Origin: an uncultured Alphaproteobacteria bacterium
GTDB lineage: Bacteria > Pseudomonadota > Alphaproteobacteria > Acetobacterales > Acetobacteraceae
Length of the DNA: 64,000 nt
Assembly: GCA_963719805.1 (NCBI GenBank)
Contig: CAVRDF010000004.1
Coordinates: 150,716 to 214,715 of the forward strand
Reading direction: 5' to 3'
The position numbers and the translations under genes were made by a program. The notes under the pieces are model-generated. The model did no database searches, was not told the origin of the DNA, and saw only the letters and a list, made by a program, of their open reading frames with translations. How positions within the stretch are numbered: the first letter of the stretch is position 1; each line of letters begins with the position of its first letter. This document shows, piece by piece, positions 1 to 64,000 of the stretch.

Positions 1-356
1 TCAAGAAAAATGCCATCATGATGATTGACTTTGCGCTGGACGCTGAGCGGACGCGCAACCTGTCGCCACGCGATGCAATCTTCGAGGCCTCGCTGCTGCG
101 TTTTCGGCCGATTATGATGACCACCAGTGCTGCCATGCTTGGAGCGTTGCCGCTGGCGCTGAGCTTCGGCAACGGCGGAGAAATCCGCCGCCCGCTAGGT
201 ATCGCCATTGTGGGTGGACTGATGCTGAGTCAGGTACTCACACTGTATACGACGCCAATCCTTTATTTATATCTGGACCGCTACCGCCTCGCGATGCGTC
301 GCCGCTGGCGCCGCGCGTTCCCACGTATCGCTGGCGTTTCCGAGGCTGCCGAATGA
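1..356 (+). CDS. RND efflux pump inner-membrane permease, C-terminal fragment (gene begins upstream of window)
   Basis: The ORF runs off the 5' edge. Its tail ...[23 protein letters not shown]...[22 protein letters not shown] matches the conserved last TM helices of AcrB/MdtC-type pumps. Its stop overlaps the next start (ATGA at 353-356). Confidence 0.9.
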
Positions 357-1852
357 TGCGCGGTATTGCCGGTGCGGCGCTGTTCGGCGCGCTCGCACTG
401 ACCGCCTGCACCGTCGGACCCGATTACGAGAAGCCCGATGCGCCGCTGTCGGTGGAATACAAGGAACTGCAAGGCTGGACCGTTGCGCAGCCACAGGACA
501 CCGCGGAACGCGGTGAGTGGTGGTCGATCTACCACGACCCGGTTCTCGACATGCTGGAACGGCAGGTCGAAGTGTCGAACCAGACCGTCAAGCAGTTCGA
601 GGCGCAGTACCGCAACGCCGTCGCATTGGTGCAGCAGGCCCAGGCAGGACTGTTTCCGACTGGGGGTCTTAATGCCGGCGTCACCCACAGTTCCGGGTTC
701 AGTGGCAGTACTCACGGCGGTTCATCATCCACCGTCTTCACCTCGTCCGGCTCCACGAGCAGCAGTGGTAGCGGACCTCGCACGCAGTACAGCCTTGAAG
801 GCACGATCGACTGGGACCTGGACGTCTGGGGCCGCGTGCGCCGTCAGATCGAGAGCCAGGTGGCGGGAGCCCAGGTGAATGCCGCAGATCTGGCCAATGC
901 GAAGCTCGTGGCGCAGGCAACCTTGGCCACTGACTATTTCGATTTGCGCGCGGAGGACTCGCTGGCCGCGCTTTTGCGTCAAACCGTGGATAATTTCCAG
1001 CGCTCGCTACAGATCGTGCAAAATCAGCATAACGCGGGCACCGTATCAGCCGCCGACGTTGTGACCGCGCAGGCGCAGCTGGAAGGTGCACGTGCGCAGC
1101 TTGTCGGTGTTGGAGTACAGCGTGCGCAGTTTGAGCACGCGATTGCCGTGCTGACGGGTCATCCGCCGGCCGAGCTGACCATTCCGCCCGCACCGCTAAC
1201 GCCGCATGCCCCAGTGATGCCGCCGGGGCTTCCCTCGACTCTCTTGCAGCGGCGTCCCGACATCGCCGCCGCCGAACGGCAGATGCAGCAGCAGAATGCG
1301 CTGATCGGTGTGCAGGTGGCGGCGTTCTATCCGGACATCACCTTGTCCACGCTGGGCGGCTTCATCGGTAGCCCGCTGTCGCAACTGTTCACCGTGACCA
1401 ATCGCGTCTGGTCGCTTGGCGCCGCAGCCAGCCAGACGTTGTTCGCCGGCGGTGCGCGCACGGCGGCCGTTGCCGCGGCACGAGCCACCTATGATCAGAG
1501 CGTGGCAAACTACCGCCAGGTGGTGCTGACGGCATTGCAGCAGGTCGAAGACGACTTGTCGTCGCTACGCATCCTGGAGCAACAGGAGCACGCGGAGTTG
1601 GTCGCGGTGGCCGCGGCGCAACGGGCGGTGGACGTCACGTTAAATCAATATCGTGCCGGCACCGTTGTGTATACCACCGTCATCACCGAGCAGAACACGC
1701 TGCTGGGTGACCAGCAGTCGGCGCTGGCGGTACAACAAAGCCGTCTGGTTGCCTCCGTGGCGTTGGTCGCGGCGCTCGGTGGAGGCTGGAATGCCGGTGA
1801 ATTGCCATCGCGCAAGGACCTGCCGAACGCACTGGATGTGCTGAAACCATAG
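353..1852 (+). CDS. RND efflux outer-membrane lipoprotein, NodT/OprM family
   Basis: Lipoprotein signal with lipobox L-T-A-C ([19 protein letters not shown]). The 499-aa sequence has two OEP-type repeats (...[13 protein letters not shown]...). It is translationally coupled to the RND gene. Confidence 0.9.
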
Positions 1853-1860
1853 TATGATTC

Positions 1861-1878
1861 GGCCGGCCATCGCCGGCC
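1861..1878. terminator. GC hairpin between convergent genes (candidate bidirectional terminator)
   Basis: GGCCGGC-catc-GCCGGCC forms a perfect 7-bp stem in the 39-bp gap between the NodT stop and the GGT stop. There is no clear U-tract. Confidence 0.4.
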
Positions 1879-1891
1879 ATGATGGAGCCGC

Positions 1892-3568
1892 TTAGATCCT
1901 GGCGGTGGCTTCCGGTCTGAAGCGTACACCTGGCCGCGCATAGCCGCCGCCGATGCCAATGGGCGTGCCGTCCGCGCGCCAACAGGCGGCGCCGGTCATC
2001 GTGCCATCTGTTTCGAACTGAATGGCGCTCATTCCGCCACCGACATTGCCGACCGGTGCCACGTCGTGCCCCCGATCCTTTAACTCTGCCAGTATGTCCG
2101 TTGGCACCGAGTTCTCGACCTCCAGGGCGTAGCCCTGCGTCCACAGCCGCGGCGCTTCCACCGCTTGCTGCACGCTCATCTTGTGGTCGATGAGGTTCGA
2201 CAGCGCCTGCATGACCGATGGGAAGATGCGCAAACCGCCCGGCAGCCCGAGCGCGAAACGCGGCTTGCCGTCGCGCAGCACAATGACCGGCGACATCGAG
2301 GAGGTGATGCGTTTACCGGGAGCCACGGAACTTGCGCGGCCGGGGAGCGGCGTAAATACAAACATATAGTTGTTGGGAATCATCCCGGTGCCTGGGACGA
2401 TGTATCGCGCACCGAACAGCGAATTTATCGTCTGCGTGGTGGCGACGATGTTGCCCATGCCGTCGGCGACGGTGAGGTGTGTGGTATGCGCGCCTTCGCC
2501 TGGCGCTACGTCGGCGCTCCATGCCTGGGCGCGCTCCAGCCTGATGCGCTCGCGCCGCTGCGTCGCGTAGGTCTTCGACAGCAGCTTTTCCACCGGCACC
2601 TTGACGAACGCCGGATCCGCCGTGGCAGCGGCCCGGTCGGCGAAGGCGATCTTCATCACCTCGGCCAGCAGGTGCAGCGCGTCCGTGGAACCGAAACCCA
2701 GCGCGCCGATGTCGTAGCCTTCCAGGATGTTCAGCATCTGGATGATGTGCAGTGGCCCCGACGAAGGCGGCGGCGGGCCGACGATGTCGAAACCGCGATA
2801 CGTGCCACGAAGTGCGTCGCGATCGATCGTGCGATAGCCGGCCAGGTCGTCGCGCGCGATGTAGCCGCCCGACTTTGCCATGTGGTCGGTGTAAATACGG
2901 CCGAGTGCGCCGGTGTAGAGTAGGTCGGGTCCTTCGCGGGCGATGCTGCGCAGTGTCTCCGCGTAATCGCCGGTGACGAGGCGGGTGCCAGGCTGGATCG
3001 GCGAGCCATCCGGCAGGTAGATGCGCGCGATTTCCGCATCCAGGGCCATGTCGGCGGCACAATCGGCGATGCATTCGGTCAGGTAGCGGGTCGTACGGAA
3101 GCCGCGCGAGGCGTGGCGGATCGCCGGCTCCATCACATCGGCCAGCGGGAAGGTGCCGTACCGCGCCAGCGCTTCGCTCCAGCCTTTCAGGTTGCCTGGC
3201 GATGCCACCGCGGTCGGACCTACCGAGTTCTTCCGTCCGATCGTGTCCATCGTCCCGGGCGCGGCCTTCGGATCGGGCGTGTAGGTGGTAGGCCCGGTGG
3301 CGAGCGGCGCCATGCTCTGATTGTCGATGACGATGTGGCGGCCATCAGCCAGCCGGATATGCGCCATGCCGCCGCCCAAGATGCCCACCATCATAGGCTC
3401 GACCACGGTCAGCGTGAACAGCGACGCTATGGCGGCGTCGATTGCGTTGCCGCCAGCCGCCAGCATTTCCGCCCCGGCCGCGGAAGCGAGCGGGTGGTTG
3501 GTCACGACCATACCGCGCGTTCCCGTGGCCGGCTGTTTCTCGCAACGGAAATCGGTGGTCCGAGGCAT
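1892..3568 (-). CDS. ggt: gamma-glutamyltransferase family protein (no signal peptide)
   Basis: Contains TRGMVVTNHPLASAAGAEMLAAGGNAIDAAIA and the Thr-nucleophile region GAHTTHLTVADGMGNIVATTQTINSLFG. I placed the start at the ATG at 3568 because AAGGA lies 7 nt upstream. The in-frame ATG at 3583 is the alternative. Confidence 0.9.
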   Translation of the reverse strand: MPRTTDFRCEKQPATGTRGMVVTNHPLASAAGAEMLAAGGNAIDAAIASLFTLTVVEPMMVGILGGGMAHIRLADGRHIVIDNQSMAPLATGPTTYTPDPKAAPGTMDTIGRKNSVGPTAVASPGNLKGWSEALARYGTFPLADVMEPAIRHASRGFRTTRYLTECIADCAADMALDAEIARIYLPDGSPIQPGTRLVTGDYAETLRSIAREGPDLLYTGALGRIYTDHMAKSGGYIARDDLAGYRTIDRDALRGTYRGFDIVGPPPPSSGPLHIIQMLNILEGYDIGALGFGSTDALHLLAEVMKIAFADRAAATADPAFVKVPVEKLLSKTYATQRRERIRLERAQAWSADVAPGEGAHTTHLTVADGMGNIVATTQTINSLFGARYIVPGTGMIPNNYMFVFTPLPGRASSVAPGKRITSSMSPVIVLRDGKPRFALGLPGGLRIFPSVMQALSNLIDHKMSVQQAVEAPRLWTQGYALEVENSVPTDILAELKDRGHDVAPVGNVGGGMSAIQFETDGTMTGAACWRADGTPIGIGGGYARPGVRFRPEATARI

Positions 3569-3645
3569 CGCAGGTCCTTTCATGCCATCATCCGTTGGTC
3601 AGCATGCGCTGCCCCATCCGGCGCGGCAAATTCGGAGCACCTCGC

Positions 3646-3888
3646 GTGGATCCCTACACGTTCGCCGGACTTATCGGTGTCGGCCTCATCGTCGCTACGT
3701 ATTTCGCCAGCCAGCAGGGCTGGCTGAGTGCGACCAACTGGCGCTTTCCAGCGGCGAACCTCATGGGTTCACTGTTGATCCTGACGTCACTCTATACGCA
3801 GTGGAACTTTCCCTCGGTAGTGATCGAGGTGATCTGGTCAGCGATCAGCCTGTACGGCCTGTATCGTCACCGGCCGCGCCACGCGTGA
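3646..3888 (+). CDS. small three-TM membrane protein (CBU_0592-like), function unknown
   Basis: The 80-aa product VDPYTFAGLIGVGLIVATYF...LLILTSLYTQWNFPSVVIEVIWSAISLYGLY has three hydrophobic helices. A GTG start follows GGAG 8 nt upstream. An in-frame ATG at 3604 is the alternative start. Confidence 0.55.
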   Translation: MDPYTFAGLIGVGLIVATYFASQQGWLSATNWRFPAANLMGSLLILTSLYTQWNFPSVVIEVIWSAISLYGLYRHRPRHA

Positions 3889-3897
3889 CCGGCCGGC

Positions 3898-4137
3898 CTA
3901 GACTGCCTCGGCGGCAAACCGGCGAGGGGCCGAGCAGCACGCGCAACCACCGGCATGCGAGCGGAACGGCGTGGCGGCGCTCGGTGCCTCGGCGCCGCCG
4001 CCGATCGCCGGCAAGGTGAGGGCGCGCAGCGCTGAGTCGCCGCACGAGGGACAGGCCTGAGGGCGGTCGAATTCCGCCATGGGGTGGTTCTCACGGAATG
4101 GACCGCAGCGCCCGCAGTCATAGTCGTACGTCGGCAT
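3898..4137 (-). CDS. FmdB-family zinc-ribbon protein
   Basis: MPTYDYDCGRCGPF...CPSCGD has the two CxxC pairs typical of FmdB/CxxC_CxxC_SSSS regulators. It lies 18 nt downstream of the flippase gene on the same strand. Confidence 0.8.
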   Translation of the reverse strand: MPTYDYDCGRCGPFRENHPMAEFDRPQACPSCGDSALRALTLPAIGGGAEAPSAATPFRSHAGGCACCSAPRRFAAEAV

Positions 4138-4155
4138 CCACGCCTCGCCATTAGG

Positions 4156-5583
4156 TCACCGTGCCAGTTTTGCCACTGATTGGCGGCGCCGGTCCATACC
4201 GGCCGAAACGGCCATAGGCATGCAGATCGCAGCCACAATTGCCAGTCGGAGTACCACGAGCCGCAGCGGCGATCCCGGTTCCCCGATCATTCGCGGCATC
4301 AGAAATGCAGCGAACGTGGCCAGTAGCGCGGCGGCCGCCATTGGCATACCTGCCCGCAGTGGCCGAAACAGCGGCATGGCAAGCACGCGCGCATTGGCGT
4401 GCAGAATGTATGGACTGATGAACAACTGCGCTCCCAGCCACACCAAGACTGCCTGAACCGGCGTCGCCGGCCGCAGCGTCAGAACACCGACGACGGTCGC
4501 CGCCACGCCGGCGATATTGGCGATCAGCGTGTACCGCGGCTCGCCGCGCGCCACGACAGCGACGCCGGCGGGAAACGCCAGGAACAGCCATGCCGCCAGT
4601 CCAATCAGCGGCAGTGCGGCCAGGCCGGCCGGCTGCCATACCGGTCCAAGGAGTAGTTGCACCACAGGCTGGATTGACACCGCCATCGCCGCGCAGAGTG
4701 GAAACGCCAGCAGGCTCGACCATCCCAGGCAACGATCGACCTCGGCGTGCATGGCCGGCATATCGGTCTGCCGTTCCGACAACAGCGGCAGCATCAGCCG
4801 CCACTGCGCGGTGAACGCCAATTCGCGCACCGCGTCGATCAGGCGGAATGCCATGTGGACCTGACCGAGCGCCGCCGCTCCGGCCGTTCCACCCATCAGC
4901 AGCGCGAACAACCGGTAGCGGGCGTGGTAGACCAGCGTACTGGCGGTCAGCGGCAAGCCGATACGCAGCAGTTCGCGCAGCCTCATCCACCGGATCGTGC
5001 GACCTGGTGGCCACGGACAGCGCAGCAGGAGTGCCAGAGCTCCGCCAGCGGAGATCACGAACTGCTGCAGCACCAGCGCCCAGGCACCGGCTCCGGTCAG
5101 TGCGCTGACGATGCCCACGAGTGTCCCAGCGCCCTGGCCGATGATGGTGCGAAATGCCAGCGCCCGGTAGCCGCGCTCGCGCGTCAGCAACCCTTGCACC
5201 GGGCCTGCCGCGCCAACCAGCGGCAGCGGCAGCGCAAGCAACAGCGACATCGCCACTATGCGCTGGTCCGCCATCGCCCAGCGAAGCGGGTGGCCAGATG
5301 CTGCCTGCAATATGGCTGCGCCGCAGCCTACCGCGATCGATGCAACGAATGCGCTGGACAAAGTATCCTCTTCCAGCACGCCACGCTGCACGACGGCGTC
5401 GGCGAACAGGGCATTCACCGCGACCGAAAGCAGCACGTGCAACGCTACCACGGCGGCGCCGATACCGACCTCCGCAGGCCCGAGCAGACGCGCCACGATG
5501 AAGGCGGAGGCGAACGACAGTATTGCTGAGAGGGTTGCTTCGAGGCCGGACCAGAACACGTTCGAGGCGTGCGAGCGCTTCAT
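4156..5583 (-). CDS. polysaccharide flippase, Wzx-like (MOP/PST superfamily)
   Basis: 475-aa polytopic protein starting MKRSHASNVFWSGLEATLSAILSFASAFIVARLLGPAEVG, the typical N-terminus of PST-family exporters. Its ATG at 5583 overlaps the stop of the upstream gene (ATGA). The longer 558-aa ORF extension is not protein-like. Confidence 0.8.
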   Translation of the reverse strand: MKRSHASNVFWSGLEATLSAILSFASAFIVARLLGPAEVGIGAAVVALHVLLSVAVNALFADAVVQRGVLEEDTLSSAFVASIAVGCGAAILQAASGHPLRWAMADQRIVAMSLLLALPLPLVGAAGPVQGLLTRERGYRALAFRTIIGQGAGTLVGIVSALTGAGAWALVLQQFVISAGGALALLLRCPWPPGRTIRWMRLRELLRIGLPLTASTLVYHARYRLFALLMGGTAGAAALGQVHMAFRLIDAVRELAFTAQWRLMLPLLSERQTDMPAMHAEVDRCLGWSSLLAFPLCAAMAVSIQPVVQLLLGPVWQPAGLAALPLIGLAAWLFLAFPAGVAVVARGEPRYTLIANIAGVAATVVGVLTLRPATPVQAVLVWLGAQLFISPYILHANARVLAMPLFRPLRAGMPMAAAALLATFAAFLMPRMIGEPGSPLRLVVLRLAIVAAICMPMAVSAGMDRRRQSVAKLAR

Positions 5584-6881
5584 CGCGTAATATAGCGTCG
5601 ATGTAGTGAGGCGATGCCAAGCAGCGTTACCAGTATCGGCAGCCACATCACGCGGCTCTGGTAGCGGTCGTGCGGCATCGATAACCCGCCGGTGATCGCG
5701 GCGTTTGCCACGACTGCCAACAGCACAATGGCGGCGAAGCCGGCAACCGCATGGTTGCGCCGTTTCATCAGCAGCAGAATGCATCCCGCCACGCCGGTTA
5801 CCACCATCACGGTATGCGCCGCTTGCAGCCACGCGGGCACATGAAGCTCTCCGCGCGTCTGTCGCGCCTGCGCGTAGGCCGCAAACTCATGTGATGGGAA
5901 ATCGCGCTGCAGCCAGGGTGCGACTGTAGCAGGCCATGCTTGCAGTCCATCGCCGCTGGCGAACTGTCCAAGCTGGTGCGTGGCATTGTCGAGTGCCGCA
6001 CGAAGCTCGGTGCCGGGTTCGGCGCGCAGAGCGGCGAGAATGATCGCGTCTGCTTCCGCCGATACCAACTTCGCACCGCCGGCCTGCACAACAGGTCCAT
6101 CTTGCGGCCAGAGAAAATCGTCGGCGGTCAGCGGTAACTGCTCCACGAAGGCGCAGAGCCGCCAGCCGGCAGCCGGGCAGTCGCGCCGCAACACGTCCGC
6201 CCCTGGTCCATCGGATATCACTCGCGCGAGCAGGAAAACGTTGCCGTATGGAGACAGCGACGCACGGCCGAAGGCAATCATATTGACCGCGACGAGTGCG
6301 ACAGCCGCCATGCCCAGCGGCAAAACGATGCGCCGCCAGCCACGATGCAGCGGCAGCAGCACGCACAGCAGCGTCAAGGCCAGCAGCAGGTGTGACTGAT
6401 GCGCCGCAATCATGAATGTCGCGAACATAGTCAGCCAAATGCGCTCGCGCCGCGACAGCCGCGCCGGCACCAGCGCCAGCATCGCCAGTGTGAGCACCAG
6501 CAGGCCGGTAAGGAAATCCGGCATGATCTGGGCAACAAACCAGGGCAGCGAGGTAAATGCCGCCAGCATCGCGACCAGTGGCAGCAGCCACCACACGGAC
6601 AGTTCCGGCAACAGCGTGCGACGCGCCAGATGCAGCGTGTGCGCTGTCAGAACGGCCTGTGCGGCGACAATTGGCCATGTCGTCAAGGTCAGATGCAGCG
6701 GCAGGAGGAACAGGCTGTAGAAGATCGGCCGATCCCAGCCGACGTAATGCTCGATCCCCTGCGAGAGGTAGGTGCCGGTGTCGGAGAAGACGAGGGGGTA
6801 CCCATTCCAGAATGCCGGCCACAGCAGCAAAGCGGCTGCCAGGACGATTGCAGCGCTGCTCCGTTCAGCCACCGTAACCAT
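5580..6881 (-). CDS. polytopic membrane protein of unknown family (candidate Wzy-type polymerase or GT-C-like enzyme)
   Basis: The 433-aa product starts MVTVAERSSAAIVLAAALLLWPAFWNGYPLVFSDTGTY. It has about 9 N-terminal TM helices, a soluble segment of about 130 aa, and 2 C-terminal TM helices. It sits between galE and wzx, with a 17-nt overlap with galE. I recognised no motif. Confidence 0.55.
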   Translation of the reverse strand: MVTVAERSSAAIVLAAALLLWPAFWNGYPLVFSDTGTYLSQGIEHYVGWDRPIFYSLFLLPLHLTLTTWPIVAAQAVLTAHTLHLARRTLLPELSVWWLLPLVAMLAAFTSLPWFVAQIMPDFLTGLLVLTLAMLALVPARLSRRERIWLTMFATFMIAAHQSHLLLALTLLCVLLPLHRGWRRIVLPLGMAAVALVAVNMIAFGRASLSPYGNVFLLARVISDGPGADVLRRDCPAAGWRLCAFVEQLPLTADDFLWPQDGPVVQAGGAKLVSAEADAIILAALRAEPGTELRAALDNATHQLGQFASGDGLQAWPATVAPWLQRDFPSHEFAAYAQARQTRGELHVPAWLQAAHTVMVVTGVAGCILLLMKRRNHAVAGFAAIVLLAVVANAAITGGLSMPHDRYQSRVMWLPILVTLLGIASLHRRYITR

Positions 6882-7854
6882 GTGGATGTGCCTCGCGCCA
6901 TAGCAGCGCGGTCCGCACGATCTCATCGAGGCCGGTGATGCGCGGACGCCAGCCAAGTTCGCGGCGTGCGTGCTCGGATGCGGCCACCAGCACGGCGGGA
7001 TCGCCCGGCCGTCTTGGGCGGATGCGGTACGGCACCTTGCGTTCCGACACGCGCTCCACGGCTTCAACCACTTGCAACACGGATTGTCCGGTGCCGGTGC
7101 CCAGGTTGAGCACGACGCTGCCACGTTCCAACCGATCGATCGCGCGCAGATGCGCATCAGCAAGATCGGAAACGTGGATATAGTCACGGATGCAGGTGCC
7201 ATCCGGTGTCGCGTAATCGTTGCCGTAGATCTCCAGTTCGGGGCGGCGTCCCAGCGCCGCGTCGATCACCAGTGGTACAAGATGCGACTCCGGCCTATGG
7301 TCTTCGCCAAGCCGTCCGCCGGGATCCGCGCCAGCGGCATTGAAGTAGCGCAAGGAGGCACAACGCAGCCCATGCGCGCGTTCGGCCCAATACAATGTAC
7401 GCTCCAGAAGCCACTTGCTGTCGCCGTATGGCGATTCCGGATGGATCGCCGCATCTTCGGCTATCGGCACCTCGTGCGGTGTGCCGTACAGCGCACAGCT
7501 GGAGGACAGCACGAACCTGTTGATACCGTGCCGCACACAGCCCTCAATGACCCGCATGCCGTTCACGCTGTTGTCGATCAGATACAGGAACGGCAACCGG
7601 ACACTCTCGCCTACCTGTGTCAGTCCGGCGAAGTGAAACACGGCATCCCATGGCCCATCCGCCAGCACCGCGTCGAGCGTGTCCATATCGGCCAGGTCGG
7701 CTTCGATCAGTCGCGCGGCGGGCAATACCGCGGCGCGGTGGCCGGTACGCAGATTGTCCAGCACGACAACGGTTTCGCCACGCTCAAGCAGAGCCGCCAC
7801 AAGGTGGCTGCCGACATAACCGGCCCCGCCGGTGACCAGAAAGCGCCGCGCCAT
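6865..7854 (-). CDS. galE: UDP-glucose 4-epimerase
   Basis: MARRFLVTGGAGYVGSH Rossmann motif, catalytic YGDSK, and GalE-like sequence along the full 329 aa. The start is the ATG at 7854. Confidence 0.9.
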   Translation of the reverse strand: MARRFLVTGGAGYVGSHLVAALLERGETVVVLDNLRTGHRAAVLPAARLIEADLADMDTLDAVLADGPWDAVFHFAGLTQVGESVRLPFLYLIDNSVNGMRVIEGCVRHGINRFVLSSSCALYGTPHEVPIAEDAAIHPESPYGDSKWLLERTLYWAERAHGLRCASLRYFNAAGADPGGRLGEDHRPESHLVPLVIDAALGRRPELEIYGNDYATPDGTCIRDYIHVSDLADAHLRAIDRLERGSVVLNLGTGTGQSVLQVVEAVERVSERKVPYRIRPRRPGDPAVLVAASEHARRELGWRPRITGLDEIVRTALLWREAHPHGYGG

Positions 7855-7861
7855 CCCTGAC

Positions 7862-10087
7862 TTACTCCCGGAAGTAGCCGCCGTAGCGCGGATGATACAC
7901 GTCCGCATCGGCGTAACCCGAGCGCACATGGACGTTCACGTCCACCTGCGTCAAGACCGTGCCAACCACGTTGGCGTGCGCTTCCTCCAGCAGTTCGAGT
8001 GCATGCAGTGCGACGTGGCGCGAGGTGGCGCGCCAGCGTACGCAGAGCACCGTGGCGTCGGCGAGACCGGCTACAATACGTGCATCCGTGATCGCCTCGG
8101 CGGGCGGCGTGTCGAGCAGTACCAGGTTGTACTGATCGCGCAGCGTTTGCAGCAGCCGCGCCATATTGGCCGACATCAACAACCCAAGCGCATTCGCCTC
8201 GCTCGTGCCACTTGAGATCTGCGTCAGCCCCGTCGCTGTGTCCCTTCGGATCACCTGATTCAGCGACGCGCGCCCCTGCAGGTAATCGACCAGACCCACT
8301 TCAGATTGCACCGACCAGGGATGCCGCAGATCGCAATCCAGCGCCACCACGCGCTCACCGTTCATCGCTGCGAGCCGCCCCAGTGCCCGTGTCACGGTAG
8401 TCTTGCCTTCCTTCTCGCGCGCCGCTGTCACCGCGACGATGCGCGGCCGATCTGGGGCAAGTGACAGGCCAGCGCGCAGCGAGCGCAATTGCTCCGCCAA
8501 TGCCGAATGTGGTTTGCGTGCGGCATAATCCTCGATTTCGACCCCCTTCAATGCGCGACGCCGCATCCGAGGAATAAGCGCCAGGCACGGCATTCCCAGC
8601 ACGGTCCGTACATCGTCGCCGCTGTGGAAAGTCGCATCCGCCAGTTCGCGCACATAGACCAACAGCAGCCCAAGTAAGATCCCAAGCGACGAAGCGGCCG
8701 CCATCCATGCGCCGGTGCGCGGAAAGCTCGGTCGCCCGGGAACCAGTGCCAGCGAAATCTCATGCGCATCCGGCGCCTCGAGTATCGGCTGTTGAGCAGT
8801 CTGCTGGATCCGTTGCAGCACTGCTTGCAACAGCCCGCGCGAGGCATCCGCATTGCGGAGCATTTCGTTCAGCGGCACTTGCGCCACCGCGCCACGCGCG
8901 ATCTGATCCTGCTGCTCGCTGAGGTCTCGCTCCAGTCCATCGATCTGCTGGCGGTATACCCGAACGTCGGCTTCGATCGCTGCTACGACGTGCGCGATTT
9001 CTGTCGTGGTGGCACGATCGACCTCGGCGAGTTGTGCTCGCGCTGCCAACACCTCGGGATGCTTCGGGCCCAGTCTCCCCAACATCGACTGAAGGTCCGC
9101 CGACAACTGGTCGTGCCGCGCGCGAAGTTGTACCACCGACGGTGCGATAGTCGCTTGGGCCGTGGCACCCGCGCGACCAGTGGCTGCGTCCAGCTTGCCC
9201 TCGGCCTCCGCCAGTGAGCTTTGCGCGCGTGCCAGCGTCTCTGTAAGCAGGCTCACCTGTTCGTTGTCGAGCCGCGCATGCATCCCCTCGACCAAACCGT
9301 GGTCAGCGCGGTACTTTGCAATTGCGTCTTCCTGCCGCCGCACCTGGTCATGCAGCTCATTGCGCCGCTGCTCCAACAGATCGCGTGCGCGATTGATTGC
9401 GCCGTATTTCCTGCCGAGCTGCGACTTCACATAGTAGTCCATCGCGTTATTGACCGCCGCGGCAGCGATCACAGGATTCGTTGCCGTAAACGAAACTTCC
9501 AGCACGTGCGAGGACTTCACCGGAATCACTGCCAGTGCCGCACGCACTGCGTCGAGTGTCGCATCGACTGCTGGCTCGAGCTTTGGCCCCGGCAAATCCA
9601 CTGCCGTTGGCTCGGTGGGCACTGACCAAAACCGATCGAGCTCCCCCAGTGCGCGGTGCACCAATGACTTGGGCTGGAGCGAGGCATTGAACTCCGGATT
9701 GGCGTAAAGATGCAGTTCGCGCGCGACCTGCATCGCCACCGGCATGCTGTGCAGCACCTCGGCCTGCGTCGCCATCACCGAGTCTGTGATCGGATCGATC
9801 GGCAAGATGCTCTGCAGTTCCTGTAATTTGTAGTCGCTTGGGTCGTACAGGATTGTGCCGGTCGCGGTATAGCGCGGCGTCATTTGCGAGATCGCCAGTA
9901 CGGTCAGCAGGGGGCACAGCAGTATCGAAGCGAGGAGAAGCCACTTGCGCCGCCGTAGGATGGCGAGCACGGCGGCGCCATTCAGCGCGCTAGCTTCGCT
10001 TTGCTCCAAAGCAAGACGTTGTGCCGAGCGGTCGCGACGAGCGGTAGGGGTTGCGTCAGTCGAGCCTGCGGGTCGGTCGAGCATCAC
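7862..10087 (-). CDS. polysaccharide chain-length determinant / tyrosine autokinase (ExoP/Wzc/GumC type)
   Basis: The 741-aa product has an N-terminal Wzz-like TM segment, a long coiled-coil periplasmic region and a second TM. Its C-terminal P-loop domain carries AREKEGKT (Walker A variant). The tail is Tyr-rich: GYADADVYHPRYGGYFRE. Confidence 0.85.
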   Translation of the reverse strand: MMLDRPAGSTDATPTARRDRSAQRLALEQSEASALNGAAVLAILRRRKWLLLASILLCPLLTVLAISQMTPRYTATGTILYDPSDYKLQELQSILPIDPITDSVMATQAEVLHSMPVAMQVARELHLYANPEFNASLQPKSLVHRALGELDRFWSVPTEPTAVDLPGPKLEPAVDATLDAVRAALAVIPVKSSHVLEVSFTATNPVIAAAAVNNAMDYYVKSQLGRKYGAINRARDLLEQRRNELHDQVRRQEDAIAKYRADHGLVEGMHARLDNEQVSLLTETLARAQSSLAEAEGKLDAATGRAGATAQATIAPSVVQLRARHDQLSADLQSMLGRLGPKHPEVLAARAQLAEVDRATTTEIAHVVAAIEADVRVYRQQIDGLERDLSEQQDQIARGAVAQVPLNEMLRNADASRGLLQAVLQRIQQTAQQPILEAPDAHEISLALVPGRPSFPRTGAWMAAASSLGILLGLLLVYVRELADATFHSGDDVRTVLGMPCLALIPRMRRRALKGVEIEDYAARKPHSALAEQLRSLRAGLSLAPDRPRIVAVTAAREKEGKTTVTRALGRLAAMNGERVVALDCDLRHPWSVQSEVGLVDYLQGRASLNQVIRRDTATGLTQISSGTSEANALGLLMSANMARLLQTLRDQYNLVLLDTPPAEAITDARIVAGLADATVLCVRWRATSRHVALHALELLEEAHANVVGTVLTQVDVNVHVRSGYADADVYHPRYGGYFRE

Positions 10088-10149
10088 CTTTCCTGGCTCG
10101 GGGTGTCCCGATGCGAGATGATTACCGTCACGGCCTTAATCTTCGGCTA

Positions 10150-10737
10150 ATGACGCTCCTGTATGTTCAAGACATGGGTGGTTGCCGTTGCGGTTGCCTG
10201 ACCTTCTTGGTCTGCCTGCTTGCCGCCTGTGCCGGGCCTGGTGGCGGACTGCCAATGCTGCCGGTCGCCGATGGCGCCGCTTATCGCCTTGGTCCCGGTG
10301 ACCAAGTCCGGATTATCACCTTCGGCGAGGACAACCTGACCGGCGAGTTCCGCGTCAACGATAGTGGCAACATTGCCCTGCCGCTGACCGGTGCGGTGCA
10401 CGCTGGCGGCCTCTCTTCCGACGAACTGGAATTTGCTGTTGGCGCCGCCCTTCGCCGCGCCAAACTGGTACGCAACCCGTCCGTTGCGGTCGAGGTCATT
10501 GCCTACCGGCCTATTTATGTATTGGGCGAGGTGAACAAACCGGGCCAGTATCCGTACCAACCCGGCATGACGGTGGTAACCGCGGTCGCTGTGGCCGGTG
10601 GCTTCACCTATCGCGCTGTCGAGGACTATGCTGCGATCGTTCGAACCACCGAGGGCACGGCCATTGAAGGTAAAGCCAGCCGCCAGGCATTCGTGCGACC
10701 TGGCGACGTCATTACCGTCTTCGAGCGTCGCTTCTAG
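10150..10737 (+). CDS. polysaccharide export outer-membrane lipoprotein, Wza/ExoF-like
   Basis: Lipobox LLAAC, then YRLGPGDQVRIITFGEDNLTGEFRVNDSGNIALPL (Poly_export motif) and an SLBB-like C-terminus ending PGDVITVFERRF. The start is ambiguous: ATGs at 10111, 10150 and 10174. Confidence 0.85.
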   Translation: MTLLYVQDMGGCRCGCLTFLVCLLAACAGPGGGLPMLPVADGAAYRLGPGDQVRIITFGEDNLTGEFRVNDSGNIALPLTGAVHAGGLSSDELEFAVGAALRRAKLVRNPSVAVEVIAYRPIYVLGEVNKPGQYPYQPGMTVVTAVAVAGGFTYRAVEDYAAIVRTTEGTAIEGKASRQAFVRPGDVITVFERRF

Positions 10738-11545
10738 CTATCGCGTCGCCATCCTGCTGGCCGCATTGTTGACAATTGCCGTGGGTCGCGATTCTTCCGC
10801 TCCAGGACCGCTGCACATCATCGGCAACGACAACGCCGGTTGCATAGCCGGTGCCGTGCGTCTGCCGGCTGACGGCACCGGTTTCCAGACCATCCACGCG
10901 GCACGAAGTTCCTTCTGGGGTGCGCCCTCGGCCATCGCGGGCATCGAGAAGCTTGGCGAGGAGACGCGTGCGGCTGGACTGGGAGACTTCTATATCGAGG
11001 ACATCAGCCGGTCACGTGGCGGACCGCTGCCGCCGGGCGGACATGTGAGCCACCAACTCGGCCTGGATGCCGATATCGGACTCGATGTGACGCCCAAGCG
11101 GGCGCTCACGCCGGCCGAACGGGAAAGCGTCCAGCTGCCGAGCATTGTGCGTGCCGATCAGCGGGGCATTGAGCCCGGACATTGGTCGCCGCGGGTGGTA
11201 GAGCTGCTGCATCTTGCCGCCACGCTCCCGGGCATTGACCGCATCCTGGTCAATGCGGCGATCAAAAAGCAGCTCTGCGACACCGTGCAAGGCGACCGAT
11301 CGTGGCTGCGCATGATCCGGCCGTGGTACGACCATTCGGCGCATATGCACGTGCATTTCCGCTGTCCGGCGGATCAACACGACTGTATCGACATCCCGCC
11401 GCAGCCAGCCGGTGAGAGTTGCGACGCAACGTTGCAATGGTGGTTCGACCTGCTCGATGCACCGCCCAAGCCATCCGCACCGTCTCATCCGCCTCCGCGT
11501 CCGCGCCTGCCTGCCGCCTGTAAGGCGGTGATGGACGCGCCATAG
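10628..11545 (+). CDS. mepA: penicillin-insensitive murein endopeptidase
   Basis: Contains CIAGAVRLPADGTGFQ...FWGAPS...HVSHQLGLDADI...WYDHSAHMHVHFRCP (His/Asp zinc ligands of MepA). The start is uncertain. The only in-frame ATG/GTG codons upstream of the signal-like VAILLAALLTIAVG are 10598 and 10628, and both overlap the wza-like gene. Confidence 0.8.
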   Translation: MLRSFEPPRARPLKVKPAARHSCDLATSLPSSSVASSYRVAILLAALLTIAVGRDSSAPGPLHIIGNDNAGCIAGAVRLPADGTGFQTIHAARSSFWGAPSAIAGIEKLGEETRAAGLGDFYIEDISRSRGGPLPPGGHVSHQLGLDADIGLDVTPKRALTPAERESVQLPSIVRADQRGIEPGHWSPRVVELLHLAATLPGIDRILVNAAIKKQLCDTVQGDRSWLRMIRPWYDHSAHMHVHFRCPADQHDCIDIPPQPAGESCDATLQWWFDLLDAPPKPSAPSHPPPRPRLPAACKAVMDAP

Positions 11546-11552
11546 ATGGAAA

Positions 11553-12857
11553 CTATAGCGCGGACGCCAGCCCCCGCATTGTCCGGTTGAATGCCGCAGT
11601 GGTTTCCTGCTGGGCATGATGCACGCCGTCGCGCACTACCCATCGTCCCGCGACCATCACATGCCGGACCGGCGTGTCGTTGCCTGAAAACAGCCAGGCG
11701 TCGATCATGCTATCGCCGTTGCGTCCGATCAGTGCCGGATGCTCGACATCCAGCACAACAAGATCGGACAACCTGCCTGGTGCGATCGCACCCGTGTTGC
11801 GCCCAAGCGCCTGGGCGCCACCAGCGATAGCGCCATCGAACAACCCGCTCGTGACGTTGCGTGTCCGCGTCTGCAGGCGGCGGATGTACTCCAGCCACCG
11901 CAACTCTTCGACCGGGCTGGTCCCCATATTGGAATCGCTGCCAATGCCAAAACGGCCGGATTCCCCGAGAAACTCGCACAGCGGAAAAATGCCGTCGCCG
12001 AGATTGGCTTCGGTGGTCTGACACAAGCCGGCAATCGCACCGCTTGCCGCAAGCTGTTGCCGCTCGTTCGCATCTATGTGCGTCGCGTGCACCAGGCACC
12101 AACGCTGATCGACCGGCGCGTGGTCGAGCAGCCATGCGACTGGTCGAATGCCGCTCCAGGCCATGCAGTCGGCGACTTCTTTTTCCTGTTCGGACACGTG
12201 GATATGGATCGGCCGATCACCCGCGATGGTAATCGCGATGTCCAGTTCCGCGGGTGTCACGGCGCGCAGCGAATGCGGCGCGACACCGTCACCGGTACGC
12301 GCGAGCAACCTGGCGTATTCGTCAAGCGAAAGCACGAACCGACGCTGGCCTTCCGTAGGAGGCGCACCGCCGAACTGTGAATGGCGATACAACACGGGCA
12401 GCAAGGTCATGCCGATGCCGGCGTGCTCTGCTGCTGCGACGATGCGATGTGCCATCTCGGCGACATCGGCATAGCGCGAGCCATCCGGCGCGTTGTGCAG
12501 ATAGTGGAATTCGGCAACCGAGGTGTAGCCATGCCGCAGGCACTCCACATATAGCTGCGCAGCGATCGCTTCCACGTCCTCCGGGGTCAGCACTGCGAGG
12601 AAGCGGTACATCACCTCGCGCCAGGACCAGAAGTTGTCGCCTTCGGGTCCGGGGCGTTCGGTCAGTCCCGCCATTGCCCGTTGGAACGCATGCGAGTGAA
12701 GGTTCGGCATGCCGGGAACCACCAGTCCGGGAATGTGTTCGGCTTGTTCTTCTGAGTCCGGCGCCACGGAGGTGATGACACCGTCATCGGCCACGTCGAT
12801 CAGCACGCGCTGAGCGACATGTCCGTCGATCAGCGCTGCATCGGCCAGATAGCGCAT
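11553..12857 (-). CDS. hutF: formimidoylglutamate deiminase-like amidohydrolase (HutF family)
   Basis: MRYLADAALIDG...PGMPNLHSHAFQRAMAGLTE...VHATH matches the HutF signature HSHAFQRxxAG. The start is the ATG at 12857, 1 nt after the stop of the upstream RraA-like gene. Confidence 0.8.
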   Translation of the reverse strand: MRYLADAALIDGHVAQRVLIDVADDGVITSVAPDSEEQAEHIPGLVVPGMPNLHSHAFQRAMAGLTERPGPEGDNFWSWREVMYRFLAVLTPEDVEAIAAQLYVECLRHGYTSVAEFHYLHNAPDGSRYADVAEMAHRIVAAAEHAGIGMTLLPVLYRHSQFGGAPPTEGQRRFVLSLDEYARLLARTGDGVAPHSLRAVTPAELDIAITIAGDRPIHIHVSEQEKEVADCMAWSGIRPVAWLLDHAPVDQRWCLVHATHIDANERQQLAASGAIAGLCQTTEANLGDGIFPLCEFLGESGRFGIGSDSNMGTSPVEELRWLEYIRRLQTRTRNVTSGLFDGAIAGGAQALGRNTGAIAPGRLSDLVVLDVEHPALIGRNGDSMIDAWLFSGNDTPVRHVMVAGRWVVRDGVHHAQQETTAAFNRTMRGLASAL

Positions 12858-12858
12858 G

Positions 12859-13578
12859 TCAGGCTTTTGTTCGCCTGGCGCGCCATTGTTCAAACGCCGC
12901 CTTGGTCGCCTCGCTTGGCGGGTAGGTTCCCGGCAGCGCTGCACCACCGATCACCCGTTCCAGTAGGAATTCCTCCAGTTCCTCCTGCTCAGCCGCATCG
13001 CGCGCCACCTCATCGGCGATCCCGATCGGGATCACCACGACGCCGTCGCGGTCGCCAACAATCAGGTCACCCGGATACACCGCGACCCCACCACAGCCGA
13101 TCGGCGTGTTGCTTTCCACAGCATGATGCCGGGCGAGATTCAGCGGCGCGCTCGGGCCCGAGCCGTATACCGGGAACGGCATTTCGCCGATCGGGCCGGC
13201 GTCACGGATGCCTCCATCACCGACCAAGCCGGCGACACCGCGCGTCATAAGCCGCGCCACCAGAATCTGCCCGGCGCAGGCGGCGCGTGTATCGCCGCGA
13301 CAGTCGATCACGAGCACATGCCCGGCCGGGGTGATTTCGATCGCGCGCCGCTGCGGATGCTCCGGACTGGTGAACACGGCAACGCCGTCTAGGTCCTCGC
13401 GCGCCGGGATGTTGCGCAGCGTGAAGGCAGGTCCGACCAAGTTGCTGTCGTAATCACCCAGGGCTTGCACCCCTTGCATGAACGCATTGCGCAAGCCGCG
13501 CTTGAACAACTGCGTGGTCAACGTCGCTGTGCTGACCAGACGAAGAAGATCTATGGTCTTGGCGCTTGCTTCTGGCAT
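12859..13578 (-). CDS. RraA-family protein (HMG/oxaloacetate aldolase-decarboxylase-like)
   Basis: The 239-aa product carries ...IDCRGDTRAACAGQILVARLMTRGVAGLVGDGGIRD..., the RraA/demethylmenaquinone-methyltransferase-like fold signature. Confidence 0.75.
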   Translation of the reverse strand: MPEASAKTIDLLRLVSTATLTTQLFKRGLRNAFMQGVQALGDYDSNLVGPAFTLRNIPAREDLDGVAVFTSPEHPQRRAIEITPAGHVLVIDCRGDTRAACAGQILVARLMTRGVAGLVGDGGIRDAGPIGEMPFPVYGSGPSAPLNLARHHAVESNTPIGCGGVAVYPGDLIVGDRDGVVVIPIGIADEVARDAAEQEELEEFLLERVIGGAALPGTYPPSEATKAAFEQWRARRTKA

Positions 13579-13694
13579 TCGCGCAGCCTGCCGCAGCGTC
13601 TCCGTCGGGGCAATGCGTTCGCATCCTTGCCTCGCTCCCGGCCATCGTTCTAGAACGTATGGCGAACGAGCTGGTCGCCTCGGAGGCGCTTGTC

Positions 13695-14945
13695 ATGCAT
13701 GTCCTGATCATTGGCGGTGGCATCGGTGGCCTGGCCACGGCGCTCTCACTGCATGAAGTTGGCATTGGCTGCACGGTGTTCGAGCAGGTGCGCGAATTGC
13801 GGGAACTTGGTGTCGGCATCAACACCCTGCCGCACGCAATCAAGGAACTGGCGGCGCTCGGTCTGCTGCCCGCACTCGACCGAGCCGGCATTCGTACGCG
13901 CGAGTTGATCTACGCCAATCGCTTCGGTCAGGTCGTGTGGCGTGAGTTGCGCGGTACCGACGCCGGCCTCGATACGCCGCAGTTCTCGATTCATCGCGGC
14001 AAGCTCCACACGGTGCTGCTCGATGCGGTGCGCAATCGGCTTGGAGATAACGCCGTGCACGCCGGCTGCCGCCTCGTCTCCTTCACCGAGCGGGGCGATC
14101 GTATCCAGGCGCGCTTCGCGGAACGCGAGGGCGGCGAGACGTTCGAAGTCGATGGCGACGTGCTGGTTGGTGCCGACGGCATCCATTCTGTTGTGCGCGC
14201 GGCGTTCTATCCGGACGAAGGGCCACCGGTGTGGAACGGCATGATGCTCTGGCGCGGCGCTGCCGATTGGCCGGTCTATGTCGATGGCCGCACCATGGTG
14301 ATCTCCGGCGGCATGGGGCAAAAGTTCGTATTCTATCCGATCCATGCCGATCCGTCCGCACCGCAGCAGCGACTGACCAACTGGGCGGTGATGGCGCGTA
14401 TCGGCGATGGTTCGGGCTTGCCGCCACGGCGCGAGGACTGGAACCGTGCGGGCCAGTTCGAGGAAGTCGAGCCGTTCGTGCGTGACCGCTTCCGCCTGGA
14501 TTTTGTCGATCCATTGGCGCTGATCCGCGCCTCCGGCACGTTCTATGAGTATCCGATGTGCGATCGTGATCCGCTGCCGCGCTGGTCGTTCGGCCGTGCA
14601 ACGTTGCTTGGTGACGCGGCGCATCCGATGTATCCCGTCGGCTCCAACGGTGCGAGCCAGGCGGTGCTGGATGCGCGCACTCTGGCGCGATTGCTTGCGG
14701 CCGCTGATCCCGTCACCGCGTTGGCGGCGTACGATGCGGAGCGCCGGCCGATGACAGCAGAGATTGTGCTGAACAACCGCAAAGGCGGACCCGAGCGCGT
14801 TATCGACGTGCTGGAGGAACGCGCGCCCAATGGATTTGACGACGTTGAAACCGTGGCCTCATACGCTGAACGCGAAGCTATCGTTCGCGGCTATGCGTCC
14901 ATGGCCGGTTTTGCCAAGGAGCAAGTGAATAAGAGCCACAGATGA
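13695..14945 (+). CDS. FAD-dependent aromatic-ring monooxygenase
   Basis: N-terminal MHVLIIGGGIGGLATAL dinucleotide fold and C-terminal LLGDAAHPMYPVGSNGASQAVLDA FAD motif. An alternative ATG lies at 13659. Confidence 0.85.
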   Translation: MHVLIIGGGIGGLATALSLHEVGIGCTVFEQVRELRELGVGINTLPHAIKELAALGLLPALDRAGIRTRELIYANRFGQVVWRELRGTDAGLDTPQFSIHRGKLHTVLLDAVRNRLGDNAVHAGCRLVSFTERGDRIQARFAEREGGETFEVDGDVLVGADGIHSVVRAAFYPDEGPPVWNGMMLWRGAADWPVYVDGRTMVISGGMGQKFVFYPIHADPSAPQQRLTNWAVMARIGDGSGLPPRREDWNRAGQFEEVEPFVRDRFRLDFVDPLALIRASGTFYEYPMCDRDPLPRWSFGRATLLGDAAHPMYPVGSNGASQAVLDARTLARLLAAADPVTALAAYDAERRPMTAEIVLNNRKGGPERVIDVLEERAPNGFDDVETVASYAEREAIVRGYASMAGFAKEQVNKSHR

Positions 14946-14990
14946 ACACCGATAAGCTGCGTATCCGTGTCCATCTGTGGTTCCATTTTG

Positions 14991-15443
14991 TTATGCCGGG
15001 GGTGGCAGGAAATTCACTTCATGCAGCCCGGCAAGCCTAACCACCTCGGCTGGATCGGGTACGTTGTCGATCGCGGTGAACAGATCCCATAGCTTGCGCG
15101 TGGGTGATACCCAGAACAGGCAGGTGATATTCGACGTGCCGTTGTTGAACAGCCCGTGCGGAATGCCACGCGGCAGCCGGATCAGGTCGCCAGCCGAGGC
15201 ATTCGCGGCCTGGCCGTCCAGCACGAGGTCGAAGCGCCCTTCGAACACGTAGATGAACTCATCCTGCATCGGATGAATGTGTGGCGGCACAAACGTGCCT
15301 GGCGGCAGCAGCGCATGCCAGGAGAAGCTGCTCTCGGTGACTTCCAAAGGCGTATAGGTCTGGCCGAGAATGTGCCAGACGACACCATTGACGCTGCTGC
15401 CTTGCTGAGTGACGCCGGCGGTCATGGGCGCGGGGGTGGGCAT
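14991..15443 (-). CDS. cupin-domain protein
   Basis: Contains PPHIHPMQDEFIYVFEG (cupin motif 1) and LPRGIPHGLFN (motif 2). GAGGAG lies 6 nt upstream of the ATG at 15443. Confidence 0.8.
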   Translation of the reverse strand: MPTPAPMTAGVTQQGSSVNGVVWHILGQTYTPLEVTESSFSWHALLPPGTFVPPHIHPMQDEFIYVFEGRFDLVLDGQAANASAGDLIRLPRGIPHGLFNNGTSNITCLFWVSPTRKLWDLFTAIDNVPDPAEVVRLAGLHEVNFLPPPA

Positions 15444-15538
15444 GACGGTCTCCTCGGGTAAATCGGTAAGCGGGGATTGTATCTCAAGCTCAACCGAATG
15501 AGGATCGGGCAGGTCTTACTCCTGGGAGACAGATAACC

Positions 15539-16384
15539 ATGACCACCAAACTCGGCCGCCGATCGCTGGCCGGAGCCGCCGCCGTGCTGCCGGCCACAAC
15601 GTTCATCGGTTCCGCGCGGGCGCAGAGCACGAACGAGGCGACATTCGACCGCGTCCGCCGTACCAAGACACTGCGTATCGCCGCCTTGCCGGGTGAATTG
15701 CCGTATTTCCAAAAGGACCTCGCATCCGGCGAATGGAGCGGCGCGTGCATCGACATGGCCAAGGACATCGCCAAGGTGTTCGACGCCGAGCTCGCTTACG
15801 TCGAATCAACCTACGGTAATTCGGTGCTCGACCTGCAATCGAACAAGGTCGATCTCGCCTTCGCTCTCAACCCGACACCGCAACGCGCGCTATCCGTCGG
15901 CTTTGCCCATGCCGCTATCGTGCATCCCATTGGTGCGGTGGTGCGCAAGGGCCTCGATCCAACCACCTGGGACGACATCAACAAACCGGACATCCGTATC
16001 GTCTATGACATCGGTTCGCTGCATGAGGTCGTGGCAAAACGCTACTGTTCGAAGGCGCAGCTGACCGGCTTCAAGACCCGAGACGACTGCACACTGGCGA
16101 TGTCATCCGGCCGCGCCGATGTGCACGTGCTGGCAGCAATTCTTGGCCTGGCCGCACTGGGCAAGAACCCGCAGCTTGGCACCTATCATCTGCTGACTGG
16201 CCCGCTGGTCGCGCTGCCGAGCTGCCTCGCGATACAACGCGAGTCCGATACGCGCTTTCTGGACGTGATCAACGCCTGGATCGACTTCAACCGAGGTACC
16301 GCGCAGATCCGAGAATGGCTGCTGGCCGGTCTCGGCAAGTTCGGTGTCTCGCGCGATCAGGTCCCCGCGACACTGAGCTTCTGA
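15539..16384 (+). CDS. amino-acid ABC transporter substrate-binding protein (family 3)
   Basis: Signal MTTKLGRRSLAGAAAVLPATTFIGSARAQ, followed by an SBP_bac_3-like two-lobe sequence. Confidence 0.85.
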   Translation: MTTKLGRRSLAGAAAVLPATTFIGSARAQSTNEATFDRVRRTKTLRIAALPGELPYFQKDLASGEWSGACIDMAKDIAKVFDAELAYVESTYGNSVLDLQSNKVDLAFALNPTPQRALSVGFAHAAIVHPIGAVVRKGLDPTTWDDINKPDIRIVYDIGSLHEVVAKRYCSKAQLTGFKTRDDCTLAMSSGRADVHVLAAILGLAALGKNPQLGTYHLLTGPLVALPSCLAIQRESDTRFLDVINAWIDFNRGTAQIREWLLAGLGKFGVSRDQVPATLSF

Positions 16385-16433
16385 ACAGGCCAGGGAAGGG
16401 GACGCGACCGTCTTCTCCCCACGCAGCACCAGT

Positions 16434-17096
16434 ATGTATCAGTGGGACTTCGCCTTTCTGACACGCTACACGCCCCTGTTCGTCAAGGGCGTGATGGTGA
16501 CGCTTGCCTATACGGTTGCAACCATTCTGCTCGGCCTGTTCATTGGTCTTGTCTTGGGCCTCGGCCGGCTGTCGCGCTCCAAGCTGCTGAATATCCCGCT
16601 GATCGGCTTCATCGAAGCGTTCCGATGCACGCCGCTGCTGGTGCAAATCGTCTGGTTCTATTATGCACTGCCCGTACTGCTGAATATCCAGATCCCCGCG
16701 ACGACTGCGGCGGTATTGGTGCTGTCCTGCTACACTGGCGCATTTTATGCCGAGATCTTCCGTGGCGGCATCATCTCAATCGAAAGCGGCCAGTGGGATG
16801 CCGCGCGTGCTCTTGGCCTCCGGCGCTGGCCGATGATGCGAAAGGTGATCCTGCCGCAGGCGATCAAGCGAATGGTCCCGCCGTTCGTCAACCAATCGAT
16901 CACCCAGCTCAAGAACACGTCGCTGGTATCGACGATTGCGGTGCCGGACCTGCTCTACCAGGGCACCCTGATCACCGCTGACACGTATCGTCCGCTCGAG
17001 GTCTATACGGTTGTGGCACTGATCTATTTCGCCATGCTGTTTCCCAGCACGCTGCTCGCGCAGGCGTACGAACGGCATTTGGCGAAAGGCCGGTAG
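16434..17096 (+). CDS. amino-acid ABC transporter permease (His/Glu/Gln/Arg/opine family)
   Basis: The 220-aa product carries the EAA-loop region IESGQWDAARALGLRRWPMMRKVILPQA. No cognate ATPase gene is adjacent. Confidence 0.9.
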   Translation: MYQWDFAFLTRYTPLFVKGVMVTLAYTVATILLGLFIGLVLGLGRLSRSKLLNIPLIGFIEAFRCTPLLVQIVWFYYALPVLLNIQIPATTAAVLVLSCYTGAFYAEIFRGGIISIESGQWDAARALGLRRWPMMRKVILPQAIKRMVPPFVNQSITQLKNTSLVSTIAVPDLLYQGTLITADTYRPLEVYTVVALIYFAMLFPSTLLAQAYERHLAKGR

Positions 17097-17113
17097 ACGC
17101 CCCGGATCTGTTG

Positions 17114-18289
17114 CTATTTTCGCGGCAGCAGCTGCTCCGCCAGCGCCGCCCAGTAGGACGCGCCAACCGGAAGGATCTCGTCATTGAAGTCGTAGCGCGG
17201 GTGATGCACCATCGCGTCGGTCTTGGTGCGGCCGCCGCCCAGCATGATGTAGCTGCCTTGCTTCGCGTTCAACATGAACGAGAAGTCCTCACCGCCCATG
17301 GTGGGCTTCACCATCGGTACCACGCGTGCTTCTCCCGCGACAGATTCGGCCGCGCGGCGCGTCAGTGTCGTCGCTTCGGGATCGTTGATGGTTGCCGGAT
17401 AATCGCGGCTGAACACCACATTGGCCTTGGCACCGAAGCTCTCGGCGATGCCGGTCGCGAGGGTACGAACGCCATTTTCCAACTGATCCCCGACGTGCGG
17501 ATCGAACCAGCGTGCGGTGCCCAGCATGCGCACCGTCTCTGGGATCACGTTATAAGTGTGGCCGCCGTTGATGTGGCCGATGGTGACGACACCGCTTTCC
17601 AGCGGTTCGACGTTGCGCGCCACGATACTCTGCAACGCCGTTACGATGTGACTGGCGATCACGATGGGATCGATGCCGAAATGCGGCATCGCGCCGTGCG
17701 CGCCCTTGCCGGTGACGTCGATTTCGATATTCGCCACCGCCGCCATGATGGGCCCGTCGCGCCAGGCAAAAGTGCCGGCAGGCATCTGCGGCCAGTTGTG
17801 CAGGCCGAACACCATCTCCATCGGGCAGCGCTCGAACAGCCCGTCCTTCACCATGATGTCGCCGCCCGCGAAGTTCTCCTCGGCCGGCTGAAAGATCACA
17901 TAGACGGTGCCATCGAAGTTCCGTGTTTCGGCCAGGTACTTTGCAGCTCCGAGCAGCATGGTGGTGTGGCCGTCATGGCCGCACGCGTGCATCACACCTT
18001 GATTCTGCGATGCGTGCGGCAGTCCGGTCTCTTCAAGTATTGGCAAGGCATCCATGTCGGCGCGCAGCCCAATCGCGCGGGTGGAGCCGCTGCCGCCGCG
18101 GATCACGCCAACCACGCCGGTGGTTGCCATGCCGGTGATCACCTCATCGACGCCGAATTCCTTCAGCTTCTGCTGCACCACGCCGCTGGTTCGCGTCTCT
18201 TGCAAGGCCAGTTCGGGATGCATGTGCAGGTCGTGCCGCCACTCGGTCATCTCGCGATGGAACTCGGCTATCCGGTTGATGATCGGCAT
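17114..18289 (-). CDS. M20D-family amidohydrolase (N-acyl-amino-acid / hippurate hydrolase-like)
   Basis: Contains WRHDLHMHPEL...GLRADMDALP...MHACGHDGH...FQPAEE, the metal-binding motifs of the M20D family. Confidence 0.9.
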   Translation of the reverse strand: MPIINRIAEFHREMTEWRHDLHMHPELALQETRTSGVVQQKLKEFGVDEVITGMATTGVVGVIRGGSGSTRAIGLRADMDALPILEETGLPHASQNQGVMHACGHDGHTTMLLGAAKYLAETRNFDGTVYVIFQPAEENFAGGDIMVKDGLFERCPMEMVFGLHNWPQMPAGTFAWRDGPIMAAVANIEIDVTGKGAHGAMPHFGIDPIVIASHIVTALQSIVARNVEPLESGVVTIGHINGGHTYNVIPETVRMLGTARWFDPHVGDQLENGVRTLATGIAESFGAKANVVFSRDYPATINDPEATTLTRRAAESVAGEARVVPMVKPTMGGEDFSFMLNAKQGSYIMLGGGRTKTDAMVHHPRYDFNDEILPVGASYWAALAEQLLPRK

Positions 18290-18291
18290 TC

Positions 18292-19122
18292 TCAGCTCCT
18301 GTCAGCGAATGTGCACGCGAGACCTGCTTGCAACGTCATCGGCTCGAACCCGAGTGTCTCGATCATCGGGCGCACGTCGAAACTCTTGTCCTCCAGCAGC
18401 CGGCGGATTTCCGCCGGGCTGACGCGGGTGTACCGCAGAAGCGAGGCGAGCGCCATCAGCGGCCCGGCTGGGATGCTGATGAAGCGTGGGCGCCGCTGGT
18501 TGGTTGCCGCGGCGATGGCGCGGACGAATTCGGCGTAGGGCAGGGGGGTGGGGCCGGCAATCACCAGCGTGTGCGGCCCCTGCCATGCACGATTCAGCGC
18601 GGCACGAATGGCACGCGTCACATCGTCCTGGTGGATCGGTTGCACCAACGCGCGCCCGCCATTCGGCAGGGGCACAACGGGAAGCCGGCGCAGCAGCGCG
18701 GCGAGGCGCTGCACGTTGTCCTCACCTTGAGCGCCATAGATCATCGTGGGATGCAGCATCACGCCGGTCCGTCCGGACCCCAAGAACGCTGCTTCGCCGG
18801 CCAGCACGCCGTTGCCATGCACATCCGGCCATCGGGTGAACTTGCGCGTGCTGCCGAGGAACACCAGCGCCGCATCTTCCGGCGCTGCATCGATCACAGC
18901 GCCGGCATATCGGGCGTGCGCACAGCAGACGATGCGTCGTGCGTCGTGCAGTGCTTCGCGCAACCGCGCGGCGTCCGTCAGATCGGCGACGCACGCACCA
19001 GGCCATTTCGCCGCATCGCGCACCATCGGGACGATCGGCACACGATCGGTCTGCAGGGAATGTGCCAACGCGCGGCCGGTGCGGCCCGACGCGCCGATGA
19101 TATGGACTGCCTCGTTCGACAT
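18292..19122 (-). CDS. NAD(P)H-binding atypical SDR (NmrA/NDUFA9-like)
   Basis: HIIGASGRTGRAL Rossmann motif in a 276-aa product. Its stop lies 2 nt before the M20 start, so the two are probably co-transcribed. Confidence 0.75.
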   Translation of the reverse strand: MSNEAVHIIGASGRTGRALAHSLQTDRVPIVPMVRDAAKWPGACVADLTDAARLREALHDARRIVCCAHARYAGAVIDAAPEDAALVFLGSTRKFTRWPDVHGNGVLAGEAAFLGSGRTGVMLHPTMIYGAQGEDNVQRLAALLRRLPVVPLPNGGRALVQPIHQDDVTRAIRAALNRAWQGPHTLVIAGPTPLPYAEFVRAIAAATNQRRPRFISIPAGPLMALASLLRYTRVSPAEIRRLLEDKSFDVRPMIETLGFEPMTLQAGLACTFADRS

Positions 19123-19141
19123 GCGCCGGACGCTTCTCTAT

Positions 19142-19221
19142 CGTCATGGCCGGGCTGGTCCCGGCCATCCGAAGTGGCACACATGCCGCAACGGATGGCC
19201 GGGACAAGCCCGGCGATGACG
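19142..19221. repeat. inverted pair of REP-type palindromic elements
   Basis: CGTCATGGCCGGGCTGGTCCCGGCCATCCG (19142-19171) and its near-perfect reverse complement CGGATGGCCGGGACAAGCCCGGCGATGACG (19192-19221) are separated by 20 nt. Each copy is itself a hairpin (GGCCGGG..CCCGGCC). They generate the spurious MAGTSPAMT ORFs. Confidence 0.8.
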
Positions 19222-19249
19222 TGGTGAGGGGAGCGCAATTTGGCTGACG

Positions 19250-20881
19250 TTGATCCGATTACCGTCTCCGTCGTGCAGCACCGGCTGCACGCCATTGTCG
19301 AGGAGATGGGCGAGGCGATGCTCCGCACCTCGGTACTCGCAGATCCTCAACTCCAGCCGCGATTTTTCCACCGCGATCTGCGACCTGGATGGCCGGCTGA
19401 TAGCTCAGGCCGAGCACGTCCCGATCCATGTCGGCGCGCTGCCCTGGGCGGCGAAAGCAGTCACCGAATTCTTCCGTACCGACATCCATCCGGGCGACGT
19501 TTTCCTGCTGAACGACCCCTATCACGGCGGCAACCATATCCCCGACCTCACCGCCTTCGTCCCCATATTCAATGGCGACAGGCCGATGTTCTGGGCGATC
19601 AACCGTGCGCACCAGAGCGATATCGGTGGTTCGACGCACGGCGCCTACAATGCGGCGGCAACCGAAATCTGGCAGGAGGGCATCCGCGTCACCCCGCTGC
19701 GTCTCTACGACCGGGGCGAAGTGCGGCGCGACGTGCTGGAGATGCTGGTGACCAACGTGCGGCATCCGCACGACTTCCGCGGCGACCTGGCGGCGATGAT
19801 CGGATCGGCGCATGTCGGCCAGCGGCGCATGCTGGCACTGGCGGGGGAGTTCGGCTGGGACACCACGCTGGCGGCGATCGAGGCTGTGCTGGATGGCGCT
19901 GAGCGCCAGGCGCGCGCGGTGATCGCGACATGGAAGGATGGGGTGTACCACGGCGAGGCTTTCCTCGATGACGATGGCCATCGCTACACCGACATCCACA
20001 TCCGCGCCACGGTGACCAAGCGTGGCAGCGATCTGATTGTCGATCTGTCGGATTCGCATGAGCAGGTGGTGGGCTTCGTCAACTCGTCGTTTCCCAACAT
20101 GCGGTCGGCGGTGGTTGTGGCGCTCGCTTATCTGATCGATCCGCACACGCCGAAGAACGATGGCGCCTTCCGCCCGCTCACCGTGATCGCCAAGCCGGGC
20201 ACGGTGGTATGGGCGAACGAAGGCGCGCCGGTGACCCTGTGCACCAACCACTGCTCGCAGGAGATCATGCAGGCGATCATCCTGGCGCTCGCGCCGGCCT
20301 GTCCCGACCGCGCCATGGCAGGGTGGGGGCGGCGTTTCCGCATTGCCATCCAGGGCCGCGATCCGCGCACGGAGAAGCCATTCATCTGGCACATGTTCCA
20401 GGCGCGTCCTGGCGGGGGTGCGTCGCCGGTCGGCGATGGCTGGCCCGGCGGGGGAGAATGGCAGGCGGCCGGCGGCATCAAGTTCGGCAGCCTGGAAGTC
20501 ACCGAGGTGCGGTTCCCGCTGTTCTTCCGGCGGCATGAATTCCGTCCGGGGTCCGGCGGGGACGGCCAGTATCGCGGCGGCCCCGGCTGCGTGCTGGAAA
20601 TGGTGGCGGAGATCGACGAACCGGCGAAGGGCAATACCGCGGGCGACGGTGTGAAGTACGGGGCGTGCGGGATGCTTGGCGGCAATGACGGCTTGCCGCA
20701 TCGCTATGTGCTGCATTCGGAAGGCCGTCAGCAACGTGCGCTGAAGACCAAGGAAGTCGGCATTGAGATCCGGCCCGGGGATGTGTTCCGCATTGAATCA
20801 GGTGGCGGCGGCGGCTGGGGCGATGCCGCCAAGCGCGATCCCGCCGCACGCAAGCAGGATGAGATCAATGGTTTCGTTTGA
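19250..20881 (+). CDS. hydantoinase B/oxoprolinase family protein, N-terminus apparently frameshifted
   Basis: From about 19334 this frame reads YSQILNSSRDFSTAICDLDGRLIAQAEHVPIHVGALP..., which is HyuB-like to the end. The expected N-terminus (L)ADVDPITVSVVQHRLHAIVEEMGEAMLRTS lies in a different frame (TTG 19240 to 19332). The intact gene would therefore span 19240-20881. Confidence 0.85.
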   Translation: MIRLPSPSCSTGCTPLSRRWARRCSAPRYSQILNSSRDFSTAICDLDGRLIAQAEHVPIHVGALPWAAKAVTEFFRTDIHPGDVFLLNDPYHGGNHIPDLTAFVPIFNGDRPMFWAINRAHQSDIGGSTHGAYNAAATEIWQEGIRVTPLRLYDRGEVRRDVLEMLVTNVRHPHDFRGDLAAMIGSAHVGQRRMLALAGEFGWDTTLAAIEAVLDGAERQARAVIATWKDGVYHGEAFLDDDGHRYTDIHIRATVTKRGSDLIVDLSDSHEQVVGFVNSSFPNMRSAVVVALAYLIDPHTPKNDGAFRPLTVIAKPGTVVWANEGAPVTLCTNHCSQEIMQAIILALAPACPDRAMAGWGRRFRIAIQGRDPRTEKPFIWHMFQARPGGGASPVGDGWPGGGEWQAAGGIKFGSLEVTEVRFPLFFRRHEFRPGSGGDGQYRGGPGCVLEMVAEIDEPAKGNTAGDGVKYGACGMLGGNDGLPHRYVLHSEGRQQRALKTKEVGIEIRPGDVFRIESGGGGGWGDAAKRDPAARKQDEINGFV

Positions 20882-20911
20882 AAGCAATATTGTGAGTAGG
20901 GGTATCGCCAC

Positions 20912-22951
20912 GTGCTGAAGATCGGCATCGACGTCGGCGGCACGTTCACCGATCTGGTCGCGATCGATGACACCGGCCAGTCCACTCTGGCAAAGGTCGC
21001 CTCCACGCCGCAGGACCCCTCCATTGGTGTGATGGCCGGCCTGGACCGGCTGGCTGAAATTCTGCACCTGGCCCCCGCCGAACTGCTCGCACGCACCGAA
21101 CGCATCGTGCACGGCACGACGGTCGCCACCAACGCGCTGCTCGAGCATAAAGGCGCCAAGGTCGGCCTCCTCACCACCGAGGGCCATCGCGATGTCATCG
21201 AAATGCGCGAGGGTCTGAAAGACGATCGCTACAACCTGCGCATGCCGCCGCCGGTGCAACTGGTGCCGCGTGCGTTGCGGCTTGGTGTGATCGAACGCAT
21301 GCGCGCCGACGGCACGGTGGAAACACCGCTCGATCATGCATCGCTGGAAGCGTCGATCGACACGCTGAAGCGCAACGGCGTGGACGCGGTGGCGGTATGC
21401 TATTTGCATGCCTACCGCGATGCGCGGCATGAACGCGAGACCGCAGCCGGGTTGGCGAAGGCGATGCCCGATGCGTATGTGTCGCTGTCGTCTGACGTGT
21501 TTCCGCAGATCAAGGAGTTCGATCGCGTCTCCACAACGGTGGTGAACGCGTATGTCGGCCCGGCGTTGTCGCGCTATCTGCATCGGCTGGAGCAGCGTCT
21601 GGTGGAGGCCGGCTTCACCGGCCCCATTCTGATCATCCAATCGCATGGTGGCGTCGCGCCAATTGCCGAATCAGCGAGGCTTGCGGCCGGTGGCGTGCTG
21701 TCCGGTCCGGCAGGAGGCGTCGCCGGCAGCCGCTACGCGACGCAGTTGCTGAGCAGCGGCAACCTGATTCCGTTCGATATGGGCGGTACCAGCACCGACA
21801 TCTGCCTCATCGTCGATGGCGAGCCGTCTCTTGCAAGTGGCCGTGGCGTCGGGGGCCATCGATTGGCGCTGAACAGCCTTGATATAGTCAGCCTCGGCGC
21901 TGGCGGCGGCTCGATCGGACGCGTCGACACCGGCGGCATTTTGCACGTGGGGCCGGAGAGCGCCGGCGCGATACCCGGTCCCGCGTGCTATGGCCGCGGT
22001 GGCACCGAACCTACCGTGACCGATGCGAATCTGGTGCTGGGCTATCTCGATCCCTCGCATTTCCTCGGTGGTTCCGCGCAACTCGATGCTGCGGCAGCTG
22101 AACTGACACTGGATCGCCTGGCGGCCACGCTGAAGGTCGATCGCGTTACGGCGGCCGAGGGCGTGCATCGCGTGGTCAATACCAACATGGCCGAGGGTAT
22201 CCGGCTGGTGTCGGTGCGGCGCGGCGTCGATCCGCGCAAGTTCGCATTGCTGTCGTTCGGTGGCGCGGCAGGCCTGCATGTCACCGACGTTGCACGCCAG
22301 CTCGACCTCAACCGCGTGGTGGTTCCCCGTGTTGCCGCCGTGTTGTCGGCGTGGGGGATGCTCGCGACCGACCTGCGCTTCGAAGTTTCGCGTACGCATA
22401 TTGGCGACACGGCGCGTTTGGATGGTGCTGGCATCAAGCGCCTTTTCGCCGAAATGGAGCAGGAGGGGCTGGAGCGATTGCGTGCGTCGTTCGACGGTCC
22501 GGTCCGCGTCCAGCGGTCGGTGGAGATGCGTTACGGCGAGCAGATCTTCGAGATCACTGTGCCGCTGGATGGCATCGACTGGGATGTTGCCGATCCGCTG
22601 CCGCAAATCGTCGAGCGGTTCCATAATCGCCATGAGGAACTCTACACCTACGCGTTGCGTGAGCAGGGAGCGGTGCTGGTGAACGCGCGTGCCGCTGTAA
22701 TCGGTGTGCTGCCTGGCGTACCGCAGGAACCGGTGCGTCCCTCTGCATCCGCGGCTGCGCCACAAGGCGAGCGTCGCATTTGGCTGCGCGACTGGACCAG
22801 CGTGCCGGTGTTCGATTTCGATGCGCTGGCGCCAGGGCAGTCGATCGCCGGTCCGGCTATTGTCGAATCAGCGATGACGACTGTGCTGTTGCGCCCCGGC
22901 AATCGTGCAACCACCACGCCACATGGCTGGTTGGATATCGCCGTGGCATAA
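20912..22951 (+). CDS. hydantoinase A/oxoprolinase family protein
   Basis: GTG start. The N-terminus MLKIGIDVGGTFTDLVA is the ASKHA phosphate-1 motif. The 679-aa product is HyuA-like throughout. Confidence 0.9.
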   Translation: MLKIGIDVGGTFTDLVAIDDTGQSTLAKVASTPQDPSIGVMAGLDRLAEILHLAPAELLARTERIVHGTTVATNALLEHKGAKVGLLTTEGHRDVIEMREGLKDDRYNLRMPPPVQLVPRALRLGVIERMRADGTVETPLDHASLEASIDTLKRNGVDAVAVCYLHAYRDARHERETAAGLAKAMPDAYVSLSSDVFPQIKEFDRVSTTVVNAYVGPALSRYLHRLEQRLVEAGFTGPILIIQSHGGVAPIAESARLAAGGVLSGPAGGVAGSRYATQLLSSGNLIPFDMGGTSTDICLIVDGEPSLASGRGVGGHRLALNSLDIVSLGAGGGSIGRVDTGGILHVGPESAGAIPGPACYGRGGTEPTVTDANLVLGYLDPSHFLGGSAQLDAAAAELTLDRLAATLKVDRVTAAEGVHRVVNTNMAEGIRLVSVRRGVDPRKFALLSFGGAAGLHVTDVARQLDLNRVVVPRVAAVLSAWGMLATDLRFEVSRTHIGDTARLDGAGIKRLFAEMEQEGLERLRASFDGPVRVQRSVEMRYGEQIFEITVPLDGIDWDVADPLPQIVERFHNRHEELYTYALREQGAVLVNARAAVIGVLPGVPQEPVRPSASAAAPQGERRIWLRDWTSVPVFDFDALAPGQSIAGPAIVESAMTTVLLRPGNRATTTPHGWLDIAVA

Positions 22952-22956
22952 CGCGG

Positions 22957-25563
22957 CTATACTTGCACAAAGCTGTTGGCGTTGAACGTCCAAGGCGTTG
23001 TGCCATTCGTGGTGATGATGCCGACGAGTGTTCCACCGTGAGCGAACGACCCGTTGCTGGTGTAGAACAATTGGCCGGTATCGTGCTCGTAGGCGAAACC
23101 GCCCTTGCCACCATTGTTCAGCGTCGTTGACAGCAACTTCGCGAGGTTGGCGACATCGGTCAGGTCGCGGTTCAGAGTGAGCTGTGCGCCTCCTAGATCA
23201 TAAGCGTTGCCCGCAAGCGTGCTGCTACCGGTCGTGTCCAAGGCGATCCTATCACCTTTTGCGGCATTGAAGTTCGTCACGGTGCTGTATGCACCAAGGC
23301 TATGCTGATCAAACACGAACAGATCTGCCGCCGCATTGCCGGTGATGAAATTCATTCCCCCGCCGCCAATTACCATCGCCGCAGTCGAACCTGTCAGCAG
23401 GATGGTGTCGTTGCCGCTGCCGCCGATGACCGTCTCGGTGCCGGCCACCGAGACGCGGTTGGTGCCGTTTGCGAGCCGTAATGTGTCCTGGCCGGCTCCC
23501 AGGTCGACCGAAGCATTCACGGCACTACTGCCGTAGGTGATTGAATCATTGCCGGAACCGCCGACGAGCGTGGTGACATTACCGACCATGCCGGTGTTCG
23601 TGGTCGCTGCGAGCGTGAGCTTGTTGCTGCCGGCGCCGAGATCGACCGACATGCTTGTGGTAAGTGCGGTCGCCAGCGTGACTGTGTCATTGCCGGTGCC
23701 TCCAAGGATGACCTCGGTATTGGCGACCGTCGCCGAGTTCGTGCCGTTGGCTAAGGTGAGTGAGTCTGAACCTGCACCGAGGTCGATCGAAGCATTGGTG
23801 GCCGGCGTGGTCAGCAAGATTGTGTCGCTGCCACCGCCTCCAATGATGGTCTCGGTGTTGGCGACGGAAATGCGGTTGCTGGAGTTGAAAAGTCTTAAAG
23901 TGTCGTTGCCGGCGCCGAGATCCACCGAGCCATTCATCAGGCTGCTGCCGTAGCTGATACTGTCGCCCGCGGTGCTACCGATGAGCGTGGTGACATTGCT
24001 CACCGTGCCCGTATTGCCGCTTGCCTGGAGGATAAGCTTATTACTACCACCCCCGAGGTCGACTGACATCGCTGTGGTGAGTGCAGTCGCCAGCGTGATC
24101 GCGTCATCGCCGGTGCCCCCAAGGATGGTCTCGGTGTTGGCTACGGTCGCCGAGTTCGTGCCGCTGGCGAAGGTGAGCGCATCGGAACCTGCGCCAAGGT
24201 CGATAGAAGCATTGGTGACCAGTGTGGTCAGCACGATGGTGTCGCTGCCACTGCCGCCAATGATGGTCTCGGTATTCGCTACTGAAACCCGGTTGGTGAA
24301 GTTGGCGAGCCGCAAGGTGTCGCCGCCGGCGCCGAGATCGACGGAACCGTTCACCAGAATGCTGGCGTAGCTGATGCTATCGGCTCCGGCGCTGCCGACG
24401 AGCGTTGAGACATTACTCACCACGCCGGTGTTGCCGCTTGCCTGGAGGGTTAGCTTATTGCTGCCACCACCAAGGTCGATCGAGGTAGCTGTGGTGAGTG
24501 CGGTCGCCAGCGTGATCGTGTCATCGCCGGTCCCGCCAAGGACGACCTCGGTGTTGGCTACGGTCGCTGAGTTCGTGCCATTGGCGAAGGTAAGCTTGTC
24601 GAAGCCTGCACCCAGGTCGATCGAAGCATTGATGACGGGGGCACTCAGCACGATCGTATCGTTGCCTGTAGTGCCGGTGATGGTGTTGCTACCGGTGAAT
24701 TGGCCGATATCGACCTCGACCACGCCCGACGAAAGTGATGACAGCGGGATCAGCGAAGGTTGATAGCAGCCCCAGGGATTGCCTAGCTGCACCATTGGTG
24801 CGCCATTCACCATGGTCACGCCTTCGAACATGTAGGCGTGGTTGTTATACAGGCCGTAGGGCAGCGTACCGGAGGAGTAAGTGTCCATCACGATCAGGTC
24901 GCCTGCCGCGACAAAGCTCTGCAACAGTCCGAGCGTGAGCGAAGCTGACGACATGTAGGTGGCTGATTGGCCAACGAGCTCCTTCATGGCAATCATGGGA
25001 TTGCCGCCGTTGGCGATGTAGTTGTAGCCACCGTTAAGGGTTGCCACTGCCTTTTCCAGCACCTGGACCCAGATTTCCTTTTGCCCGTTCACTACATCCT
25101 GGGTCGCACCGTTGTTGACGACATTGCCAGGGAATGTGTTGTCGATCGTCACCGTGGTCGCTTTAAACGACGTCGTGCTGTATGTTGGCAGTTGGCCCGA
25201 AGCAGACAGATACAATGTTACGGTCTCAGTGCCATTCGCATTCACCTGGATCATGTTGGTGATGTAGCTGGGGTGCCAGAGCGCGATCTCGCCGATAGAT
25301 GACAGCAGGAAGCAATCGCCGATTTGTCCCTGGTGGATGTCGTTGACGCTGATAAGCGAACTATCGCCAAACTCCTGCAAATAAAGCGCGGTCGAACCTG
25401 CCTTCGGTGCCATGGCGGTGGTTACGGTTGGCAGCAAATTGCTCCACGCGTCCGACACACCATTGTAGCCGTTGTCATCGAGAGGGGAGTGCAAGCCTTT
25501 GGCGAGGATGGTGGCGGCTGACGTCATGGAAGCCTCGCTGCGTTCTGCGAAGACTGGCATCAC
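22957..25563 (-). CDS. calpain-type (peptidase C2-like) cysteine protease fused to an RTX-like repeat array; probable T1SS substrate
   Basis: Triad motifs are QGQIGDCFLLSS (Cys84, codon 25312-25314), NNHAYMF (His242, 24838-24840) and LGNPWG (Asn262, 24778-24780). Nine 46-47-aa modules follow, each with a GGxGxDxUx nonapeptide. The C-terminal tail of about 120 aa is non-repetitive, and there is no N-terminal signal peptide. Confidence 0.8.
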   Translation of the reverse strand: MMPVFAERSEASMTSAATILAKGLHSPLDDNGYNGVSDAWSNLLPTVTTAMAPKAGSTALYLQEFGDSSLISVNDIHQGQIGDCFLLSSIGEIALWHPSYITNMIQVNANGTETVTLYLSASGQLPTYSTTSFKATTVTIDNTFPGNVVNNGATQDVVNGQKEIWVQVLEKAVATLNGGYNYIANGGNPMIAMKELVGQSATYMSSASLTLGLLQSFVAAGDLIVMDTYSSGTLPYGLYNNHAYMFEGVTMVNGAPMVQLGNPWGCYQPSLIPLSSLSSGVVEVDIGQFTGSNTITGTTGNDTIVLSAPVINASIDLGAGFDKLTFANGTNSATVANTEVVLGGTGDDTITLATALTTATSIDLGGGSNKLTLQASGNTGVVSNVSTLVGSAGADSISYASILVNGSVDLGAGGDTLRLANFTNRVSVANTETIIGGSGSDTIVLTTLVTNASIDLGAGSDALTFASGTNSATVANTETILGGTGDDAITLATALTTAMSVDLGGGSNKLILQASGNTGTVSNVTTLIGSTAGDSISYGSSLMNGSVDLGAGNDTLRLFNSSNRISVANTETIIGGGGSDTILLTTPATNASIDLGAGSDSLTLANGTNSATVANTEVILGGTGNDTVTLATALTTSMSVDLGAGSNKLTLAATTNTGMVGNVTTLVGGSGNDSITYGSSAVNASVDLGAGQDTLRLANGTNRVSVAGTETVIGGSGNDTILLTGSTAAMVIGGGGMNFITGNAAADLFVFDQHSLGAYSTVTNFNAAKGDRIALDTTGSSTLAGNAYDLGGAQLTLNRDLTDVANLAKLLSTTLNNGGKGGFAYEHDTGQLFYTSNGSFAHGGTLVGIITTNGTTPWTFNANSFVQV
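23329..24678. repeat. intragenic tandem repeat of about 417 bp (139 codons), about 3.2 copies, each made of three 46-47-codon sub-repeats
   Basis: The protein units beginning NASIDLGAG(F/S)D... recur three times with only scattered substitutions. The opposite-strand ORFs at 23537, 23972 and 24374 also mirror each other. Confidence 0.85.
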
Positions 25564-25653
25564 CGGTCGTTCGCCAGATCATTCGCTTGCGAGTCTTTCG
25601 CCACGGGATGGTCGAGTGGCCCGCGCTTGTAGGGACCGCGCAGCAGATCTACA

Positions 25654-25683
25654 GAACAAACCCTGACAAACAGTGAACAAACC
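25654..25683. promoter_or_regulatory. three helically phased ACAAAC hexamers (candidate regulator site upstream of the calpain-like gene)
   Basis: GAACAAACC sits at 25654-25662 and again at 25675-25683, with GACAAAC at 25665-25671. The hexamer starts are 10 and 11 nt apart. The site is an AT-rich patch in the 432-bp intergenic region, 91-120 bp upstream of the ATG at 25563. Confidence 0.3.
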
Positions 25684-25995
25684 ATGGCCTTCAAGCCAGG
25701 ATTCAATGTGGCTGCATCGGCGTATGGGTTCGCACGCCGACGTGTACCTCCCTGCAGTCGTGTTCAAACCGGAGATGCCCGGGTCCCTTGCCACCTGCCT
25801 TTGCCACTTCGCTGCAGCGCTCGAACCTGTGTGCGGACCGTCGATGTCTTCGACCGCGCCAGCTTCGCGCTCGGCTCGCCCTGCGACTTTGCCGCCGCAA
25901 TGCTGCGTTTCAGACGGCCTCTAACAACGTAACTTGCTTGCGGCAGTTCGTGAAACTCGACATGCTTTTGCCCAACAATCTTCAGGGGGCATATC

Positions 25996-27534
25996 ATGAG
26001 GCGGCGGACATTCCTGGCCGGAGCAGCCGGTGTTGCGGCGGCATCGTTGCCGCGCATTTCGATCGATGCACCAGGCAATGCGCGCGTGCTGCGTTTTGTG
26101 CCGCAGGCGAATCTGACAGTGCTCGATCCGATCATCACCACCGCGGCGGTGACCATCAACCATGGCTGGATGGTCTACGACACGCTGTTCGGCATCAATG
26201 CTGCGCAGCAGGCGAAACCGCAGACCTATCTCATCAAGCTGCGCGATGGGCTGAAGTTCCATGACGGCGAGCCGGTGTTGGCGCGCGACTGCGCGGGAAG
26301 CCTGGCGCGCTGGGCGGCGCGCGATACGTTTGGTGGGACCGCGGCAAAATCGGTGGATAGTTGGGGCTTCGCCGACGACAAGACGATCAAGATCACGCTG
26401 AAACGGCCGTTTCCGCTGCTGATAGATGCAATTGCCGTTGGCACATCGTTCATTATGCCCGAGCGGCTGACCAAGACCGATCCATTCAGGCCAGTACCTG
26501 AAATCATCGGTTCTGGTCCGTTCCGCTTCATCAAAGAGGATTTCGTCGCCGGCAGTGGTGCTGCGTGGGAAAAGTTCGATGGCTACGTCCCACGGCAGGA
26601 AGCGCCGGAATGGACCTCGGGCGGCAAGGTAGCGAATTTCCCACGCATCGAGTGGAAGGTGATTCCCGACGCGGCCACTGCGTCCGCCGCGCTGCAAACC
26701 GGTGAGGTGGACTGGTATGAGCAAGCACAGGAAGATCTGGTGCCACTGCTCCGTCGCAATAGCGACATCGCCATCGCGCCGTCGAATCCGCTTGGCTATA
26801 TCGGTTGCATGCGGTTCAACTCGATCCAGCCGCCGTTCAACGATGCACGCCTGCGCCGCGCCATCCTGACCGCCGTCAATCAGGAAGACTACATGCGCGC
26901 GATCATGGGCAGCGACGATGCCGCGTGGCAGGTGTGCCGTTCGCAATATCCGTGCGGGACGATGTACGGCACGCAGGTCGATCTGCCGGTGCAGAAGGGC
27001 GACATCGCGACGGCGAAGAAGTTGCTCCAGGAAGCCGGCTACAGCGGCCAGAAGGCGGTGATCATCAATCCGACAGACTTTCCCACCATCGGGCCGTTCG
27101 GCGACCTGACCGCCGATTTGTTCCGCAAGCTCGGTATCAACGTCGACCTGCAGGACACCGACTGGGGTACGGTCGTGCAGCGGCGCACGAGCAAGGAGCC
27201 GGTGGAGAAGGGCGGATGGTCAGTATATCACACCTGGGCCACAGGTTCGTTCATCCTCAATCCTGTCGTGACGACACCATTCCGCGGTCAGGGTGCCGCG
27301 GGTTGGTTCGGTTGGTACGACAATCCGAAGATCGAGCAGATGACGCAGGAATGGCTGGATGCCAAGACGGATGATGATCGCAAGAAGATCGCCGCCGCGA
27401 TACAGCTCGAGAACTACCAGCAGGCGCCGACGATTACGCTAGGCCAGTTCCAGATTCCCACCGCTTACCGGAAGAGCCTGACCGGGCGAGTGGAATACAC
27501 CGGGCCGCTTTTCTGGAACGTGAAGCGGACCTGA
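25996..27534 (+). CDS. ABC transporter substrate-binding protein, family 5 (peptide/opine/nickel type), orphan
   Basis: Tat-type signal MRRRTFLAGAAGVAAASL, followed by an SBP_bac_5-like 512-aa sequence. No permease or ATPase gene is adjacent. Confidence 0.85.
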   Translation: MRRRTFLAGAAGVAAASLPRISIDAPGNARVLRFVPQANLTVLDPIITTAAVTINHGWMVYDTLFGINAAQQAKPQTYLIKLRDGLKFHDGEPVLARDCAGSLARWAARDTFGGTAAKSVDSWGFADDKTIKITLKRPFPLLIDAIAVGTSFIMPERLTKTDPFRPVPEIIGSGPFRFIKEDFVAGSGAAWEKFDGYVPRQEAPEWTSGGKVANFPRIEWKVIPDAATASAALQTGEVDWYEQAQEDLVPLLRRNSDIAIAPSNPLGYIGCMRFNSIQPPFNDARLRRAILTAVNQEDYMRAIMGSDDAAWQVCRSQYPCGTMYGTQVDLPVQKGDIATAKKLLQEAGYSGQKAVIINPTDFPTIGPFGDLTADLFRKLGINVDLQDTDWGTVVQRRTSKEPVEKGGWSVYHTWATGSFILNPVVTTPFRGQGAAGWFGWYDNPKIEQMTQEWLDAKTDDDRKKIAAAIQLENYQQAPTITLGQFQIPTAYRKSLTGRVEYTGPLFWNVKRT

Positions 27535-27697
27535 CGAGCCAAGGATTTTCTCGCTCGCGGTTACGGCAAGGCGCGCAAAGGTTCCGGCGGTGGATCGCGC
27601 GGCACTGGTATCGGCTGCGGCGGTTCCTCCACTGGGACAGGCGCATCCGGATCGGGTTCATCCGCCGGACTACCAGGCGGCTTCGGTGGATCCGACA

Positions 27698-29926
27698 TCA
27701 TGCCGCAGGTTCTTCCACAGGCGTCACCGCAGCCGGCGTCTCTGCCACCTGGCGCAATGCCTCGCGCGCACGGGTGAGAGCAACTGACGGTGCGCTGTCT
27801 GGCTGTAGAGCGAACAGCACCAGCGATCGGGCTGTCACCATGTACTCGTCGCCGCTGCGCACCTTGGGCTCATCGTCGAGACCAGGCACATTCGCATCCA
27901 ACAAGCGGCGCCACGTGCTGCCGCCCACCACCTCGGGCAGCTTGAACTTCACGACGTCATGGTGCGCATTCAGTACCAGCAGCACCGTCGCATCCATCGC
28001 TGGCCGTTTGATACCGGTGGCCTGCGCTCGTCCATCGATCAGCATGCCAAAGCAGCGTGCATTCGGGTCCTGCCACTGCTCGTGGCCCATCTCAGTGGCC
28101 GACGGCGTGAGCCAGCTCACGTCTTTCACATCCAGATCCGCATTATACTCGCCGGTCAGGAAGCGTGAGCGCCGCAGGACAGGGAATGCGCGCCGCAAGG
28201 CAATCACACGCCGCACGAAATCGATCAGCTCGGCACCACTTTCGCTGATGTTCCAATCAACCCAGCTGATCTCATTGTCCTGCGCGTAGGCGTTGTTGTT
28301 ACCGTGCTGCGTGCGGCCGAATTCGTCGCCGGCTAATAACATAGGGGTGCCCTGCGACAGCAGCAGAGTCGCCAACAGGTTCCGCATCTGCCGGCAGCGC
28401 AGCCCCTTGATCTCCGTATCGTCGGTCGGTCCCTCAGCGCCGTGGTTCCACGACAGGTTGTCCGAGTGGCCGTCCTGGCTGTTCTCGCCGTTCGCTTCGT
28501 TGTGCTTCTCATTGTAGGAAACCAGGTCATGCAGCGTGAAGCCGTCATGCGCGGTGATGAAGTTGACGCTGGACCAGGGTTTGCGGCCGCGTCGCGCGAA
28601 TGCATCGGACGATGCCGCGAGCCGCGTCGCCAATTCCGGCAGCTTCCCTTCGTCGCCTTTCCAGAAGCTTCGCACGGTGTCGCGGAATTTGTCGTTCCAT
28701 TCGGCCCAACCTGGCGCGAAGCCGCCGACCTGATAGCCGCCCGGCCCGATGTCCCATGGTTCAGCGATCAGCTTCACCTGCGACAGCACCGGATCCTGCT
28801 GGCAGCTTTGCAGGAAACCGTGTCCCGTATCGAAGCCATGGTGCTCGCGCGCCAGGATGGTGCCCAGGTCGAAGCGAAAGCCGTCGACGTGCATCTCGGT
28901 CACCCAGTAGCGCAGCAAGTCGGTGACCATCTGCAGCACACTCGGGTGCGATAGGTTCAGCGTGTTCCCGGTGCCGGTGTCATTGATGTAATAGCGCGGA
29001 TTATCAGGCAGCAGCCGATAATATGATGCATTGTCGATGCCGCGGAACGACAACGTCGGACCACGCTCGTTGCCTTCGGCTGTATGGTTGTACACCACAT
29101 CGAGGATCACCTCGAGGCCAGCATCATGCAGCCGCGCCACCATCTCCTTGAATTCGGAAAACACGAACGAGGGCACAGCGGAATAGCGTGGATCTGGCGC
29201 GAAGAACCCTATGCTGTTGTAGCCCCAGTAGTTGGTCAGCCCCTTTTCCAGCAGATGCCGATCATTCACGAATGCGTGGATCGGCAGCAGCTCTACCGAA
29301 GTGACGCCAAGCGAACGGATATAGTCGACCACTTCCTTGCGGCCCAAACCAGAGAATGTGCCACGTAGCCGTTCCGGCACAGCTGGATGCAGCTTGGTAT
29401 ATCCGCGCACGTGCGTCTCGTAGATGATGGTCCGGTCCCATGGCACCTCGGGACGTCGTTCCCGACCCCAGGTGAAGGCGGGATCGATCACACGGCATTT
29501 CGGCATATAGCGCGCGGTGTCGCGCCGATCAAAGCTTAGATCCTCATTCTTCGAGCCAATGGAGTAGCCGAACAGCGCGTTGTCCCAGCGCAAGGCGCCG
29601 ACAAACGCCTTGGCATAAGGGTCCAATACCAATTTGTTGGGATTGAAGCGGTGGCCATTGCGCGGATCGTACGGGCCGTGCACCCGATAGCCATAAATCG
29701 TTCCGGGACGGGCGTCCGGCAGGTATCCGTGCCAGACTTCATTGGTGTATTCGGGCAGTTCGATGCGTTCCAGTTCGTTGCGTCCGGCATCATCGAACAG
29801 GCAAAGTTCGACCTTGGTGGCGTTGGCGGAGAACAAGGCGAAGTTTACGCCCAGACCGTCCCAAGTCGCCCCGCGTGGATTTGGTGAGCCCTCGCTGAGA
29901 CGGGACCGATTGGTGGCGGCTGACAT
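27698..29926 (-). CDS. glgX: glycogen debranching enzyme
   Basis: Contains GATWDGLGVNFALFS, GVTSVELLPIH, VDGFRFDLG, AEPWD and FITAHDGFTLHD (GH13 regions). The ATG at 29926 is preceded by GAGGAGAA. Confidence 0.9.
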   Translation of the reverse strand: MSAATNRSRLSEGSPNPRGATWDGLGVNFALFSANATKVELCLFDDAGRNELERIELPEYTNEVWHGYLPDARPGTIYGYRVHGPYDPRNGHRFNPNKLVLDPYAKAFVGALRWDNALFGYSIGSKNEDLSFDRRDTARYMPKCRVIDPAFTWGRERRPEVPWDRTIIYETHVRGYTKLHPAVPERLRGTFSGLGRKEVVDYIRSLGVTSVELLPIHAFVNDRHLLEKGLTNYWGYNSIGFFAPDPRYSAVPSFVFSEFKEMVARLHDAGLEVILDVVYNHTAEGNERGPTLSFRGIDNASYYRLLPDNPRYYINDTGTGNTLNLSHPSVLQMVTDLLRYWVTEMHVDGFRFDLGTILAREHHGFDTGHGFLQSCQQDPVLSQVKLIAEPWDIGPGGYQVGGFAPGWAEWNDKFRDTVRSFWKGDEGKLPELATRLAASSDAFARRGRKPWSSVNFITAHDGFTLHDLVSYNEKHNEANGENSQDGHSDNLSWNHGAEGPTDDTEIKGLRCRQMRNLLATLLLSQGTPMLLAGDEFGRTQHGNNNAYAQDNEISWVDWNISESGAELIDFVRRVIALRRAFPVLRRSRFLTGEYNADLDVKDVSWLTPSATEMGHEQWQDPNARCFGMLIDGRAQATGIKRPAMDATVLLVLNAHHDVVKFKLPEVVGGSTWRRLLDANVPGLDDEPKVRSGDEYMVTARSLVLFALQPDSAPSVALTRAREALRQVAETPAAVTPVEEPAA

Positions 29927-29990
29927 GCTGTGTTCTCCTCTGCCGCGCAGAGTGGCGGCAGAGGACATCATCGATCCAGACAACTCTTGT

Positions 29991-30233
29991 TCAGGTGGTG
30001 AACCGCCCGAGCAAATATCCGATGCCCATTGCGACCAGCGCCGCGGTGAGTGGCTGCTCCTTGATCACATCGCTGAGCTTGGCCGCGTTCTGCTGCGCCT
30101 GGCCGGCCGCTTGATTATACAGACCCTCGGCCTGGGTTTTCGCGTCGCCTGCAAACTCGCCCACTTTCTGCTGCACGCGGCCGCCAAATTCGCGTGCCGC
30201 GCCGTCAAACCTATCGCTCATCAGAATCTCCAT
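29991..30233 (-). CDS. CsbD-like stress protein with C-terminal membrane anchor (ElaB/DUF883-like tail)
   Basis: Contains GRVQQKVGEFAGDAKTQAEGLYNQAAGQAQ (CsbD-like) followed by PLTAALVAMGIGYLLGRF. The alternative start is the ATG at 30221. Confidence 0.65.
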   Translation of the reverse strand: MEILMSDRFDGAAREFGGRVQQKVGEFAGDAKTQAEGLYNQAAGQAQQNAAKLSDVIKEQPLTAALVAMGIGYLLGRFTT

Positions 30234-30277
30234 GGAAGCGGCGGTTGAAACGCGCACGCTGCCATGAAGTTCCTTTA

Positions 30278-31189
30278 TCAGGTAAAGTTCAGTTTCAGGC
30301 CTGCTTCCGCCCAATCCAGCGAGCCGAGTTTCCCGGTTGCCGATAACGTGACATAGGCGGTGCGCAGACCTGCGCCACCGAAACAGATATTGGTGGGAAA
30401 CTCGTCCGGCATCTCAACCTTGCGAACCACCTTGCCATCCGGTGCGATGACGGTGATGCAGCCGGCATGCAGCGTCGCCACCGCGATATCGCCGTTGGCC
30501 TGGACCGCCAGGCTGTCGAAGCGCTGGAACCCGCCGAGGCCGGCAACGATGCGGCCACCGTGCGGAGACGGCCAGCCGTGCTTCTTCACGACGCCAGGCT
30601 CTGCAATTTCGAAGGCCCAGAGGCGCGCCGGCTCCGTGTCAGCGACGTAGAGCACTTTGCCGTCCGGTGACAGGCCGCAGCCGTTCGGACTGAGAATCGG
30701 ATAGGCGACCTCAACGATCTTGGAGCTGTCCGGTAGCGCGTAGTACAGACCGCCGTGGTCGCGCGTGCGCGCATAGCGTTTGCCGAGATCGGTGAAATAG
30801 AAGCCGCCGGCGGTGTCGAACACCAGATCGTTCGGAGCAGACAGCTTGTGTCCCGCGCAATGCGTATAGAGCGTGCGCGTGTCGCCGGTCTTTGGATCGA
30901 TCCGTTGGATTGATCCGCCCGCGTAGTCGTCAGCTGGACCGATCGCCATCCAGTGGCCGCTCGGATATTTACCGCCGCCGTTGTTGCACACGTACAGCGC
31001 GCCGTCCGGGCCAATGGCGAGGCCGTTCGGTCCGCCGCCGGCATTGCCGACGGTCGAACGCGCGCCATCGGAACCGATACGCGTCACACAGCGTCCGGCA
31101 ATCTCCGTCAGGATCACCGCGCCATCCGGCATCACCACCGGACCTTCGGGAAAGCCGAAGCCGCTCGCCACGATCCGCACATCCGCCAT
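30278..31189 (-). CDS. SMP-30/gluconolactonase/LRE-family protein
   Basis: Starts MADVRIVASGFGFPEGPVVMPDG, with beta-propeller repeats containing PNGLA, PNDLVFD and PNGCGLSPDG. GGAGGAAA lies upstream of the ATG at 31189. Confidence 0.85.
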   Translation of the reverse strand: MADVRIVASGFGFPEGPVVMPDGAVILTEIAGRCVTRIGSDGARSTVGNAGGGPNGLAIGPDGALYVCNNGGGKYPSGHWMAIGPADDYAGGSIQRIDPKTGDTRTLYTHCAGHKLSAPNDLVFDTAGGFYFTDLGKRYARTRDHGGLYYALPDSSKIVEVAYPILSPNGCGLSPDGKVLYVADTEPARLWAFEIAEPGVVKKHGWPSPHGGRIVAGLGGFQRFDSLAVQANGDIAVATLHAGCITVIAPDGKVVRKVEMPDEFPTNICFGGAGLRTAYVTLSATGKLGSLDWAEAGLKLNFT

Positions 31190-31401
31190 TGGTTGTTTCC
31201 TCCATTCCCGCGTGTTCCACGCCATCCAACCGCAGTGGTTGGCCGTGGTCCAGTGCCGGTGCATTCAGCGTGCCTTTGCGCTGTGGGACGACGTGACTAC
31301 AATGTAATATACGGGATGTTTGCGGCGACGCTTCCCCGAAGCTGGCCAGCCGCAAGGGGTTGGGATTGACCGGCAGCGTTCCGCTGCCACTCAATGCCGG
31401 T

Positions 31402-32121
31402 ATGACCTGGTCCATCGTCGCACATGATCCGGCCACCGGCGCGTTCGCAGTGGCGGTGGCCACCAAGGCATTCGCCGTGGGGGCTTCCTGCCCATTCGTC
31501 CGTTCTGGCGTGGGCGCCGTATCGACGCAATCATTCACCAACCGCTATCTCGGCCCTGCGATCCTCGACGCAATGGCTCGCGGTCTGCCGCCGGACGCGG
31601 CGATCGAAGGCGCGCTGGCGGGAGATGCAGGACGCGGCCTCCGGCAAGTGCATGCGGTCGATCGCCACGGGCGCACGGCGGCGTGGACCGGACAGAACTG
31701 TGTCGAATGGTGCGGCGGCGTCGCTGCACCCGGCATCAGCGTCGCCGGTAACATGCTATCGGGTGAACCGACCATCGCGGCGACGCTGGCCACGTGGCAG
31801 GCGCGTGCGGATCTCGACATGCCGGAGCGCCTGATGCTGGCGATGGAGGCTGGCGAGGCAGCGGGCGGGGATCGGCGCGGCAGGCAATCGGCTGCGATGG
31901 TGCTGACCACGACTGAGGATTTTCCGGACCTCAACCTGCGCGTTGACGACAGCGTTGCGCCATTGCCGGAGTTGCGCCGGCTCTTGGGCATCTGGCTGCG
32001 GGAGCGTGCACCCGGTCTTTCGGCGCAACCATCGCGCGCCAATCCTGCGGGTTTCATCGACCTCGACGTGATCGAGGCATCCTGGCGCGAACGCGGCCTC
32101 GACCTGCGCTTCCGGCGTTAG
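31402..32121 (+). CDS. DUF1028-family (Ntn-hydrolase-like) protein
   Basis: Starts MTWSIVAHDPATGAFAVAVATKAFAVGA (Thr2 N-terminal nucleophile pattern) and contains GDRRGRQSAAMVL. Confidence 0.8.
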   Translation: MTWSIVAHDPATGAFAVAVATKAFAVGASCPFVRSGVGAVSTQSFTNRYLGPAILDAMARGLPPDAAIEGALAGDAGRGLRQVHAVDRHGRTAAWTGQNCVEWCGGVAAPGISVAGNMLSGEPTIAATLATWQARADLDMPERLMLAMEAGEAAGGDRRGRQSAAMVLTTTEDFPDLNLRVDDSVAPLPELRRLLGIWLRERAPGLSAQPSRANPAGFIDLDVIEASWRERGLDLRFRR

Positions 32122-32243
32122 AAAAAGACTGCGCAACCCCTCTGGCGAGCGAGGCGGAGGCAAATTAAAACTGCGTGACTCTGTGGCCAGGGGGCGACTA
32201 AGTGTCGCCTTGGTCTGGCCTGAACGTGTGAGGGAGAAGACTT

Positions 32244-33476
32244 ATGTTGACACGCCGGGCTGCCAGCCAGCTCATGGTAACGACTGCCGCGGCCGCCGCA
32301 CTTGGTGTCGGTTCCGCCCATGCGGCGCAGACCATCAAGGTCGGGCTGGATCTTTCGTTGACTGGCGCCGATGCGGAATCCGCAGCGCGCATCAAGAACG
32401 GCGCGTTGATGGCGTTCGACGAGGTCAACGCGAAGAACGAATTAGGCGGCAACAAAATCGAGGTTGTCGTCTATGACGACGGCACGGCGACGGCCGGGCA
32501 GTATGATCCCGCGCAGGCCGCGACCAACGCCCGCAAGATGGTGTCTGACAAGGAGGTCGTGGCGGCGATCGGGCCGATGATGAGCGGCGCGGGCAAGGCG
32601 ATGGCGCCGATCCTGAGCCAGGGCAACCTGGCAACGATCACGCCGAGCTCGACTAACCCCGACATTACTGCCCCAAAGTTTGCCGCACAGTACAAGCCGG
32701 CCGGCAAGGCGATCTATTTCCGCACCGTCACGACGGATGCCTTCCAGGGACCCAACCTGGCGAACTATTTCGCCGAGGTATTGAAGGTGAAGACGGCATA
32801 TATTCTGGACGATTCCGGTGCATATGGCGTTGGCATCGCGGATTCATTCCAGAAGCGTGCCGAGGAAAAGGGCATAAAGGTGCTCGGTCGCGATCGTCTT
32901 GATCCGAAGTCGGCCGACTACACAACGATCCTGACCAAAATCAAGGCATTGAACCCAGACGCCCTATACTATGGCGGTGTCGGTCAGGCCGGCGTGAAGC
33001 TGGCCAAGCAGTCGTACGACATCGTGCCAAAGATGATAAAGGGCGGCGGCGACGGGATGTACTCGACCGAGATGCTGTCGGCAGTCGGTTTCCCGGCGGC
33101 CGCGGGCTGGTACGCGACCATCGCTTCGCCGCACGTCACCGGCGACAAGGTGGCCGATGCCTGGATGAAGGCATACAGCTCAAAGTTCAACATGACTCCA
33201 GACGATTACTCGATCACCGCTTATGACGCGGGACTGGTGATCGCCGATGCAATCAAGCGCCTGGTGGACGATAAGAAGCCGATCAATCGGGACTCAGTGC
33301 GCGACTACCTCCAGACTTCGAACGTAAAGACCATGCAGGGCCCGGTCTCGTTCGACGACAACGGCGATCTGAAGGACCGCACGATCAGCATTTTTCAGAT
33401 CACCAAGGATGCGAACTACGCCGCTGATGACATGGTGCATCAGTTCAAGTACATCGGTGTGGCACCGCAGAGCTAA
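32244..33476 (+). CDS. branched-chain amino-acid ABC transporter substrate-binding protein (LivK-like), copy 1
   Basis: Signal peptide, then IKVGLDLSLTGADAE...GQYDPAQAATNARKMV, a type-I periplasmic binding fold sequence. Confidence 0.9.
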   Translation: MLTRRAASQLMVTTAAAAALGVGSAHAAQTIKVGLDLSLTGADAESAARIKNGALMAFDEVNAKNELGGNKIEVVVYDDGTATAGQYDPAQAATNARKMVSDKEVVAAIGPMMSGAGKAMAPILSQGNLATITPSSTNPDITAPKFAAQYKPAGKAIYFRTVTTDAFQGPNLANYFAEVLKVKTAYILDDSGAYGVGIADSFQKRAEEKGIKVLGRDRLDPKSADYTTILTKIKALNPDALYYGGVGQAGVKLAKQSYDIVPKMIKGGGDGMYSTEMLSAVGFPAAAGWYATIASPHVTGDKVADAWMKAYSSKFNMTPDDYSITAYDAGLVIADAIKRLVDDKKPINRDSVRDYLQTSNVKTMQGPVSFDDNGDLKDRTISIFQITKDANYAADDMVHQFKYIGVAPQS

Positions 33477-33481
33477 GAGAC

Positions 33482-33510
33482 GGAAGGCCGGGGCATCCCC
33501 CCGGCCTTCC
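33482..33510 (+). terminator. GC-rich hairpin after LivK-like copy 1
   Basis: GGAAGGCCGGGG-catcc-CCCCGGCCTTCC forms a 12-bp perfect stem 6 nt after the stop. There is no U-tract. Confidence 0.5.
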
Positions 33511-33583
33511 GAGTATCTGAGGGCAAAACAATCGGTCGTGGCGTGCAAATTGCATAGTACGCCGGCAACAACGGGGAACGCAC

Positions 33584-34819
33584 ATGCTCACACGTAGGCA
33601 GACTGCTCAAATCTTCATCACCAGCGCGGTGGCCGTCGCCACCGGCGGTGTTTCGGTACAGGCGGCGGATAAAGTCGTCAAAATCGGTATCGATCTGTCG
33701 CTGACCGGCGCGGACTCGCAGGGCGCGTCGCGCGTCAAGAACGGCATCGCCATGGCGTTTGACGGCGCCAATGAAGGGAATGCCATCCCGGGCCATAAGT
33801 TCGAACTACTGGTCACCGACGACGGCACGGCGACGGCTGGGCAGTATGATCCGGCCCAGGCGGCGACCAACGCGCGCAAAATGGTGGCCGACAAGGACGT
33901 GCTCGCGGCGATCGGCCCGCAAATGAGCGGCGCCGGTAAGGCGATGACCCCGATCCTGAGCCAGGGTGGATTGGCGACAATCACGCCATCCTCGACCAAC
34001 CCGGACATCTCTGATCCGAAGTTCGCCGAGCAGTATCGCCCGGCAGGTAAGCCGATCTACTTCCGCACCGTGACGACGGACGCCTATCAGGGGCCGAACA
34101 TGGCCAACTTCCTGGCCGAAAAGCTCAACATCAAGTCGGTATTCGTGCTGGACGACAGCGGCGCGTTCGGCGTCGGCGTGGCGGATTCGTTCCAGAAGCA
34201 GGCGGAGGCCAAGGGCGTGAAGGTGCTGGGCCGCGATCGGCTGGACCCGAAGTCGGCCGACTACACGGCCATCCTGACCAAAATCAAGGCGTTGAATCCG
34301 GATGCGATCTACTACGGCGGCGTCACCCAGGCGGGCGTCAAGCTGGCGAAGCAGTCGTACGACATCCTGCCGAAGACGATTAAGGCAGGGCCGGACGGCA
34401 TGGTCAGCTCAGACCTGCTGAGCGGTGCGGGCTTCCCGGCCGTGGAAGGCTGGTACACGTCGATCGCCGCGCCGCATCTGACCGAGGACAACAAGGCGCA
34501 GCAGTTCGTCGCCGCGTTCCGTGGCAAGTACAACGATTCGCCGGATGACTACACAATCACCGCCTACGACGCCGCGCTGGTCATTATCGATGCAGTCAAG
34601 CGCCTTGTCGCCGAGGGCAAGCCGGTGACGCGCGCGAACGTCCGCGACTACATCCAGTCCGCGAAGGTCCCGACGATCCAGGGCACCGTGTCGTTTGACG
34701 CGAATGGCGACCTGGCCGATCGCACGGTCAGCGTGTTCCAGATCAAGAAGGACACCACCAAGTCGCTCACCGACCTGTCTTCGCAGTACAAGTATCTGCA
34801 GGTGGCGCCGCAGTCCTAA
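33584..34819 (+). CDS. branched-chain amino-acid ABC transporter substrate-binding protein (LivK-like), copy 2
   Basis: Collinear paralogue of copy 1, sharing long identical blocks such as GQYDPAQAATNARKMV, ITPSSTNPDI and LDPKSADYT.ILTKIKALNPDA.YYGGV.QAGVKLAKQSYDI. Confidence 0.9.
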   Translation: MLTRRQTAQIFITSAVAVATGGVSVQAADKVVKIGIDLSLTGADSQGASRVKNGIAMAFDGANEGNAIPGHKFELLVTDDGTATAGQYDPAQAATNARKMVADKDVLAAIGPQMSGAGKAMTPILSQGGLATITPSSTNPDISDPKFAEQYRPAGKPIYFRTVTTDAYQGPNMANFLAEKLNIKSVFVLDDSGAFGVGVADSFQKQAEAKGVKVLGRDRLDPKSADYTAILTKIKALNPDAIYYGGVTQAGVKLAKQSYDILPKTIKAGPDGMVSSDLLSGAGFPAVEGWYTSIAAPHLTEDNKAQQFVAAFRGKYNDSPDDYTITAYDAALVIIDAVKRLVAEGKPVTRANVRDYIQSAKVPTIQGTVSFDANGDLADRTVSVFQIKKDTTKSLTDLSSQYKYLQVAPQS

Positions 34820-34830
34820 CCCGAGAAGGC

Positions 34831-34861
34831 GGGGTCCGGAAGCGTGGCCATTCCGGACCCC
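34831..34861 (+). terminator. hairpin after LivK-like copy 2
   Basis: GGGGTCCGG-N13-CCGGACCCC forms a 9-bp stem 12 nt after the stop. Confidence 0.4.
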
Positions 34862-35015
34862 AGGCTGCTCAGGCGCACCGTTTGCCTTCCGGCCCGGCAG
34901 CCGATACTAACCGGCCCAACAAAGCGAACAGGGGGCGACGCGTGCTGATCGAGCGCAAGCTGCGCGACAGGCCGTGCCGCTTTATCAACGCTATGAGCGG
35001 AGACGCATCGCAACC

Positions 35016-35945
35016 ATGACGACATTCGATCTGCTGTTGCAGCAGACGATCAACGGATTGAGCCTCGGTGCGATGTACGCCTTGCTCGCTCTTGGCTTTA
35101 CCTTGGTCTATGGCATCCTTGAGCTGATCAACTTCGCGCACTTCAACGTATTCATGGTCGGCTCGTTCATTGCTATGTTCGTGCTGCAGTCCTTCGGGCT
35201 GTCGGGACAGGACGTGGTGCTGACGGGACTGCCGCTTATTGGTGTCCTGCTGGTGGCGTTTGTCGCCACCATGCTGGCGTCTGGCGGCATTGGCATGGTG
35301 ATCGAGCGCGTATTTCTGCGGCCGTTGCGCCAGGTGAAGGGGCCCGCAGCGATGATCACCACCATCGGCGTTTCCTACATCCTGTTCAACTTGGTCCTGC
35401 TCACCATCGGTGCTGATTCGAAGAACTTCCCCAATCCATTGCCGGCGATACGCTGGAATATCGGCGGCGCGATTTTTGATTTCCGCGTCGTGCTGATATG
35501 GATCATCGCGCTGGTACTCATGATCGGGCTGTATTTCTTTGTGCAGCGCAGCCGTATCGGCAAGGCGATGCGCGCGACGGCGCAGGATCCGGAAGCTGCC
35601 CGCATGATGGGCGTGGAAGTGGACAAGGTTATTGTGATGGCCTTCTTCCTCGGCTCGGCGCTGGCCGGTGCCGGCGGACTGATCTTCGGCCTGTACTATA
35701 ACTTCACCAGCTTCATCATCGGTTTCACAGCAGGGCTGCGTGCGTTCACCGCCGCAGTGCTGGGCGGTATCGGCAACGTTCCCGGGGCCATGGTCGGCGG
35801 CGTGCTGATCGGGCTCATCGAGGCGATGGGCGGCCAGTTCATCGCCACGGCATGGACCGACGTGATCATCTTCTCGATCCTGGTGCTGGTGCTGGTATTC
35901 ATGCCAACCGGTCTGTTCGGGCGCGTGGCGCCCAATAAGTCGTAA
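35016..35945 (+). CDS. livH: branched-chain amino-acid ABC transporter permease
   Basis: MTTFDLLLQQTINGLSLGAMYALLALGFTLVYG is the canonical LivH N-terminus. The product is 309 aa. Confidence 0.9.
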   Translation: MTTFDLLLQQTINGLSLGAMYALLALGFTLVYGILELINFAHFNVFMVGSFIAMFVLQSFGLSGQDVVLTGLPLIGVLLVAFVATMLASGGIGMVIERVFLRPLRQVKGPAAMITTIGVSYILFNLVLLTIGADSKNFPNPLPAIRWNIGGAIFDFRVVLIWIIALVLMIGLYFFVQRSRIGKAMRATAQDPEAARMMGVEVDKVIVMAFFLGSALAGAGGLIFGLYYNFTSFIIGFTAGLRAFTAAVLGGIGNVPGAMVGGVLIGLIEAMGGQFIATAWTDVIIFSILVLVLVFMPTGLFGRVAPNKS

Positions 35946-35958
35946 GGGAGCGACGCGA

Positions 35959-38001
35959 ATGAACCAAGCCGCTTCCGCCGCTGCCTCTGTGCTGACGCGA
36001 CCGTTCGCCCGCATCCCTGTCGCCTTGCGGCGTCAGATCGGCATGGCGATCCTGATCATCCTGGCAGTCGGTTTCCCAATCTACCACAATAACGACGCCG
36101 ACATCGACAGCATGGCCAACGCAGCGGCCTATGCAACGCTGGCGTTGGGATTGAACATCGTTGTCGGCTTTGCCGGACTTCTGGACCTTGGCTATGCCGC
36201 ATTCTTCGCAATTGGCGCCTATACCTACGGTGTTCTGACGGCGTTCCAGTTGCAGCCGGAGTGGAGCACGTTCTGGGAGCCGTTCCAGGCTGTTGGGCTC
36301 GTCGCCAAGATGGCGGGCGAATCAGGCGGCGACGTCGTCCATTTCACCTTGTCGTTCTGGCTGGCGCTGCCACTGGCCGCCGCCATCTCGGCATTCTTCG
36401 GCGTGATGTTCGGCGCACCGACGCTGCGGCTGCGAGGCGACTACCTGGCCATCGTGACACTGGGCTTCGGCGAGATCGTGCCGATCGTGGTGCGCAACTG
36501 GGCGAGCCTGACGAACGGCGCCGCCGGATTGAACGGCGTGGCCGCACCGCATCTGTTCGGCTGGAGTTTCGGCGTCGATGCCACGCCGTACTACTATGTG
36601 GCGATCGCGCTGGTGGCCATGCTGATATTCATCAGCATCCGATTGCGGGATTCGCGCATTGGCCGCGCCTGGATGGCAATCCGTGAAGACGAGATCGCGG
36701 CCGGCGCGATGGGCGTGAACCGGACCAAGTTCAAACTGCTCGCTTTCGCCATTGGTGCCGCGTTCGCCGGCATGACCGGTGTGTTCTATGTCGCCAAGCT
36801 GCAGACGGCGACGCCGGAGATGTTCGGCTTTCCGGTTTCGGTGATGATTCTGGTGATGATTGTGTTCGGTGGCACGGGCAGCGTGTGGGGCGTCGTGCTG
36901 GGCGCGGCCATCCTGCAGTTGCTGCAATCGTGGTGGTTGCAGGACCTGACGGAGTGGCTGCACGCATTCGGCCGGATGATCGACAGCAGCTGGTTCCAGC
37001 ACATAGATCTCGTGCCGTCGATCGAACTGATCTTCGGCATCATCCTGGTGGCGATGATGCTGTTCCGGCGCCAAGGCCTGATCCCGGCGACCCGGCCGCA
37101 GGCGGCACTGACCTTCGACCAGCAGAACGCCGAAATCAGGCGAGGCGGCTTTACCGACCTCAAGCTGCACGGACTGGGTGGCGACGTCCGCTCCGGCGCG
37201 GTGGCGCTCGATATCAAGGGTGTGACGGTGAAGTTCGGCGGCCTCACCGCGCTCAACAAGGTGAATCTTCAGGTTCCGACGGGCGGTGTGGTAGCGGTGA
37301 TCGGACCGAATGGCTCGGGCAAGTCGACGCTGTTCAATGTTATCACCGGCTTGGTCGAGGCGGAGGAAGGCTCGATCCGCTTCCACGGCGAAGAGCTGAT
37401 GGGTCTGCCGGACTACCAGATCCTGGAGAAAGGCGTCGCGCGCACGTTCCAGAACCTGCGGTTGTTCGCCAACCTGACGGTGATGGAGAACGCACTGATC
37501 GGGCAGCACGCGCGGCTGAAGACCGGCACGCTGACGGCGATCCTGCGCCCGCCAGGCACCAAGGCGGAGGAAGCGCAGGCTCGGGAATGGGCAATGGAGA
37601 TCTTCTCGATCTTCGGCAATCGACTGGTGCCGCGCGTGGGCCAGATGGTGGCCGGGCTGTCCTATGCCAACCGCCGCCGTATCGAGATCGCGCGGGCACT
37701 CGCGTCGCGGCCACGCATCCTGCTGCTGGATGAACCGACGGCGGGCATGAATCCGGCGGAGACGCTGGAGCTTGCCGAACAGATCAAGAGCCTGAACACG
37801 CTCGGCCTGACCGTGCTGCTGATCGAACACAAGCTGGACGTGGTCACCACGCTGGCAGACACCGTCTATGTGCTCGACCATGGCGAGGTCATCGCGCAAG
37901 GCAAACCGGACGAAGTACGGCGCGACGAGGAAGTGCTGCGCGCCTATCTCGGCCGCAATGCACAGGCCTCGCTGGCAGGAGTATCGGCCAATGTTGCGTG
38001 A
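35959..38001 (+). CDS. fused branched-chain amino-acid ABC permease (LivM-like) and ATPase (LivG-like)
   Basis: The N-terminal ~390 aa are polytopic (LALGLNIVVGFAGLLDLGYAAFFAIGAYTYG). The C-terminal ~270 aa carry Walker A GPNGSGKST, the signature LSYANRRRIEIARAL and Walker B LLLDEP. Confidence 0.9.
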   Translation: MNQAASAAASVLTRPFARIPVALRRQIGMAILIILAVGFPIYHNNDADIDSMANAAAYATLALGLNIVVGFAGLLDLGYAAFFAIGAYTYGVLTAFQLQPEWSTFWEPFQAVGLVAKMAGESGGDVVHFTLSFWLALPLAAAISAFFGVMFGAPTLRLRGDYLAIVTLGFGEIVPIVVRNWASLTNGAAGLNGVAAPHLFGWSFGVDATPYYYVAIALVAMLIFISIRLRDSRIGRAWMAIREDEIAAGAMGVNRTKFKLLAFAIGAAFAGMTGVFYVAKLQTATPEMFGFPVSVMILVMIVFGGTGSVWGVVLGAAILQLLQSWWLQDLTEWLHAFGRMIDSSWFQHIDLVPSIELIFGIILVAMMLFRRQGLIPATRPQAALTFDQQNAEIRRGGFTDLKLHGLGGDVRSGAVALDIKGVTVKFGGLTALNKVNLQVPTGGVVAVIGPNGSGKSTLFNVITGLVEAEEGSIRFHGEELMGLPDYQILEKGVARTFQNLRLFANLTVMENALIGQHARLKTGTLTAILRPPGTKAEEAQAREWAMEIFSIFGNRLVPRVGQMVAGLSYANRRRIEIARALASRPRILLLDEPTAGMNPAETLELAEQIKSLNTLGLTVLLIEHKLDVVTTLADTVYVLDHGEVIAQGKPDEVRRDEEVLRAYLGRNAQASLAGVSANVA

Positions 38002-38028
38002 CGCTTTGCGGCCCGCTGGGAGGCGGTG

Positions 38029-38757
38029 ATGGCTGTCCTGTTGGAATTCAAGAACATCGATACCTACTACGGCGACCTGCACGTGCTGAAGCAGGTGAAC
38101 TACTCGATCGGTGAAGGCGAAATCGTCTCGCTGCTGGGTGGCAACGCTTCCGGCAAATCGACCACCATGAAGACCATCATGGGCGTGGTGCGTCCGACGC
38201 GTGGCTCGGTGATCTATCAGGGCCAGGCGATCGAGCGGATGGAGACCGCGGAACGCGTGCGCCGCGGCATCGCGCCGGTGTTGGAGGCGCGTCGGCTGTT
38301 CCCGCGTATGACGGTGTTCGAGAACCTGGAGATGGGCGCGTATCTGCGCAAGCGTGGTCCTGAATTCGACCAGGATCTGGAGCGTGTGTATACGCTGTTC
38401 CCGCGGGTCAAGGAACGCGCCACCCAGATCGCCGGCACGCTGTCAGGGGGCGAGCAGCAGATGGTGGCCATGGGGCGTGCGTTGATGGCGCGGCCAAAGC
38501 TGCTGTGCATGGACGAACCGTCGATGGGACTGGCGCCGATATTCGTCGAGCAGGTGTTCGACATCATCCAGGAGATCAACCGCCAGGGCACCACCATCTT
38601 CATGGTGGAGCAGAACGCGAATATGGCACTGCAGATCGCGCACCGCGCTTACGTGTTGCAGACCGGGCAGGTGGTGCTGTCCGGCGCTGCCGCTGAATTG
38701 CGGCAGAATCCGCTGATCCGCGAAGCGTATCTCGGCGAGATGCAGGTAACCGTGTAG
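38029..38757 (+). CDS. livF: branched-chain amino-acid ABC transporter ATPase
   Basis: Walker [10 protein letters not shown], signature [15 protein letters not shown], Walker B LCMDEPS. GGGAGG lies 5 nt upstream of the ATG. A GTG at 38026 is the alternative start. Confidence 0.9.
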
Positions 38758-38787
38758 GCTCTTCCTTCCACCGGGGGAGAGCAGCCA

Positions 38788-39819
38788 ATGGAACGGGTCG
38801 ATCTGCGTTCGGACACGGTGACACTGCCGTCGCAGCCGATGCGTGCGGCGATGGCAAGCGCACCCGTGGGCGACGACCAATATGGCGAGGATCCGACGGT
38901 CCGCGCGTTGCAGGAGCGCATCGCGGCGCTGCTGGGCAAGGAAGCGGCGATATTCCTGCCCAGCGGCACGATGGCCAACCAGGTCGGCCTCAAACTGCTC
39001 ACCCGGCCAGGCGACGATGTGGTGGTGGGCGACGAAGCGCACGTCGTCTGGCACGAGTCCGGAGCGGCGGCGGCAAATGCCGGTGTGCAGTTCAGCGTAG
39101 TGGGTCGCGGCGGGCTGTTCACTGCCGCGGAGTTTCGTGCCGCGTGCAAGCCGCGCGGCCATATCATCTTCCCGCCGACGACGCTGGTCACGGTGGAGAA
39201 CACGCATAACCGCGGTGGCGGCGTGGTGTTTCCGCAGTCCGAGGCGGTAGCGATATGCGCCGCGGCGCGGGAGCTTGGCGTCGCGACCTATCTCGATGGT
39301 GCTCGCTTGTTCAATACGTCGGTCGCGAGCGGTACGTCGCTGGCGGAGCTGGCCGCACCGTTTGACGTGGTATCGGTGGCGCTCTCGAAGGGGCTGGGCT
39401 GTCCGGTCGGCAGTGTGATCGCCGGCAGCGCGGCCGACATGGTGCGCGCGGTGCGAGCGCGCAGGATGTTCGGCGGTGCCATGCGGCAGTCCGGGATACT
39501 GGCCGCGGCTGGATTGTATGCGCTGGACCACAACATCGAGCGGCTGGCCGAGGATCACGCGAATGCCCGCGTAATGGCCGAATACGTTGCGGGCACGCGC
39601 GCCGAGATGGATCTGGCGACGGTGCAGACAAATATCGTGATCTTCCGGGTGCCGGAACCGTTGCCCGATGCGGCGACCGTGGTGCAACGCGCACAGGAAC
39701 ACGGTGTGCTGGTCTCGGCTTTTGCCGCGCGAACCGTGCGGGCGGTGACGCATTTGAATGTCGACGCGGCGCAATCGCGCCGTGCCGGTGAGGTGCTGGC
39801 AAAGGCGCTGGCGGCGTAG
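38788..39819 (+). CDS. ltaE: low-specificity L-threonine aldolase (PLP-dependent)
   Basis: Contains [11 protein letters not shown]...[11 protein letters not shown]...PSGTMANQ...[12 protein letters not shown] (PLP lysine). Confidence 0.85.
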
Positions 39820-39854
39820 GCGATTCGTTAACTGCATAGGCCCACACTGCGGAT

Positions 39855-40574
39855 GTGCAGTTGCTGGGCCTGGATTTTGCCGATCTGGATGTCGAAGCGG
39901 CGACGGAGTTGCTGCTAAAGCGTCCGGCGTCAGCGCCATTCGCTTATGTGACGACGCCGAACGCTGATCACCTGGTTCGGCTGAATCGGCGCCCGGCGCT
40001 GTTGCCGCTGTATCGTGGCGCCATGTTGCGGCTGCTGGACTCGCGTGTCGTTGCCTTGGCGGCTCGGCTGCTCGGCTTGCCGGCGCCTCACGTCGCACCC
40101 GGCAGCGATCTGACGGCATCGTTGATCAGGCGCCTCGCGCCCGGCGAACCCGTCACCATCGTCGGCCTCGCGCCAAGATGGCTGCCCCGCTTGGTGGCGC
40201 GGTGCGGCATCGCCGCGCCGGCACATTACAATCCTCCATTTGGCTTTGAGCACGACCCAGCGGCACTGCGCGCTGCCGTGCAATTCGTGTTGGATCATCC
40301 GGCGCGCTTTGTTTTTTTGGCAGTCGGTTCGCCACGGCAGGAAATCCTGGCGGCGGCAATCAGCGCTACGGGACAGTCTGTCGGTGTGGGGCTGTGCATC
40401 GGTGCAGGCCTGGAATTCATCGCCGGAGCGCAACCTCGCGCGCCGGTCTGGATGCAGCGAGCCCATCTCGAATGGCTGCATCGGCTGGTGATCGATCCGC
40501 GCAAGGCGCGCCGCTATCTGATTGACAGCCCGCCAATCTTTCCGTTGCTGCTACACGAGCGATTGGCGCGGTAA
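39855..40574 (+). CDS. WecB/TagA/CpsF-family glycosyltransferase (GT26)
   Basis: GTG start. Contains YVTTPNADHLV...FVFLAVGSPRQEIL...LCIGAGLEFIAG...AHLEWLHRL, typical GT26 blocks. Confidence 0.8.
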   Translation: MQLLGLDFADLDVEAATELLLKRPASAPFAYVTTPNADHLVRLNRRPALLPLYRGAMLRLLDSRVVALAARLLGLPAPHVAPGSDLTASLIRRLAPGEPVTIVGLAPRWLPRLVARCGIAAPAHYNPPFGFEHDPAALRAAVQFVLDHPARFVFLAVGSPRQEILAAAISATGQSVGVGLCIGAGLEFIAGAQPRAPVWMQRAHLEWLHRLVIDPRKARRYLIDSPPIFPLLLHERLAR

Positions 40575-41546
40575 CAGCCGCCATATGTGGCGCCGAGCGC
40601 ACTCACGATAGGCGATGTCATTGATGCGCAGATAGGTCTGTGTATGCGGCGAAAGGTGCTGCGGCACGGTGCTCGCGGACATCTGGATCGCCGCGGCAAA
40701 AGCCAGCAATGTCTGGACGAATTGATGCCTGCATCCACCCTTCAGCAGATAGAACAGAAGGCGTGGCAACAACGGGAGCCAGCCGTTGCTCCATTTCCGG
40801 CCGATATACAGTCGGTTGCGTACGAAATGATACCAGCGACTGCCGCTCCACTCAAAGCGGCGCTCTGGGCTGACCTTGTGGCGGACGACGAGGTCGCCGC
40901 AATAGCGGACACGCCAGCCTTGCTGGATTGCGCGCAGGCAGAAATCAAATTCTTCCCAGCAGAAGAACAGCGCGTCATCGTATCCGCCACAGGCGTCCCA
41001 GGCGGAACGGCGAATGGCGTGTCCCGCGCCTACAAATGTCACCGCGTCAAAAGAATCGCCGGCATGCGGCAGCAGACCGCTCGGATAGCCCCACGATGAC
41101 AGGTCATCGGTGTCATTTGCATGCATGACTATGCGGCAACCGACAGCCGCAAGCGCCGGTTCGGCATCCAGCGCGGCGACAGCGCGTGCCAGGGTCGTGG
41201 AATCGGCAAACTCCGCATCATTGTCGAGGCCGAAGATGATCCGGCCATGGCCCTGTGCCGAGCCGATATTCCGGCCGCCCGCCACACCATGATTGCCATG
41301 CAGCGCGACTAAGATTGCGTCGTCATGCCGCGCGATCTCCGCTGCCAGCCGCGCGAGGCTTTCCGGCTGGGAACCCTGATCCACCACGATGACGCGGCGC
41401 GATAAACCTGTCTGCTGCAGCGCCGAACGTATCGCCGCCAGCGTCTCTTCGACGCGATCCAATGCAAGGATCACCACATCTGCGTCGTACTCCGTCATCG
41501 CGTCGGAAGTGGGCGGCGAAAGCGATGACGTGGCAGTGCTCCGCAT
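40551..41546 (-). CDS. glycosyltransferase family 2
   Basis: Contains DVVILALDRVEET...VVDQGS...GGRNIG...GLDNDAEF (DxD)...CWEEFDFCLR. Its 3' end overlaps the convergent GT26 gene by 24 nt. Confidence 0.85.
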   Translation of the reverse strand: MRSTATSSLSPPTSDAMTEYDADVVILALDRVEETLAAIRSALQQTGLSRRVIVVDQGSQPESLARLAAEIARHDDAILVALHGNHGVAGGRNIGSAQGHGRIIFGLDNDAEFADSTTLARAVAALDAEPALAAVGCRIVMHANDTDDLSSWGYPSGLLPHAGDSFDAVTFVGAGHAIRRSAWDACGGYDDALFFCWEEFDFCLRAIQQGWRVRYCGDLVVRHKVSPERRFEWSGSRWYHFVRNRLYIGRKWSNGWLPLLPRLLFYLLKGGCRHQFVQTLLAFAAAIQMSASTVPQHLSPHTQTYLRINDIAYRECARRHIWRLLPRQSLV

Positions 41547-41552
41547 CCCAAG

Positions 41553-42533
41553 TTACCCTGGGGGCGGCAGCGAGGGTTGCAGCAGGTACGCCAGTCGCTT
41601 CAGCTCCTTTCTGCCGCGCGAGACCTGATCCAGCACAAGCCCACAGACGAACGACAGAGCTGCCGCCAATACCAGTGCGGTCGTTAGGAGTGCTGTTGGC
41701 AGCCGGGCCACCAGGCCGGTGCGCAGAAACTCGAGCACCACTGACGCGCCGAGGCCGAGACCGATCAGCATCAGCACAGCCGCGGTCAATCCAAACGATT
41801 GCAACGGCCTCTGCTGCTTCGCCAGCACCATGATCGCATGCAGGATGCGCCAACCATCGGCCAGTGTGTGCAGCTTTGACTGCGAGCCGGCGGCCCGGGA
41901 GCGATACTCGGAATCGATTTCTGCAATCGGCATTTCCAGTTCAAGCGCGTGAATGGTGAATTCCGTCTCAATCTCAAATCCCGCTGCGAGAGCAGGGAAG
42001 GATTTGACGAAGCGGCGGCTGAACACCCGGTAGCCGGACAGCACGTCGCTTACGCGATTGCTGAACACGCGATGGACCAGGAAACTCAGCATGCGATTGC
42101 CGAGGCGGTGACCGCGCCGATACGCCTGCATGTTGATCGGCACCCTACTGGCAGTGACCATGTCGAGCTGATGCTCAATCAGATCGCGCACCATCGCAGG
42201 CGCTGCGTCAGGATCATAAGTGTCGTCGCCGTCCACCAGTACGTAGACGTCCGCCTCCACGTCGGCGAACATCCTTCTTACGACGTAGCCTTTGCCTTGC
42301 AGGCTTTCGAAGCGCACCTTCGCTCCGGCCTGCAGCGAGATGTGCCGGGTGCGATCAGTGGAATTGTTGTCGTAGACGTATATTACGGCACCGGGCAGAC
42401 TGCGTTGGAATCCGGCAATCACCTGCGCGACCGCAAGCTCCTCGTTATAGCAAGGGATCAGCACGGCAATGCGGCAGCCGCCAAATGGTTGGCTCAGTCT
42501 TTCCGGCTGAAGCCGGGGCGGGGACCGCGACAT
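41553..42533 (-). CDS. membrane-anchored GT2, polyprenyl-phosphate glycosyltransferase type (GtrB/ArnC/DPM1-like)
   Basis: Contains IAVLIPCYNEE...YDNNSTDRT...VDGDDTYD, plus two C-terminal TM helices (FGLTAAVLMLIGLGLGASVVL and TALLTTALVLAAALSFVCGLVL). Alternative in-frame starts lie at 42572 and 42617. Confidence 0.8.
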   Translation of the reverse strand: MSRSPPRLQPERLSQPFGGCRIAVLIPCYNEELAVAQVIAGFQRSLPGAVIYVYDNNSTDRTRHISLQAGAKVRFESLQGKGYVVRRMFADVEADVYVLVDGDDTYDPDAAPAMVRDLIEHQLDMVTASRVPINMQAYRRGHRLGNRMLSFLVHRVFSNRVSDVLSGYRVFSRRFVKSFPALAAGFEIETEFTIHALELEMPIAEIDSEYRSRAAGSQSKLHTLADGWRILHAIMVLAKQQRPLQSFGLTAAVLMLIGLGLGASVVLEFLRTGLVARLPTALLTTALVLAAALSFVCGLVLDQVSRGRKELKRLAYLLQPSLPPPG

Positions 42534-42561
42534 GATCGCATGATCGCATCGGTCTCCCTGC

Positions 42562-43254
42562 TCAATATGCATTGCACGCGCCCAAGACAGCGCCGAAGGT
42601 CCGGGCCAGGATGACAATGTCGAGCCTCAGCGACCAATGCTCGATGTATTCCAGGTCTGCGTCGACGCGGCGCAGCAGCTTGTCCTCGGTCTTGGTCTCT
42701 CCACGCAAGCCACGGATCTGCGCGAGACCAGTCATCCCCGGCCGGACACAATGGCGGATCGGATAGCGCGGCGTGACCAACTCGAATGGCTTTCCGCCGG
42801 CGCGCGTGCCGGGTGCATGTGGCCTCGGCCCGACCAGCGACATATCGCCGCGCAGCACGTTGATGAGTTGCGGTAGCTCGTCCAGCGACCAGTGTCGCAG
42901 CCAGGCTCCGATGCGCGTCAGCCGGGGATCGTGCCGGCAGGCCTGGGAAAGATGACAGGCGGGTGAGCTCTCGTCCCGCATTGTACGAAACTTCAATGCG
43001 GTGAAGCTCGCATTGTTGAAACCGATCCGGCGTTGCCGGAACAGTGCGCCGCCGGGGCTATCGCAGCGGATCAGCACCGCAATAATCAGCATTGGAATGC
43101 TCGCCAAAGCGAGCAGCAGGCTCGCAACGACAATATCGAACAGCCGCTTGGCCGGACCGTTGCAGCCAAGGCGAGCACGCACTGGGTAGGAATAGGAGAT
43201 CGGGACGCTTGCTAGATCCGAGATCTCGCCGAGGGCATTGGAGGGCTGAAACAT
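42562..43254 (-). CDS. undecaprenyl-phosphate sugar-phosphotransferase (ExoY/WbaP C-terminal type priming enzyme)
   Basis: The 230-aa product has a single N-terminal TM and contains KRLFDIVVASLLL...FRQRRIG...KFRTM...DELPQLINVLRGDMSLVGPRPH...PGMTGLAQI. Confidence 0.9.
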   Translation of the reverse strand: MFQPSNALGEISDLASVPISYSYPVRARLGCNGPAKRLFDIVVASLLLALASIPMLIIAVLIRCDSPGGALFRQRRIGFNNASFTALKFRTMRDESSPACHLSQACRHDPRLTRIGAWLRHWSLDELPQLINVLRGDMSLVGPRPHAPGTRAGGKPFELVTPRYPIRHCVRPGMTGLAQIRGLRGETKTEDKLLRRVDADLEYIEHWSLRLDIVILARTFGAVLGACNAY

Positions 43255-43385
43255 GGGACCGACCCGGAACTCGGCGGGACGGGTTGTGCTTTTCCCGCAA
43301 GAACTACCGTCGGTTGAGAGTTATCGCGCGAATAGCTGACCGTCCGGTTAATGCCAGTGCGCCGGGGAAGCCGTGTTCGCTGGGA

Positions 43386-43841
43386 TCAGCGGAATACCAT
43401 CGTGCGGGACAGCTTGAAGTTCAGGAACATGCCGGCCACCGCGCCAGCGGCAGTGGCGAACACCGGCTGATCGGCGCAGAGCGGGACAAACGTTACCAGC
43501 GCCGCGTAGGTGCCACGGTTGAGCACGAAGCCACCGAGATTGACCAGCAGGAACCGTGCCCATTGGGCGTGTATCGGGCCGCTGCCACGGCCCCTGAATG
43601 TCCAGAGCCGGTTCAGCAGCCAGGTGACCGTTGCGGCAGCGCAGTAGGAGACGGCACCGGCGCCGTATAGTCCGAGCTGGTAGCGCAGCCCGTAGACGAT
43701 GCCGGTATCCACGACCAGGCCAACGAGCCCAACGACCCCGAACATCAGGAATTGCACCAGCGCGGCGATGCGGGCCGGCGTTGCAAACTGACGGGCTGGC
43801 GGCGGGAGCCGCATGGCGAGATGCAGCAGCAAAGAATGCAT
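43386..43841 (-). CDS. GtrA-family membrane protein
   Basis: The 151-aa product has four TM helices and contains VQFLMFGVVGLVGLVVDTGIVY...NRLWTFR...FLNFKLSRTMVF (GtrA motifs). Confidence 0.8.
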   Translation of the reverse strand: MHSLLLHLAMRLPPPARQFATPARIAALVQFLMFGVVGLVGLVVDTGIVYGLRYQLGLYGAGAVSYCAAATVTWLLNRLWTFRGRGSGPIHAQWARFLLVNLGGFVLNRGTYAALVTFVPLCADQPVFATAAGAVAGMFLNFKLSRTMVFR

Positions 43842-43901
43842 CGGCCTCAGTTAGAGGAAACGCCGGCCGACGGGAACACGGAGTTGGCCCAGTCTCGCTC
43901 A

Positions 43902-43925
43902 AATGCGATGCAGGTTTATCGCATT
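43902..43925. promoter_or_regulatory. perfect 8-8-8 palindrome in the gtrA / dppB-like divergent region (candidate operator)
   Basis: AATGCGAT-gcaggttt-ATCGCATT sits inside the 192-bp divergent intergenic region. Confidence 0.3.
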
Positions 43926-44033
43926 GCACAACCCGCTGGCGTTTCCCACGGGGCTGAGGCAGGCTACCGTTGCCGGGGCTGGGACCGGCGGATACTCGGC
44001 ATAATCTGATAACGGGGCTGGAGAGCCGAACGA

Positions 44034-44975
44034 ATGCTTGCCTACGCCACGCGGCGAGTTCTCGCGACCATTCCCGTCATGCTGATCGTGGCGTTCTTTG
44101 TGTTCAGCCTGCTGTACATCGCTCCAGGCGACCCCGCCGCGATCATCGCCGGCGACCAGGCCACGCCCGCCGATGTCGAGCGGATCCGCGAGTCACTCGG
44201 CCTCGATCGGCCATTCCTGGTGCGCTTCGGCGAATGGCTCTGGCAAGTGATACACGGCGACCTCGGCACCTCGATTTTCACCAACCTGCCGGTCAGCCAT
44301 ATGATCGCTCAGCGCATCGAGCCGACGCTGTCGCTGATGCTGTTGTCGATCGTGTTTGCCGTGTGTGTGGCGATCCCGCTTGGCGTGGTGGCTGCGTGGC
44401 GGCACGGCTCGTGGATCGACCGCGCAGTGATGGTTTTGGCGGTGTTCGGCTTTTCCACGCCGGTGTTCGTGCTCGGCTATGTGCTGGCGTATGTATTCGC
44501 GTTGCAGCTCGATTGGCTGCCGGTGCAGGGGTTCCATTCGCTGAGCGACGGCATCTGGCCATTCCTGCGCAATCTGATCCTGCCGACATTCGCCCTTGGC
44601 CTGGTGTTCATCACGCTGCTGGCGCGCATTACCCGTGCCACGATGCTTGACGTGCTCAGCCAGGACTATGTTCGCACGGCGCGGGCCAAAGGCGTTGGTC
44701 AGCGCGCCGTGCTTTTCGTGCACGCGCTGAAAAACGCGGCGGTGCCCATCGTCACAGTCATCGGCAATGGCGTGGCGCTGCTTATCGGCGGCGCGGTGCT
44801 GACCGAGAGCGTGTTCGCGATCCCGGGGCTGGGCCGGCTGACGCTCGATGCGATCCTGCGACGGGACTATCCGGTGATCCAGGGCGTCGTGCTGCTGTTC
44901 AGCTTCAGCTACGTGCTGGTGAACCTGCTGGTTGACCTGCTCTACACCGTGTTTGATCCAAGGATCCGTTACTGA
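44034..44975 (+). CDS. peptide/opine ABC transporter permease (DppB-like)
   Basis: N-terminus MLAYATRRVLATIPVMLIVAFFVF and the EAA region YVRTARAKGVGQRAVLFVHALKNA. Confidence 0.9.
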   Translation: MLAYATRRVLATIPVMLIVAFFVFSLLYIAPGDPAAIIAGDQATPADVERIRESLGLDRPFLVRFGEWLWQVIHGDLGTSIFTNLPVSHMIAQRIEPTLSLMLLSIVFAVCVAIPLGVVAAWRHGSWIDRAVMVLAVFGFSTPVFVLGYVLAYVFALQLDWLPVQGFHSLSDGIWPFLRNLILPTFALGLVFITLLARITRATMLDVLSQDYVRTARAKGVGQRAVLFVHALKNAAVPIVTVIGNGVALLIGGAVLTESVFAIPGLGRLTLDAILRRDYPVIQGVVLLFSFSYVLVNLLVDLLYTVFDPRIRY

Positions 44976-45886
44976 TGAGTTCGGCAGCGACCACGCAATC
45001 CGCCTACGCGTCCGCACCTGAACTGGCAGACGTTCTGCCGCCGATAAGGCAGCGCGGCAGGGTGATGACCTTCGCCCGGCGACATCCGACCATTCTGCTC
45101 GGCGGTGTGCTGTTGGCGATGATGGTGCTGATCGCGATCCTGGCCCCGTACCTCGGTACGGTTGATCCGACCGCCCTGGCACCGGCACGCCGCATTCGAG
45201 AACCGTCGCTCGACCATTGGTTCGGCACGGACATGTTGGGCCGCGACGTGTATTCGCGGGTGATCTACGGGTCGCGTATTTCCCTTATCGTCGGCTTCGC
45301 CGTGGCTGCTGCCGCGTCAGCCATTGGCACATTCGTTGGTCTGATCTCGGGCTTCGTACGTCCGATCGATGCTGTCCTGATGCGCGTGATGGACGGCCTG
45401 ATGTCGATCCCGTCGATCCTGTTGGCAATCGCGTTGATGGCGCTGTGGGGGGCGTCGGTCCAGAACGTCGTCATTGCCATCACCATCGGTGAGTTCCCGC
45501 GCGTCTCGCGGCTGATCCGCGGGGTAGTGCTGAGCCTGCGCGAGCAACCGTTTGTCGAGGCGGCTGTCGCGTCCGGCACGCGTGTGCCGATGATCATCGT
45601 CAAGCACATCCTGCCGAACACGCTGGCGCCGCTGATGGTGAACGCTACATTCATCTGTGCCTCGGCGATGATCACCGAGGCGGCGCTGTCATTCATCGGT
45701 GCCGGCACGCCACCGATCATTCCTAGCTGGGGCAACATCATGGCGGAGGGCAGGGCGCTCTGGCAGATCAAGCCCTATATCGTCTTCTTTCCGGCGATAT
45801 TCCTCTGTCTCACCGTGCTGTCAGTGAACCTGCTCGGCGACGGGTTGCGCGACGCGCTTGATCCGCGGCTGGCCAAGCGGATCTGA
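44975..45886 (+). CDS. peptide/opine ABC transporter permease (DppC-like)
   Basis: Contains [21 protein letters not shown] and [23 protein letters not shown]. It is coupled to the upstream gene by a TGATG overlap. Confidence 0.9.
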
Positions 45887-45888
45887 GT

Positions 45889-46878
45889 ATGGCGCTGTTG
45901 GAGGTCGATAGCCTGCAGACGCATTTCGCCACGCTCGATGGCGTCGTTCGTGCGGTCGAAGGTGTCTCATTCCATATCGATGCCGGCGAGACGCTTGGCA
46001 TCGTCGGCGAATCAGGCTGCGGCAAGTCGGTGACCGCGATGTCGATCCTGCGGCTGATCCAGGAGCCGCCGGGCAAGATCGCCGGTGCGATCCGCTTCCA
46101 GGGCCGCGACCTTCTGGAATTATCCGAGCCCGAGATGCGCGATATCCGCGGCAACGCGATCTCGATGATCTTCCAGGAGCCGATGACCAGCCTGAACCCG
46201 GTTCTGACGGTGGGGCGGCAGATCGGCGAGACGCTGCAACTGCATCAAGGCCTGTCAGCGCGTGACGCCGAGAAGAAGGCGATCGATATGCTGGTGCTTG
46301 TCGGCATTCCGGCGCCGCAGCGGCGGGTGCGCGAATATCCGCACCAGCTTTCCGGCGGTATGCGGCAGCGCGTGATGATCGCCATGGCTCTGGCGTGCAA
46401 TCCGAAGTTGCTGATCGCCGACGAACCGACGACGGCGCTCGACGTGACCATACAGGCGCAGATACTGGACCTGATGCGCGACCTGAAGCATCGGCTTGGC
46501 TCTGCGATCATGCTGATCACGCACGACCTGGGTGTCGTGGCGGAAATGTGCGAACGCGTCGTGGTGATGTACGCCGGCCGCAAGGTCGAGGAGGGGACGG
46601 TGCACGAGATCTTCGCCCGTCCGCTGCATCCTTATACGCGCGGGCTGCTTGGCTCCGTGCCGAAGCTTGGTTCATCGCTGACCGATGGCGGGCGCGGCAA
46701 GCTGGCGGAGATCCCCGGACTGGTACCGAGCCTGCGCCAGCGGATCGAGGGATGTCCGTTCGCCGGGCGTTGCCCGATTGCGACCGAGCTTTGCACCCGG
46801 GTCGCTCCAGGGATCGAGGAAAAGACCCCCGGTCATCTTGCGGCATGCCACTACGCCGAACGACGGATGGCGGCGTGA
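45889..46878 (+). CDS. peptide/opine ABC transporter ATPase (DppD-like)
   Basis: Walker A GESGCGKS, signature [12 protein letters not shown], Walker [12 protein letters not shown], plus a C-terminal oligopeptide-transporter extension. Confidence 0.9.
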
Positions 46879-47882
46879 CGGAGCGGCCTCTCCTCGAAGT
46901 CAACGGGCTGAAAAAGCACTTTCCGATCCATGGCGGCGTGCTGGGCCTGGAGACCGCCAAAGTCTATGCTGTCGATGGCGTGTCGTTTGCCATCAACCGT
47001 GGCGAAACGCTGTCGCTGGTGGGTGAGTCAGGGTGCGGCAAATCGACCGTCGGCAAGGCGATCCTGCGATTGTATCCGATCACCGACGGCGAGGTGTACC
47101 TGGCCGGCGAGCGCATCGACAATCTACCCGCGTCGCGATTGCGGCCGCTCCGTCAGCGTGTGCAGGTGGTATTCCAGGATCCGTTTTCCTCGCTCAATCC
47201 GCGGATGAAGGTGCGCGACATCCTTGCCGAACCGCTGGTCAATTTTGGTCTGGCGCGCGGCGGGCGTGAGCTGACCGAGCGGGTCGAACAGTTGATGGCG
47301 AAGGTGCAGTTGCCGCGCGATGCGATCGGGCGGTATCCGCACGAATTCTCCGGCGGACAACGCCAGCGTATCGGCATCGCGCGCGCCTTGGCTCCGGGCG
47401 CCGAACTGATCATCTGCGATGAGGCAGTGTCTGCGCTGGACGTATCGGTGAAAGCCCAGATCATCAACCTGCTGGTCGATCTGCAAAACGAGTTCGGCAT
47501 GGCGCTGCTGTTCATCAGCCACGATCTCGCCATTGTTGAGCATCTGACGCACCGCGTGGCGGTGATGTACCTGGGCAAGATCGTCGAACTGGCCGATCGG
47601 CGAACGCTGTTCGCAAAGTCGCATCATCCCTACACGCGTGCACTGCTGTCGGCGGTGCCGGTGCCGGATCCGACGGCGAAGCGCCAGCGCATCATCCTGA
47701 AGGGCGACGTGCCCAGTCCGATCAATCCGCCAAGTGGCTGCCGGTTCCACACGCGGTGTCCGTTCGTATTCGATCGCTGCCGGGTGGAAGAGCCGATGCT
47801 GCGGCCGGTGGGAGAGGGACACGTGTCGGCCTGCCATTTGGACCATGTGCCGGGTGGTCAGGTGGTGCCGATGGTGGCGTGA
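46875..47882 (+). CDS. peptide/opine ABC transporter ATPase (DppF-like)
   Basis: The GTG start overlaps the dppD-like stop (GTGA). Contains [46 protein letters not shown] and GCRFHTRCP. Confidence 0.9.
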
Positions 47883-48028
47883 TTGGTCTGTCTCGCGCTC
47901 TAGTGGCGATTACCGGGGTCGCTTGCTCTGCCCACGCATTGGCCGAGAAATACGGCATTCCGCTGCTCTTCAAGGGCACAGATTTCGCCCAAACCGATAT
48001 CGTTCCGGCACTCCCTCGACCCGCTTGA
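47882..48028 (+). pseudogene. relic of a VapC/PIN-domain toxin gene (C-terminal ~45 codons only)
   Basis: Translation reads ITGVACSAHALAEKYGIPLLFKGTDFAQTDIVPAL, close to the conserved VapC C-terminus (GDCfaYAlA....PLLFKGdDFa.TDi). There is no start codon and no N-terminal PIN acidic residues. The upstream part of the frame is out-of-frame dppF sequence. Confidence 0.55.
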
Positions 48029-48089
48029 CCACCACACGTCCGGGTGACCACACTCCGGCCCACGCGACGCGACAAGGGAGGGATTGTGG

Positions 48090-48581
48090 ATGCCTCAGGT
48101 GACCCTGACGGTGAACGGCAAGCAGCATACGGTCGAGGTTGAAGGCCGCACGCTGCTGGTAGAACTGCTGCGAGAAAAGCTGGGGCTGACCGGAACGCAT
48201 GTCGGGTGCGATACCAGCCAGTGCGGCGCCTGCGTCGTGGATGTCGACGGCATGTCGGCGAAGTCATGCACCATGTTGGCGCTGCAAGCCGACGGAACCT
48301 CCGTGACCACGATTGAAGGTCTGGCGGCGGCCGACGGCACGCTGCACCCGATGCAGGAGATGTTCCGCGAGCATCACGCCTTGCAATGCGGGTTCTGCAC
48401 GCCGGGGATGGTGATGAGCGCCATCGACCTGGTGAATTCTCACCCCGAGGGCCTGACTGAGAAGCAGATCCGTGCCGGGCTGGAAGGCAATCTCTGCCGA
48501 TGCACCGGTTACCACAACATCGTCAAGGCGATCGCCGCTGCCTGGCCGTTGATGCACGGCAAGGCTGCGGCGGCGGAATAA
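48090..48581 (+). CDS. [2Fe-2S] small subunit of a CoxSLM-type molybdenum hydroxylase
   Basis: Contains [13 protein letters not shown] and QCGFCTPGM...CRCTGY iron-sulfur cysteine clusters. The ATG at 48090 lies 8 nt after AAGGGAGGG. Confidence 0.9.
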
Positions 48582-48603
48582 GACGGGACAGGGAGAGAAG
48601 CCG

Positions 48604-50964
48604 ATGCCATTCGAGGGAATTGGAGCGCCTGTCCGCCGCAAGGAGGACGCGCGCTTTCTAAGCGGTCGCGGTAATTATACCGACGACATCAACCGCCCGG
48701 GCCAGTTGCACGCGTATATACGCCGTGCCGATCGGCCACATGCGACGATTAATCGGATCGATACCGCGGCGGCGGCCAAGGCGCCAGGCGTGGTGGCGGT
48801 GTTCACCGGCGCCGATATGGCGGCGGATGGCGTGGGTGGCCTGCCGTGTGGCTGGCAGATCCACAGCAAGGACGGCTCGCCGATGAAGGAGCCGCCGCAT
48901 CCGGTGATTGCCGTCGGTAAGGTGCGCCACGTCGGCGATCCTGTCGTTGTGGTGATCGCGGATACCAGACAGGCGGCGAAGGACGCAGCCGAGCAAGTCG
49001 TCATCGACTACACAGATCTGCCGGCAGTCGCGACCTTGCGCGATGCGATCGCATCGGGCGCCGCGATGGTGCACGACGATGCGCCAGGCAACATCTGCTA
49101 CGACTGGCATATTGGCGACAAGGCTGTGGTCGATGCGGCGTTCGCCGGTGCAGCGAAGATGGTGCGGCTCGATCTCACCAATAACCGGCTGATCCCGAAT
49201 GCGATGGAACCGCGCGCCGCGCTCGGCGATTTCGATGTGAACAGCGGCGACTACACGCTGTTCACCACCAGCCAGAATCCGCACGTGATCCGCCTGCTGA
49301 TGGGCGCCTTCGTGCTGCACATCCCAGAGAACAAGCTGCGCGTCGTGGCGCCCGATGTGGGCGGTGGGTTCGGCTCGAAGATCTATCACTATGCTGAGGA
49401 AGCTATCGTCACCTGGGCAGCCGGCAAGGTGAAGAAGCCGGTGAAGTGGACGGCGGAGCGCACCGAAAGCTTCATGTCGGATGCGCATGGGCGCGACCAT
49501 GACAGCGCAGCCGAAATGGCGCTGGACAAGGATGGCAACTTCCTCGCACTGCGCATCTCCACGCTGGCCAACATGGGCGCCTATCTGTCCACCTTCGCGC
49601 CCTGCATCCCCACCTATCTTTATGCGACGCTTTTGGCGGGGGTTTACAAGACGCCGGTGATCTACTGCGAGGTGAAGGCGGTCTTCACCAACACAGTCCC
49701 GGTGGACGCCTATCGCGGTGCCGGCCGGCCTGAAGCGACCTATCTGCTGGAACGGCTGGTCGATGCCTGTGCGAAGGACACAGGCATGGATCGCGTCGAA
49801 ATCCGTCGGAAGAACTTCATTCCTGCGGATGCGTTCCCGTACCAGACGCCGGTGGCTTTGCAGTACGACAGCGGCAACTACCAGGCGACACTGGATGCCT
49901 GCCTGAAGGCGGCCGACTACGCCGGCTTTGAGGCACGCCGCAGCACAGCGGCCGCGAAGGGGAAGCTGCGCGGTATCGGCATTTCCACCTACATCGAGGC
50001 TTGCGGTATTGCGCCCTCGGCGGTTGTTGGATCGCTGGGTGCGCGCGCGGGCCTGTACGAATGCGCCAACATCAAGGTGCATCCGACCGGCAGCGTTACC
50101 GTCTATACGGGTTCGCACAGCCACGGCCAGGGGCACGAGACGACGTTCGCGCAACTTGTCTCTGCGCAGCTTGGCGTGCCGATGGATCAGGTCGAGATCG
50201 TGCATGGCGATACCGCGAAGATTCCGTTCGGCATGGGCACCTATGGCAGCCGTAGCCTTGCGGTTGGCGGCAGTGCCATGGTGAAGGCGATGGACAAGAT
50301 CATCGCCAAGGGGAAGAAGATCGCCGCGCATCTGATGGAAGCGTCGGTCGACGATATCGAGTTCAAGGACAACAAGTTCACCGTTGCCGGCACTGACAAG
50401 GTCAAGACGCTGACCGACATCTCGCTGGCCGCCTACGTGCCGCACAACTATCCGATCGACGAATTGGAACCTGGTCTGGATGAGACGTCGTTCTACGATC
50501 CGAAGAACTTCACCTTCCCCGGCGGTTGCCATGTCGCGGAAGTGGAGATCGACAAGGACACGGGAACGGTCGAGGTGGTGAACTTTGTCGCGGTCGATGA
50601 CGTGGGCCGCGTGATCAACCCGATGATCGTCGAAGGCCAGGTGCAGGGCGGCGTCGCACAGGGCATCGGCCAGGCACTGCTGGAAAACGCGGTTTACGCC
50701 AAGGACGGGCAGTTACTGTCGGGCTCGATGATGGACTACACAATGCCGCGTGCCGACGACTTGCCGAACATCTCGGTGGGCACCGAGGTCACGCTCTGCA
50801 CGCACAATCCGCTCGGCGTGAAGGGCTGTGGCGAGGTGGGCGCGATCGGCTCGCCACCGGCGATCATCAACGGGATCATCGATGCGCTGAAGCAGTACAA
50901 CGTGCGGCACATCGAGATGCCGGCGACGCCGCAGAAGCTCTGGTCCATCATGGCTGCGAAATAG
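48604..50964 (+). CDS. molybdopterin large subunit, form-II CoxL-like (xanthine dehydrogenase family)
   Basis: The 786-aa product carries the active-site loop [12 protein letters not shown] (AYRGAGR, the form-II signature, not the form-I AYxCSFR). Confidence 0.9.
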
Positions 50965-50975
50965 GGAACAGCACG

Positions 50976-51770
50976 ATGTATGATTTCGCATATCAGAAGC
51001 CATCGAGCCTTGCGGACGCGGTGAAGGCGCTCGGGGCAGATGCCGATGCAAAGGCTCTCGCCGGCGGCATGACGCTGATCCCGGTGCTCAAGCAACGGCT
51101 GAACAAGCCGAACCTGCTGGTCGATCTGGCGAAGCTCGGTCTGGCAGGGGTGTCGAGCAACGGCAGCATCATCATCATCGGCGGCATGACGACGCACGGC
51201 GCGGTTGCCCAGAGCGCCGAGGTAAAGTCGAAGATCGCGTCGTTGGCGGAACTGGCGTCGCACATCGGTGACGAGGCGGTGCGCCATCGCGGCACCATCG
51301 GTGGCAGCCTGGCCAACAACGATCCGGCGGCTGACTATCCCGCCGCCGCACTTGCGCTGGGCGCGACCATCAAGACCGACAAACGATCGATCAAGGCCGA
51401 CGACTTCTTCCAGGGCATGTTCACGACGGTGCTGGAACAGGGCGAGTTGATCACGTCGGTCGAGTTCCCGGCACCGGAAAAGGGTGCCTATGAGAAGTTC
51501 CGCAATCCAGCTTCGCGCTATGCCATCGTCGGTGTGTATGTCGCGAAGACATCGGGCGGCGTGCGCGTCGCGGTGACCGGCGCGAGCCAGGGCGGGGTGT
51601 TCCGGCACACCGCTATGGAGCAAGCATTGAGCAAGAACTTCTCGCCCGACGCCATCGCCGGCATCGCCACGCCGGCCGATGGCCTGAACGGTGACATCCA
51701 CGCCAGCGCCGAGTATCGCGCCCATCTGGTGGGCGTGATGGCGAAGCGCGCCGTCGCACGGGCGTACTGA
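50976..51770 (+). CDS. FAD-binding medium subunit (CoxM-like)
   Basis: Contains LAGGMTLIPVLKQRL and TIGGSLANNDPAADYP, the CO-dehydrogenase flavoprotein motifs. Confidence 0.9.
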   Translation: MYDFAYQKPSSLADAVKALGADADAKALAGGMTLIPVLKQRLNKPNLLVDLAKLGLAGVSSNGSIIIIGGMTTHGAVAQSAEVKSKIASLAELASHIGDEAVRHRGTIGGSLANNDPAADYPAAALALGATIKTDKRSIKADDFFQGMFTTVLEQGELITSVEFPAPEKGAYEKFRNPASRYAIVGVYVAKTSGGVRVAVTGASQGGVFRHTAMEQALSKNFSPDAIAGIATPADGLNGDIHASAEYRAHLVGVMAKRAVARAY

Positions 51771-51774
51771 GCGC

Positions 51775-51993
51775 ATGAACCGGGGGATCGGCGACAACCA
51801 AGGTCCCCCGCTCGACCCAGAGATCGATCCCAACGAGTCGTGGCGCCATTGGTGCTGGAAGCGCGCGTCGAAGCGTGCGTGGAAAACGCCGGGCCGCGAG
51901 ATCGCCATGCGGCGGCTGGCGCGCGCCGAGGAATTGGGGATCAGCTATCGCGAGTACACGCTCGAGATACTGGAGCGTGGGGTGTACTTGTAG
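51775..51993 (+). CDS. small hypothetical protein (72 aa) coupled to the coxM-like gene
   Basis: The ATG lies 4 nt after the coxM-like stop, and the next gene starts 1 nt after this ORF's stop. The sequence is basic/acidic and helical (...WRHWCWKRASKRAWKT...AEELGISYREYTLEILERG). I recognised no family. Confidence 0.45.
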   Translation: MNRGIGDNQGPPLDPEIDPNESWRHWCWKRASKRAWKTPGREIAMRRLARAEELGISYREYTLEILERGVYL

Positions 51994-51994
51994 A

Positions 51995-52855
51995 GTGTCA
52001 ACAACCGATCTGGCGAGCCTGGTGCAAACGCCTGGCGCCCATACGGTCGTGTATACGGACCCGGTATTCCCCGAGCAGCCGCTGCTGCTGCACAGCGCAC
52101 GCCCAAGCAATTGGAGTGCGGCAATGCCAGTGGTGTTTGTGCATCACGGGGTTGGCCGTAATGGCCGGGACTATCGCGATTATTGGCAGCCGCTCGTCGA
52201 GGACATGGGCGTCTTGGCGATCGCGATCGAATTCACCGAAGCGTCGTTCCCTGAATATCTTTGGTACCACTTCGGCAATCTGCACGCCGAGGACGGCACA
52301 TCGAATCCACGCGAGCAGTGGACCTATGGCATCGACGAACGGCTGTTCGTAGCGCTCCGTGAACAAGGTGTGACAGAGCGCGAACGCTACGGGCTGTTCG
52401 GCCACTCTGCCGGTGGGCAGTTTGTGCACCGGATGCTGTCGTTTGGGTTTCGCGACCGGGTTGCGGTTGCGGTCAGTGCCAATGCGGGCACCTACGCGAT
52501 GCCCGACCTTGCGGTGGCTTGGCCGTTCGGCCTCGGCGAAGCCGAGTTGGACGATGCAGCACTGCGCGCGTTGGTGGAGTTCCCCATCACGGTGATGACC
52601 GGCACGCGTGATACCAACACGACCGGGCGGTACTTTCCGAAGGGACCGCGCTCGATGCGTCAGGGCGCCACACGGCACGAGCGTGCGCATAACTACGTGC
52701 AAGCCGGGCACGCAGCTGCCGATCAACTCGGCACGCGGTGTGCCTGGACCGTCATCGATGTGCCGGATGTCGGTCACGACGGAGAACGCATGTCCGTCGC
52801 CGCCGCGCCGGTGATGGCAATGCAACAGATTGCTGGTAATGCCACCGTGACGTAA
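51995..52855 (+). CDS. alpha/beta-hydrolase (esterase/depolymerase-like)
   Basis: GTG start. Contains PVVFVHHGVGRNG and the nucleophile elbow GLFGHSAGGQF, plus VPDVGHDG (His). Confidence 0.7.
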   Translation: MSTTDLASLVQTPGAHTVVYTDPVFPEQPLLLHSARPSNWSAAMPVVFVHHGVGRNGRDYRDYWQPLVEDMGVLAIAIEFTEASFPEYLWYHFGNLHAEDGTSNPREQWTYGIDERLFVALREQGVTERERYGLFGHSAGGQFVHRMLSFGFRDRVAVAVSANAGTYAMPDLAVAWPFGLGEAELDDAALRALVEFPITVMTGTRDTNTTGRYFPKGPRSMRQGATRHERAHNYVQAGHAAADQLGTRCAWTVIDVPDVGHDGERMSVAAAPVMAMQQIAGNATVT

Positions 52856-52885
52856 AACGCCAACGCCGACAGGGGGACGAAGATC

Positions 52886-54469
52886 ATGAAACGTCGTGAT
52901 GTATTGAAGTCCGCGGTGGCTGGGGCCACCGCTCTTGCCGCGCCGCGCATCGGCTATGCGCAGGACGCCAAGACCATCAACTTCACGCCGCACGCCGATC
53001 TGGCATCGGTCGATCCGGTGTGGACCACCGCCGACATCACCCGCAATTTTTCCCTCGCCGTGTATGACACGCTGTACGGCTACGACGCCGACTTCAACAT
53101 CCAGCCGCAGATGGTCGACGGCCATGTCATCAGCAACGATGGCAAGCAGTGGGAGCTGACGCTGCGCGACGGCCTGGCGTTCCACGACGGCACACCGGTG
53201 TTGGCGCGCGACTGCGTCGCGACGATCCAGCGTTTTGCCAAGCGCGATCCGTACGGTGGCGCGTTGATGGTGCGCACTGATGAACTGTCCGCCCCGTCCG
53301 ACAAGGTGATCCGCTTCCGGCTGAACAAACCGTTTGCGCTGCTGCCGAACGCACTTGGCCAGATCTATTGCGCGATCATGCCGGAGCGGCTGGCGAAGAC
53401 CGACGCGATGCAGCAGGTGTCCGAGGCCGTCGGTAGCGGGCCGTTCAAGTATGTCGCCAGCGAGCGCGTTTCCGGTCAGCGGGTCGTTTATGTGAAGAAC
53501 GACAAGTACGTGCCGCGCAAGGAAGGCAAACCGAGTTTCAACGCCGGCCCGAAAATCGTCTATGTCGACCGCGTGGTCTGGAACTTCATCCCCGACCCGG
53601 CGACAGCCGCCGCCGCGCTTACGCAGAAGGAGATCGACTGGTGGGAAAACCCGACCATCGATCTCGTACCACAGCTCCGGCGCGACAAGGATCTGACGCT
53701 GGCGGTGAAGGACCGCACCGGCGAAATCGGCTGCCTGCGCTTCAACCATCTGTTTCCGCCATTCGACAACCCGGCGATCCGCCGCGTGGTGGTGGCGGCT
53801 ATCGATCAGAAGGAGATCATGGAGGCGGTAGCCGGCGCGGATCCCAGCCTGATCAAGACAGACGTCGGTATTTTCGTCCCCGGCACCCCGATGGCCAGCA
53901 CCGTCGGGGTCGAGAACACCCGTGGGCCGAAGAACTATGACAAGCTGAAGCAGGATTTGGTGGCGGCTGGCTACAAAGGAGAGAAAGTCGTCATCCTGGC
54001 GGCTTCCACCATCCCGACAATCTGGGCCGAGGCGCAGGTCGCCTCCGATGTGCTGAAGAAAATTGGCTTCAACACCGACTTCCAGTCGCTGGAGTGGGGC
54101 ACCGTGGTAGCGCGGCGCGCCAGCAAGGAACCGGTCGACAAGGGCGGCTGGAACATTTTCTACACCTACCTTGGCGGCTTCGGGAACATCTCGCCGGCGC
54201 CAGCCATTCCAATCCAGAGCAGCGGGACCAACGGAAGCTGGTTCGGCTGGCCGACCGATCCGAAGATGGAGGAGCTGCGCGCTGCCTGGTTCGATGCCCC
54301 GGACGTAGCGGGACAGAAGAAGATCAGCGACGAGATGCAGGCGGCGTTCTGGCAGAGCCCGCCTTATGCGCCACTGGGCATGTACGTGCAGCCGACGGCC
54401 TACCATAACTACCTGACGGACGTGCGGGACGGCTGGCCACAATTCTACGGCGTGAAAAAGAACGCGTAG
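52886..54469 (+). CDS. ABC transporter substrate-binding protein, family 5
   Basis: Tat-type signal MKRRDVLKSAVAGATALAAPRIGYAQ. The sequence is SBP_bac_5-like and paralogous to the 25996 gene (shared ...HDG.PVLARDC...). Confidence 0.9.
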   Translation: MKRRDVLKSAVAGATALAAPRIGYAQDAKTINFTPHADLASVDPVWTTADITRNFSLAVYDTLYGYDADFNIQPQMVDGHVISNDGKQWELTLRDGLAFHDGTPVLARDCVATIQRFAKRDPYGGALMVRTDELSAPSDKVIRFRLNKPFALLPNALGQIYCAIMPERLAKTDAMQQVSEAVGSGPFKYVASERVSGQRVVYVKNDKYVPRKEGKPSFNAGPKIVYVDRVVWNFIPDPATAAAALTQKEIDWWENPTIDLVPQLRRDKDLTLAVKDRTGEIGCLRFNHLFPPFDNPAIRRVVVAAIDQKEIMEAVAGADPSLIKTDVGIFVPGTPMASTVGVENTRGPKNYDKLKQDLVAAGYKGEKVVILAASTIPTIWAEAQVASDVLKKIGFNTDFQSLEWGTVVARRASKEPVDKGGWNIFYTYLGGFGNISPAPAIPIQSSGTNGSWFGWPTDPKMEELRAAWFDAPDVAGQKKISDEMQAAFWQSPPYAPLGMYVQPTAYHNYLTDVRDGWPQFYGVKKNA

Positions 54470-54571
54470 GCAGACGCTTCAGCCCCCGCGCTCAGCTAGT
54501 GTTGCGCGTAATTCTCAGGGGGTGAGACAAGCTTTTGCTTTTCTGGCGGGCAACTTCCCGGTAACCCTGCG

Positions 54572-54587
54572 CCGTATAGTTATACGG
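54572..54587. promoter_or_regulatory. AT-rich perfect palindrome 20 nt upstream of the sulfotransferase ATG (candidate operator)
   Basis: CCGTATA-gt-TATACGG. It stands out in a GC-rich context. Confidence 0.3.
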
Positions 54588-54607
54588 ATTGCCGGACCCG
54601 ACGGATC

Positions 54608-55624
54608 ATGTCGATCGCAACGCCCATCAAGCCTATCGAAGAGCCTTTGGCGGCCAACCGCCAGGAGGATGGCGAGACGCCATTCTTCATTTGCGGCTGT
54701 GGCCGATCCGGCACCACGCTCCTGCGTGCGGTCATGCTCGGACACTCCCGGCTGAACGTCTCTCCGGAAACTCACTACATCCGGCACCTTGTCGGCCATG
54801 TCTCACTGAGCGGCCGGCTCTCGCCCGAGCAGGTAACGGATGCGGTCAATCGCATCCTGGCGCACCCTCGCTGGAGGGAAATGGAAATCGCCGACGCCGA
54901 GTTCCGCGCCGAAGCGATGGCATTGCCGTCTCCTCGATTGGGAGACGTGCTGAATCTGGTCTACCAACGCCATGCACGCGCGGCCGGCAAAGCGCGACCT
55001 GGCGACAAAACCCCAGACTACATTCGCTACGTGCCGCAGTTGCTGGAAATTTACCCGGACGCAAAATTCATCCATTTGGTGCGCGACGGTCATGACGTCG
55101 CCGTGTCTTATGCCGAGGTGGGCTGGGGTCATGCCTACCAAGGGGAAGAATTCGAATGGACGCAAGCGGTGCGCGCCGCTCTGTCATATCGCAACGAGCC
55201 CTTCGCCGATCGTATTCTGGAAGTCCGCTACGAAGACATGGTGGTGGATCTGGAAGGGACGATACGTCGGATCTGCGCCTTTCTCGGCGAGGATTTCGAG
55301 CCTGCCATGCTGCAATGGCACGGGCAGGTCGGCCAGCTATCGGGCGAACAAGCGAGTTTGCATACGAAATTGCGTCAACCGCTCCTGTCGGACGCCGTTG
55401 CCGCCTGGCGGCGGAAGTTGACCGCGGTGCAGTGCTTCCTCATCGAGGCGTCGCTTTATCGCGACCTGGAAGCAATGAACTACCAGCTGCGATATTCAGG
55501 TGCCTTCTGGCGTCTTGCACTGGTTCCTGCCGGTGCGGCGATGCATGCGTTGGCGCCGTTCCTCGATCGCGCGTTGCCAGCGCTGAAGCGCCGAAATTAT
55601 CTCCGCGGTCCAGTGTATATATAG
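54608..55624 (+). CDS. sulfotransferase-family protein
   Basis: PAPS 5'-phosphosulfate-binding loop FFICGCGRSGTTLLRAVM and a 3'-phosphate-binding-like region KFIHLVRDGHDVAVSY. Confidence 0.85.
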   Translation: MSIATPIKPIEEPLAANRQEDGETPFFICGCGRSGTTLLRAVMLGHSRLNVSPETHYIRHLVGHVSLSGRLSPEQVTDAVNRILAHPRWREMEIADAEFRAEAMALPSPRLGDVLNLVYQRHARAAGKARPGDKTPDYIRYVPQLLEIYPDAKFIHLVRDGHDVAVSYAEVGWGHAYQGEEFEWTQAVRAALSYRNEPFADRILEVRYEDMVVDLEGTIRRICAFLGEDFEPAMLQWHGQVGQLSGEQASLHTKLRQPLLSDAVAAWRRKLTAVQCFLIEASLYRDLEAMNYQLRYSGAFWRLALVPAGAAMHALAPFLDRALPALKRRNYLRGPVYI

Positions 55625-55625
55625 C

Positions 55626-56736
55626 ATGGCCGGGAGTTCAGCTGTTTCGCTGTCATCGGCCACATCTGCACCGATGACTGGTACACGCATGCGCGCGGAG
55701 GTCCTGCCGCCTTCCGCGCTTGGCCGCAGCGAGATCCAGCTCTGGCACAATATCCTCGAGGCATCGCCTCATCTGCAGCGTGCCTTCTTCACTCCGGCTT
55801 TTGCATTGGCCTGCGAACGGGCGATCGGCCGTGCCTACGTCGCGGTTCTACATGCCAATGGGACCGTGCGGGGTTTTCTGCCATTCCAGTTCCGCAGCAG
55901 GTGGCATCAGACCATCCGCATGGCCGATCGGATCGGTGGTAATTTATCCGACAACGCTGGGCTGGTTGCCTGGCCGGACGTCAGGACCGAACTCGTCAAA
56001 CCTGCTGCGCCTTTGTGGCCTGGCATCGCTGACGCTCAGTCACTTGATGCCGGATCAGGGACGGTTCGGGCTGGACGCCGAGTGGACGGATATCGGCTAT
56101 GTCACTGACCTCAGCGATGGCCCCGATGCCTATTTTGCCGGCTTGCTGGCACGCAACAAGGATTTTGTCCGCGACACCGAACGCCGCCTGCGAAAGACGC
56201 AAAAGGACTATGGGCCGCTGTCGATGCGCGACGAGCGACCGGTAACGCCAGACGCCATCGCGGGTCTCGTTGCCTTGAAGCGTCAGCAATATCAGCGGAC
56301 ACAGGTCGCCGATGCATTCGCAGAGCCGACCACGTTGCAAATCATCGACGCTTTGCGGAACTCGCCAACAGCAGACTGTGAACTGGTACTGGCTGCCTTG
56401 CACGCCGGCGACGCAATGTTGGCGGCACATCTGGGGCTACAGCACAACGGCGTGCTCAGTTGGTGGTTCCCCGTCTATGACCCTGCGGCGCAGGGTGTTT
56501 CTCCGGGGCGGCTGTTGCTGTGGCGAATGATCCAGCGCGCCCAAGAGAGTGGGACCCGCCTGATCGATTACGGCGCGGGCGACGCACAGTACAAGCGGCA
56601 ATTCTCCACCGAAAACCTGCAGATGGGCCGTGCCGTCTGGACCGCGGGCAACGCGCGCTCATTGCTGGCTCGCGCCTGGCAGTCTCTTGAGTGGCGGATC
56701 GCGCGTCGCTCGACTGCCAAGGCGAAGCAGAACTAG
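55626..56736 (+). pseudogene. CelD/FemAB-like GNAT acyltransferase, interrupted by a 1-nt frameshift
   Basis: The N-terminal half (frame of 55626, good up to ...AGLVAWPDVRTELV) and the C-terminal half (frame of 55720, good from NLLRLCGLASLTLSHL... through ...GVSPGRLLLWRMIQRAQESGTRLIDYGAGDAQYKRQF) join cleanly if one A is removed from the AAA run at 55998-56000. Confidence 0.75.
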
Positions 56737-56744
56737 CGGCCGGA

Positions 56745-57713
56745 ATGAGTGTGCCCACACCTTTGGTGACGGTGGTGATACCGGCGTTCAATGCGGCCGA
56801 GACGATAACTCGTGCCGTGGACTCGGCGCTGGCTCAGACATTCGCAGATTATGAAATCATCATTATCGATGACGCGAGTACGGACGCGACAGCCGAGGTT
56901 GTTGTCAGTCAATACGGGAAACGTGTCACCTTGCTTCGTTTGCCGCAGAACCTCGGCGAAAGCGGTGCGATGAATGCGGGGATCGTTGCGGCGAGGGGTG
57001 AGTTGATCGCCTTCCTGGATGCGGATGACGCGTGGTTGCCAGGGAAGCTGGCGAGGCAGGTGACGGAAATGCAGCAAAGGCCTGCCTGCTCGATTGTGGT
57101 TTGCGGGTGCCGCTTCATCAAACGTGCTGGGAAGGCATCGCGTGACGATGTCGTTGGCATACTCCCTGTCGCACCCGATGAGGTCTGGCGCCTGCTGTTG
57201 GCAAGGACGTTGATTGCAAAGCCCTGTGTTTTGGCGCGCGCCAGAGCGCTGCATCAGGCTGGTCCATTCGATACCACCCTGGCGGTGGGCGCCGATCAGG
57301 ATATGTGGATACGATTGGCGTTGGTCGGCAGCGTGATATTTGTACCGGAGATACTTACTATCGCCTACGACACCGCAGGCAGCCTCACCAAGGTCTATGC
57401 CGACAAGATCGACCGCTACATGCTTCCCATGATCGGGCGTCATGTGGACGCGCAGCGGCATCGGTTATCCCGCCGGGAGATCAGGGAAATCTGGGGAGAG
57501 CGATACACCTCGATCGGACGCAACCTGTATGCAGCGGGATCGTTTGGCCGCGGTGCGGCGTTGATCCTACAGGGGATCTCGCACGGGCACAGCATTGGCT
57601 CGAACCTATGGTATCTGCTGACCGCGTCGCGCCCGGTGCGGACATTGAAGCGCCTCATCTCCCCACTGATGGGCGGCGGCGAGCACGGCTTGTCCGGGAA
57701 CTACACGGCATGA
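56745..57713 (+). CDS. glycosyltransferase family 2 (paralogue A)
   Basis: Contains VTVVIPAFNAAETI...IIIDDASTD...GESGAMNAG...FLDADDAWLP (DxD). Confidence 0.9.
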   Translation: MSVPTPLVTVVIPAFNAAETITRAVDSALAQTFADYEIIIIDDASTDATAEVVVSQYGKRVTLLRLPQNLGESGAMNAGIVAARGELIAFLDADDAWLPGKLARQVTEMQQRPACSIVVCGCRFIKRAGKASRDDVVGILPVAPDEVWRLLLARTLIAKPCVLARARALHQAGPFDTTLAVGADQDMWIRLALVGSVIFVPEILTIAYDTAGSLTKVYADKIDRYMLPMIGRHVDAQRHRLSRREIREIWGERYTSIGRNLYAAGSFGRGAALILQGISHGHSIGSNLWYLLTASRPVRTLKRLISPLMGGGEHGLSGNYTA

Positions 57714-58726
57714 CATCGTTCCGGCCGTTACTACGCAAAGCAGCCTATCGCAGCGGCGTATTGTCGCTCGTTCGTCATGGTGTACGGCAGGCGCTTACCG
57801 CCATCATGCTCCATCGCGTCGTGGATCCTGCGGATCCGGATTTTCCGCACGACGACCCGACCTACACGGTCTCTGCACCGCTTTTCGATCAGTTCCTGGA
57901 TTTCGTGCAGGACCATTACACGGTGGTCGACATACACCAGGTCATGCAAGCGTGCGCCGGTGCCAAACCTCTGCCTGAGCACGCGATGCTGATCACCTTT
58001 GACGATGGGTGGGCTGACAATCTCCGGTATGCGGCACCGCTGCTGCAGGCTCATTCGATGCCAGCGATCATCTTCGTCGCGGCAGAGGCAGTGCTGAACA
58101 ACTCGATGGCATGGTGGCATGAGCAAGTCTTCGCGGCGGATCGCTCAGGATTGCTGACCGGCTGGCTGGAGAATGACACCGTTCGCAAGCTGGTTGCCGG
58201 CAAGGACACCGCAGCTGCCGGAATGCATCCGCTTGAAGTGGTGACGCGGCTGGCCAAGATGGAACCCGACGATCGCGCGCCAATCCTGGCAACGCTGCCA
58301 TCGCGCCCGTGCCATTCCCGTATGATGCTGCGTCCTGATGAGTTACCGAAACTGGCGTCGTTTGGCATCGATGTCGGTGTGCATGGCTATCGCCATGTTC
58401 CGTTGACCGCAATCGATGATGTGCAAACCGAACTGTCGCGCTCGCGGGAGGCGATTGCCTGCGCCTCTCAAGGTGCGGCAGTCACCACTGCACTTGGGTG
58501 TCCGCATGGACGCTATAACGAACGCGTCGTCGCCGGGGCACACGCGGCAGGCATCAAGCTCGTTTTCACCAGCGATGAAGTGCTGAATACGACCCGAAAC
58601 GGCATGCTGACGACGGACCGTCCATTTGGCCGGGTGGCAATTCCGGCGCTTGCGGTCCAGTCCAGTCGTGACCGGCTGGATCGCGGCAAGGCAGCGCGCT
58701 GGTTGTGGGACCGGAAATGTCAGTAA
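57710..58726 (+). CDS. polysaccharide deacetylase (NodB-homology, CE4)
   Basis: ATGA overlap with the upstream GT2. Contains the NodB motifs MLITFDDGWADN and GVHGYRHVPL. Confidence 0.85.
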   Translation: MTSFRPLLRKAAYRSGVLSLVRHGVRQALTAIMLHRVVDPADPDFPHDDPTYTVSAPLFDQFLDFVQDHYTVVDIHQVMQACAGAKPLPEHAMLITFDDGWADNLRYAAPLLQAHSMPAIIFVAAEAVLNNSMAWWHEQVFAADRSGLLTGWLENDTVRKLVAGKDTAAAGMHPLEVVTRLAKMEPDDRAPILATLPSRPCHSRMMLRPDELPKLASFGIDVGVHGYRHVPLTAIDDVQTELSRSREAIACASQGAAVTTALGCPHGRYNERVVAGAHAAGIKLVFTSDEVLNTTRNGMLTTDRPFGRVAIPALAVQSSRDRLDRGKAARWLWDRKCQ

Positions 58727-60792
58727 CCATGCTTCAGCAGGACGGCACGAGCAGGACCGCGCCAACGGTTACCGTGCTTATCCCGGCATATAACGCCGCG
58801 AGCACAATTCGACGGGCGATTGATTCGGTTTTCGCACAGTCCTACCAAGACTACGAAGTCATCGTCGTTGACGATGGGAGCCGTGACACAACATCCGATG
58901 TTGTCGCGTCGTATAGTGACGAACGGATCAGGCTCCTCAAGCTGGCGCAAAACTGCGGTGAAAGCGGGGCCATGAATGAAGGCATCGCTGCCGCACGCGG
59001 GGAGCTGGTTGCGTTTCTGGATGCCGATGATGAGTGGTTGCCGCAGAAGCTGAGCAAGCAGGTCGAAGCACTGCAGAAGCAGCCCGCGATGATTATGGCG
59101 ACATGCGGCTGCCGCTTCACCGACGCTGAAGGGACGGTCTATCGCGAATTTGGCATGCCGCCCGCTGGACTTGATGAGAACAAGGTGTGGCGTTCGTTGC
59201 TGTCCGGCAGCTTCATTGCGAAGCCATGCGTGGTCGCGCGCACTTCCGCGCTCCGCACCGTGGGACCGTTTGATACGGCTCTTGCCATTGCGGCCGACCA
59301 GGATATGTGGATCAGGCTGGCCATGGCCGGACCGGTGGCATTCATCCATGAGTATCTCACTATCGTGCATGATACGCCCGGCAGCCTGACAAGGGTGTAT
59401 GCAACAAAGGCCGACAAGTACGTGCTGCCAATGATCATGCGGCACATCACGGCTCAGCGTCACCAGTTGTCGGACGCCGAAGTGCAGCAAATCCTTGGTG
59501 CACGCTATACGTCTGTCGGACGCAACCTGTATCTGACCGGTTCGCTCGTACGTGGCACGCGGCTCATCATGCGCGCTGTGGCAAAGGATCATCTGGTTCA
59601 GGAGAACCTCTGGTATCTCGCAGCGGCGTCGCCGCCGGCGAAGGCTGTGAAAAGGCTGGTAGGACACCCGGCGAGCAAGCGCAAAGCGGTAGGGGCCGTC
59701 CAGCCGTTGGCAGCCAATGACGGGGTGCTGATAGCCCCGCATGAACGGGCCTTTGCAGTGGTGCCGCCGGGACCCCCCATTCTCATCGTCATGATCGATG
59801 CAGAGGCCGAGTTCGACTGGAATGGCCCATTTCTGCGCTCGCACATGAGCGTGCGGAACATGAGCCAACAGGCGTTGGCGCAGGACATTTTCGATCGGCT
59901 TGGCGTTCGTCCGACCTATCTGGTCGATTATGCGGTGGCTACCCAGTCGGAAGGCTTTGGGCCGCTTCGCGAATTTCTCCAGTCGGACCTTTGTGAAATT
60001 GGCAGTCATCTGCAGCCGTGGGAGAATCCGCCGTTTTCCGAGGAGCTGAGTGTTCAGACCTCGTTCAATACCAACCTCCCGGCATGGCTGCAGAAGGAGA
60101 AATTGCTGCGGCTCACGGATGCAATCGTCAGTACTTTTGGCATCCGGCCGTCTTCGTATCGCGCGGGGCGCTACGGCGTGGGCGAGGAGATCGCCTGGAT
60201 TCTCGACGCGCTCGACTACCAGATCGATCTCAGCGTGTTGCCGGGTCATGACCTGCGGCGGCGCCACGGACCTGACTTTCGGCGCTCAAGCAATCGGCCC
60301 TACTGGTTCGGTCCCGGTCAGAAGCTGCTCGAGATTCCGCTGACCACCGGCTTCTCTGGCCTGTTGTCGAGTGGCCGTGAGCCTCAGTCGGCCAATGCGA
60401 CACTATATTCGGCACTCTCCGGACCCGCCGGCACCAGGTTGCACTTGCCGGGGATTTTTGCGCGTCTCGGCCTGCTCGAGCGGATTACGCTGTCGCCGGA
60501 AGGCATGTCTATCGAGGAGCTCAAACGGCTGACACGTCTGCTTGTGCGGCGTGGGCAGCACGTGTTCACTTTCAACTATCACAGTTCGGCACTCCTGCCG
60601 GGATACACACCCTATGTGCGCTCGCAGACCGAGCTCGATGGATTGATACGAACAATCGAAGAGTATCTTCACTTCTTCATGGGGGAGATTGGCGGCATCT
60701 CGATGACGCCGATGCAGTTCCTCTCGCATGTACGTCCGCCGGCACGAAAGGTCACGCAGGCTCATAGCCGTGTCAACTCTCTGGTGACGTGA
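58717..60792 (+). CDS. bifunctional fusion: GT2 (paralogue B) + WalW-like carbohydrate-esterase/deacetylase-type domain
   Basis: The N-terminal ~330 aa are collinear with the 56745 GT2 (VTVLIPAYNAASTI...VVDDGSRD...GESGAMNEG...FLDADDEWLP). A Pro/Ala linker follows. The C-terminal ~330 aa start ILIVMIDAEAEFDWNGPF...SYRAGRYGVG.... An alternative ATG lies at 58729. Confidence 0.8.
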   Translation: MSVTMLQQDGTSRTAPTVTVLIPAYNAASTIRRAIDSVFAQSYQDYEVIVVDDGSRDTTSDVVASYSDERIRLLKLAQNCGESGAMNEGIAAARGELVAFLDADDEWLPQKLSKQVEALQKQPAMIMATCGCRFTDAEGTVYREFGMPPAGLDENKVWRSLLSGSFIAKPCVVARTSALRTVGPFDTALAIAADQDMWIRLAMAGPVAFIHEYLTIVHDTPGSLTRVYATKADKYVLPMIMRHITAQRHQLSDAEVQQILGARYTSVGRNLYLTGSLVRGTRLIMRAVAKDHLVQENLWYLAAASPPAKAVKRLVGHPASKRKAVGAVQPLAANDGVLIAPHERAFAVVPPGPPILIVMIDAEAEFDWNGPFLRSHMSVRNMSQQALAQDIFDRLGVRPTYLVDYAVATQSEGFGPLREFLQSDLCEIGSHLQPWENPPFSEELSVQTSFNTNLPAWLQKEKLLRLTDAIVSTFGIRPSSYRAGRYGVGEEIAWILDALDYQIDLSVLPGHDLRRRHGPDFRRSSNRPYWFGPGQKLLEIPLTTGFSGLLSSGREPQSANATLYSALSGPAGTRLHLPGIFARLGLLERITLSPEGMSIEELKRLTRLLVRRGQHVFTFNYHSSALLPGYTPYVRSQTELDGLIRTIEEYLHFFMGEIGGISMTPMQFLSHVRPPARKVTQAHSRVNSLVT

Positions 60793-60807
60793 GCGGACAG
60801 TGTTCGG

Positions 60808-61992
60808 TTGAACATCACTCCGGAATTCACCATCGAAGAGATTGCCGGTGCGGATGAACTTGCACCGGTCTGGGTAGAACTCGAGGCCCGTGCTGACGCT
60901 CCATTCTATCTTTCATGGGATTGGATCGGATGCTGGCTGCGAGAGGCAAAGCTGCGGCCCACAGTGCTGGCCGGCCGTATCGCGGGACGCATCGTTTTGC
61001 TGGCTGTGGTGACGCCGGCGAGTCGGCGCGATGTGCTGCCGATCGCCTTCCACGGGCTGCATCTGAACATGAGCGGCGTGCCGGCACAGGATATCATCAC
61101 AACCGAATATAATGGCTTTCTGATTGATCGTGACTGGGCAGGCAGCATCGAATCGAAGGCCATTGCATTTCTCTTGCGTGGACTCGTTGTGGCTGGTCAG
61201 CGCCGTGACGAGCTGCATTTGAAGAATGTGGCGGATGGCTTTCAGCGATGGCTGCCTGAAAGCGGCCTGACCGTGCGTGAATTGCAGCGCAAACCGTCCT
61301 GGCGCGTCGACCTCAGTGCTATCCGTGTGGGAGAGAAGTCGTACCTCAACGGTCTGAGTTCAAACACCCGTCAACAGATCCGCCGCTCGATGCGGCTTTA
61401 TGAACAGCATGGCAAACTGTCCGCATCGCGCGCCGCGACGGTGCCGGAAGCGCTGGAGTACCTCGATGGACTGGCCGAACTGCACCAGCGCTATTGGAAC
61501 AGCCGCGGTGAACCGGGGGGCTTTTCGTTCCAATTCTTCGCGGCGTTTCAGCGGAGCCTGATACAGACCTGCCTGCCGCGCGGCACCGTCGAAATCATCA
61601 AGGTCGCCGCTGGCGATCATATCATCGGCTATGTCTACAACATGGTCTACCGCGGCGAGGTGAGTGCATATCAGACCGGCTTCAATTACGAAAGCGATGC
61701 ACGATTGAAGCCCGGCCTGGTCAGTCATACGCTGTGCATTGAACAGCATATACGCGACGGTTCCGCCGTGTATGATTTTCTGGCTGGCGAACATCGTTAC
61801 AAGGCGAACCTGGGTGACCCGGGTCCCGATCTGATTTACCTGCTGGCGGAGCGTCCAACCCTAGCATTGATGGCTGAGACCCGGTTGCACGATGCAAGGC
61901 GCAAACTGGGGGCGGTTTGGAGGCAATTGCGTCAGACCCATCGGGTCGGTGCTAGCCCGCGTGCACACCGCGCGTCGAACGTTGATCCGTGA
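60808..61992 (+). CDS. CelD/FemAB-like GNAT acyltransferase (intact paralogue)
   Basis: TTG start. Contains [11 protein letters not shown]...[11 protein letters not shown]...[22 protein letters not shown]...[14 protein letters not shown]...[11 protein letters not shown] (Acetyltransf_6/CelD-type blocks). Its 3' end overlaps the convergent UXS gene by 41 nt. Confidence 0.75.
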
Positions 61993-62932
61993 GCAACCGG
62001 CCAAAGTAGGCAATGGTCTGTCCAAGGCCGACGTCCAGTCCCACCGTTGGTTCCCAACCCAGGATCCGCCGCGCCAGGCCAATGTCCGGACAACGCTGCA
62101 TCGGGTCGTCTTGCGGCAGTTCACGATAGGTAATCCGAGACTTGGAAGCGGACAGGCGCATCACACGATTGGCCAATTCGCTCACCATGACCTCGTGCGG
62201 ATTGCCAAGATTGATCGGCCCGGTGAAGTCGTCACCCGTGGCCATCAGTCGGACCAAACCATCGATCAGATCGTCGACATAGCAAAAGGCCCGCGTCTGG
62301 CTGCCGCTGCCATACAGCGTGATGTCCTGACCCTGCAGCGCCTGGACAATAAAGTTCGATACGACCCGGCCGTCGTTCGGGTGCATGCGCGGACCGTACG
62401 TGTTGAAGATTCGCGCCACCTTGATGCGTGTGTGATGTTGCCGGGAATAGTCGAAAAACAGCGTCTCCGCACAACGCTTGCCTTCATCGTAGCATGCGCG
62501 CGGACCCAACGGATTGACGTTGCCCCGATAGTCCTCCGGCTGAGGATGGACCGTCGGATCGCCGTACACTTCGCTCGTGGAGGCTTGCAGGATCTTTGCG
62601 CCAATCCGTTTGGCGAGGCCAAGCATGTTGATCGCGCCAATTACACTGGTCTTTGTGGTCTGCACCGGGTCGAATTGGTAATGCACCGGCGAGGCCGGGC
62701 AGGCCAGATTGTAGATTTCGTCGACTTCGATATACAGCGGGAAGGTGATGTCATGCCGCATAGCCTCGAAGTGCGGATCGCCGATCAGGTGGGCGATATT
62801 GTCCTTCCGGCCAGTGAAGTAATTATCGACACACAGCACATCATCGCCGTCGCGCAGCAGCCGTTCGCATAGATGCGAACCCAGGAAGCCGGCGCCACCG
62901 GTTACCAACACACGCTTGCGCGTGAGTGTCAT
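61952..62932 (-). CDS. UDP-glucuronate decarboxylase (UDP-xylose synthase)
   Basis: Contains [39 protein letters not shown], catalytic YDEGKR and [11 protein letters not shown]. The product is UXS-like end to end. Confidence 0.9.
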
Positions 62933-63693
62933 TACCCTGCGCTTCGCAAGCAGGTCGCCCGGTCTGCAGGTGGTCCGAATTCGCGCGGCCGCAGCCCAGC
63001 GTGGAACCAGGTGATCAGCGAATAGATGTCATAGATTGGCAGGCCCAGTGCCTCGCGCAGCGCGAATGCGTAAGGCGGCATGTTGGTGCACTCGAGCACG
63101 ATTGCGCCGATATCGGGATGGCGCGCCACCAACCGTCGCCCGGCGTCCAGGATATCCGCGGCGGCCAGTGCTACGTCCATGTCCTGTTTCTCGCCGCGCA
63201 CCAGCACGCGGAAGAATTCGCGGCCGTCCTCAGTGCCGATAAATGGCGTATCGGGTGGGACGCCTGCCGCCGCAAGGTGCCGCGGCGTGAGTGACTGGCC
63301 CGAGACCGTGATGACACCGACGCGCTTGCCGGGCGGCAACGTCTGTTGCACCCAGGGCACCTGGATCAGCGAACTGGTGGCAACCGGGACCCGCACGTGC
63401 GCGGCCAGTTCGGCCTGGAATAGCGACAGGAATCCGCAGTTGGTGGTAATCGCCTCGGCACCTTGATCCACCAGTTCCGCCGCCGCCGACAGGAAGGCAT
63501 CCAGCAGCCCGGCCGCCGCATTCAGCACCACACGCTCCGGCGTGGCGCCTTTCACCACGCGATACAGCACGGGAAATGGCCACGTCGTGGCATTGCCCAT
63601 GTCACCAGGAATGCGCGGAAACCGCGCCTCCAGCATAAGGATACCCAGCGGTGCGCCATATAGCGCCTTGCCGCCCTTGGCGATGATCTGCAT
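62932..63693 (-). CDS. Asp/Glu/hydantoin-racemase-superfamily protein
   Basis: The 253-aa product contains [12 protein letters not shown] and [11 protein letters not shown], the two Cys-containing half-site motifs of this superfamily. Its stop overlaps the UXS start (TAATG). Confidence 0.7.
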
Positions 63694-63731
63694 GCTGCGA
63701 ACATGCCCTATTCGGACGATAGGAGAAAGTA

Positions 63732-64000
63732 ATGGCCGAGCGGCCGTTTACCCAGGCTGACCTTGACGTGCTCGCACAGTGGGACACGCCAACAATCTGC
63801 AACGGCCTGGAGATCACCTCGCCCGACCGCCGTGCGTTTGGCTACACGGTGGAGCCGATGGTCTGCCTGTATCCAAAGGCAAAGCCCATCGTGGGGCTGG
63901 CGCGCGTCGGCATGATCCGCTCGACCGAACCGCCGCGTGGCAAGGTGGTCGACCGCGCCGACTGGTACGATTACGTCGCTGCAAAGGACTTTCCTACGAT
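63732..64000 (+). CDS. RraA-family protein, N-terminal fragment (runs off the 3' edge)
   Basis: AGGAGA lies 5 nt upstream of the ATG. MAERPFTQADLDVLAQWDTPTICNGLE... is the typical N-terminus of RraA/HMG-aldolase-like proteins. Confidence 0.7.
   Translation, partial: MAERPFTQADLDVLAQWDTPTICNGLEITSPDRRAFGYTVEPMVCLYPKAKPIVGLARVGMIRSTEPPRGKVVDRADWYDYVAAKDFPT

Follow-up and report, generated by a model that had tools for sequence, protein, structure and literature searches.

A minimal calpain-type protease head joined to an RTX-type beta-roll: a candidate type I exoprotease of Acetobacteraceae

Calpains are textbook cytoplasmic, EF-hand-regulated eukaryotic proteases. Serralysins such as AprA and PrtC (M10B) carry an N-terminal protease followed by a C-terminal calcium beta-roll, an RTX cap and an uncleaved C-terminal region, and their genes usually adjoin those of their own exporter and inhibitor. 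The protein described here shares this layout; like the serralysins it is acidic and without a signal peptide, and AprA and serralysins are among the structural matches of its tail. It differs in having a Cys-His-Asn calpain fold instead of a zinc metalloprotease, in building its roll from 46/47-aa modules with two calcium-type turns instead of contiguous nonapeptides, and in lacking linkage of its gene to an exporter or inhibitor. No match to M10 or to PF08548 (Peptidase_M10_C) was found in the protein, even at E 10.

The only other calpain–RTX fusion found in the literature searched is Glr4140 of Gloeobacter violaceus, which combines eight HemolysinCabind repeats with a calpain domain, has a proposed extracellular function and was named the sole homologue with such repeats (PMC4631099). 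Its repeats lie N-terminal to the protease, the wrong end for a C-terminal type I signal, whereas those here are C-terminal; it also comes from a different phylum and, compared by description, its repeat type may differ. Porphyromonas gingivalis Tpr, the only characterised bacterial C2 peptidase, is inhibited by EDTA and thiol reagents (PMC4631099); it shares the C2 family with the present protein but, again compared by description, is from Bacteroidota. The cores of eukaryotic calpains (CAPN1, 2, 3, 8 and 9) have the fold, triad, oxyanion Gln, NPW motif and acidic site-1 ligands in common with the head, at 16–20% identity in the Foldseek alignments. Unlike them, the protein here lacks calcium site 2 and any C2-like or penta-EF-hand domain, and is probably extracellular. 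Long-period RTX-like repeats also characterise the SMc04171 family (NF046115), whose model matches four stretches (E 1.3e-13); membership of that family was rejected, the score of 51 bits standing against a cut-off of 625, and the family is not known to carry a calpain head. The cysteine protease domain of MARTX toxins (C80), a member of clan CD, processes its own protein from an internal position once it has been activated by inositol hexakisphosphate in the cytosol of the host. It, too, is a cysteine protease within a T1SS-exported RTX protein (PMC3034196), but of an unrelated clan and not of calpain fold.

Architecture of the gene product

The open reading frame spans 22957..25563 on the minus strand of the window, by which we mean the whole 64,000-nucleotide stretch of DNA analysed, and encodes 868 aa from a GTG codon. 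The likely true coding sequence is 22957-25527 (minus strand), with Met13 as start and a product of 856 aa: a GAGG lies 5 nt upstream of the Met13 ATG by sequence inspection, and a database copy of 856 aa is 100% identical. A scan of 22700-26100 for promoters and terminators gave no excess over shuffled sequence, and Rfam gave zero matches at gathering score across the whole window. The protein is acidic (pI 4.1) and contains only two cysteines. Its N-terminal leader (residues 13-58; 25390..25527, minus strand) is variable and probably disordered, with pLDDT below 50 at model residues 1-43 and no conservation in the alignment before LYLQE. It bears no Sec-type signal; the hydropathy scan found no hydrophobic N-terminal segment, its KD19 maximum of 1.58 falling inside the head, in line with the absence of a signal peptide proposed in the initial annotation.

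After the leader comes the catalytic head, a minimal domain of calpain (peptidase C2) type (residues 59-290; 24694..25389, minus strand), identified by Pfam, by sequence matches in the PDB and by AlphaFold/Foldseek. At 70.8 bits (E 1.3e-19), the match to PF00648 (Peptidase_C2) exceeds the cut-off of 23.8 and bears out the C2 assignment first made from motifs. A PDB sequence search with the head returned calpains only (calpains 9, 8, 3, 1 and 5, and m-calpain), with Cys, His and Asn aligned and similarity stopping at NPWG. Aligned to calpain-9, the catalytic residues are Cys84 in GDCF (codon 25312..25314), at the N-terminal end of model helix 69-84; His242 in HAY (24838..24840), at the start of model strand 231-240; and Asn262 in NPWG (24778..24780), after model strand 243-249, all on the minus strand. 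The positions originally read from GDCFLLSS, HAY and NPWG, with spacings of 158 and 20 residues, were reproduced on recomputation. An alignment of 65 homologues shows little or no variation at the three catalytic residues, at the oxyanion Gln78, at Asp75 or at Glu163, and none at Cys84; Gln78 and Asp75 lie just before Cys84.

In the AlphaFold model of the head (pLDDT 84 overall, above 90 in the core), Cys lies where a helix begins, and a hairpin carries both His and Asn. All top 40 Foldseek matches of this model in the PDB are calpain protease cores (best E 1.8e-12; rmsd 3.2-3.7 Å for the best matches); TMq reaches 0.63, with 51 of the 288 residues disordered. Judged on its sequence, the head is thus a calpain-family domain (C2, clan CA) with an intact predicted triad. 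It is not a complete PC1 + PC2 core, as it ends ~28 residues past the catalytic Asn, at about residue 290, and the last ~50 positions of the calpain-core profile are missing, calcium site 2 included. By published definitions of the calpain calcium sites (PMC4631099), the two acidic ligands of site 1 are retained, Asp75 aligning with Asp96 of calpain-2 (Cys-9) and Glu163 with the calpain Glu at Cys+70. At site 2, Gln268 stands in place of Glu292, and the head stops short of the last two ligand positions. Because the PF00648 alignment covers only profile positions 45-244 of 297, the triad alone cannot guarantee activity.

The tail is an RTX-like beta-roll (residues 291-729; 23377..24693, minus strand) that opens with a half-module and continues with nine modules of 46/47 aa. 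Anchored on [IV]DLG between residues 315 and 686 and spaced 46 or 47 residues apart, the modules are ordered A-B-C three times, giving a super-period of 139 aa or 417 bp. TRF reports a period of 417 bp at 23393-24666 (3.1 copies, 78% matches, score 1463), and both approaches agree with the nine modules counted in the initial annotation. Each module was also said to hold a single nonapeptide; this stands for the canonical GGxGxDxUx, of which there is one per module, but a degenerate LGAGxDxLx had been overlooked, so that the tail contains nine strict motifs and nine LGAGxDxLx units. PF00353 (HemolysinCabind), the repeat model proposed for checking, matches seven stretches with 43 bits against a cut-off of 23 (E 4e-11). 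Weak Pfam matches in the repeats to DUF3181, PalB_C, AFP_2 and Adeno_PVIII were set aside as compositional, their matched stretches being absent or marginal. The tail model is an all-beta solenoid with five short strands per module (pLDDT 93.3). Its best Foldseek matches in the PDB are the CyaA RTX region, RsaA, MpAFP, AprA and serralysins, all of them type I secretion substrates with calcium beta-rolls, although TM-scores are low (≤0.26). These results support an RTX-type calcium beta-roll, predicted to be parallel.

A terminal RTX cap, GGGGMNFITGNAAADLFVFD (residues 730-752; 23308..23376, minus strand), closes the roll; in a profile comparison of the C-terminus, it pairs with the R-module of AlgE4 (E 0.005). 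Beyond it lies a non-repeat C-terminal domain (residues 753-868; 22960..23307, minus strand) ending in ...PWTFNANSFVQV, presumed to be an uncleaved type I secretion signal or cap. Its measured length of ~116 aa is close to the ~120 aa first estimated.

Distribution and genomic setting

The initial annotation regarded the gene as an orphan. Some 30 proteins with 48–68% identity share the same architecture and the conserved C-terminus, and GTDB species genomes contain 220 loci that encode the head, all named ones being Acetobacteraceae; only in having no linked partner gene does the description hold. Species-representative genomes contain at least a dozen orthologues that are intact, and the calpain–RTX design is common in soil Acetobacteraceae and not a one-off. 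Calpain homologues, called rare in Proteobacteria in 2015, are thus expanded in this group. The number of modules varies among orthologues, from about 4 to 19 GGxGxD motifs. Heads of ~290 aa also stand alone, at 50–67% identity, ending exactly at the head/roll junction and showing no recognisable export signal; the same head is found on He_PIG, Big and DUF4214 tails, with no HemolysinCabind repeat recorded there. Given the free-standing heads and these other tails, the head is an autonomous fold, independent of the roll.

Type I secretion of the protein is likely on sequence features, given that no signal peptide was detected, that the pI is 4.1 and that 19 of the first 20 listed proteins, as well as 12 intact GTDB loci, share a conserved extreme C-terminus. 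The absence of a signal peptide and the non-repeat C-terminus had been pointed out earlier as substrate features; the C-terminal domain may serve as the secretion signal. No T1SS ABC or membrane-fusion gene was detected among the 51 window ORFs in the Pfam scan (four short ORFs lay outside it), nor did any of 84 related loci have one within 10 kb. A motif screen of those 84 loci found ABC-like ORFs of 500-800 aa at 8; the four typed with NCBIfam were MsbA-, CydD-, PotA- and Uup-like, none above T1SS cut-offs, and were rejected as exporters (in this typing, locus L025 lies on the same contig as L002). The window has a single outer-membrane factor (353-1852), of NodT type, located behind the tail of an RND pump. 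Likewise, none of four other RTX-tail proteins of the lineage has a T1SS neighbour (0/4), which suggests that an unlinked exporter is normal in this lineage. Type I substrates unlinked to their exporter genes are known.

When four genes per side were clustered at 75 loci, no cluster extended beyond 7 loci, and no conserved inhibitor, immunity protein or regulator emerged as a partner. The window scan and the relatives' loci therefore concur with the earlier statement that no T1SS, inhibitor or regulator gene is linked. The gene is convergent with hyuA, which ends at 22951, leaving the 5-bp gap originally noted. hyuAB and SBP_bac_5 adjoin it here and in two related metagenome contigs (L001, L004), and hyuA or hyuB is a neighbour at 7 of 80 GTDB loci; at another orthologous position the neighbours are cupredoxin, metallophosphatase and ECF sigma genes. 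Polysaccharide clusters are also found in the window. Elsewhere, tails of the same type with other heads sit in exopolysaccharide or exosortase clusters.

Proposed function, alternatives and origin

We consider it probable, with some reserve, that the gene product is an acidic exoprotease of ~856 aa made by a soil Acetobacteraceae bacterium, serralysin-like in build with a cysteine-protease head, and exported by a T1SS encoded elsewhere. Export would proceed C-terminus first, through a type I secretion system encoded at another place in the genome. At low cytoplasmic calcium the tail would remain unfolded, keeping the enzyme harmless and secretion-competent with no need for an inhibitor; once outside, the roll would bind calcium, fold and ratchet the chain out, and the head would fold last and only then become active. 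A calcium ratchet of this kind is established for RTX proteins generally (PMC3034196; PMC8486122). The job of the enzyme would be extracellular proteolysis. Our best guess at its role is peptide supply or the trimming of surface or matrix proteins, as the gene repeatedly lies beside peptide-uptake and amino-acid catabolism genes; the synteny behind a nutritional role is seen at a minority of loci only.

The protein here and at least a dozen intact orthologues place a minimal calpain core before a serralysin-style secretion tail. If secreted and active, they would extend the known type I exoenzymes by a class of cysteine proteases; they would also offer structural and inhibitor studies a compact bacterial calpain core of ~230 ordered residues. 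Should the protein be merely an ordinary exoprotease, the gain would be better annotation.

Retention at the cell surface is a less probable reading, which we nevertheless give some weight: the exported protein could be a surface-retained or matrix-bound enzyme or a stalk, its roll acting as a rigid spacer or as an anchor to LPS, exopolysaccharide or the S-layer. The best structural matches of the tail include RsaA, an O-antigen-bound S-layer protein, and a module number varying from about 4 to 19 GGxGxD motifs fits a spacer; the polysaccharide clusters of the window and the exopolysaccharide/exosortase setting of same-type tails with other heads are also in keeping with it. Against this, RsaA is matched with low TM-scores (0.21-0.25), the protein has no recognisable anchoring domain, and the protease gene lies outside polysaccharide clusters at every locus examined. 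The reading first put forward, a calcium-gated extracellular calpain, appears rather unlikely to us. Spelled out, the roll would replace the EF-hand (PEF) domains and site 2, and its folding would allosterically switch on the active site. In favour of this, site 2 and the PC2 subdomain end are missing, the roll starts directly after the last head strand, RTX folding is generally calcium-dependent (PMC3034196), and the sole characterised bacterial calpain is inhibited by EDTA (PMC4631099). Yet the head keeps its own site-1 acidic ligands and occurs both free, as ~290-aa proteins, and on He_PIG, Big and DUF4214 tails, which argues against a requirement for the roll. The protein would allow a direct test of whether calcium dependence stems from site 1 alone or from the beta-roll. 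A broader version of this reading is similarly doubtful: an Acetobacteraceae 'mini-calpain' cassette (~230 residues, one calcium site) would occur as a free protein without a signal or ahead of extracellular tails of five or more kinds, and its RTX form, gated by calcium through roll folding, would represent a second independent calcium control of calpains and the first T1SS-exported calpain.

It is improbable, in our view, that the protein fails to function as a secreted protease, being either intracellular or an inactive binding module derived from a truncated domain. The negative exporter search in the window and at the 84 related loci, the truncated calpain core and the stand-alone heads without a recognisable export signal would be compatible with this, and eukaryotes have calpain homologues that lack catalytic activity (PMC4631099). 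On the other side, the triad and oxyanion Gln are invariant or nearly so in 65 diverse homologues, and no role inside the cell is known for a large acidic RTX tail whose C-terminus is conserved.

The gene had further been described as compositionally foreign, and recent horizontal acquisition between housekeeping genes would be consistent with its total G+C of 58.6% against 62.7% for the window, with the minimum over the head (54.6%) and with the tight spacing to convergent hyuA. The deficit, however, lies at codon positions 1 and 2, Thr, Gly, Ser and Asn being abundant in the protein. With a GC3 of 0.73, the gene falls within the spread of 40 other genes (0.76 ± 0.05; z = -0.55), and its CAI-like index of 0.61, compared with 0.66 ± 0.06, places codon usage within 1 sd of the other genes. 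Orthologues of 60% identity share the hyuAB/SBP_bac_5 neighbourhood, making the locus syntenic in relatives, and no mobile-element genes were seen nearby. The gene is not foreign DNA, and recent acquisition is very improbable. A megablast of 20000-28000 against plasmids gave a 43-bp chance-level match only. In tblastn against plasmids, no calpain head was found and the repeat region alone was matched, at ~30% identity, in Azospirillum, Microvirga, Niveispirillum and Sinorhizobium; where annotated, these matches are labelled 'calcium-binding protein' or 'Ig-like domain-containing protein'.

Calpain-type head and its predicted calcium sites

The protease head carries the motifs GDCFLLSS, HAY and NPWG, which place Cys84, His242 and Asn262 at spacings of 158 and 20 residues, exactly as the initial annotation had read them. 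The profile check it proposed returned a significant Pfam Peptidase_C2 match (residues 71–266, E 1.3e-19, 70.8 bits against a cut-off of 23.8). A PDB sequence search with the protein retrieved calpains only (calpains 9, 8, 3, 1 and 5, and m-calpain), with the catalytic triad, the oxyanion Gln of DIxQG and the NPW motif all matched. Across 65 aligned homologues, Cys, His, Asn and Asp75 are invariant, and Gln78 and Glu163 are conserved at ≥ 90%. The AlphaFold model built from this alignment (mean pLDDT 84; core > 90) has the Cys at a helix N-terminus, with consecutive strands carrying the His and Asn. Calpain protease cores made up all of the top 40 Foldseek matches in the PDB (best E 1.8e-12; TMq up to 0.63, with 51 of 288 modelled residues disordered), while staphopains and cathepsins ranked far below. 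Profile, sequence and structure matches thus agree on the calpain (C2) type first assigned.

The head is a cut-down calpain core. It covers positions 45–244 of the 297 in the Peptidase_C2 profile, likeness to solved calpains ends at NPWG in the PDB sequence alignment, and the model closes with a short helix plus a single strand (...SGVVEVDIGQF). In rat calpain-2, Ca site 1 comprises Ile89/Gly91/Asp96/Glu175 and site 2 Glu292/Asp299/Gln319/Glu323 (Rawlings, PMC4631099). In the PDB calpain alignment, Asp75, nine residues before the catalytic Cys, is the counterpart of calpain-2 Asp96, and Glu163 matches the calpain Glu at Cys + 70, so both acidic site-1 ligands are retained. Site 2 appears to be missing: the head ends before the Gln319 and Glu323 positions, and Gln268 stands in the place of Glu292. 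The head ends in VEVDIG (EVDI, residues 283–286, window 24706–24717), with a nearly invariant Asp285; most stand-alone heads finish on this motif too, as a rule with the Glu before it. Its role may be structural, or it may provide a replacement metal site for the lost site 2.

RTX-type tail and proposed secretion

Anchoring on [IV]DLG resolves nine modules (residues 315–686; spacings 47, 46, 46, 47, 46, 46, 47 and 46), the number and length first reported, in the order A-B-C repeated three times. The underlying DNA has a 417-bp period (3.1 copies, 78% matches), and the array (23393–24666) amounts to a triplicated 417-bp block. Orthologues carry about 4 to 19 GGxGxD motifs (loci L006, L008, L011 and L017), suggesting that the array grows and shrinks between species. 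Each module holds one canonical GGxGxDxUx nonapeptide, as annotated, together with a degenerate LGAGxDxLx unit that had been overlooked. The array is flanked by a half-module in front and by a cap, GGGGMNFITGNAAADLFVFD, behind. The suggested HemolysinCabind profile matched seven stretches (43 bits); the NCBIfam SMc04171 repeat model also matched, with a score far under its cut-off. The AlphaFold model of residues 285–868 (pLDDT 93.3) is all-beta, each module contributing five short strands, so that neighbouring modules would not be equivalent in a two-sided 18-residue roll. Its best PDB matches were the CyaA RTX domain, RsaA and a Ca-dependent antifreeze beta-helix, with AprA and other serralysins, an RTX lipase and the AlgE4 R-module also at the top; all are Ca beta-roll proteins, which we take to be type I secretion substrates. 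TM-scores were low, as expected for long solenoids differing in curvature. A profile of the last 175 residues aligned the cap to the AlgE4 R-module (E 0.005).

With a pI of 4.1 the protein is acidic, and it contains two Cys only. A hydropathy scan of the whole protein turned up no stretch with the hydrophobicity of a signal peptide or membrane helix; the initial reading had likewise seen no N-terminal signal peptide. The extreme C-terminus, ...PW.F.A.SF.QV, is kept in orthologues of 48–76% identity. RTX substrates have tails that are unfolded at cytoplasmic Ca and fold outside, ratcheting export (PMC3034196; PMC8486122). The acidic pI, few Cys, missing hydrophobic segment and conserved C-terminus would fit such a substrate.

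On balance we lean towards a type I-secreted cysteine exoprotease, which would be unfolded and therefore harmless in the cytoplasm, leave through a type I system and become active on folding in extracellular Ca. It would be the calpain-fold counterpart of serralysin, a protease with a Ca beta-roll. The weak point of the secretion reading is the exporter. Pfam found no ABC_membrane/ABC_tran exporter or HlyD in 51 of the 55 ORFs picked in the window, all but four short ones, as the initial annotation had noted, and no T1SS-type ABC gene lies within 10 kb in 84 related loci. Nor is an exporter linked to four further RTX-tail proteins from this lineage, so lack of linkage seems to be the rule there and carries little weight either way. 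The initial annotation went further, making the beta-roll itself the Ca switch of the protease; this may hold, but loses weight since the head is a self-standing module that brings site-1 ligands of its own. The main rival, in which the long roll of varying length has a surface-retained role, we consider unlikely. For the favoured exoprotease, peptide-uptake and amino-acid catabolism neighbours in several genomes hint weakly at a role in nutrition.

One TolC-superfamily gene occurs in the window, coding for its sole outer-membrane factor (353–1852). This factor is NodT-type, not T1SS-type, and comes directly after the C-terminal part of an RND efflux pump (the two spanning 3–1852).

Distribution and novelty

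Bacterial calpains were described in 2015 as rare (11 of 815 proteobacterial species); Tpr is the sole one characterised, and a single HemolysinCabind–calpain fusion, Gloeobacter Glr4140, has been reported (Rawlings 2015, PMC4631099). In Glr4140 the repeats are N-terminal to the protease, whereas here they are C-terminal. No paper joining bacterial calpains to beta-rolls or type I secretion came up in the literature searched; a calpain with a C-terminal RTX tail is thus undescribed in print, yet plentiful and auto-annotated in databases.

The protein is not the orphan it was first taken for. About 30 database proteins of 48–68% identity share its head, modules and C-terminus and differ mainly in module number (NCBI names one 'C2 family cysteine protease'), and a scan of one genome per species yielded 220 head-encoding loci. 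Against 1.84 billion representative proteins, the head gave 3784 matches at E ≤ 1e-3 and 116 at E ≤ 1e-30. The architecture is recurrent: among the best 80 of the 220 loci, where every record naming a taxon below class belongs to the Acetobacteraceae/Rhodospirillales group (Rhodopila, Lichenicoccus, Paracraurococcus and unnamed MAGs), 12 have an intact RTX tail and conserved end, and about 8 more have RTX repeats but are cut off or interrupted. Some 50 of these 80 encode free-standing heads of about 280–300 aa that end ...VEVDIGH, stop precisely at the head/roll junction of the protease gene and have no Sec-type signal. Other tails behind the head are He_PIG/Big, Calx-beta and DUF4214. The free-standing 'mini-calpain', about 275–300 aa long, is the commonest form in Acetobacteraceae (loci L026–L084, e.g. 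L030, L037 and L058; proteins P0119–P0218) and begins with some 60 variable, acidic residues. MAG B12_bin-0097 has a stand-alone head locus (L072) and one whose tail runs past the locus end (L016), suggesting paralogous expansion of the cassette within genomes.

Gene, inheritance and surroundings

The protease ORF (22957–25563, minus strand) has 868 codons. The likelier CDS is 22957–25527, since GAGG lies 5 nt 5' of the Met13 ATG and P0001, a database protein of identical sequence (856 aa), starts there. As annotated, the gene is convergent with the hydantoinase A gene, 5 bp separating its end from the hydantoinase stop codon; the hydantoinase B gene lies upstream of hydantoinase A, and a family-5 solute-binding protein gene (SBP_bac_5) diverges on the other side.

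The suspected foreign composition did not hold. G+C is 58.6% versus 62.7% for the window, a deficit from codon positions 1 and 2; GC3 is 0.73 against 0.76 ± 0.05 in 40 other window genes (z = −0.55), and a codon-adaptation-like index departs from theirs by less than one standard deviation. Orthologues recur in two positions, beside hyuAB and SBP_bac_5 as in the window, or beside cupredoxin, metallophosphatase and ECF sigma genes; inheritance therefore looks vertical. Any one neighbour recurs in at most 7 of 75 loci, which argues, as first noted, for the lack of a dedicated inhibitor, immunity protein or regulator.

An 83-aa ORF occupies the 432-bp gap 5' of the protease gene, where no gene is called in the near-identical locus L004. 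In L004, whose protease (P0103) shares a 90%-identity cluster with the one in the window, the hyuA and hyuB calls are split into several pieces (12578–16299), probably through assembly frameshifts, not biology. ORFs with coding-like GC3 and no Pfam match, the 83-aa ORF among them, lie at 5580–7202, 51875–52855, 47124–47846, 4747–5529 and 25673–25924.

The window is unusually dense in peptide and amino-acid uptake and catabolism genes (1892–3583, 15539–22951, 25996–27534, 32244–38757, 44034–46878 and 52886–54469), including gamma-glutamyltranspeptidase, an M20 peptidase, hydantoinase A/B, two family-5 peptide-binding proteins, Dpp/Opp-type permeases and ATPase, and a Liv-type ABC system. Polysaccharide genes (7862–10087, 39855–43841 and 54608–62932) comprise a Wzz-type chain-length/kinase gene and two clusters, one with WecG, GT2, Bac_transf and GtrA, the other with a sulfotransferase, two Acetyltransf_6, two GT2 and an epimerase. 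In three related metagenome contigs (L085, L087 and L089), other proteins with the same RTX-type tail lie inside exopolysaccharide/exosortase clusters.

Follow-up and report, generated by a model that had tools for sequence, protein, structure and literature searches.

What does a compact run of six co-oriented genes, encoding glycosyltransferases, deacetylases, acyltransferases and a sulfotransferase, do for the cell that carries it? This question is raised by an operon in a 64,000-nucleotide stretch of DNA (the window) from an uncultured Acetobacteraceae bacterium. The operon is real and its host is a soil alphaproteobacterium. Most likely, its products provide a surface polysaccharide with amino sugars, which they then de-acetylate, re-acylate and sulfate, and we regard the operon as an uncharacterised variant of known polysaccharide and adhesin tailoring systems. 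Its components, in gene order, are as follows.

54608-55624, + strand: ST, a PAPS-type sulfotransferase of 338 aa (Pfam Sulfotransfer_3, 1.3e-38, full model).
55689-56736, + strand: GNATA, a CelD/BcsL-type tandem GNAT (Pfam Acetyltransf_6, 8e-32 for the repaired protein).
56745-57713, + strand: GT2A, a soluble GT-A family 2 glycosyltransferase of 322 aa (Pfam Glycos_transf_2, 7e-35).
57710-58726, + strand: CE4, a NodB-homology polysaccharide deacetylase of 338 aa (Pfam Polysacc_deac_1, 8e-16).
58717-59700, + strand: GT2B, the GT2 domain of a 691-aa fusion protein (Pfam Glycos_transf_2, 3e-37).
59761-60792, + strand: the WalW-like domain of the same fusion protein, a (beta/alpha)-barrel with a CE4/deacetylase-superfamily fold (AF2 and Foldseek).
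60808-61992, + strand: GNATB, a second CelD/BcsL-type tandem GNAT of 394 aa with a TTG start (Pfam Acetyltransf_6, 4.5e-27).

An earlier note on this DNA had described six tightly coupled genes, and all six open reading frames were found on the + strand where it had placed them, together with the two overlaps, ATGA at 57710-57713 and 10 nt at 58717-58726. The 1-nt gap that it reported at 55625 is less likely, as it needs GNATA to begin at an alternative upstream ATG (55626). A start at the ATG at 55689, with a gap of 64 nt, agrees better with alignments of homologues and with how the gene is called in strain L085. Every proposed domain call was borne out, with all Pfam matches exceeding the Pfam cutoffs (the first GNAT scored 4.9e-32 against Acetyltransf_6 in the initial scan). 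The lower G + C content ascribed to the segment was right in direction (60.2% in the operon, 62.7% in the window), but the size of the difference is only modest. At third codon positions, G + C is 65-71% in the operon compared with 80-83% in the flanking genes.

The first GNAT gene had been described as frameshifted, and a +1 frame break does split it in the window, although there is no support for taking this as a property of the locus. The break consists of one extra base at about 55989-55990: the window has CCGAACT, as against CCGACT in L085 and CCAACT in L001. An Illumina contig of 98.9% identity, which spans the entire operon, lacks the base and has an intact 348-aa gene, the length of the repaired protein; L085 and a Logan contig have GNATA intact at this length. 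This single extra base, in this one assembly, is what might lead the locus to be seen as a decaying remnant. That explanation is very improbable, since the indel falls on a polymorphic position, as is typical of consensus error, and all six genes are intact in L085, whose operon is 98.9% identical to that of the window at the nucleotide level. The two operons differ by 51 synonymous and 24 nonsynonymous codon changes, with synonymous changes in excess in each gene, GNATA included, which also argues against decay. The ORFs are under purifying selection and are genuine genes, not chance ORFs.

Hydropathy analysis found no signal peptide or transmembrane helix in any of the six proteins, and they should therefore act at the cytoplasmic face; a motif scan found catalytic motifs in ST, both GT2s and CE4. 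In our judgement, the operon probably serves the cytoplasmic extension and tailoring of an undecaprenyl-diphosphate-linked repeat unit of a Wzx/Wzy-dependent surface polysaccharide, be it an exopolysaccharide (EPS), a capsule, an O-antigen or an adhesin. The non-processive GT2A and GT2B would each add one sugar, probably an N-acetyl-hexosamine, and CE4 and the WalW-like domain on GT2B would strip acetyl groups to leave free amines. GNATA and GNATB would re-acylate amines or hydroxyls with a non-acetyl group, drawn from a donor that could be acyl-CoA or aminoacyl-tRNA, and the PAPS-type ST would then attach sulfate. Flipping, polymerisation and export of the finished unit would fall to Wzx/Wzy/Wzc/Wza proteins whose genes lie outside the operon, with candidates in the window. 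In this scheme we infer what the substrates and the acyl donor are, where sulfate is attached, in which order the steps run and which system exports the product. The enzyme-class logic of the earlier note (glycosyl transfer, deacetylation, re-acylation by a Fem-fold GNAT and PAPS-type sulfation) fits both the domain calls and the Foldseek result for GNATB.

GT2A carries the motifs DDAS and DADD and shows no transmembrane helix beyond a core strand in its hydropathy profile. The two GT2s are paralogues, as had been proposed, with 57% identity over 302 aa (E 8e-129). GT2A groups with the GT2 of L005/L090 and GT2B with the fused GT2s of L002/L003, and the paralogy is old. The operon had also been read as two copies of one three-part module, and this has to be given up. 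Only the GT2 is duplicated; GNATA and GNATB are distant (about 20% identity; 22% over 78 aa in BLASTP; E 3e-4 in a profile comparison), and CE4 and the WalW family lack sequence similarity, with no BLAST match and an hhalign E of 0.67. The unit conserved in other genomes consists of CE4, GNATA, WalW and a single GT2, and 8 of the 80 genome loci examined contain all of these.

Two different proteins may supply deacetylation. CE4 contains the motifs TFDD (aa 96-99) and HGYRH (aa 225-229), with about 75 inserted aa between them, and its N-terminal part has PgaB-like similarity. The WalW-like domain found no match in Pfam, NCBIfam or PDB sequences, and its assignment comes from an AF2 model (pLDDT 83) whose top Foldseek matches are the putative deacetylase 3rxz, HP0310 and ArnD. 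ArnD is a deformylase of a lipid-linked amino sugar. In the window the domain reads SHLQPW, in which Gln replaces the second His of an HxH-like motif common in the family, and catalysis is putative. The WalW-like family comprises 2913 clusters at 50% identity, and elsewhere its domains are widely fused to GT2s, to GT4s and to Wzx flippases (the last two in either order); the fusions to GT4s and Wzx flippases tie the domain to the assembly of lipid-linked repeat units. The GT2-WalW fusion itself occurs in this clade, in two more alphaproteobacterial lineages and in Flavobacteriaceae and Marinimicrobia MAGs, while in Elioraea GT2 and WalW are separate, adjacent genes.

GNATB has 470 homologues, mostly named CelD/BcsL family, and no sequence match in the PDB. 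Its AF2 model (pLDDT 91) finds as top Foldseek matches Weissella viridescens FemX, Sba18/Sbb17 and the MprF C-domain (E 2e-12 to 1e-9, TM-scores 0.5-0.68), although sequence identity to these Fem-fold transferases is only 12-14%. Sba18 and Sbb17, bound to streptothrisamine according to their PDB titles, are amino-sugar peptide synthases and belong to the aminoacyl-tRNA-dependent Fem-fold group. Aminoacylation by these GNATs is conceivable. Less likely than the scheme above, though plausible, is that both GNATs are ordinary acetyl- or short acyl-CoA transferases in the same pathway, which together with the deacetylases only tune an acetylation pattern. Both belong to Acetyltransf_6 in the GNAT clan, homologues are named 'CelD/BcsL family acetyltransferase' or 'GNAT family N-acetyltransferase', and the acetyl-CoA tandem GNATs VipF, clavulanate tandem GNAT and Eis are also among the significant Foldseek matches to GNATB; for the Fem-like GNAT HfsK the donor is not known (PMC5362036). 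Against this, the best 13 Foldseek matches of GNATB are all aminoacyl-tRNA-dependent, with TM-scores above those of the acetyl-CoA enzymes, and to re-add acetyl after two deacetylases would be uneconomical. Re-acylation with a non-acetyl group is the reading that we prefer.

The sulfotransferase raises a separate question, namely whether it belongs to the glycan pathway at all. ST contains the motifs GCGRSGTT (aa 30-37) and VRDGHD (aa 158-163), and other contigs carry a protein identical to it. By sequence, the solved structures nearest to it are those of the CurM/OLS sulfotransferases and TPST, which work on acyl-ACP or protein tyrosine, not sugars. Among relatives, ST homologues can also stand by themselves, the surrounding 8 kb being free of glycan genes: in L092 at this chromosomal site but lacking any cassette, and in L093 amid housekeeping genes. 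In L083 and L088 ST is a resident of the flanking region in the opposite orientation. The tie of ST to the glycan thus rests on its co-orientation here and its recurrence elsewhere. These distributions, and the polyketide and protein-tyrosine preferences of its relatives, would suit an ST that belongs to the conserved flank, has a peptide, lipid or small molecule as its substrate and merely came to lie in line with a mobile cassette. We consider this rather unlikely, as unrelated Wzx/Wzy loci (L084, L094, L069) contain homologues of 44-48% identity next to GNATA-like, CE4 and GT2-WalW genes, and as only 1-64 nt separate ST from the next gene in the window. The ST and GNATA pair recurs across unrelated Wzx/Wzy loci.

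If ST does act on the glycan, it might N-sulfate the amine freed by CE4 or WalW, as in the GlcNS of heparan sulfate, leaving the GNATs to use other positions. Co-encoding of a deacetylase and a sulfotransferase, the match of ST to Sulfotransfer_1 (1e-11), the family with the heparan-sulfate enzymes, and the two STs that flank CE4 in L084 are all consistent with such an NDST-like activity. It is nevertheless improbable, because ST lacks specific similarity to NDST sulfotransferase domains, its best solved relatives being those named above, and its most constant partner is GNATA, not the deacetylases.

Among known systems, the proposed cytoplasmic tailoring is best read as analogous to that of the holdfast by HfsG/HfsH/HfsK, with sulfation added. 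In Caulobacter, the Fem-like GNAT HfsK has been proposed to acylate amines freed by the CE4 enzyme HfsH in holdfast precursors (PMC5362036), and the Wzx/Wzy adhesin pathway of Agrobacterium, UPP, involves the BcsL-like GNATs UppA and UppQ (bioRxiv 10.1101/2021.04.22.440995). Both systems are Wzx/Wzy-dependent polar adhesin pathways with alphaproteobacterial hosts, and the likeness extends to a soluble GT2, a cytoplasmic CE4, more than one GNAT paralogue and at least one FemX-like tandem GNAT proposed to act on deacetylated precursors. They differ in having neither sulfotransferase nor WalW-like domain; moreover, the operon GT2s are not HfsG equivalogs (25-28 bits, cutoff 500), and HfsK and HfsH are likened by enzyme class.

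A FemAB-family protein together with a polysaccharide deacetylase is also found in XrtA/PEP-CTERM exosortase EPS loci (Haft et al. 2006, PMC1569441), and relatives of the operon do lie in such loci, as had been suspected. In Elioraea tepidiphila, homologues of CE4, GNATA, GT2 and WalW adjoin PEP_O_lig_1, PrsT, PrsR and PrsK (all above cutoffs), and on a Sphingomonas megaplasmid a WalW-like gene adjoins an XrtA-system glycosyltransferase. The window differs, as its GNATs and CE4 match no PEP-CTERM-specific NCBIfam model at E <= 0.01 and the scanned window ORFs include neither an exosortase nor a PEP-CTERM regulator. The same four-gene set lies within a full Wzx/Wzy locus in L084. The gene families are recurrently coupled to one another and to Wzx/Wzy genes, and in Acetobacteraceae-like genomes the locus is a hotspot of cassette swapping.

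Sulfated surface polysaccharides offer further parallels. The xss cluster of Synechocystis PCC 6803 makes the sulfated EPS synechan (PMC8205485) from a Wzx/Wzy-type locus with Sulfotransfer_3/1-family enzymes. Two sulfotransferases are annotated in this plasmid region, and ST shares 28% identity with one of them (E 2e-16). This similarity is distant, however, and the cluster is cyanobacterial, plasmid-borne and without a Fem-like GNAT, CE4 or WalW. Sinorhizobium meliloti, an alphaproteobacterium, has LpsS and a Clr-regulated pSymB cluster with three sulfotransferases and a GlcNAc deacetylase among polysaccharide genes (PMC5498481), with a sulfated surface polysaccharide as predicted product; the gene sets differ, and ST is only about 25% identical to Sinorhizobium plasmid sulfotransferases.

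The earlier note had drawn a parallel to Nod-factor tailoring (NodC/NodB/NodA/NodH). With chemistry of that type, the operon would yield a secreted lipo-chito-oligosaccharide signal. The order of enzyme classes (GT2, CE4, N-acyltransferase, sulfotransferase) is alike and there are weak matches to NodC, NodB and NoeE models, but the parallel is an analogy at most and such a product is scarcely credible. Every equivalog test failed (NodC 33-46 against a cutoff of 550, NodB 16.6 against 240, NoeE 30 against 500), a NodA-family protein and the NodIJ exporter are absent, the acyltransferase family differs, and the non-processive GT2s lack the transmembrane helices of processive synthases. Relatives are found in Wzx/Wzy and PEP-CTERM polysaccharide loci, and the context is polysaccharide assembly.

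The operon had been said to contain no flippase, polymerase or exporter of its own. This is true of the six genes but not of the window, which encodes candidates for these functions and a priming transferase.

4156-10737, mixed strands: candidate assembly and export genes (Pfam, NCBIfam, hydropathy), made up of the next five.
4156-5832, - strand: Wzx-type flippase.
5580-7202, - strand: Wzy candidate, a 540-aa ORF with at least 7 transmembrane segments (hydropathy).
6865-7929, - strand: epimerase.
7862-10087, - strand: Wzc-type PCP/tyrosine kinase.
10051-10737, + strand: Wza/Poly_export.
39855-43254: second glycan mini-locus (Pfam) with a WecG/TagA-type transferase (+), two GT2s (-) and a Bac_transf priming phosphoglycosyl transferase (-).
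61952-62932, - strand: UXS-like SDR, UDP-glucuronate decarboxylase-like (Pfam Epimerase/GDP_Man_Dehyd).

We infer a link between the operon and both the 4156-10737 genes and the mini-locus. The flippase, polymerase and exporter candidates lie 44-50 kb from the operon, and this Wzx/Wzy/Wzc/Wza set may serve a different polymer. In L087, a GNATB homologue is located 4 kb from a like Wzx-unknown-Wzc-Wza set. The 3' end of GNATB overlaps the convergent UXS-like gene by 41 nt, and a UXS-like gene, 84-88% identical, adjoins GNATB in L005, L023, L083, L088 and L090.

The operon at 54608-61992 comprises six co-directional genes, all on the + strand, and Pfam assigned each reading frame to one of the families anticipated in the earlier note. 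The genes and their strongest domain matches are as follows.

54608-55624, + strand: ST, sulfotransferase (Sulfotransfer_3, 1.3e-38)
55626/55689-56736, + strand: GNATA, second half of a split gene, CelD/BcsL-type GNAT (Acetyltransf_6, 4.9e-32)
56745-57713, + strand: GT2A, glycosyltransferase (Glycos_transf_2, 7e-35)
57710-58726, + strand: CE4, deacetylase of the NodB-homology type (Polysacc_deac_1, 8e-16)
58717-60792, + strand: GT2B~WalW, fusion of 691 aa (Glycos_transf_2, 3e-37, on the first 230 residues)
60808-61992, + strand: GNATB, second CelD/BcsL-type GNAT (Acetyltransf_6, 4.5e-27)

The tight coupling previously described is borne out: the TAG at 55622-55624 is followed by an ATG at 55626, ATGA lies at 57710-57713, and the ATG at 58717 falls ten bases inside the CE4 gene, giving a 10-nt overlap. 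No signal peptide or transmembrane bundle was found in any of the six proteins, all of which are predicted to be cytoplasmic. NCBIfam gave only sub-threshold similarities for the operon proteins (to TuaG, EpsE and WcaA-type GT2s, the PgaB N-terminus and NoeE), and the last ~340 residues of the fusion had no Pfam match. Scans for promoters and terminators returned fewer sites than in shuffled sequence, with none marking the operon boundaries, and an Rfam scan of the window found no RNA element. Exact look-up of the 691-aa fusion protein returned no record, and no PLSDB plasmid matched the operon by megablast. At the downstream end, GNATB (+) and the UXS-like gene (−) share 41 nt at their 3′ ends (61952-61992); the last ~20 residues of GNATB are of low confidence in its structural model and are unconserved among homologues.

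Sequence motifs support specific enzyme classes for several of these proteins. ST matches Sulfotransfer_3 at 133.9 bits (cutoff 27) over model positions 1-216 of 216, and contains a P-loop-like 5′-PSB motif (GCGRSGTT, aa 30-37) and a 3′-PB motif (VRDGHD, aa 158-163). This combination of a full-length match above the gathering score with both motifs identifies it as a PAPS-dependent sulfotransferase. Among solved structures, its closest relatives use acyl-ACP or tyrosine as acceptor; a carbohydrate acceptor is suggested by the genomic context. GT2A and GT2B match Glycos_transf_2 at 120.8 and 128.4 bits (cutoff 23.3); both have DDxS and DADD motifs and lack a transmembrane bundle, as befits inverting, non-processive GT2 enzymes of the GT-A fold and EPS type. 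CE4 is a predicted deacetylase on the basis of its match to Polysacc_deac_1 (58.6 bits, cutoff 23.1) and its TFDD (aa 96-99) and HGYRH (aa 225-229) motifs. There is an insertion of ~75 residues between these two motifs, and the N-terminal ~100 residues of CE4 are similar to the beginning of the deacetylase domain in PgaB, although CE4 lacks a signal peptide.

The C-terminal domain of the fusion (59761-60792), which resembles WalW, had no sequence match in Pfam, NCBIfam or the PDB, the last searched with a family profile. Its homologues are variously named ‘WalW protein’, ‘polysaccharide deacetylase family protein’ and ‘glycosyltransferase’. An AlphaFold2 model of the domain (pLDDT 83, pTM 0.85) was placed by Foldseek closest to a putative polysaccharide deacetylase (3rxz), H. 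pylori HP0310 (3qbu) and ArnD (8t0j), with E-values of 7e-9 to 5e-7 and TM-scores of 0.5-0.6 for these top matches; GH57 enzymes and classical CE4 enzymes came next in the ranking. ArnD, which is CE4-like, removes the formyl group from a lipid-linked amino sugar. The predicted model thus has the deacetylase-type (beta/alpha)-barrel fold of the CE4 superfamily. The domain retains D56, H83 and H274, which are invariant in the family, as well as D13, E15 and E17, which are nearly so; the second His of the HLHPW motif, common in the family, is Gln in the window.

An exhaustive profile search collected 2913 WalW clusters at 50% identity, and for 1000 clusters the E-value was <= 1e-30. Among ten long members that were scanned, fusions to GT2, GT4 and Wzx-type flippases were each found in either order, and another fusion joined the domain to a low-molecular-weight phosphotyrosine phosphatase and an ATP-grasp domain. 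The clade of the window has true GT2~WalW fusions, as do another alphaproteobacterial MAG, a Flavobacteriaceae MAG and a Marinimicrobia MAG; in Elioraea the two are separate, adjacent genes. This pattern of fusion and adjacency argues that the WalW domain works on the product of the glycosyltransferase at the cytoplasmic face, before flipping.

Both GNATs match Acetyltransf_6 well above the cutoff of 22 bits (111.5 for GNATA and 95.4 for GNATB). The 470 homologues of GNATB detected are mostly named ‘CelD/BcsL family acetyltransferase’ and come mostly from Acetobacteraceae-like metagenomic bins. The model of GNATB (pLDDT 91) shows two GNAT lobes and a long C-terminal helix, and its best Foldseek match is Weissella FemX (1ne9; E 2e-12, TM 0.58/0.66). 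All of its 13 best matches are aminoacyl-tRNA-dependent enzymes, namely FemX, Sba18, Sbb17 and the MprF synthase domain, and the Sba18 and Sbb17 structures were deposited with streptothrisamine bound. Acetyl-CoA-dependent tandem GNATs (VipF, the clavulanate tandem GNAT and Eis) appear lower in the ranking. No operon protein matched the FemAB models of Pfam or NCBIfam, and a PDB sequence search with GNATB gave no usable match. The proteins are therefore classed as CelD/BcsL tandem GNATs with a FemABX fold, the fold being taken from the GNATB model. At the level of this predicted structure the Fem fold of GNATB is confirmed, and aminoacyl-tRNA is a possible donor.

The reading of GNATA as a frameshifted gene needs qualification. 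The window has one extra base, reading CCGAACT where an ENA contig (L001) has CCAACT and an Illumina-derived Logan contig from a near-identical strain (L085) has CCGACT. Over 8148 nt the L085 contig and the window are 98.9% identical, with exactly one gap, which is this base; all six genes are present in L085 in unchanged order, and its GNATA is an intact protein of 348 aa starting at the ATG equivalent to 55689. Since GNATA is intact in L085 and the indel falls on a SNP position, the frame break is not a property of the locus, and represents a consensus artefact or else a private mutation. Programmed frameshifting was rejected, given the uninterrupted frame in near-identical strains and the coincidence of the site with a SNP. 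Across the six genes the window and L085 differ at 51 synonymous and 24 nonsynonymous codons (11 and 5 in GNATA alone), and such sequence differences indicate purifying selection on the operon genes.

The proposal that the operon contains a duplicated three-part module survives only for its glycosyltransferases. GT2A and GT2B are clear paralogues (57% identical over 302 aa, E 8e-129). By BLASTP the two GNATs are 22% identical across 78 aa (E 0.016), and a profile of the GNATB family reaches GNATA at E 3e-4, with an alignment confined to the C-terminal GNAT lobe. BLAST found no match between CE4 and the WalW-like domain, and hhalign gave this pair an E-value of 0.67. A neighbour-joining tree places GT2A with the stand-alone GT2 of a comparison locus (L005) and GT2B with the fused GT2s of two others (L002 and L003), so that the paralogy is older than the split of these lineages. 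Recent duplication in situ of the whole module is ruled out by the pairwise and profile comparisons and the GT2 tree.

The operon is flanked on one side by a peptide-type ABC-transporter and Mo-hydroxylase block, and on the other by a convergent UXS-like SDR gene and an Asp/Glu racemase gene. The earlier note had described it as having no flippase, polymerase or exporter of its own; candidates for these functions are present elsewhere in the same window.

Within 4156-10737: Wzx-type flippase
Within 4156-10737: Wzy candidate, an ORF of 540 aa with at least 7 hydrophobic segments and no Pfam or other family match
Within 4156-10737: epimerase
Within 4156-10737: Wzc-type co-polymerase/tyrosine kinase
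Within 4156-10737: Wza (Poly_export and SLBB), divergent
39855-43254: Bac_transf priming transferase, two GT2s and a WecG/TagA-type transferase

The window therefore has a priming PGT, Wzx, PCP/Wzc, OPX/Wza and a multi-TM Wzy candidate, at distances of 11-50 kb from the operon, with the peptide ABC-transporter and Mo-hydroxylase genes lying between the mini-locus at 39855-43254 and the operon. In relatives, assembly genes of the Wzx/Wzy pathway adjoin the tailoring genes, and in one of them (L087) a set like that of the window (Wzx, a protein of no assigned family, Wzc and Wza) is found 4 kb from a GNATB homologue. The assembly genes of the window may serve the polymer of the operon.

The dip in G+C content noticed earlier is present and small (60.2% in the operon, 62.7% in the window). 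GC3 is 65-71% in the operon, 80-83% in flanking genes and 71-74% in glycan genes elsewhere in the window. The size of the dip, and a drop in GC3 common to the other glycan genes, mean that it is not diagnostic of a horizontally acquired island.

The best genome matches to the operon are from uncultured Acetobacteraceae and other Alphaproteobacteria. Related bins share the chromosomal site, with the order Mo-hydroxylase, SBP_bac_5, [DAO], ST ... UXS, racemase, and carry different cassettes within it.

Cassettes at the shared chromosomal site in the window and in related contigs (L numbers)
L092: ST alone
L088: ST (− strand), GNATB, UXS
L005 and L090: ST, GT2A, CE4, WalW (− strand), GNATB, UXS
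L091: ST, unknown, GNATA, GT2~WalW, CE4
L083: ST (− strand), IS, GNATA, GT2~WalW, CE4, GNATB, UXS
Window and L085: all parts of the other cassettes, including both GT2s

The site, at 52886-63693 in the window, is a cassette-swapping hotspot in these related bins (L005, L083, L088, L090, L091 and L092). Given this variety of cassettes, two cassette types appear to have been combined in the window, as a mosaic at a hotspot of recombination. At the site, ST is inverted in one relative, which also carries an IS (DDE_3 transposase), and L005 and L090 have a 98-aa fragment of ST on the opposite strand.

Away from this site, a synteny search, also proposed previously, found the CE4-GNATA-GT2-WalW core in other genomes, namely Elioraea tepidiphila, E. 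rosea and two further alphaproteobacterial bins, and the ST-GNATA pair in unrelated Wzx/Wzy loci. One contig (L084) has two ST homologues, CE4 and GT2~WalW within a complete Wzx/Wzy locus. In another (L094) an ST homologue and a GNATA-like gene (54% identity) are arranged divergently, the pair sitting between Wzx, a Sulfotransfer_2 protein and a Wzy_C/DUF5935 protein. A third (L069) has ST-ST-GNATA followed by GT2-CE4, and lone ST homologues occur in L092 and L093. Retrieval with the fusion protein gave 80 genome loci; 8 have CE4 and a GNAT together with WalW or ST, and only 2 include ST.

The suggested link to exosortase/PEP-CTERM loci holds for a relative: the core of E. tepidiphila adjoins PEP_O_lig_1, PrsT, PrsR and PrsK genes, all above NCBIfam cutoffs, in an XrtA/PEP-CTERM EPS locus. 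No markers of this type were found among the scanned ORFs of the window, and at E <= 0.01 no operon protein matched NCBIfam XrtA/PEP-CTERM models (exosortase, PrsK/R/T, FemAB and deacetylase subfamilies); the Wzc of the window has distant similarity, below cutoffs, to PEP-CTERM chain-length proteins and kinases. In the cultured type strain E. tepidiphila DSM 17972, a tractable organism for the module, the core lies beside a PMT_2 GT-C protein, a HAD-UbiA fusion and a GT4 (L006, 4776-21684).

The parallel with Nod-factor tailoring is reduced to an analogy, as the GT2s score 33.4 and 46.3 bits against the NodC model (cutoff 550), the NodB and NoeE models give 16.6 (cutoff 240) and 30.2 (cutoff 500), and NodA has no match among the operon proteins. 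The HfsG equivalog model gives 25.0 and 27.6 bits against a cutoff of 500; of the holdfast/UPP-type adhesin pathways this was the model scored, and the resemblance to them is functional and not orthologous. As the HfsG, NodC, NodB, NoeE, PgaB and PEP-CTERM subfamily models were missed by wide margins or unmatched, the locus falls outside every defined equivalog family. It probably functions much as the tailoring sets of holdfast/UPP or PEP-CTERM pathways do, with sulfation as an extra step. For the Caulobacter holdfast, the proposal is that HfsK, a FemX-like GNAT, acylates amines that the CE4 enzyme HfsH has exposed (PMC5362036), and the Agrobacterium UPP pathway involves the BcsL-like UppA together with a paralogue, UppQ (bioRxiv 10.1101/2021.04.22.440995). 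Sulfotransferases embedded in an EPS locus are documented for synechan (PMC8205485), and are predicted in the Clr-regulated pSymB cluster of S. meliloti (PMC5498481) and in an Actinoplanes cluster (PMC13390465). The ST of the window is 28% identical to a sulfotransferase of the synechan plasmid region.

Beside the families and folds, conservation, gene coupling and topology documented here for the operon proteins, we infer the substrates, step order, donors and export route of a pathway. Stepwise tailoring of a lipid-linked repeat unit is the favoured explanation, because the proteins are predicted to be cytoplasmic, the families co-occur and some are fused to components of the Wzx/Wzy pathway. 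The two GT2s would add sugars, probably HexNAc, from which CE4 and the WalW domain would remove acetyl groups. Re-acylation by the two Fem-fold GNATs and sulfation by ST would follow, and Wzx, Wzy, Wzc and Wza would complete assembly.

A more specific version is that GNATA and/or GNATB aminoacylate the amines unmasked by CE4 and WalW, using aminoacyl-tRNA, before sulfation by ST, to give an N-aminoacylated, sulfated EPS in soil Acetobacteraceae; we consider this unlikely. The amines would be those of a lipid-linked repeat unit, and the sulfate would possibly go onto the newly added residue. If true, it would represent a tRNA-dependent step in polysaccharide biosynthesis, and thus a new use of tRNA in glycan biosynthesis, as well as a sulfated EPS outside cyanobacteria. 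To our knowledge, sulfated bacterial polysaccharides have seldom been documented outside cyanobacteria. The Fem-like CelD/BcsL/HfsK GNATs of polysaccharide and adhesin pathways are genetically important in Caulobacter and Agrobacterium. A search of full-text literature on PF13480/Acetyltransf_6, on WalW, and on FemX with aminoacyl-tRNA in polysaccharides yielded no biochemical characterization of these families.

One compact, conserved operon unites ST, two Fem-like GNATs and two types of deacetylase. Points of interest are the recurrent pairing of ST with GNATA, the FemX/Sba18-like GNAT fold and the large, unmodelled WalW-like family. The recurrence of the ST-GNATA pair in unrelated Wzx/Wzy loci provides a compact system for finding the donor and acceptor of the GNAT. 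The size of the WalW family (~2900 clusters at 50% identity) and its fusions to glycosyltransferases and flippases point to a widespread but unstudied step that modifies lipid-linked repeat units.

Other genes of the window are of separate interest. Hydantoinase/oxoprolinase A and B subunits (19250-22951), an Asp/Glu/hydantoin racemase (62932-63693) and RraA-like and amidohydrolase genes (11.5-13.6 kb) recur beside the operon site in L083 and L091, and probably belong to unrelated amino-acid or hydantoin metabolism. On the − strand, the product of 22957-25563 (868 aa) combines a calpain-type Peptidase_C2 domain (1e-19) with an RTX nonapeptide repeat and is an unusual candidate for a bacterial calpain-like secreted protease.
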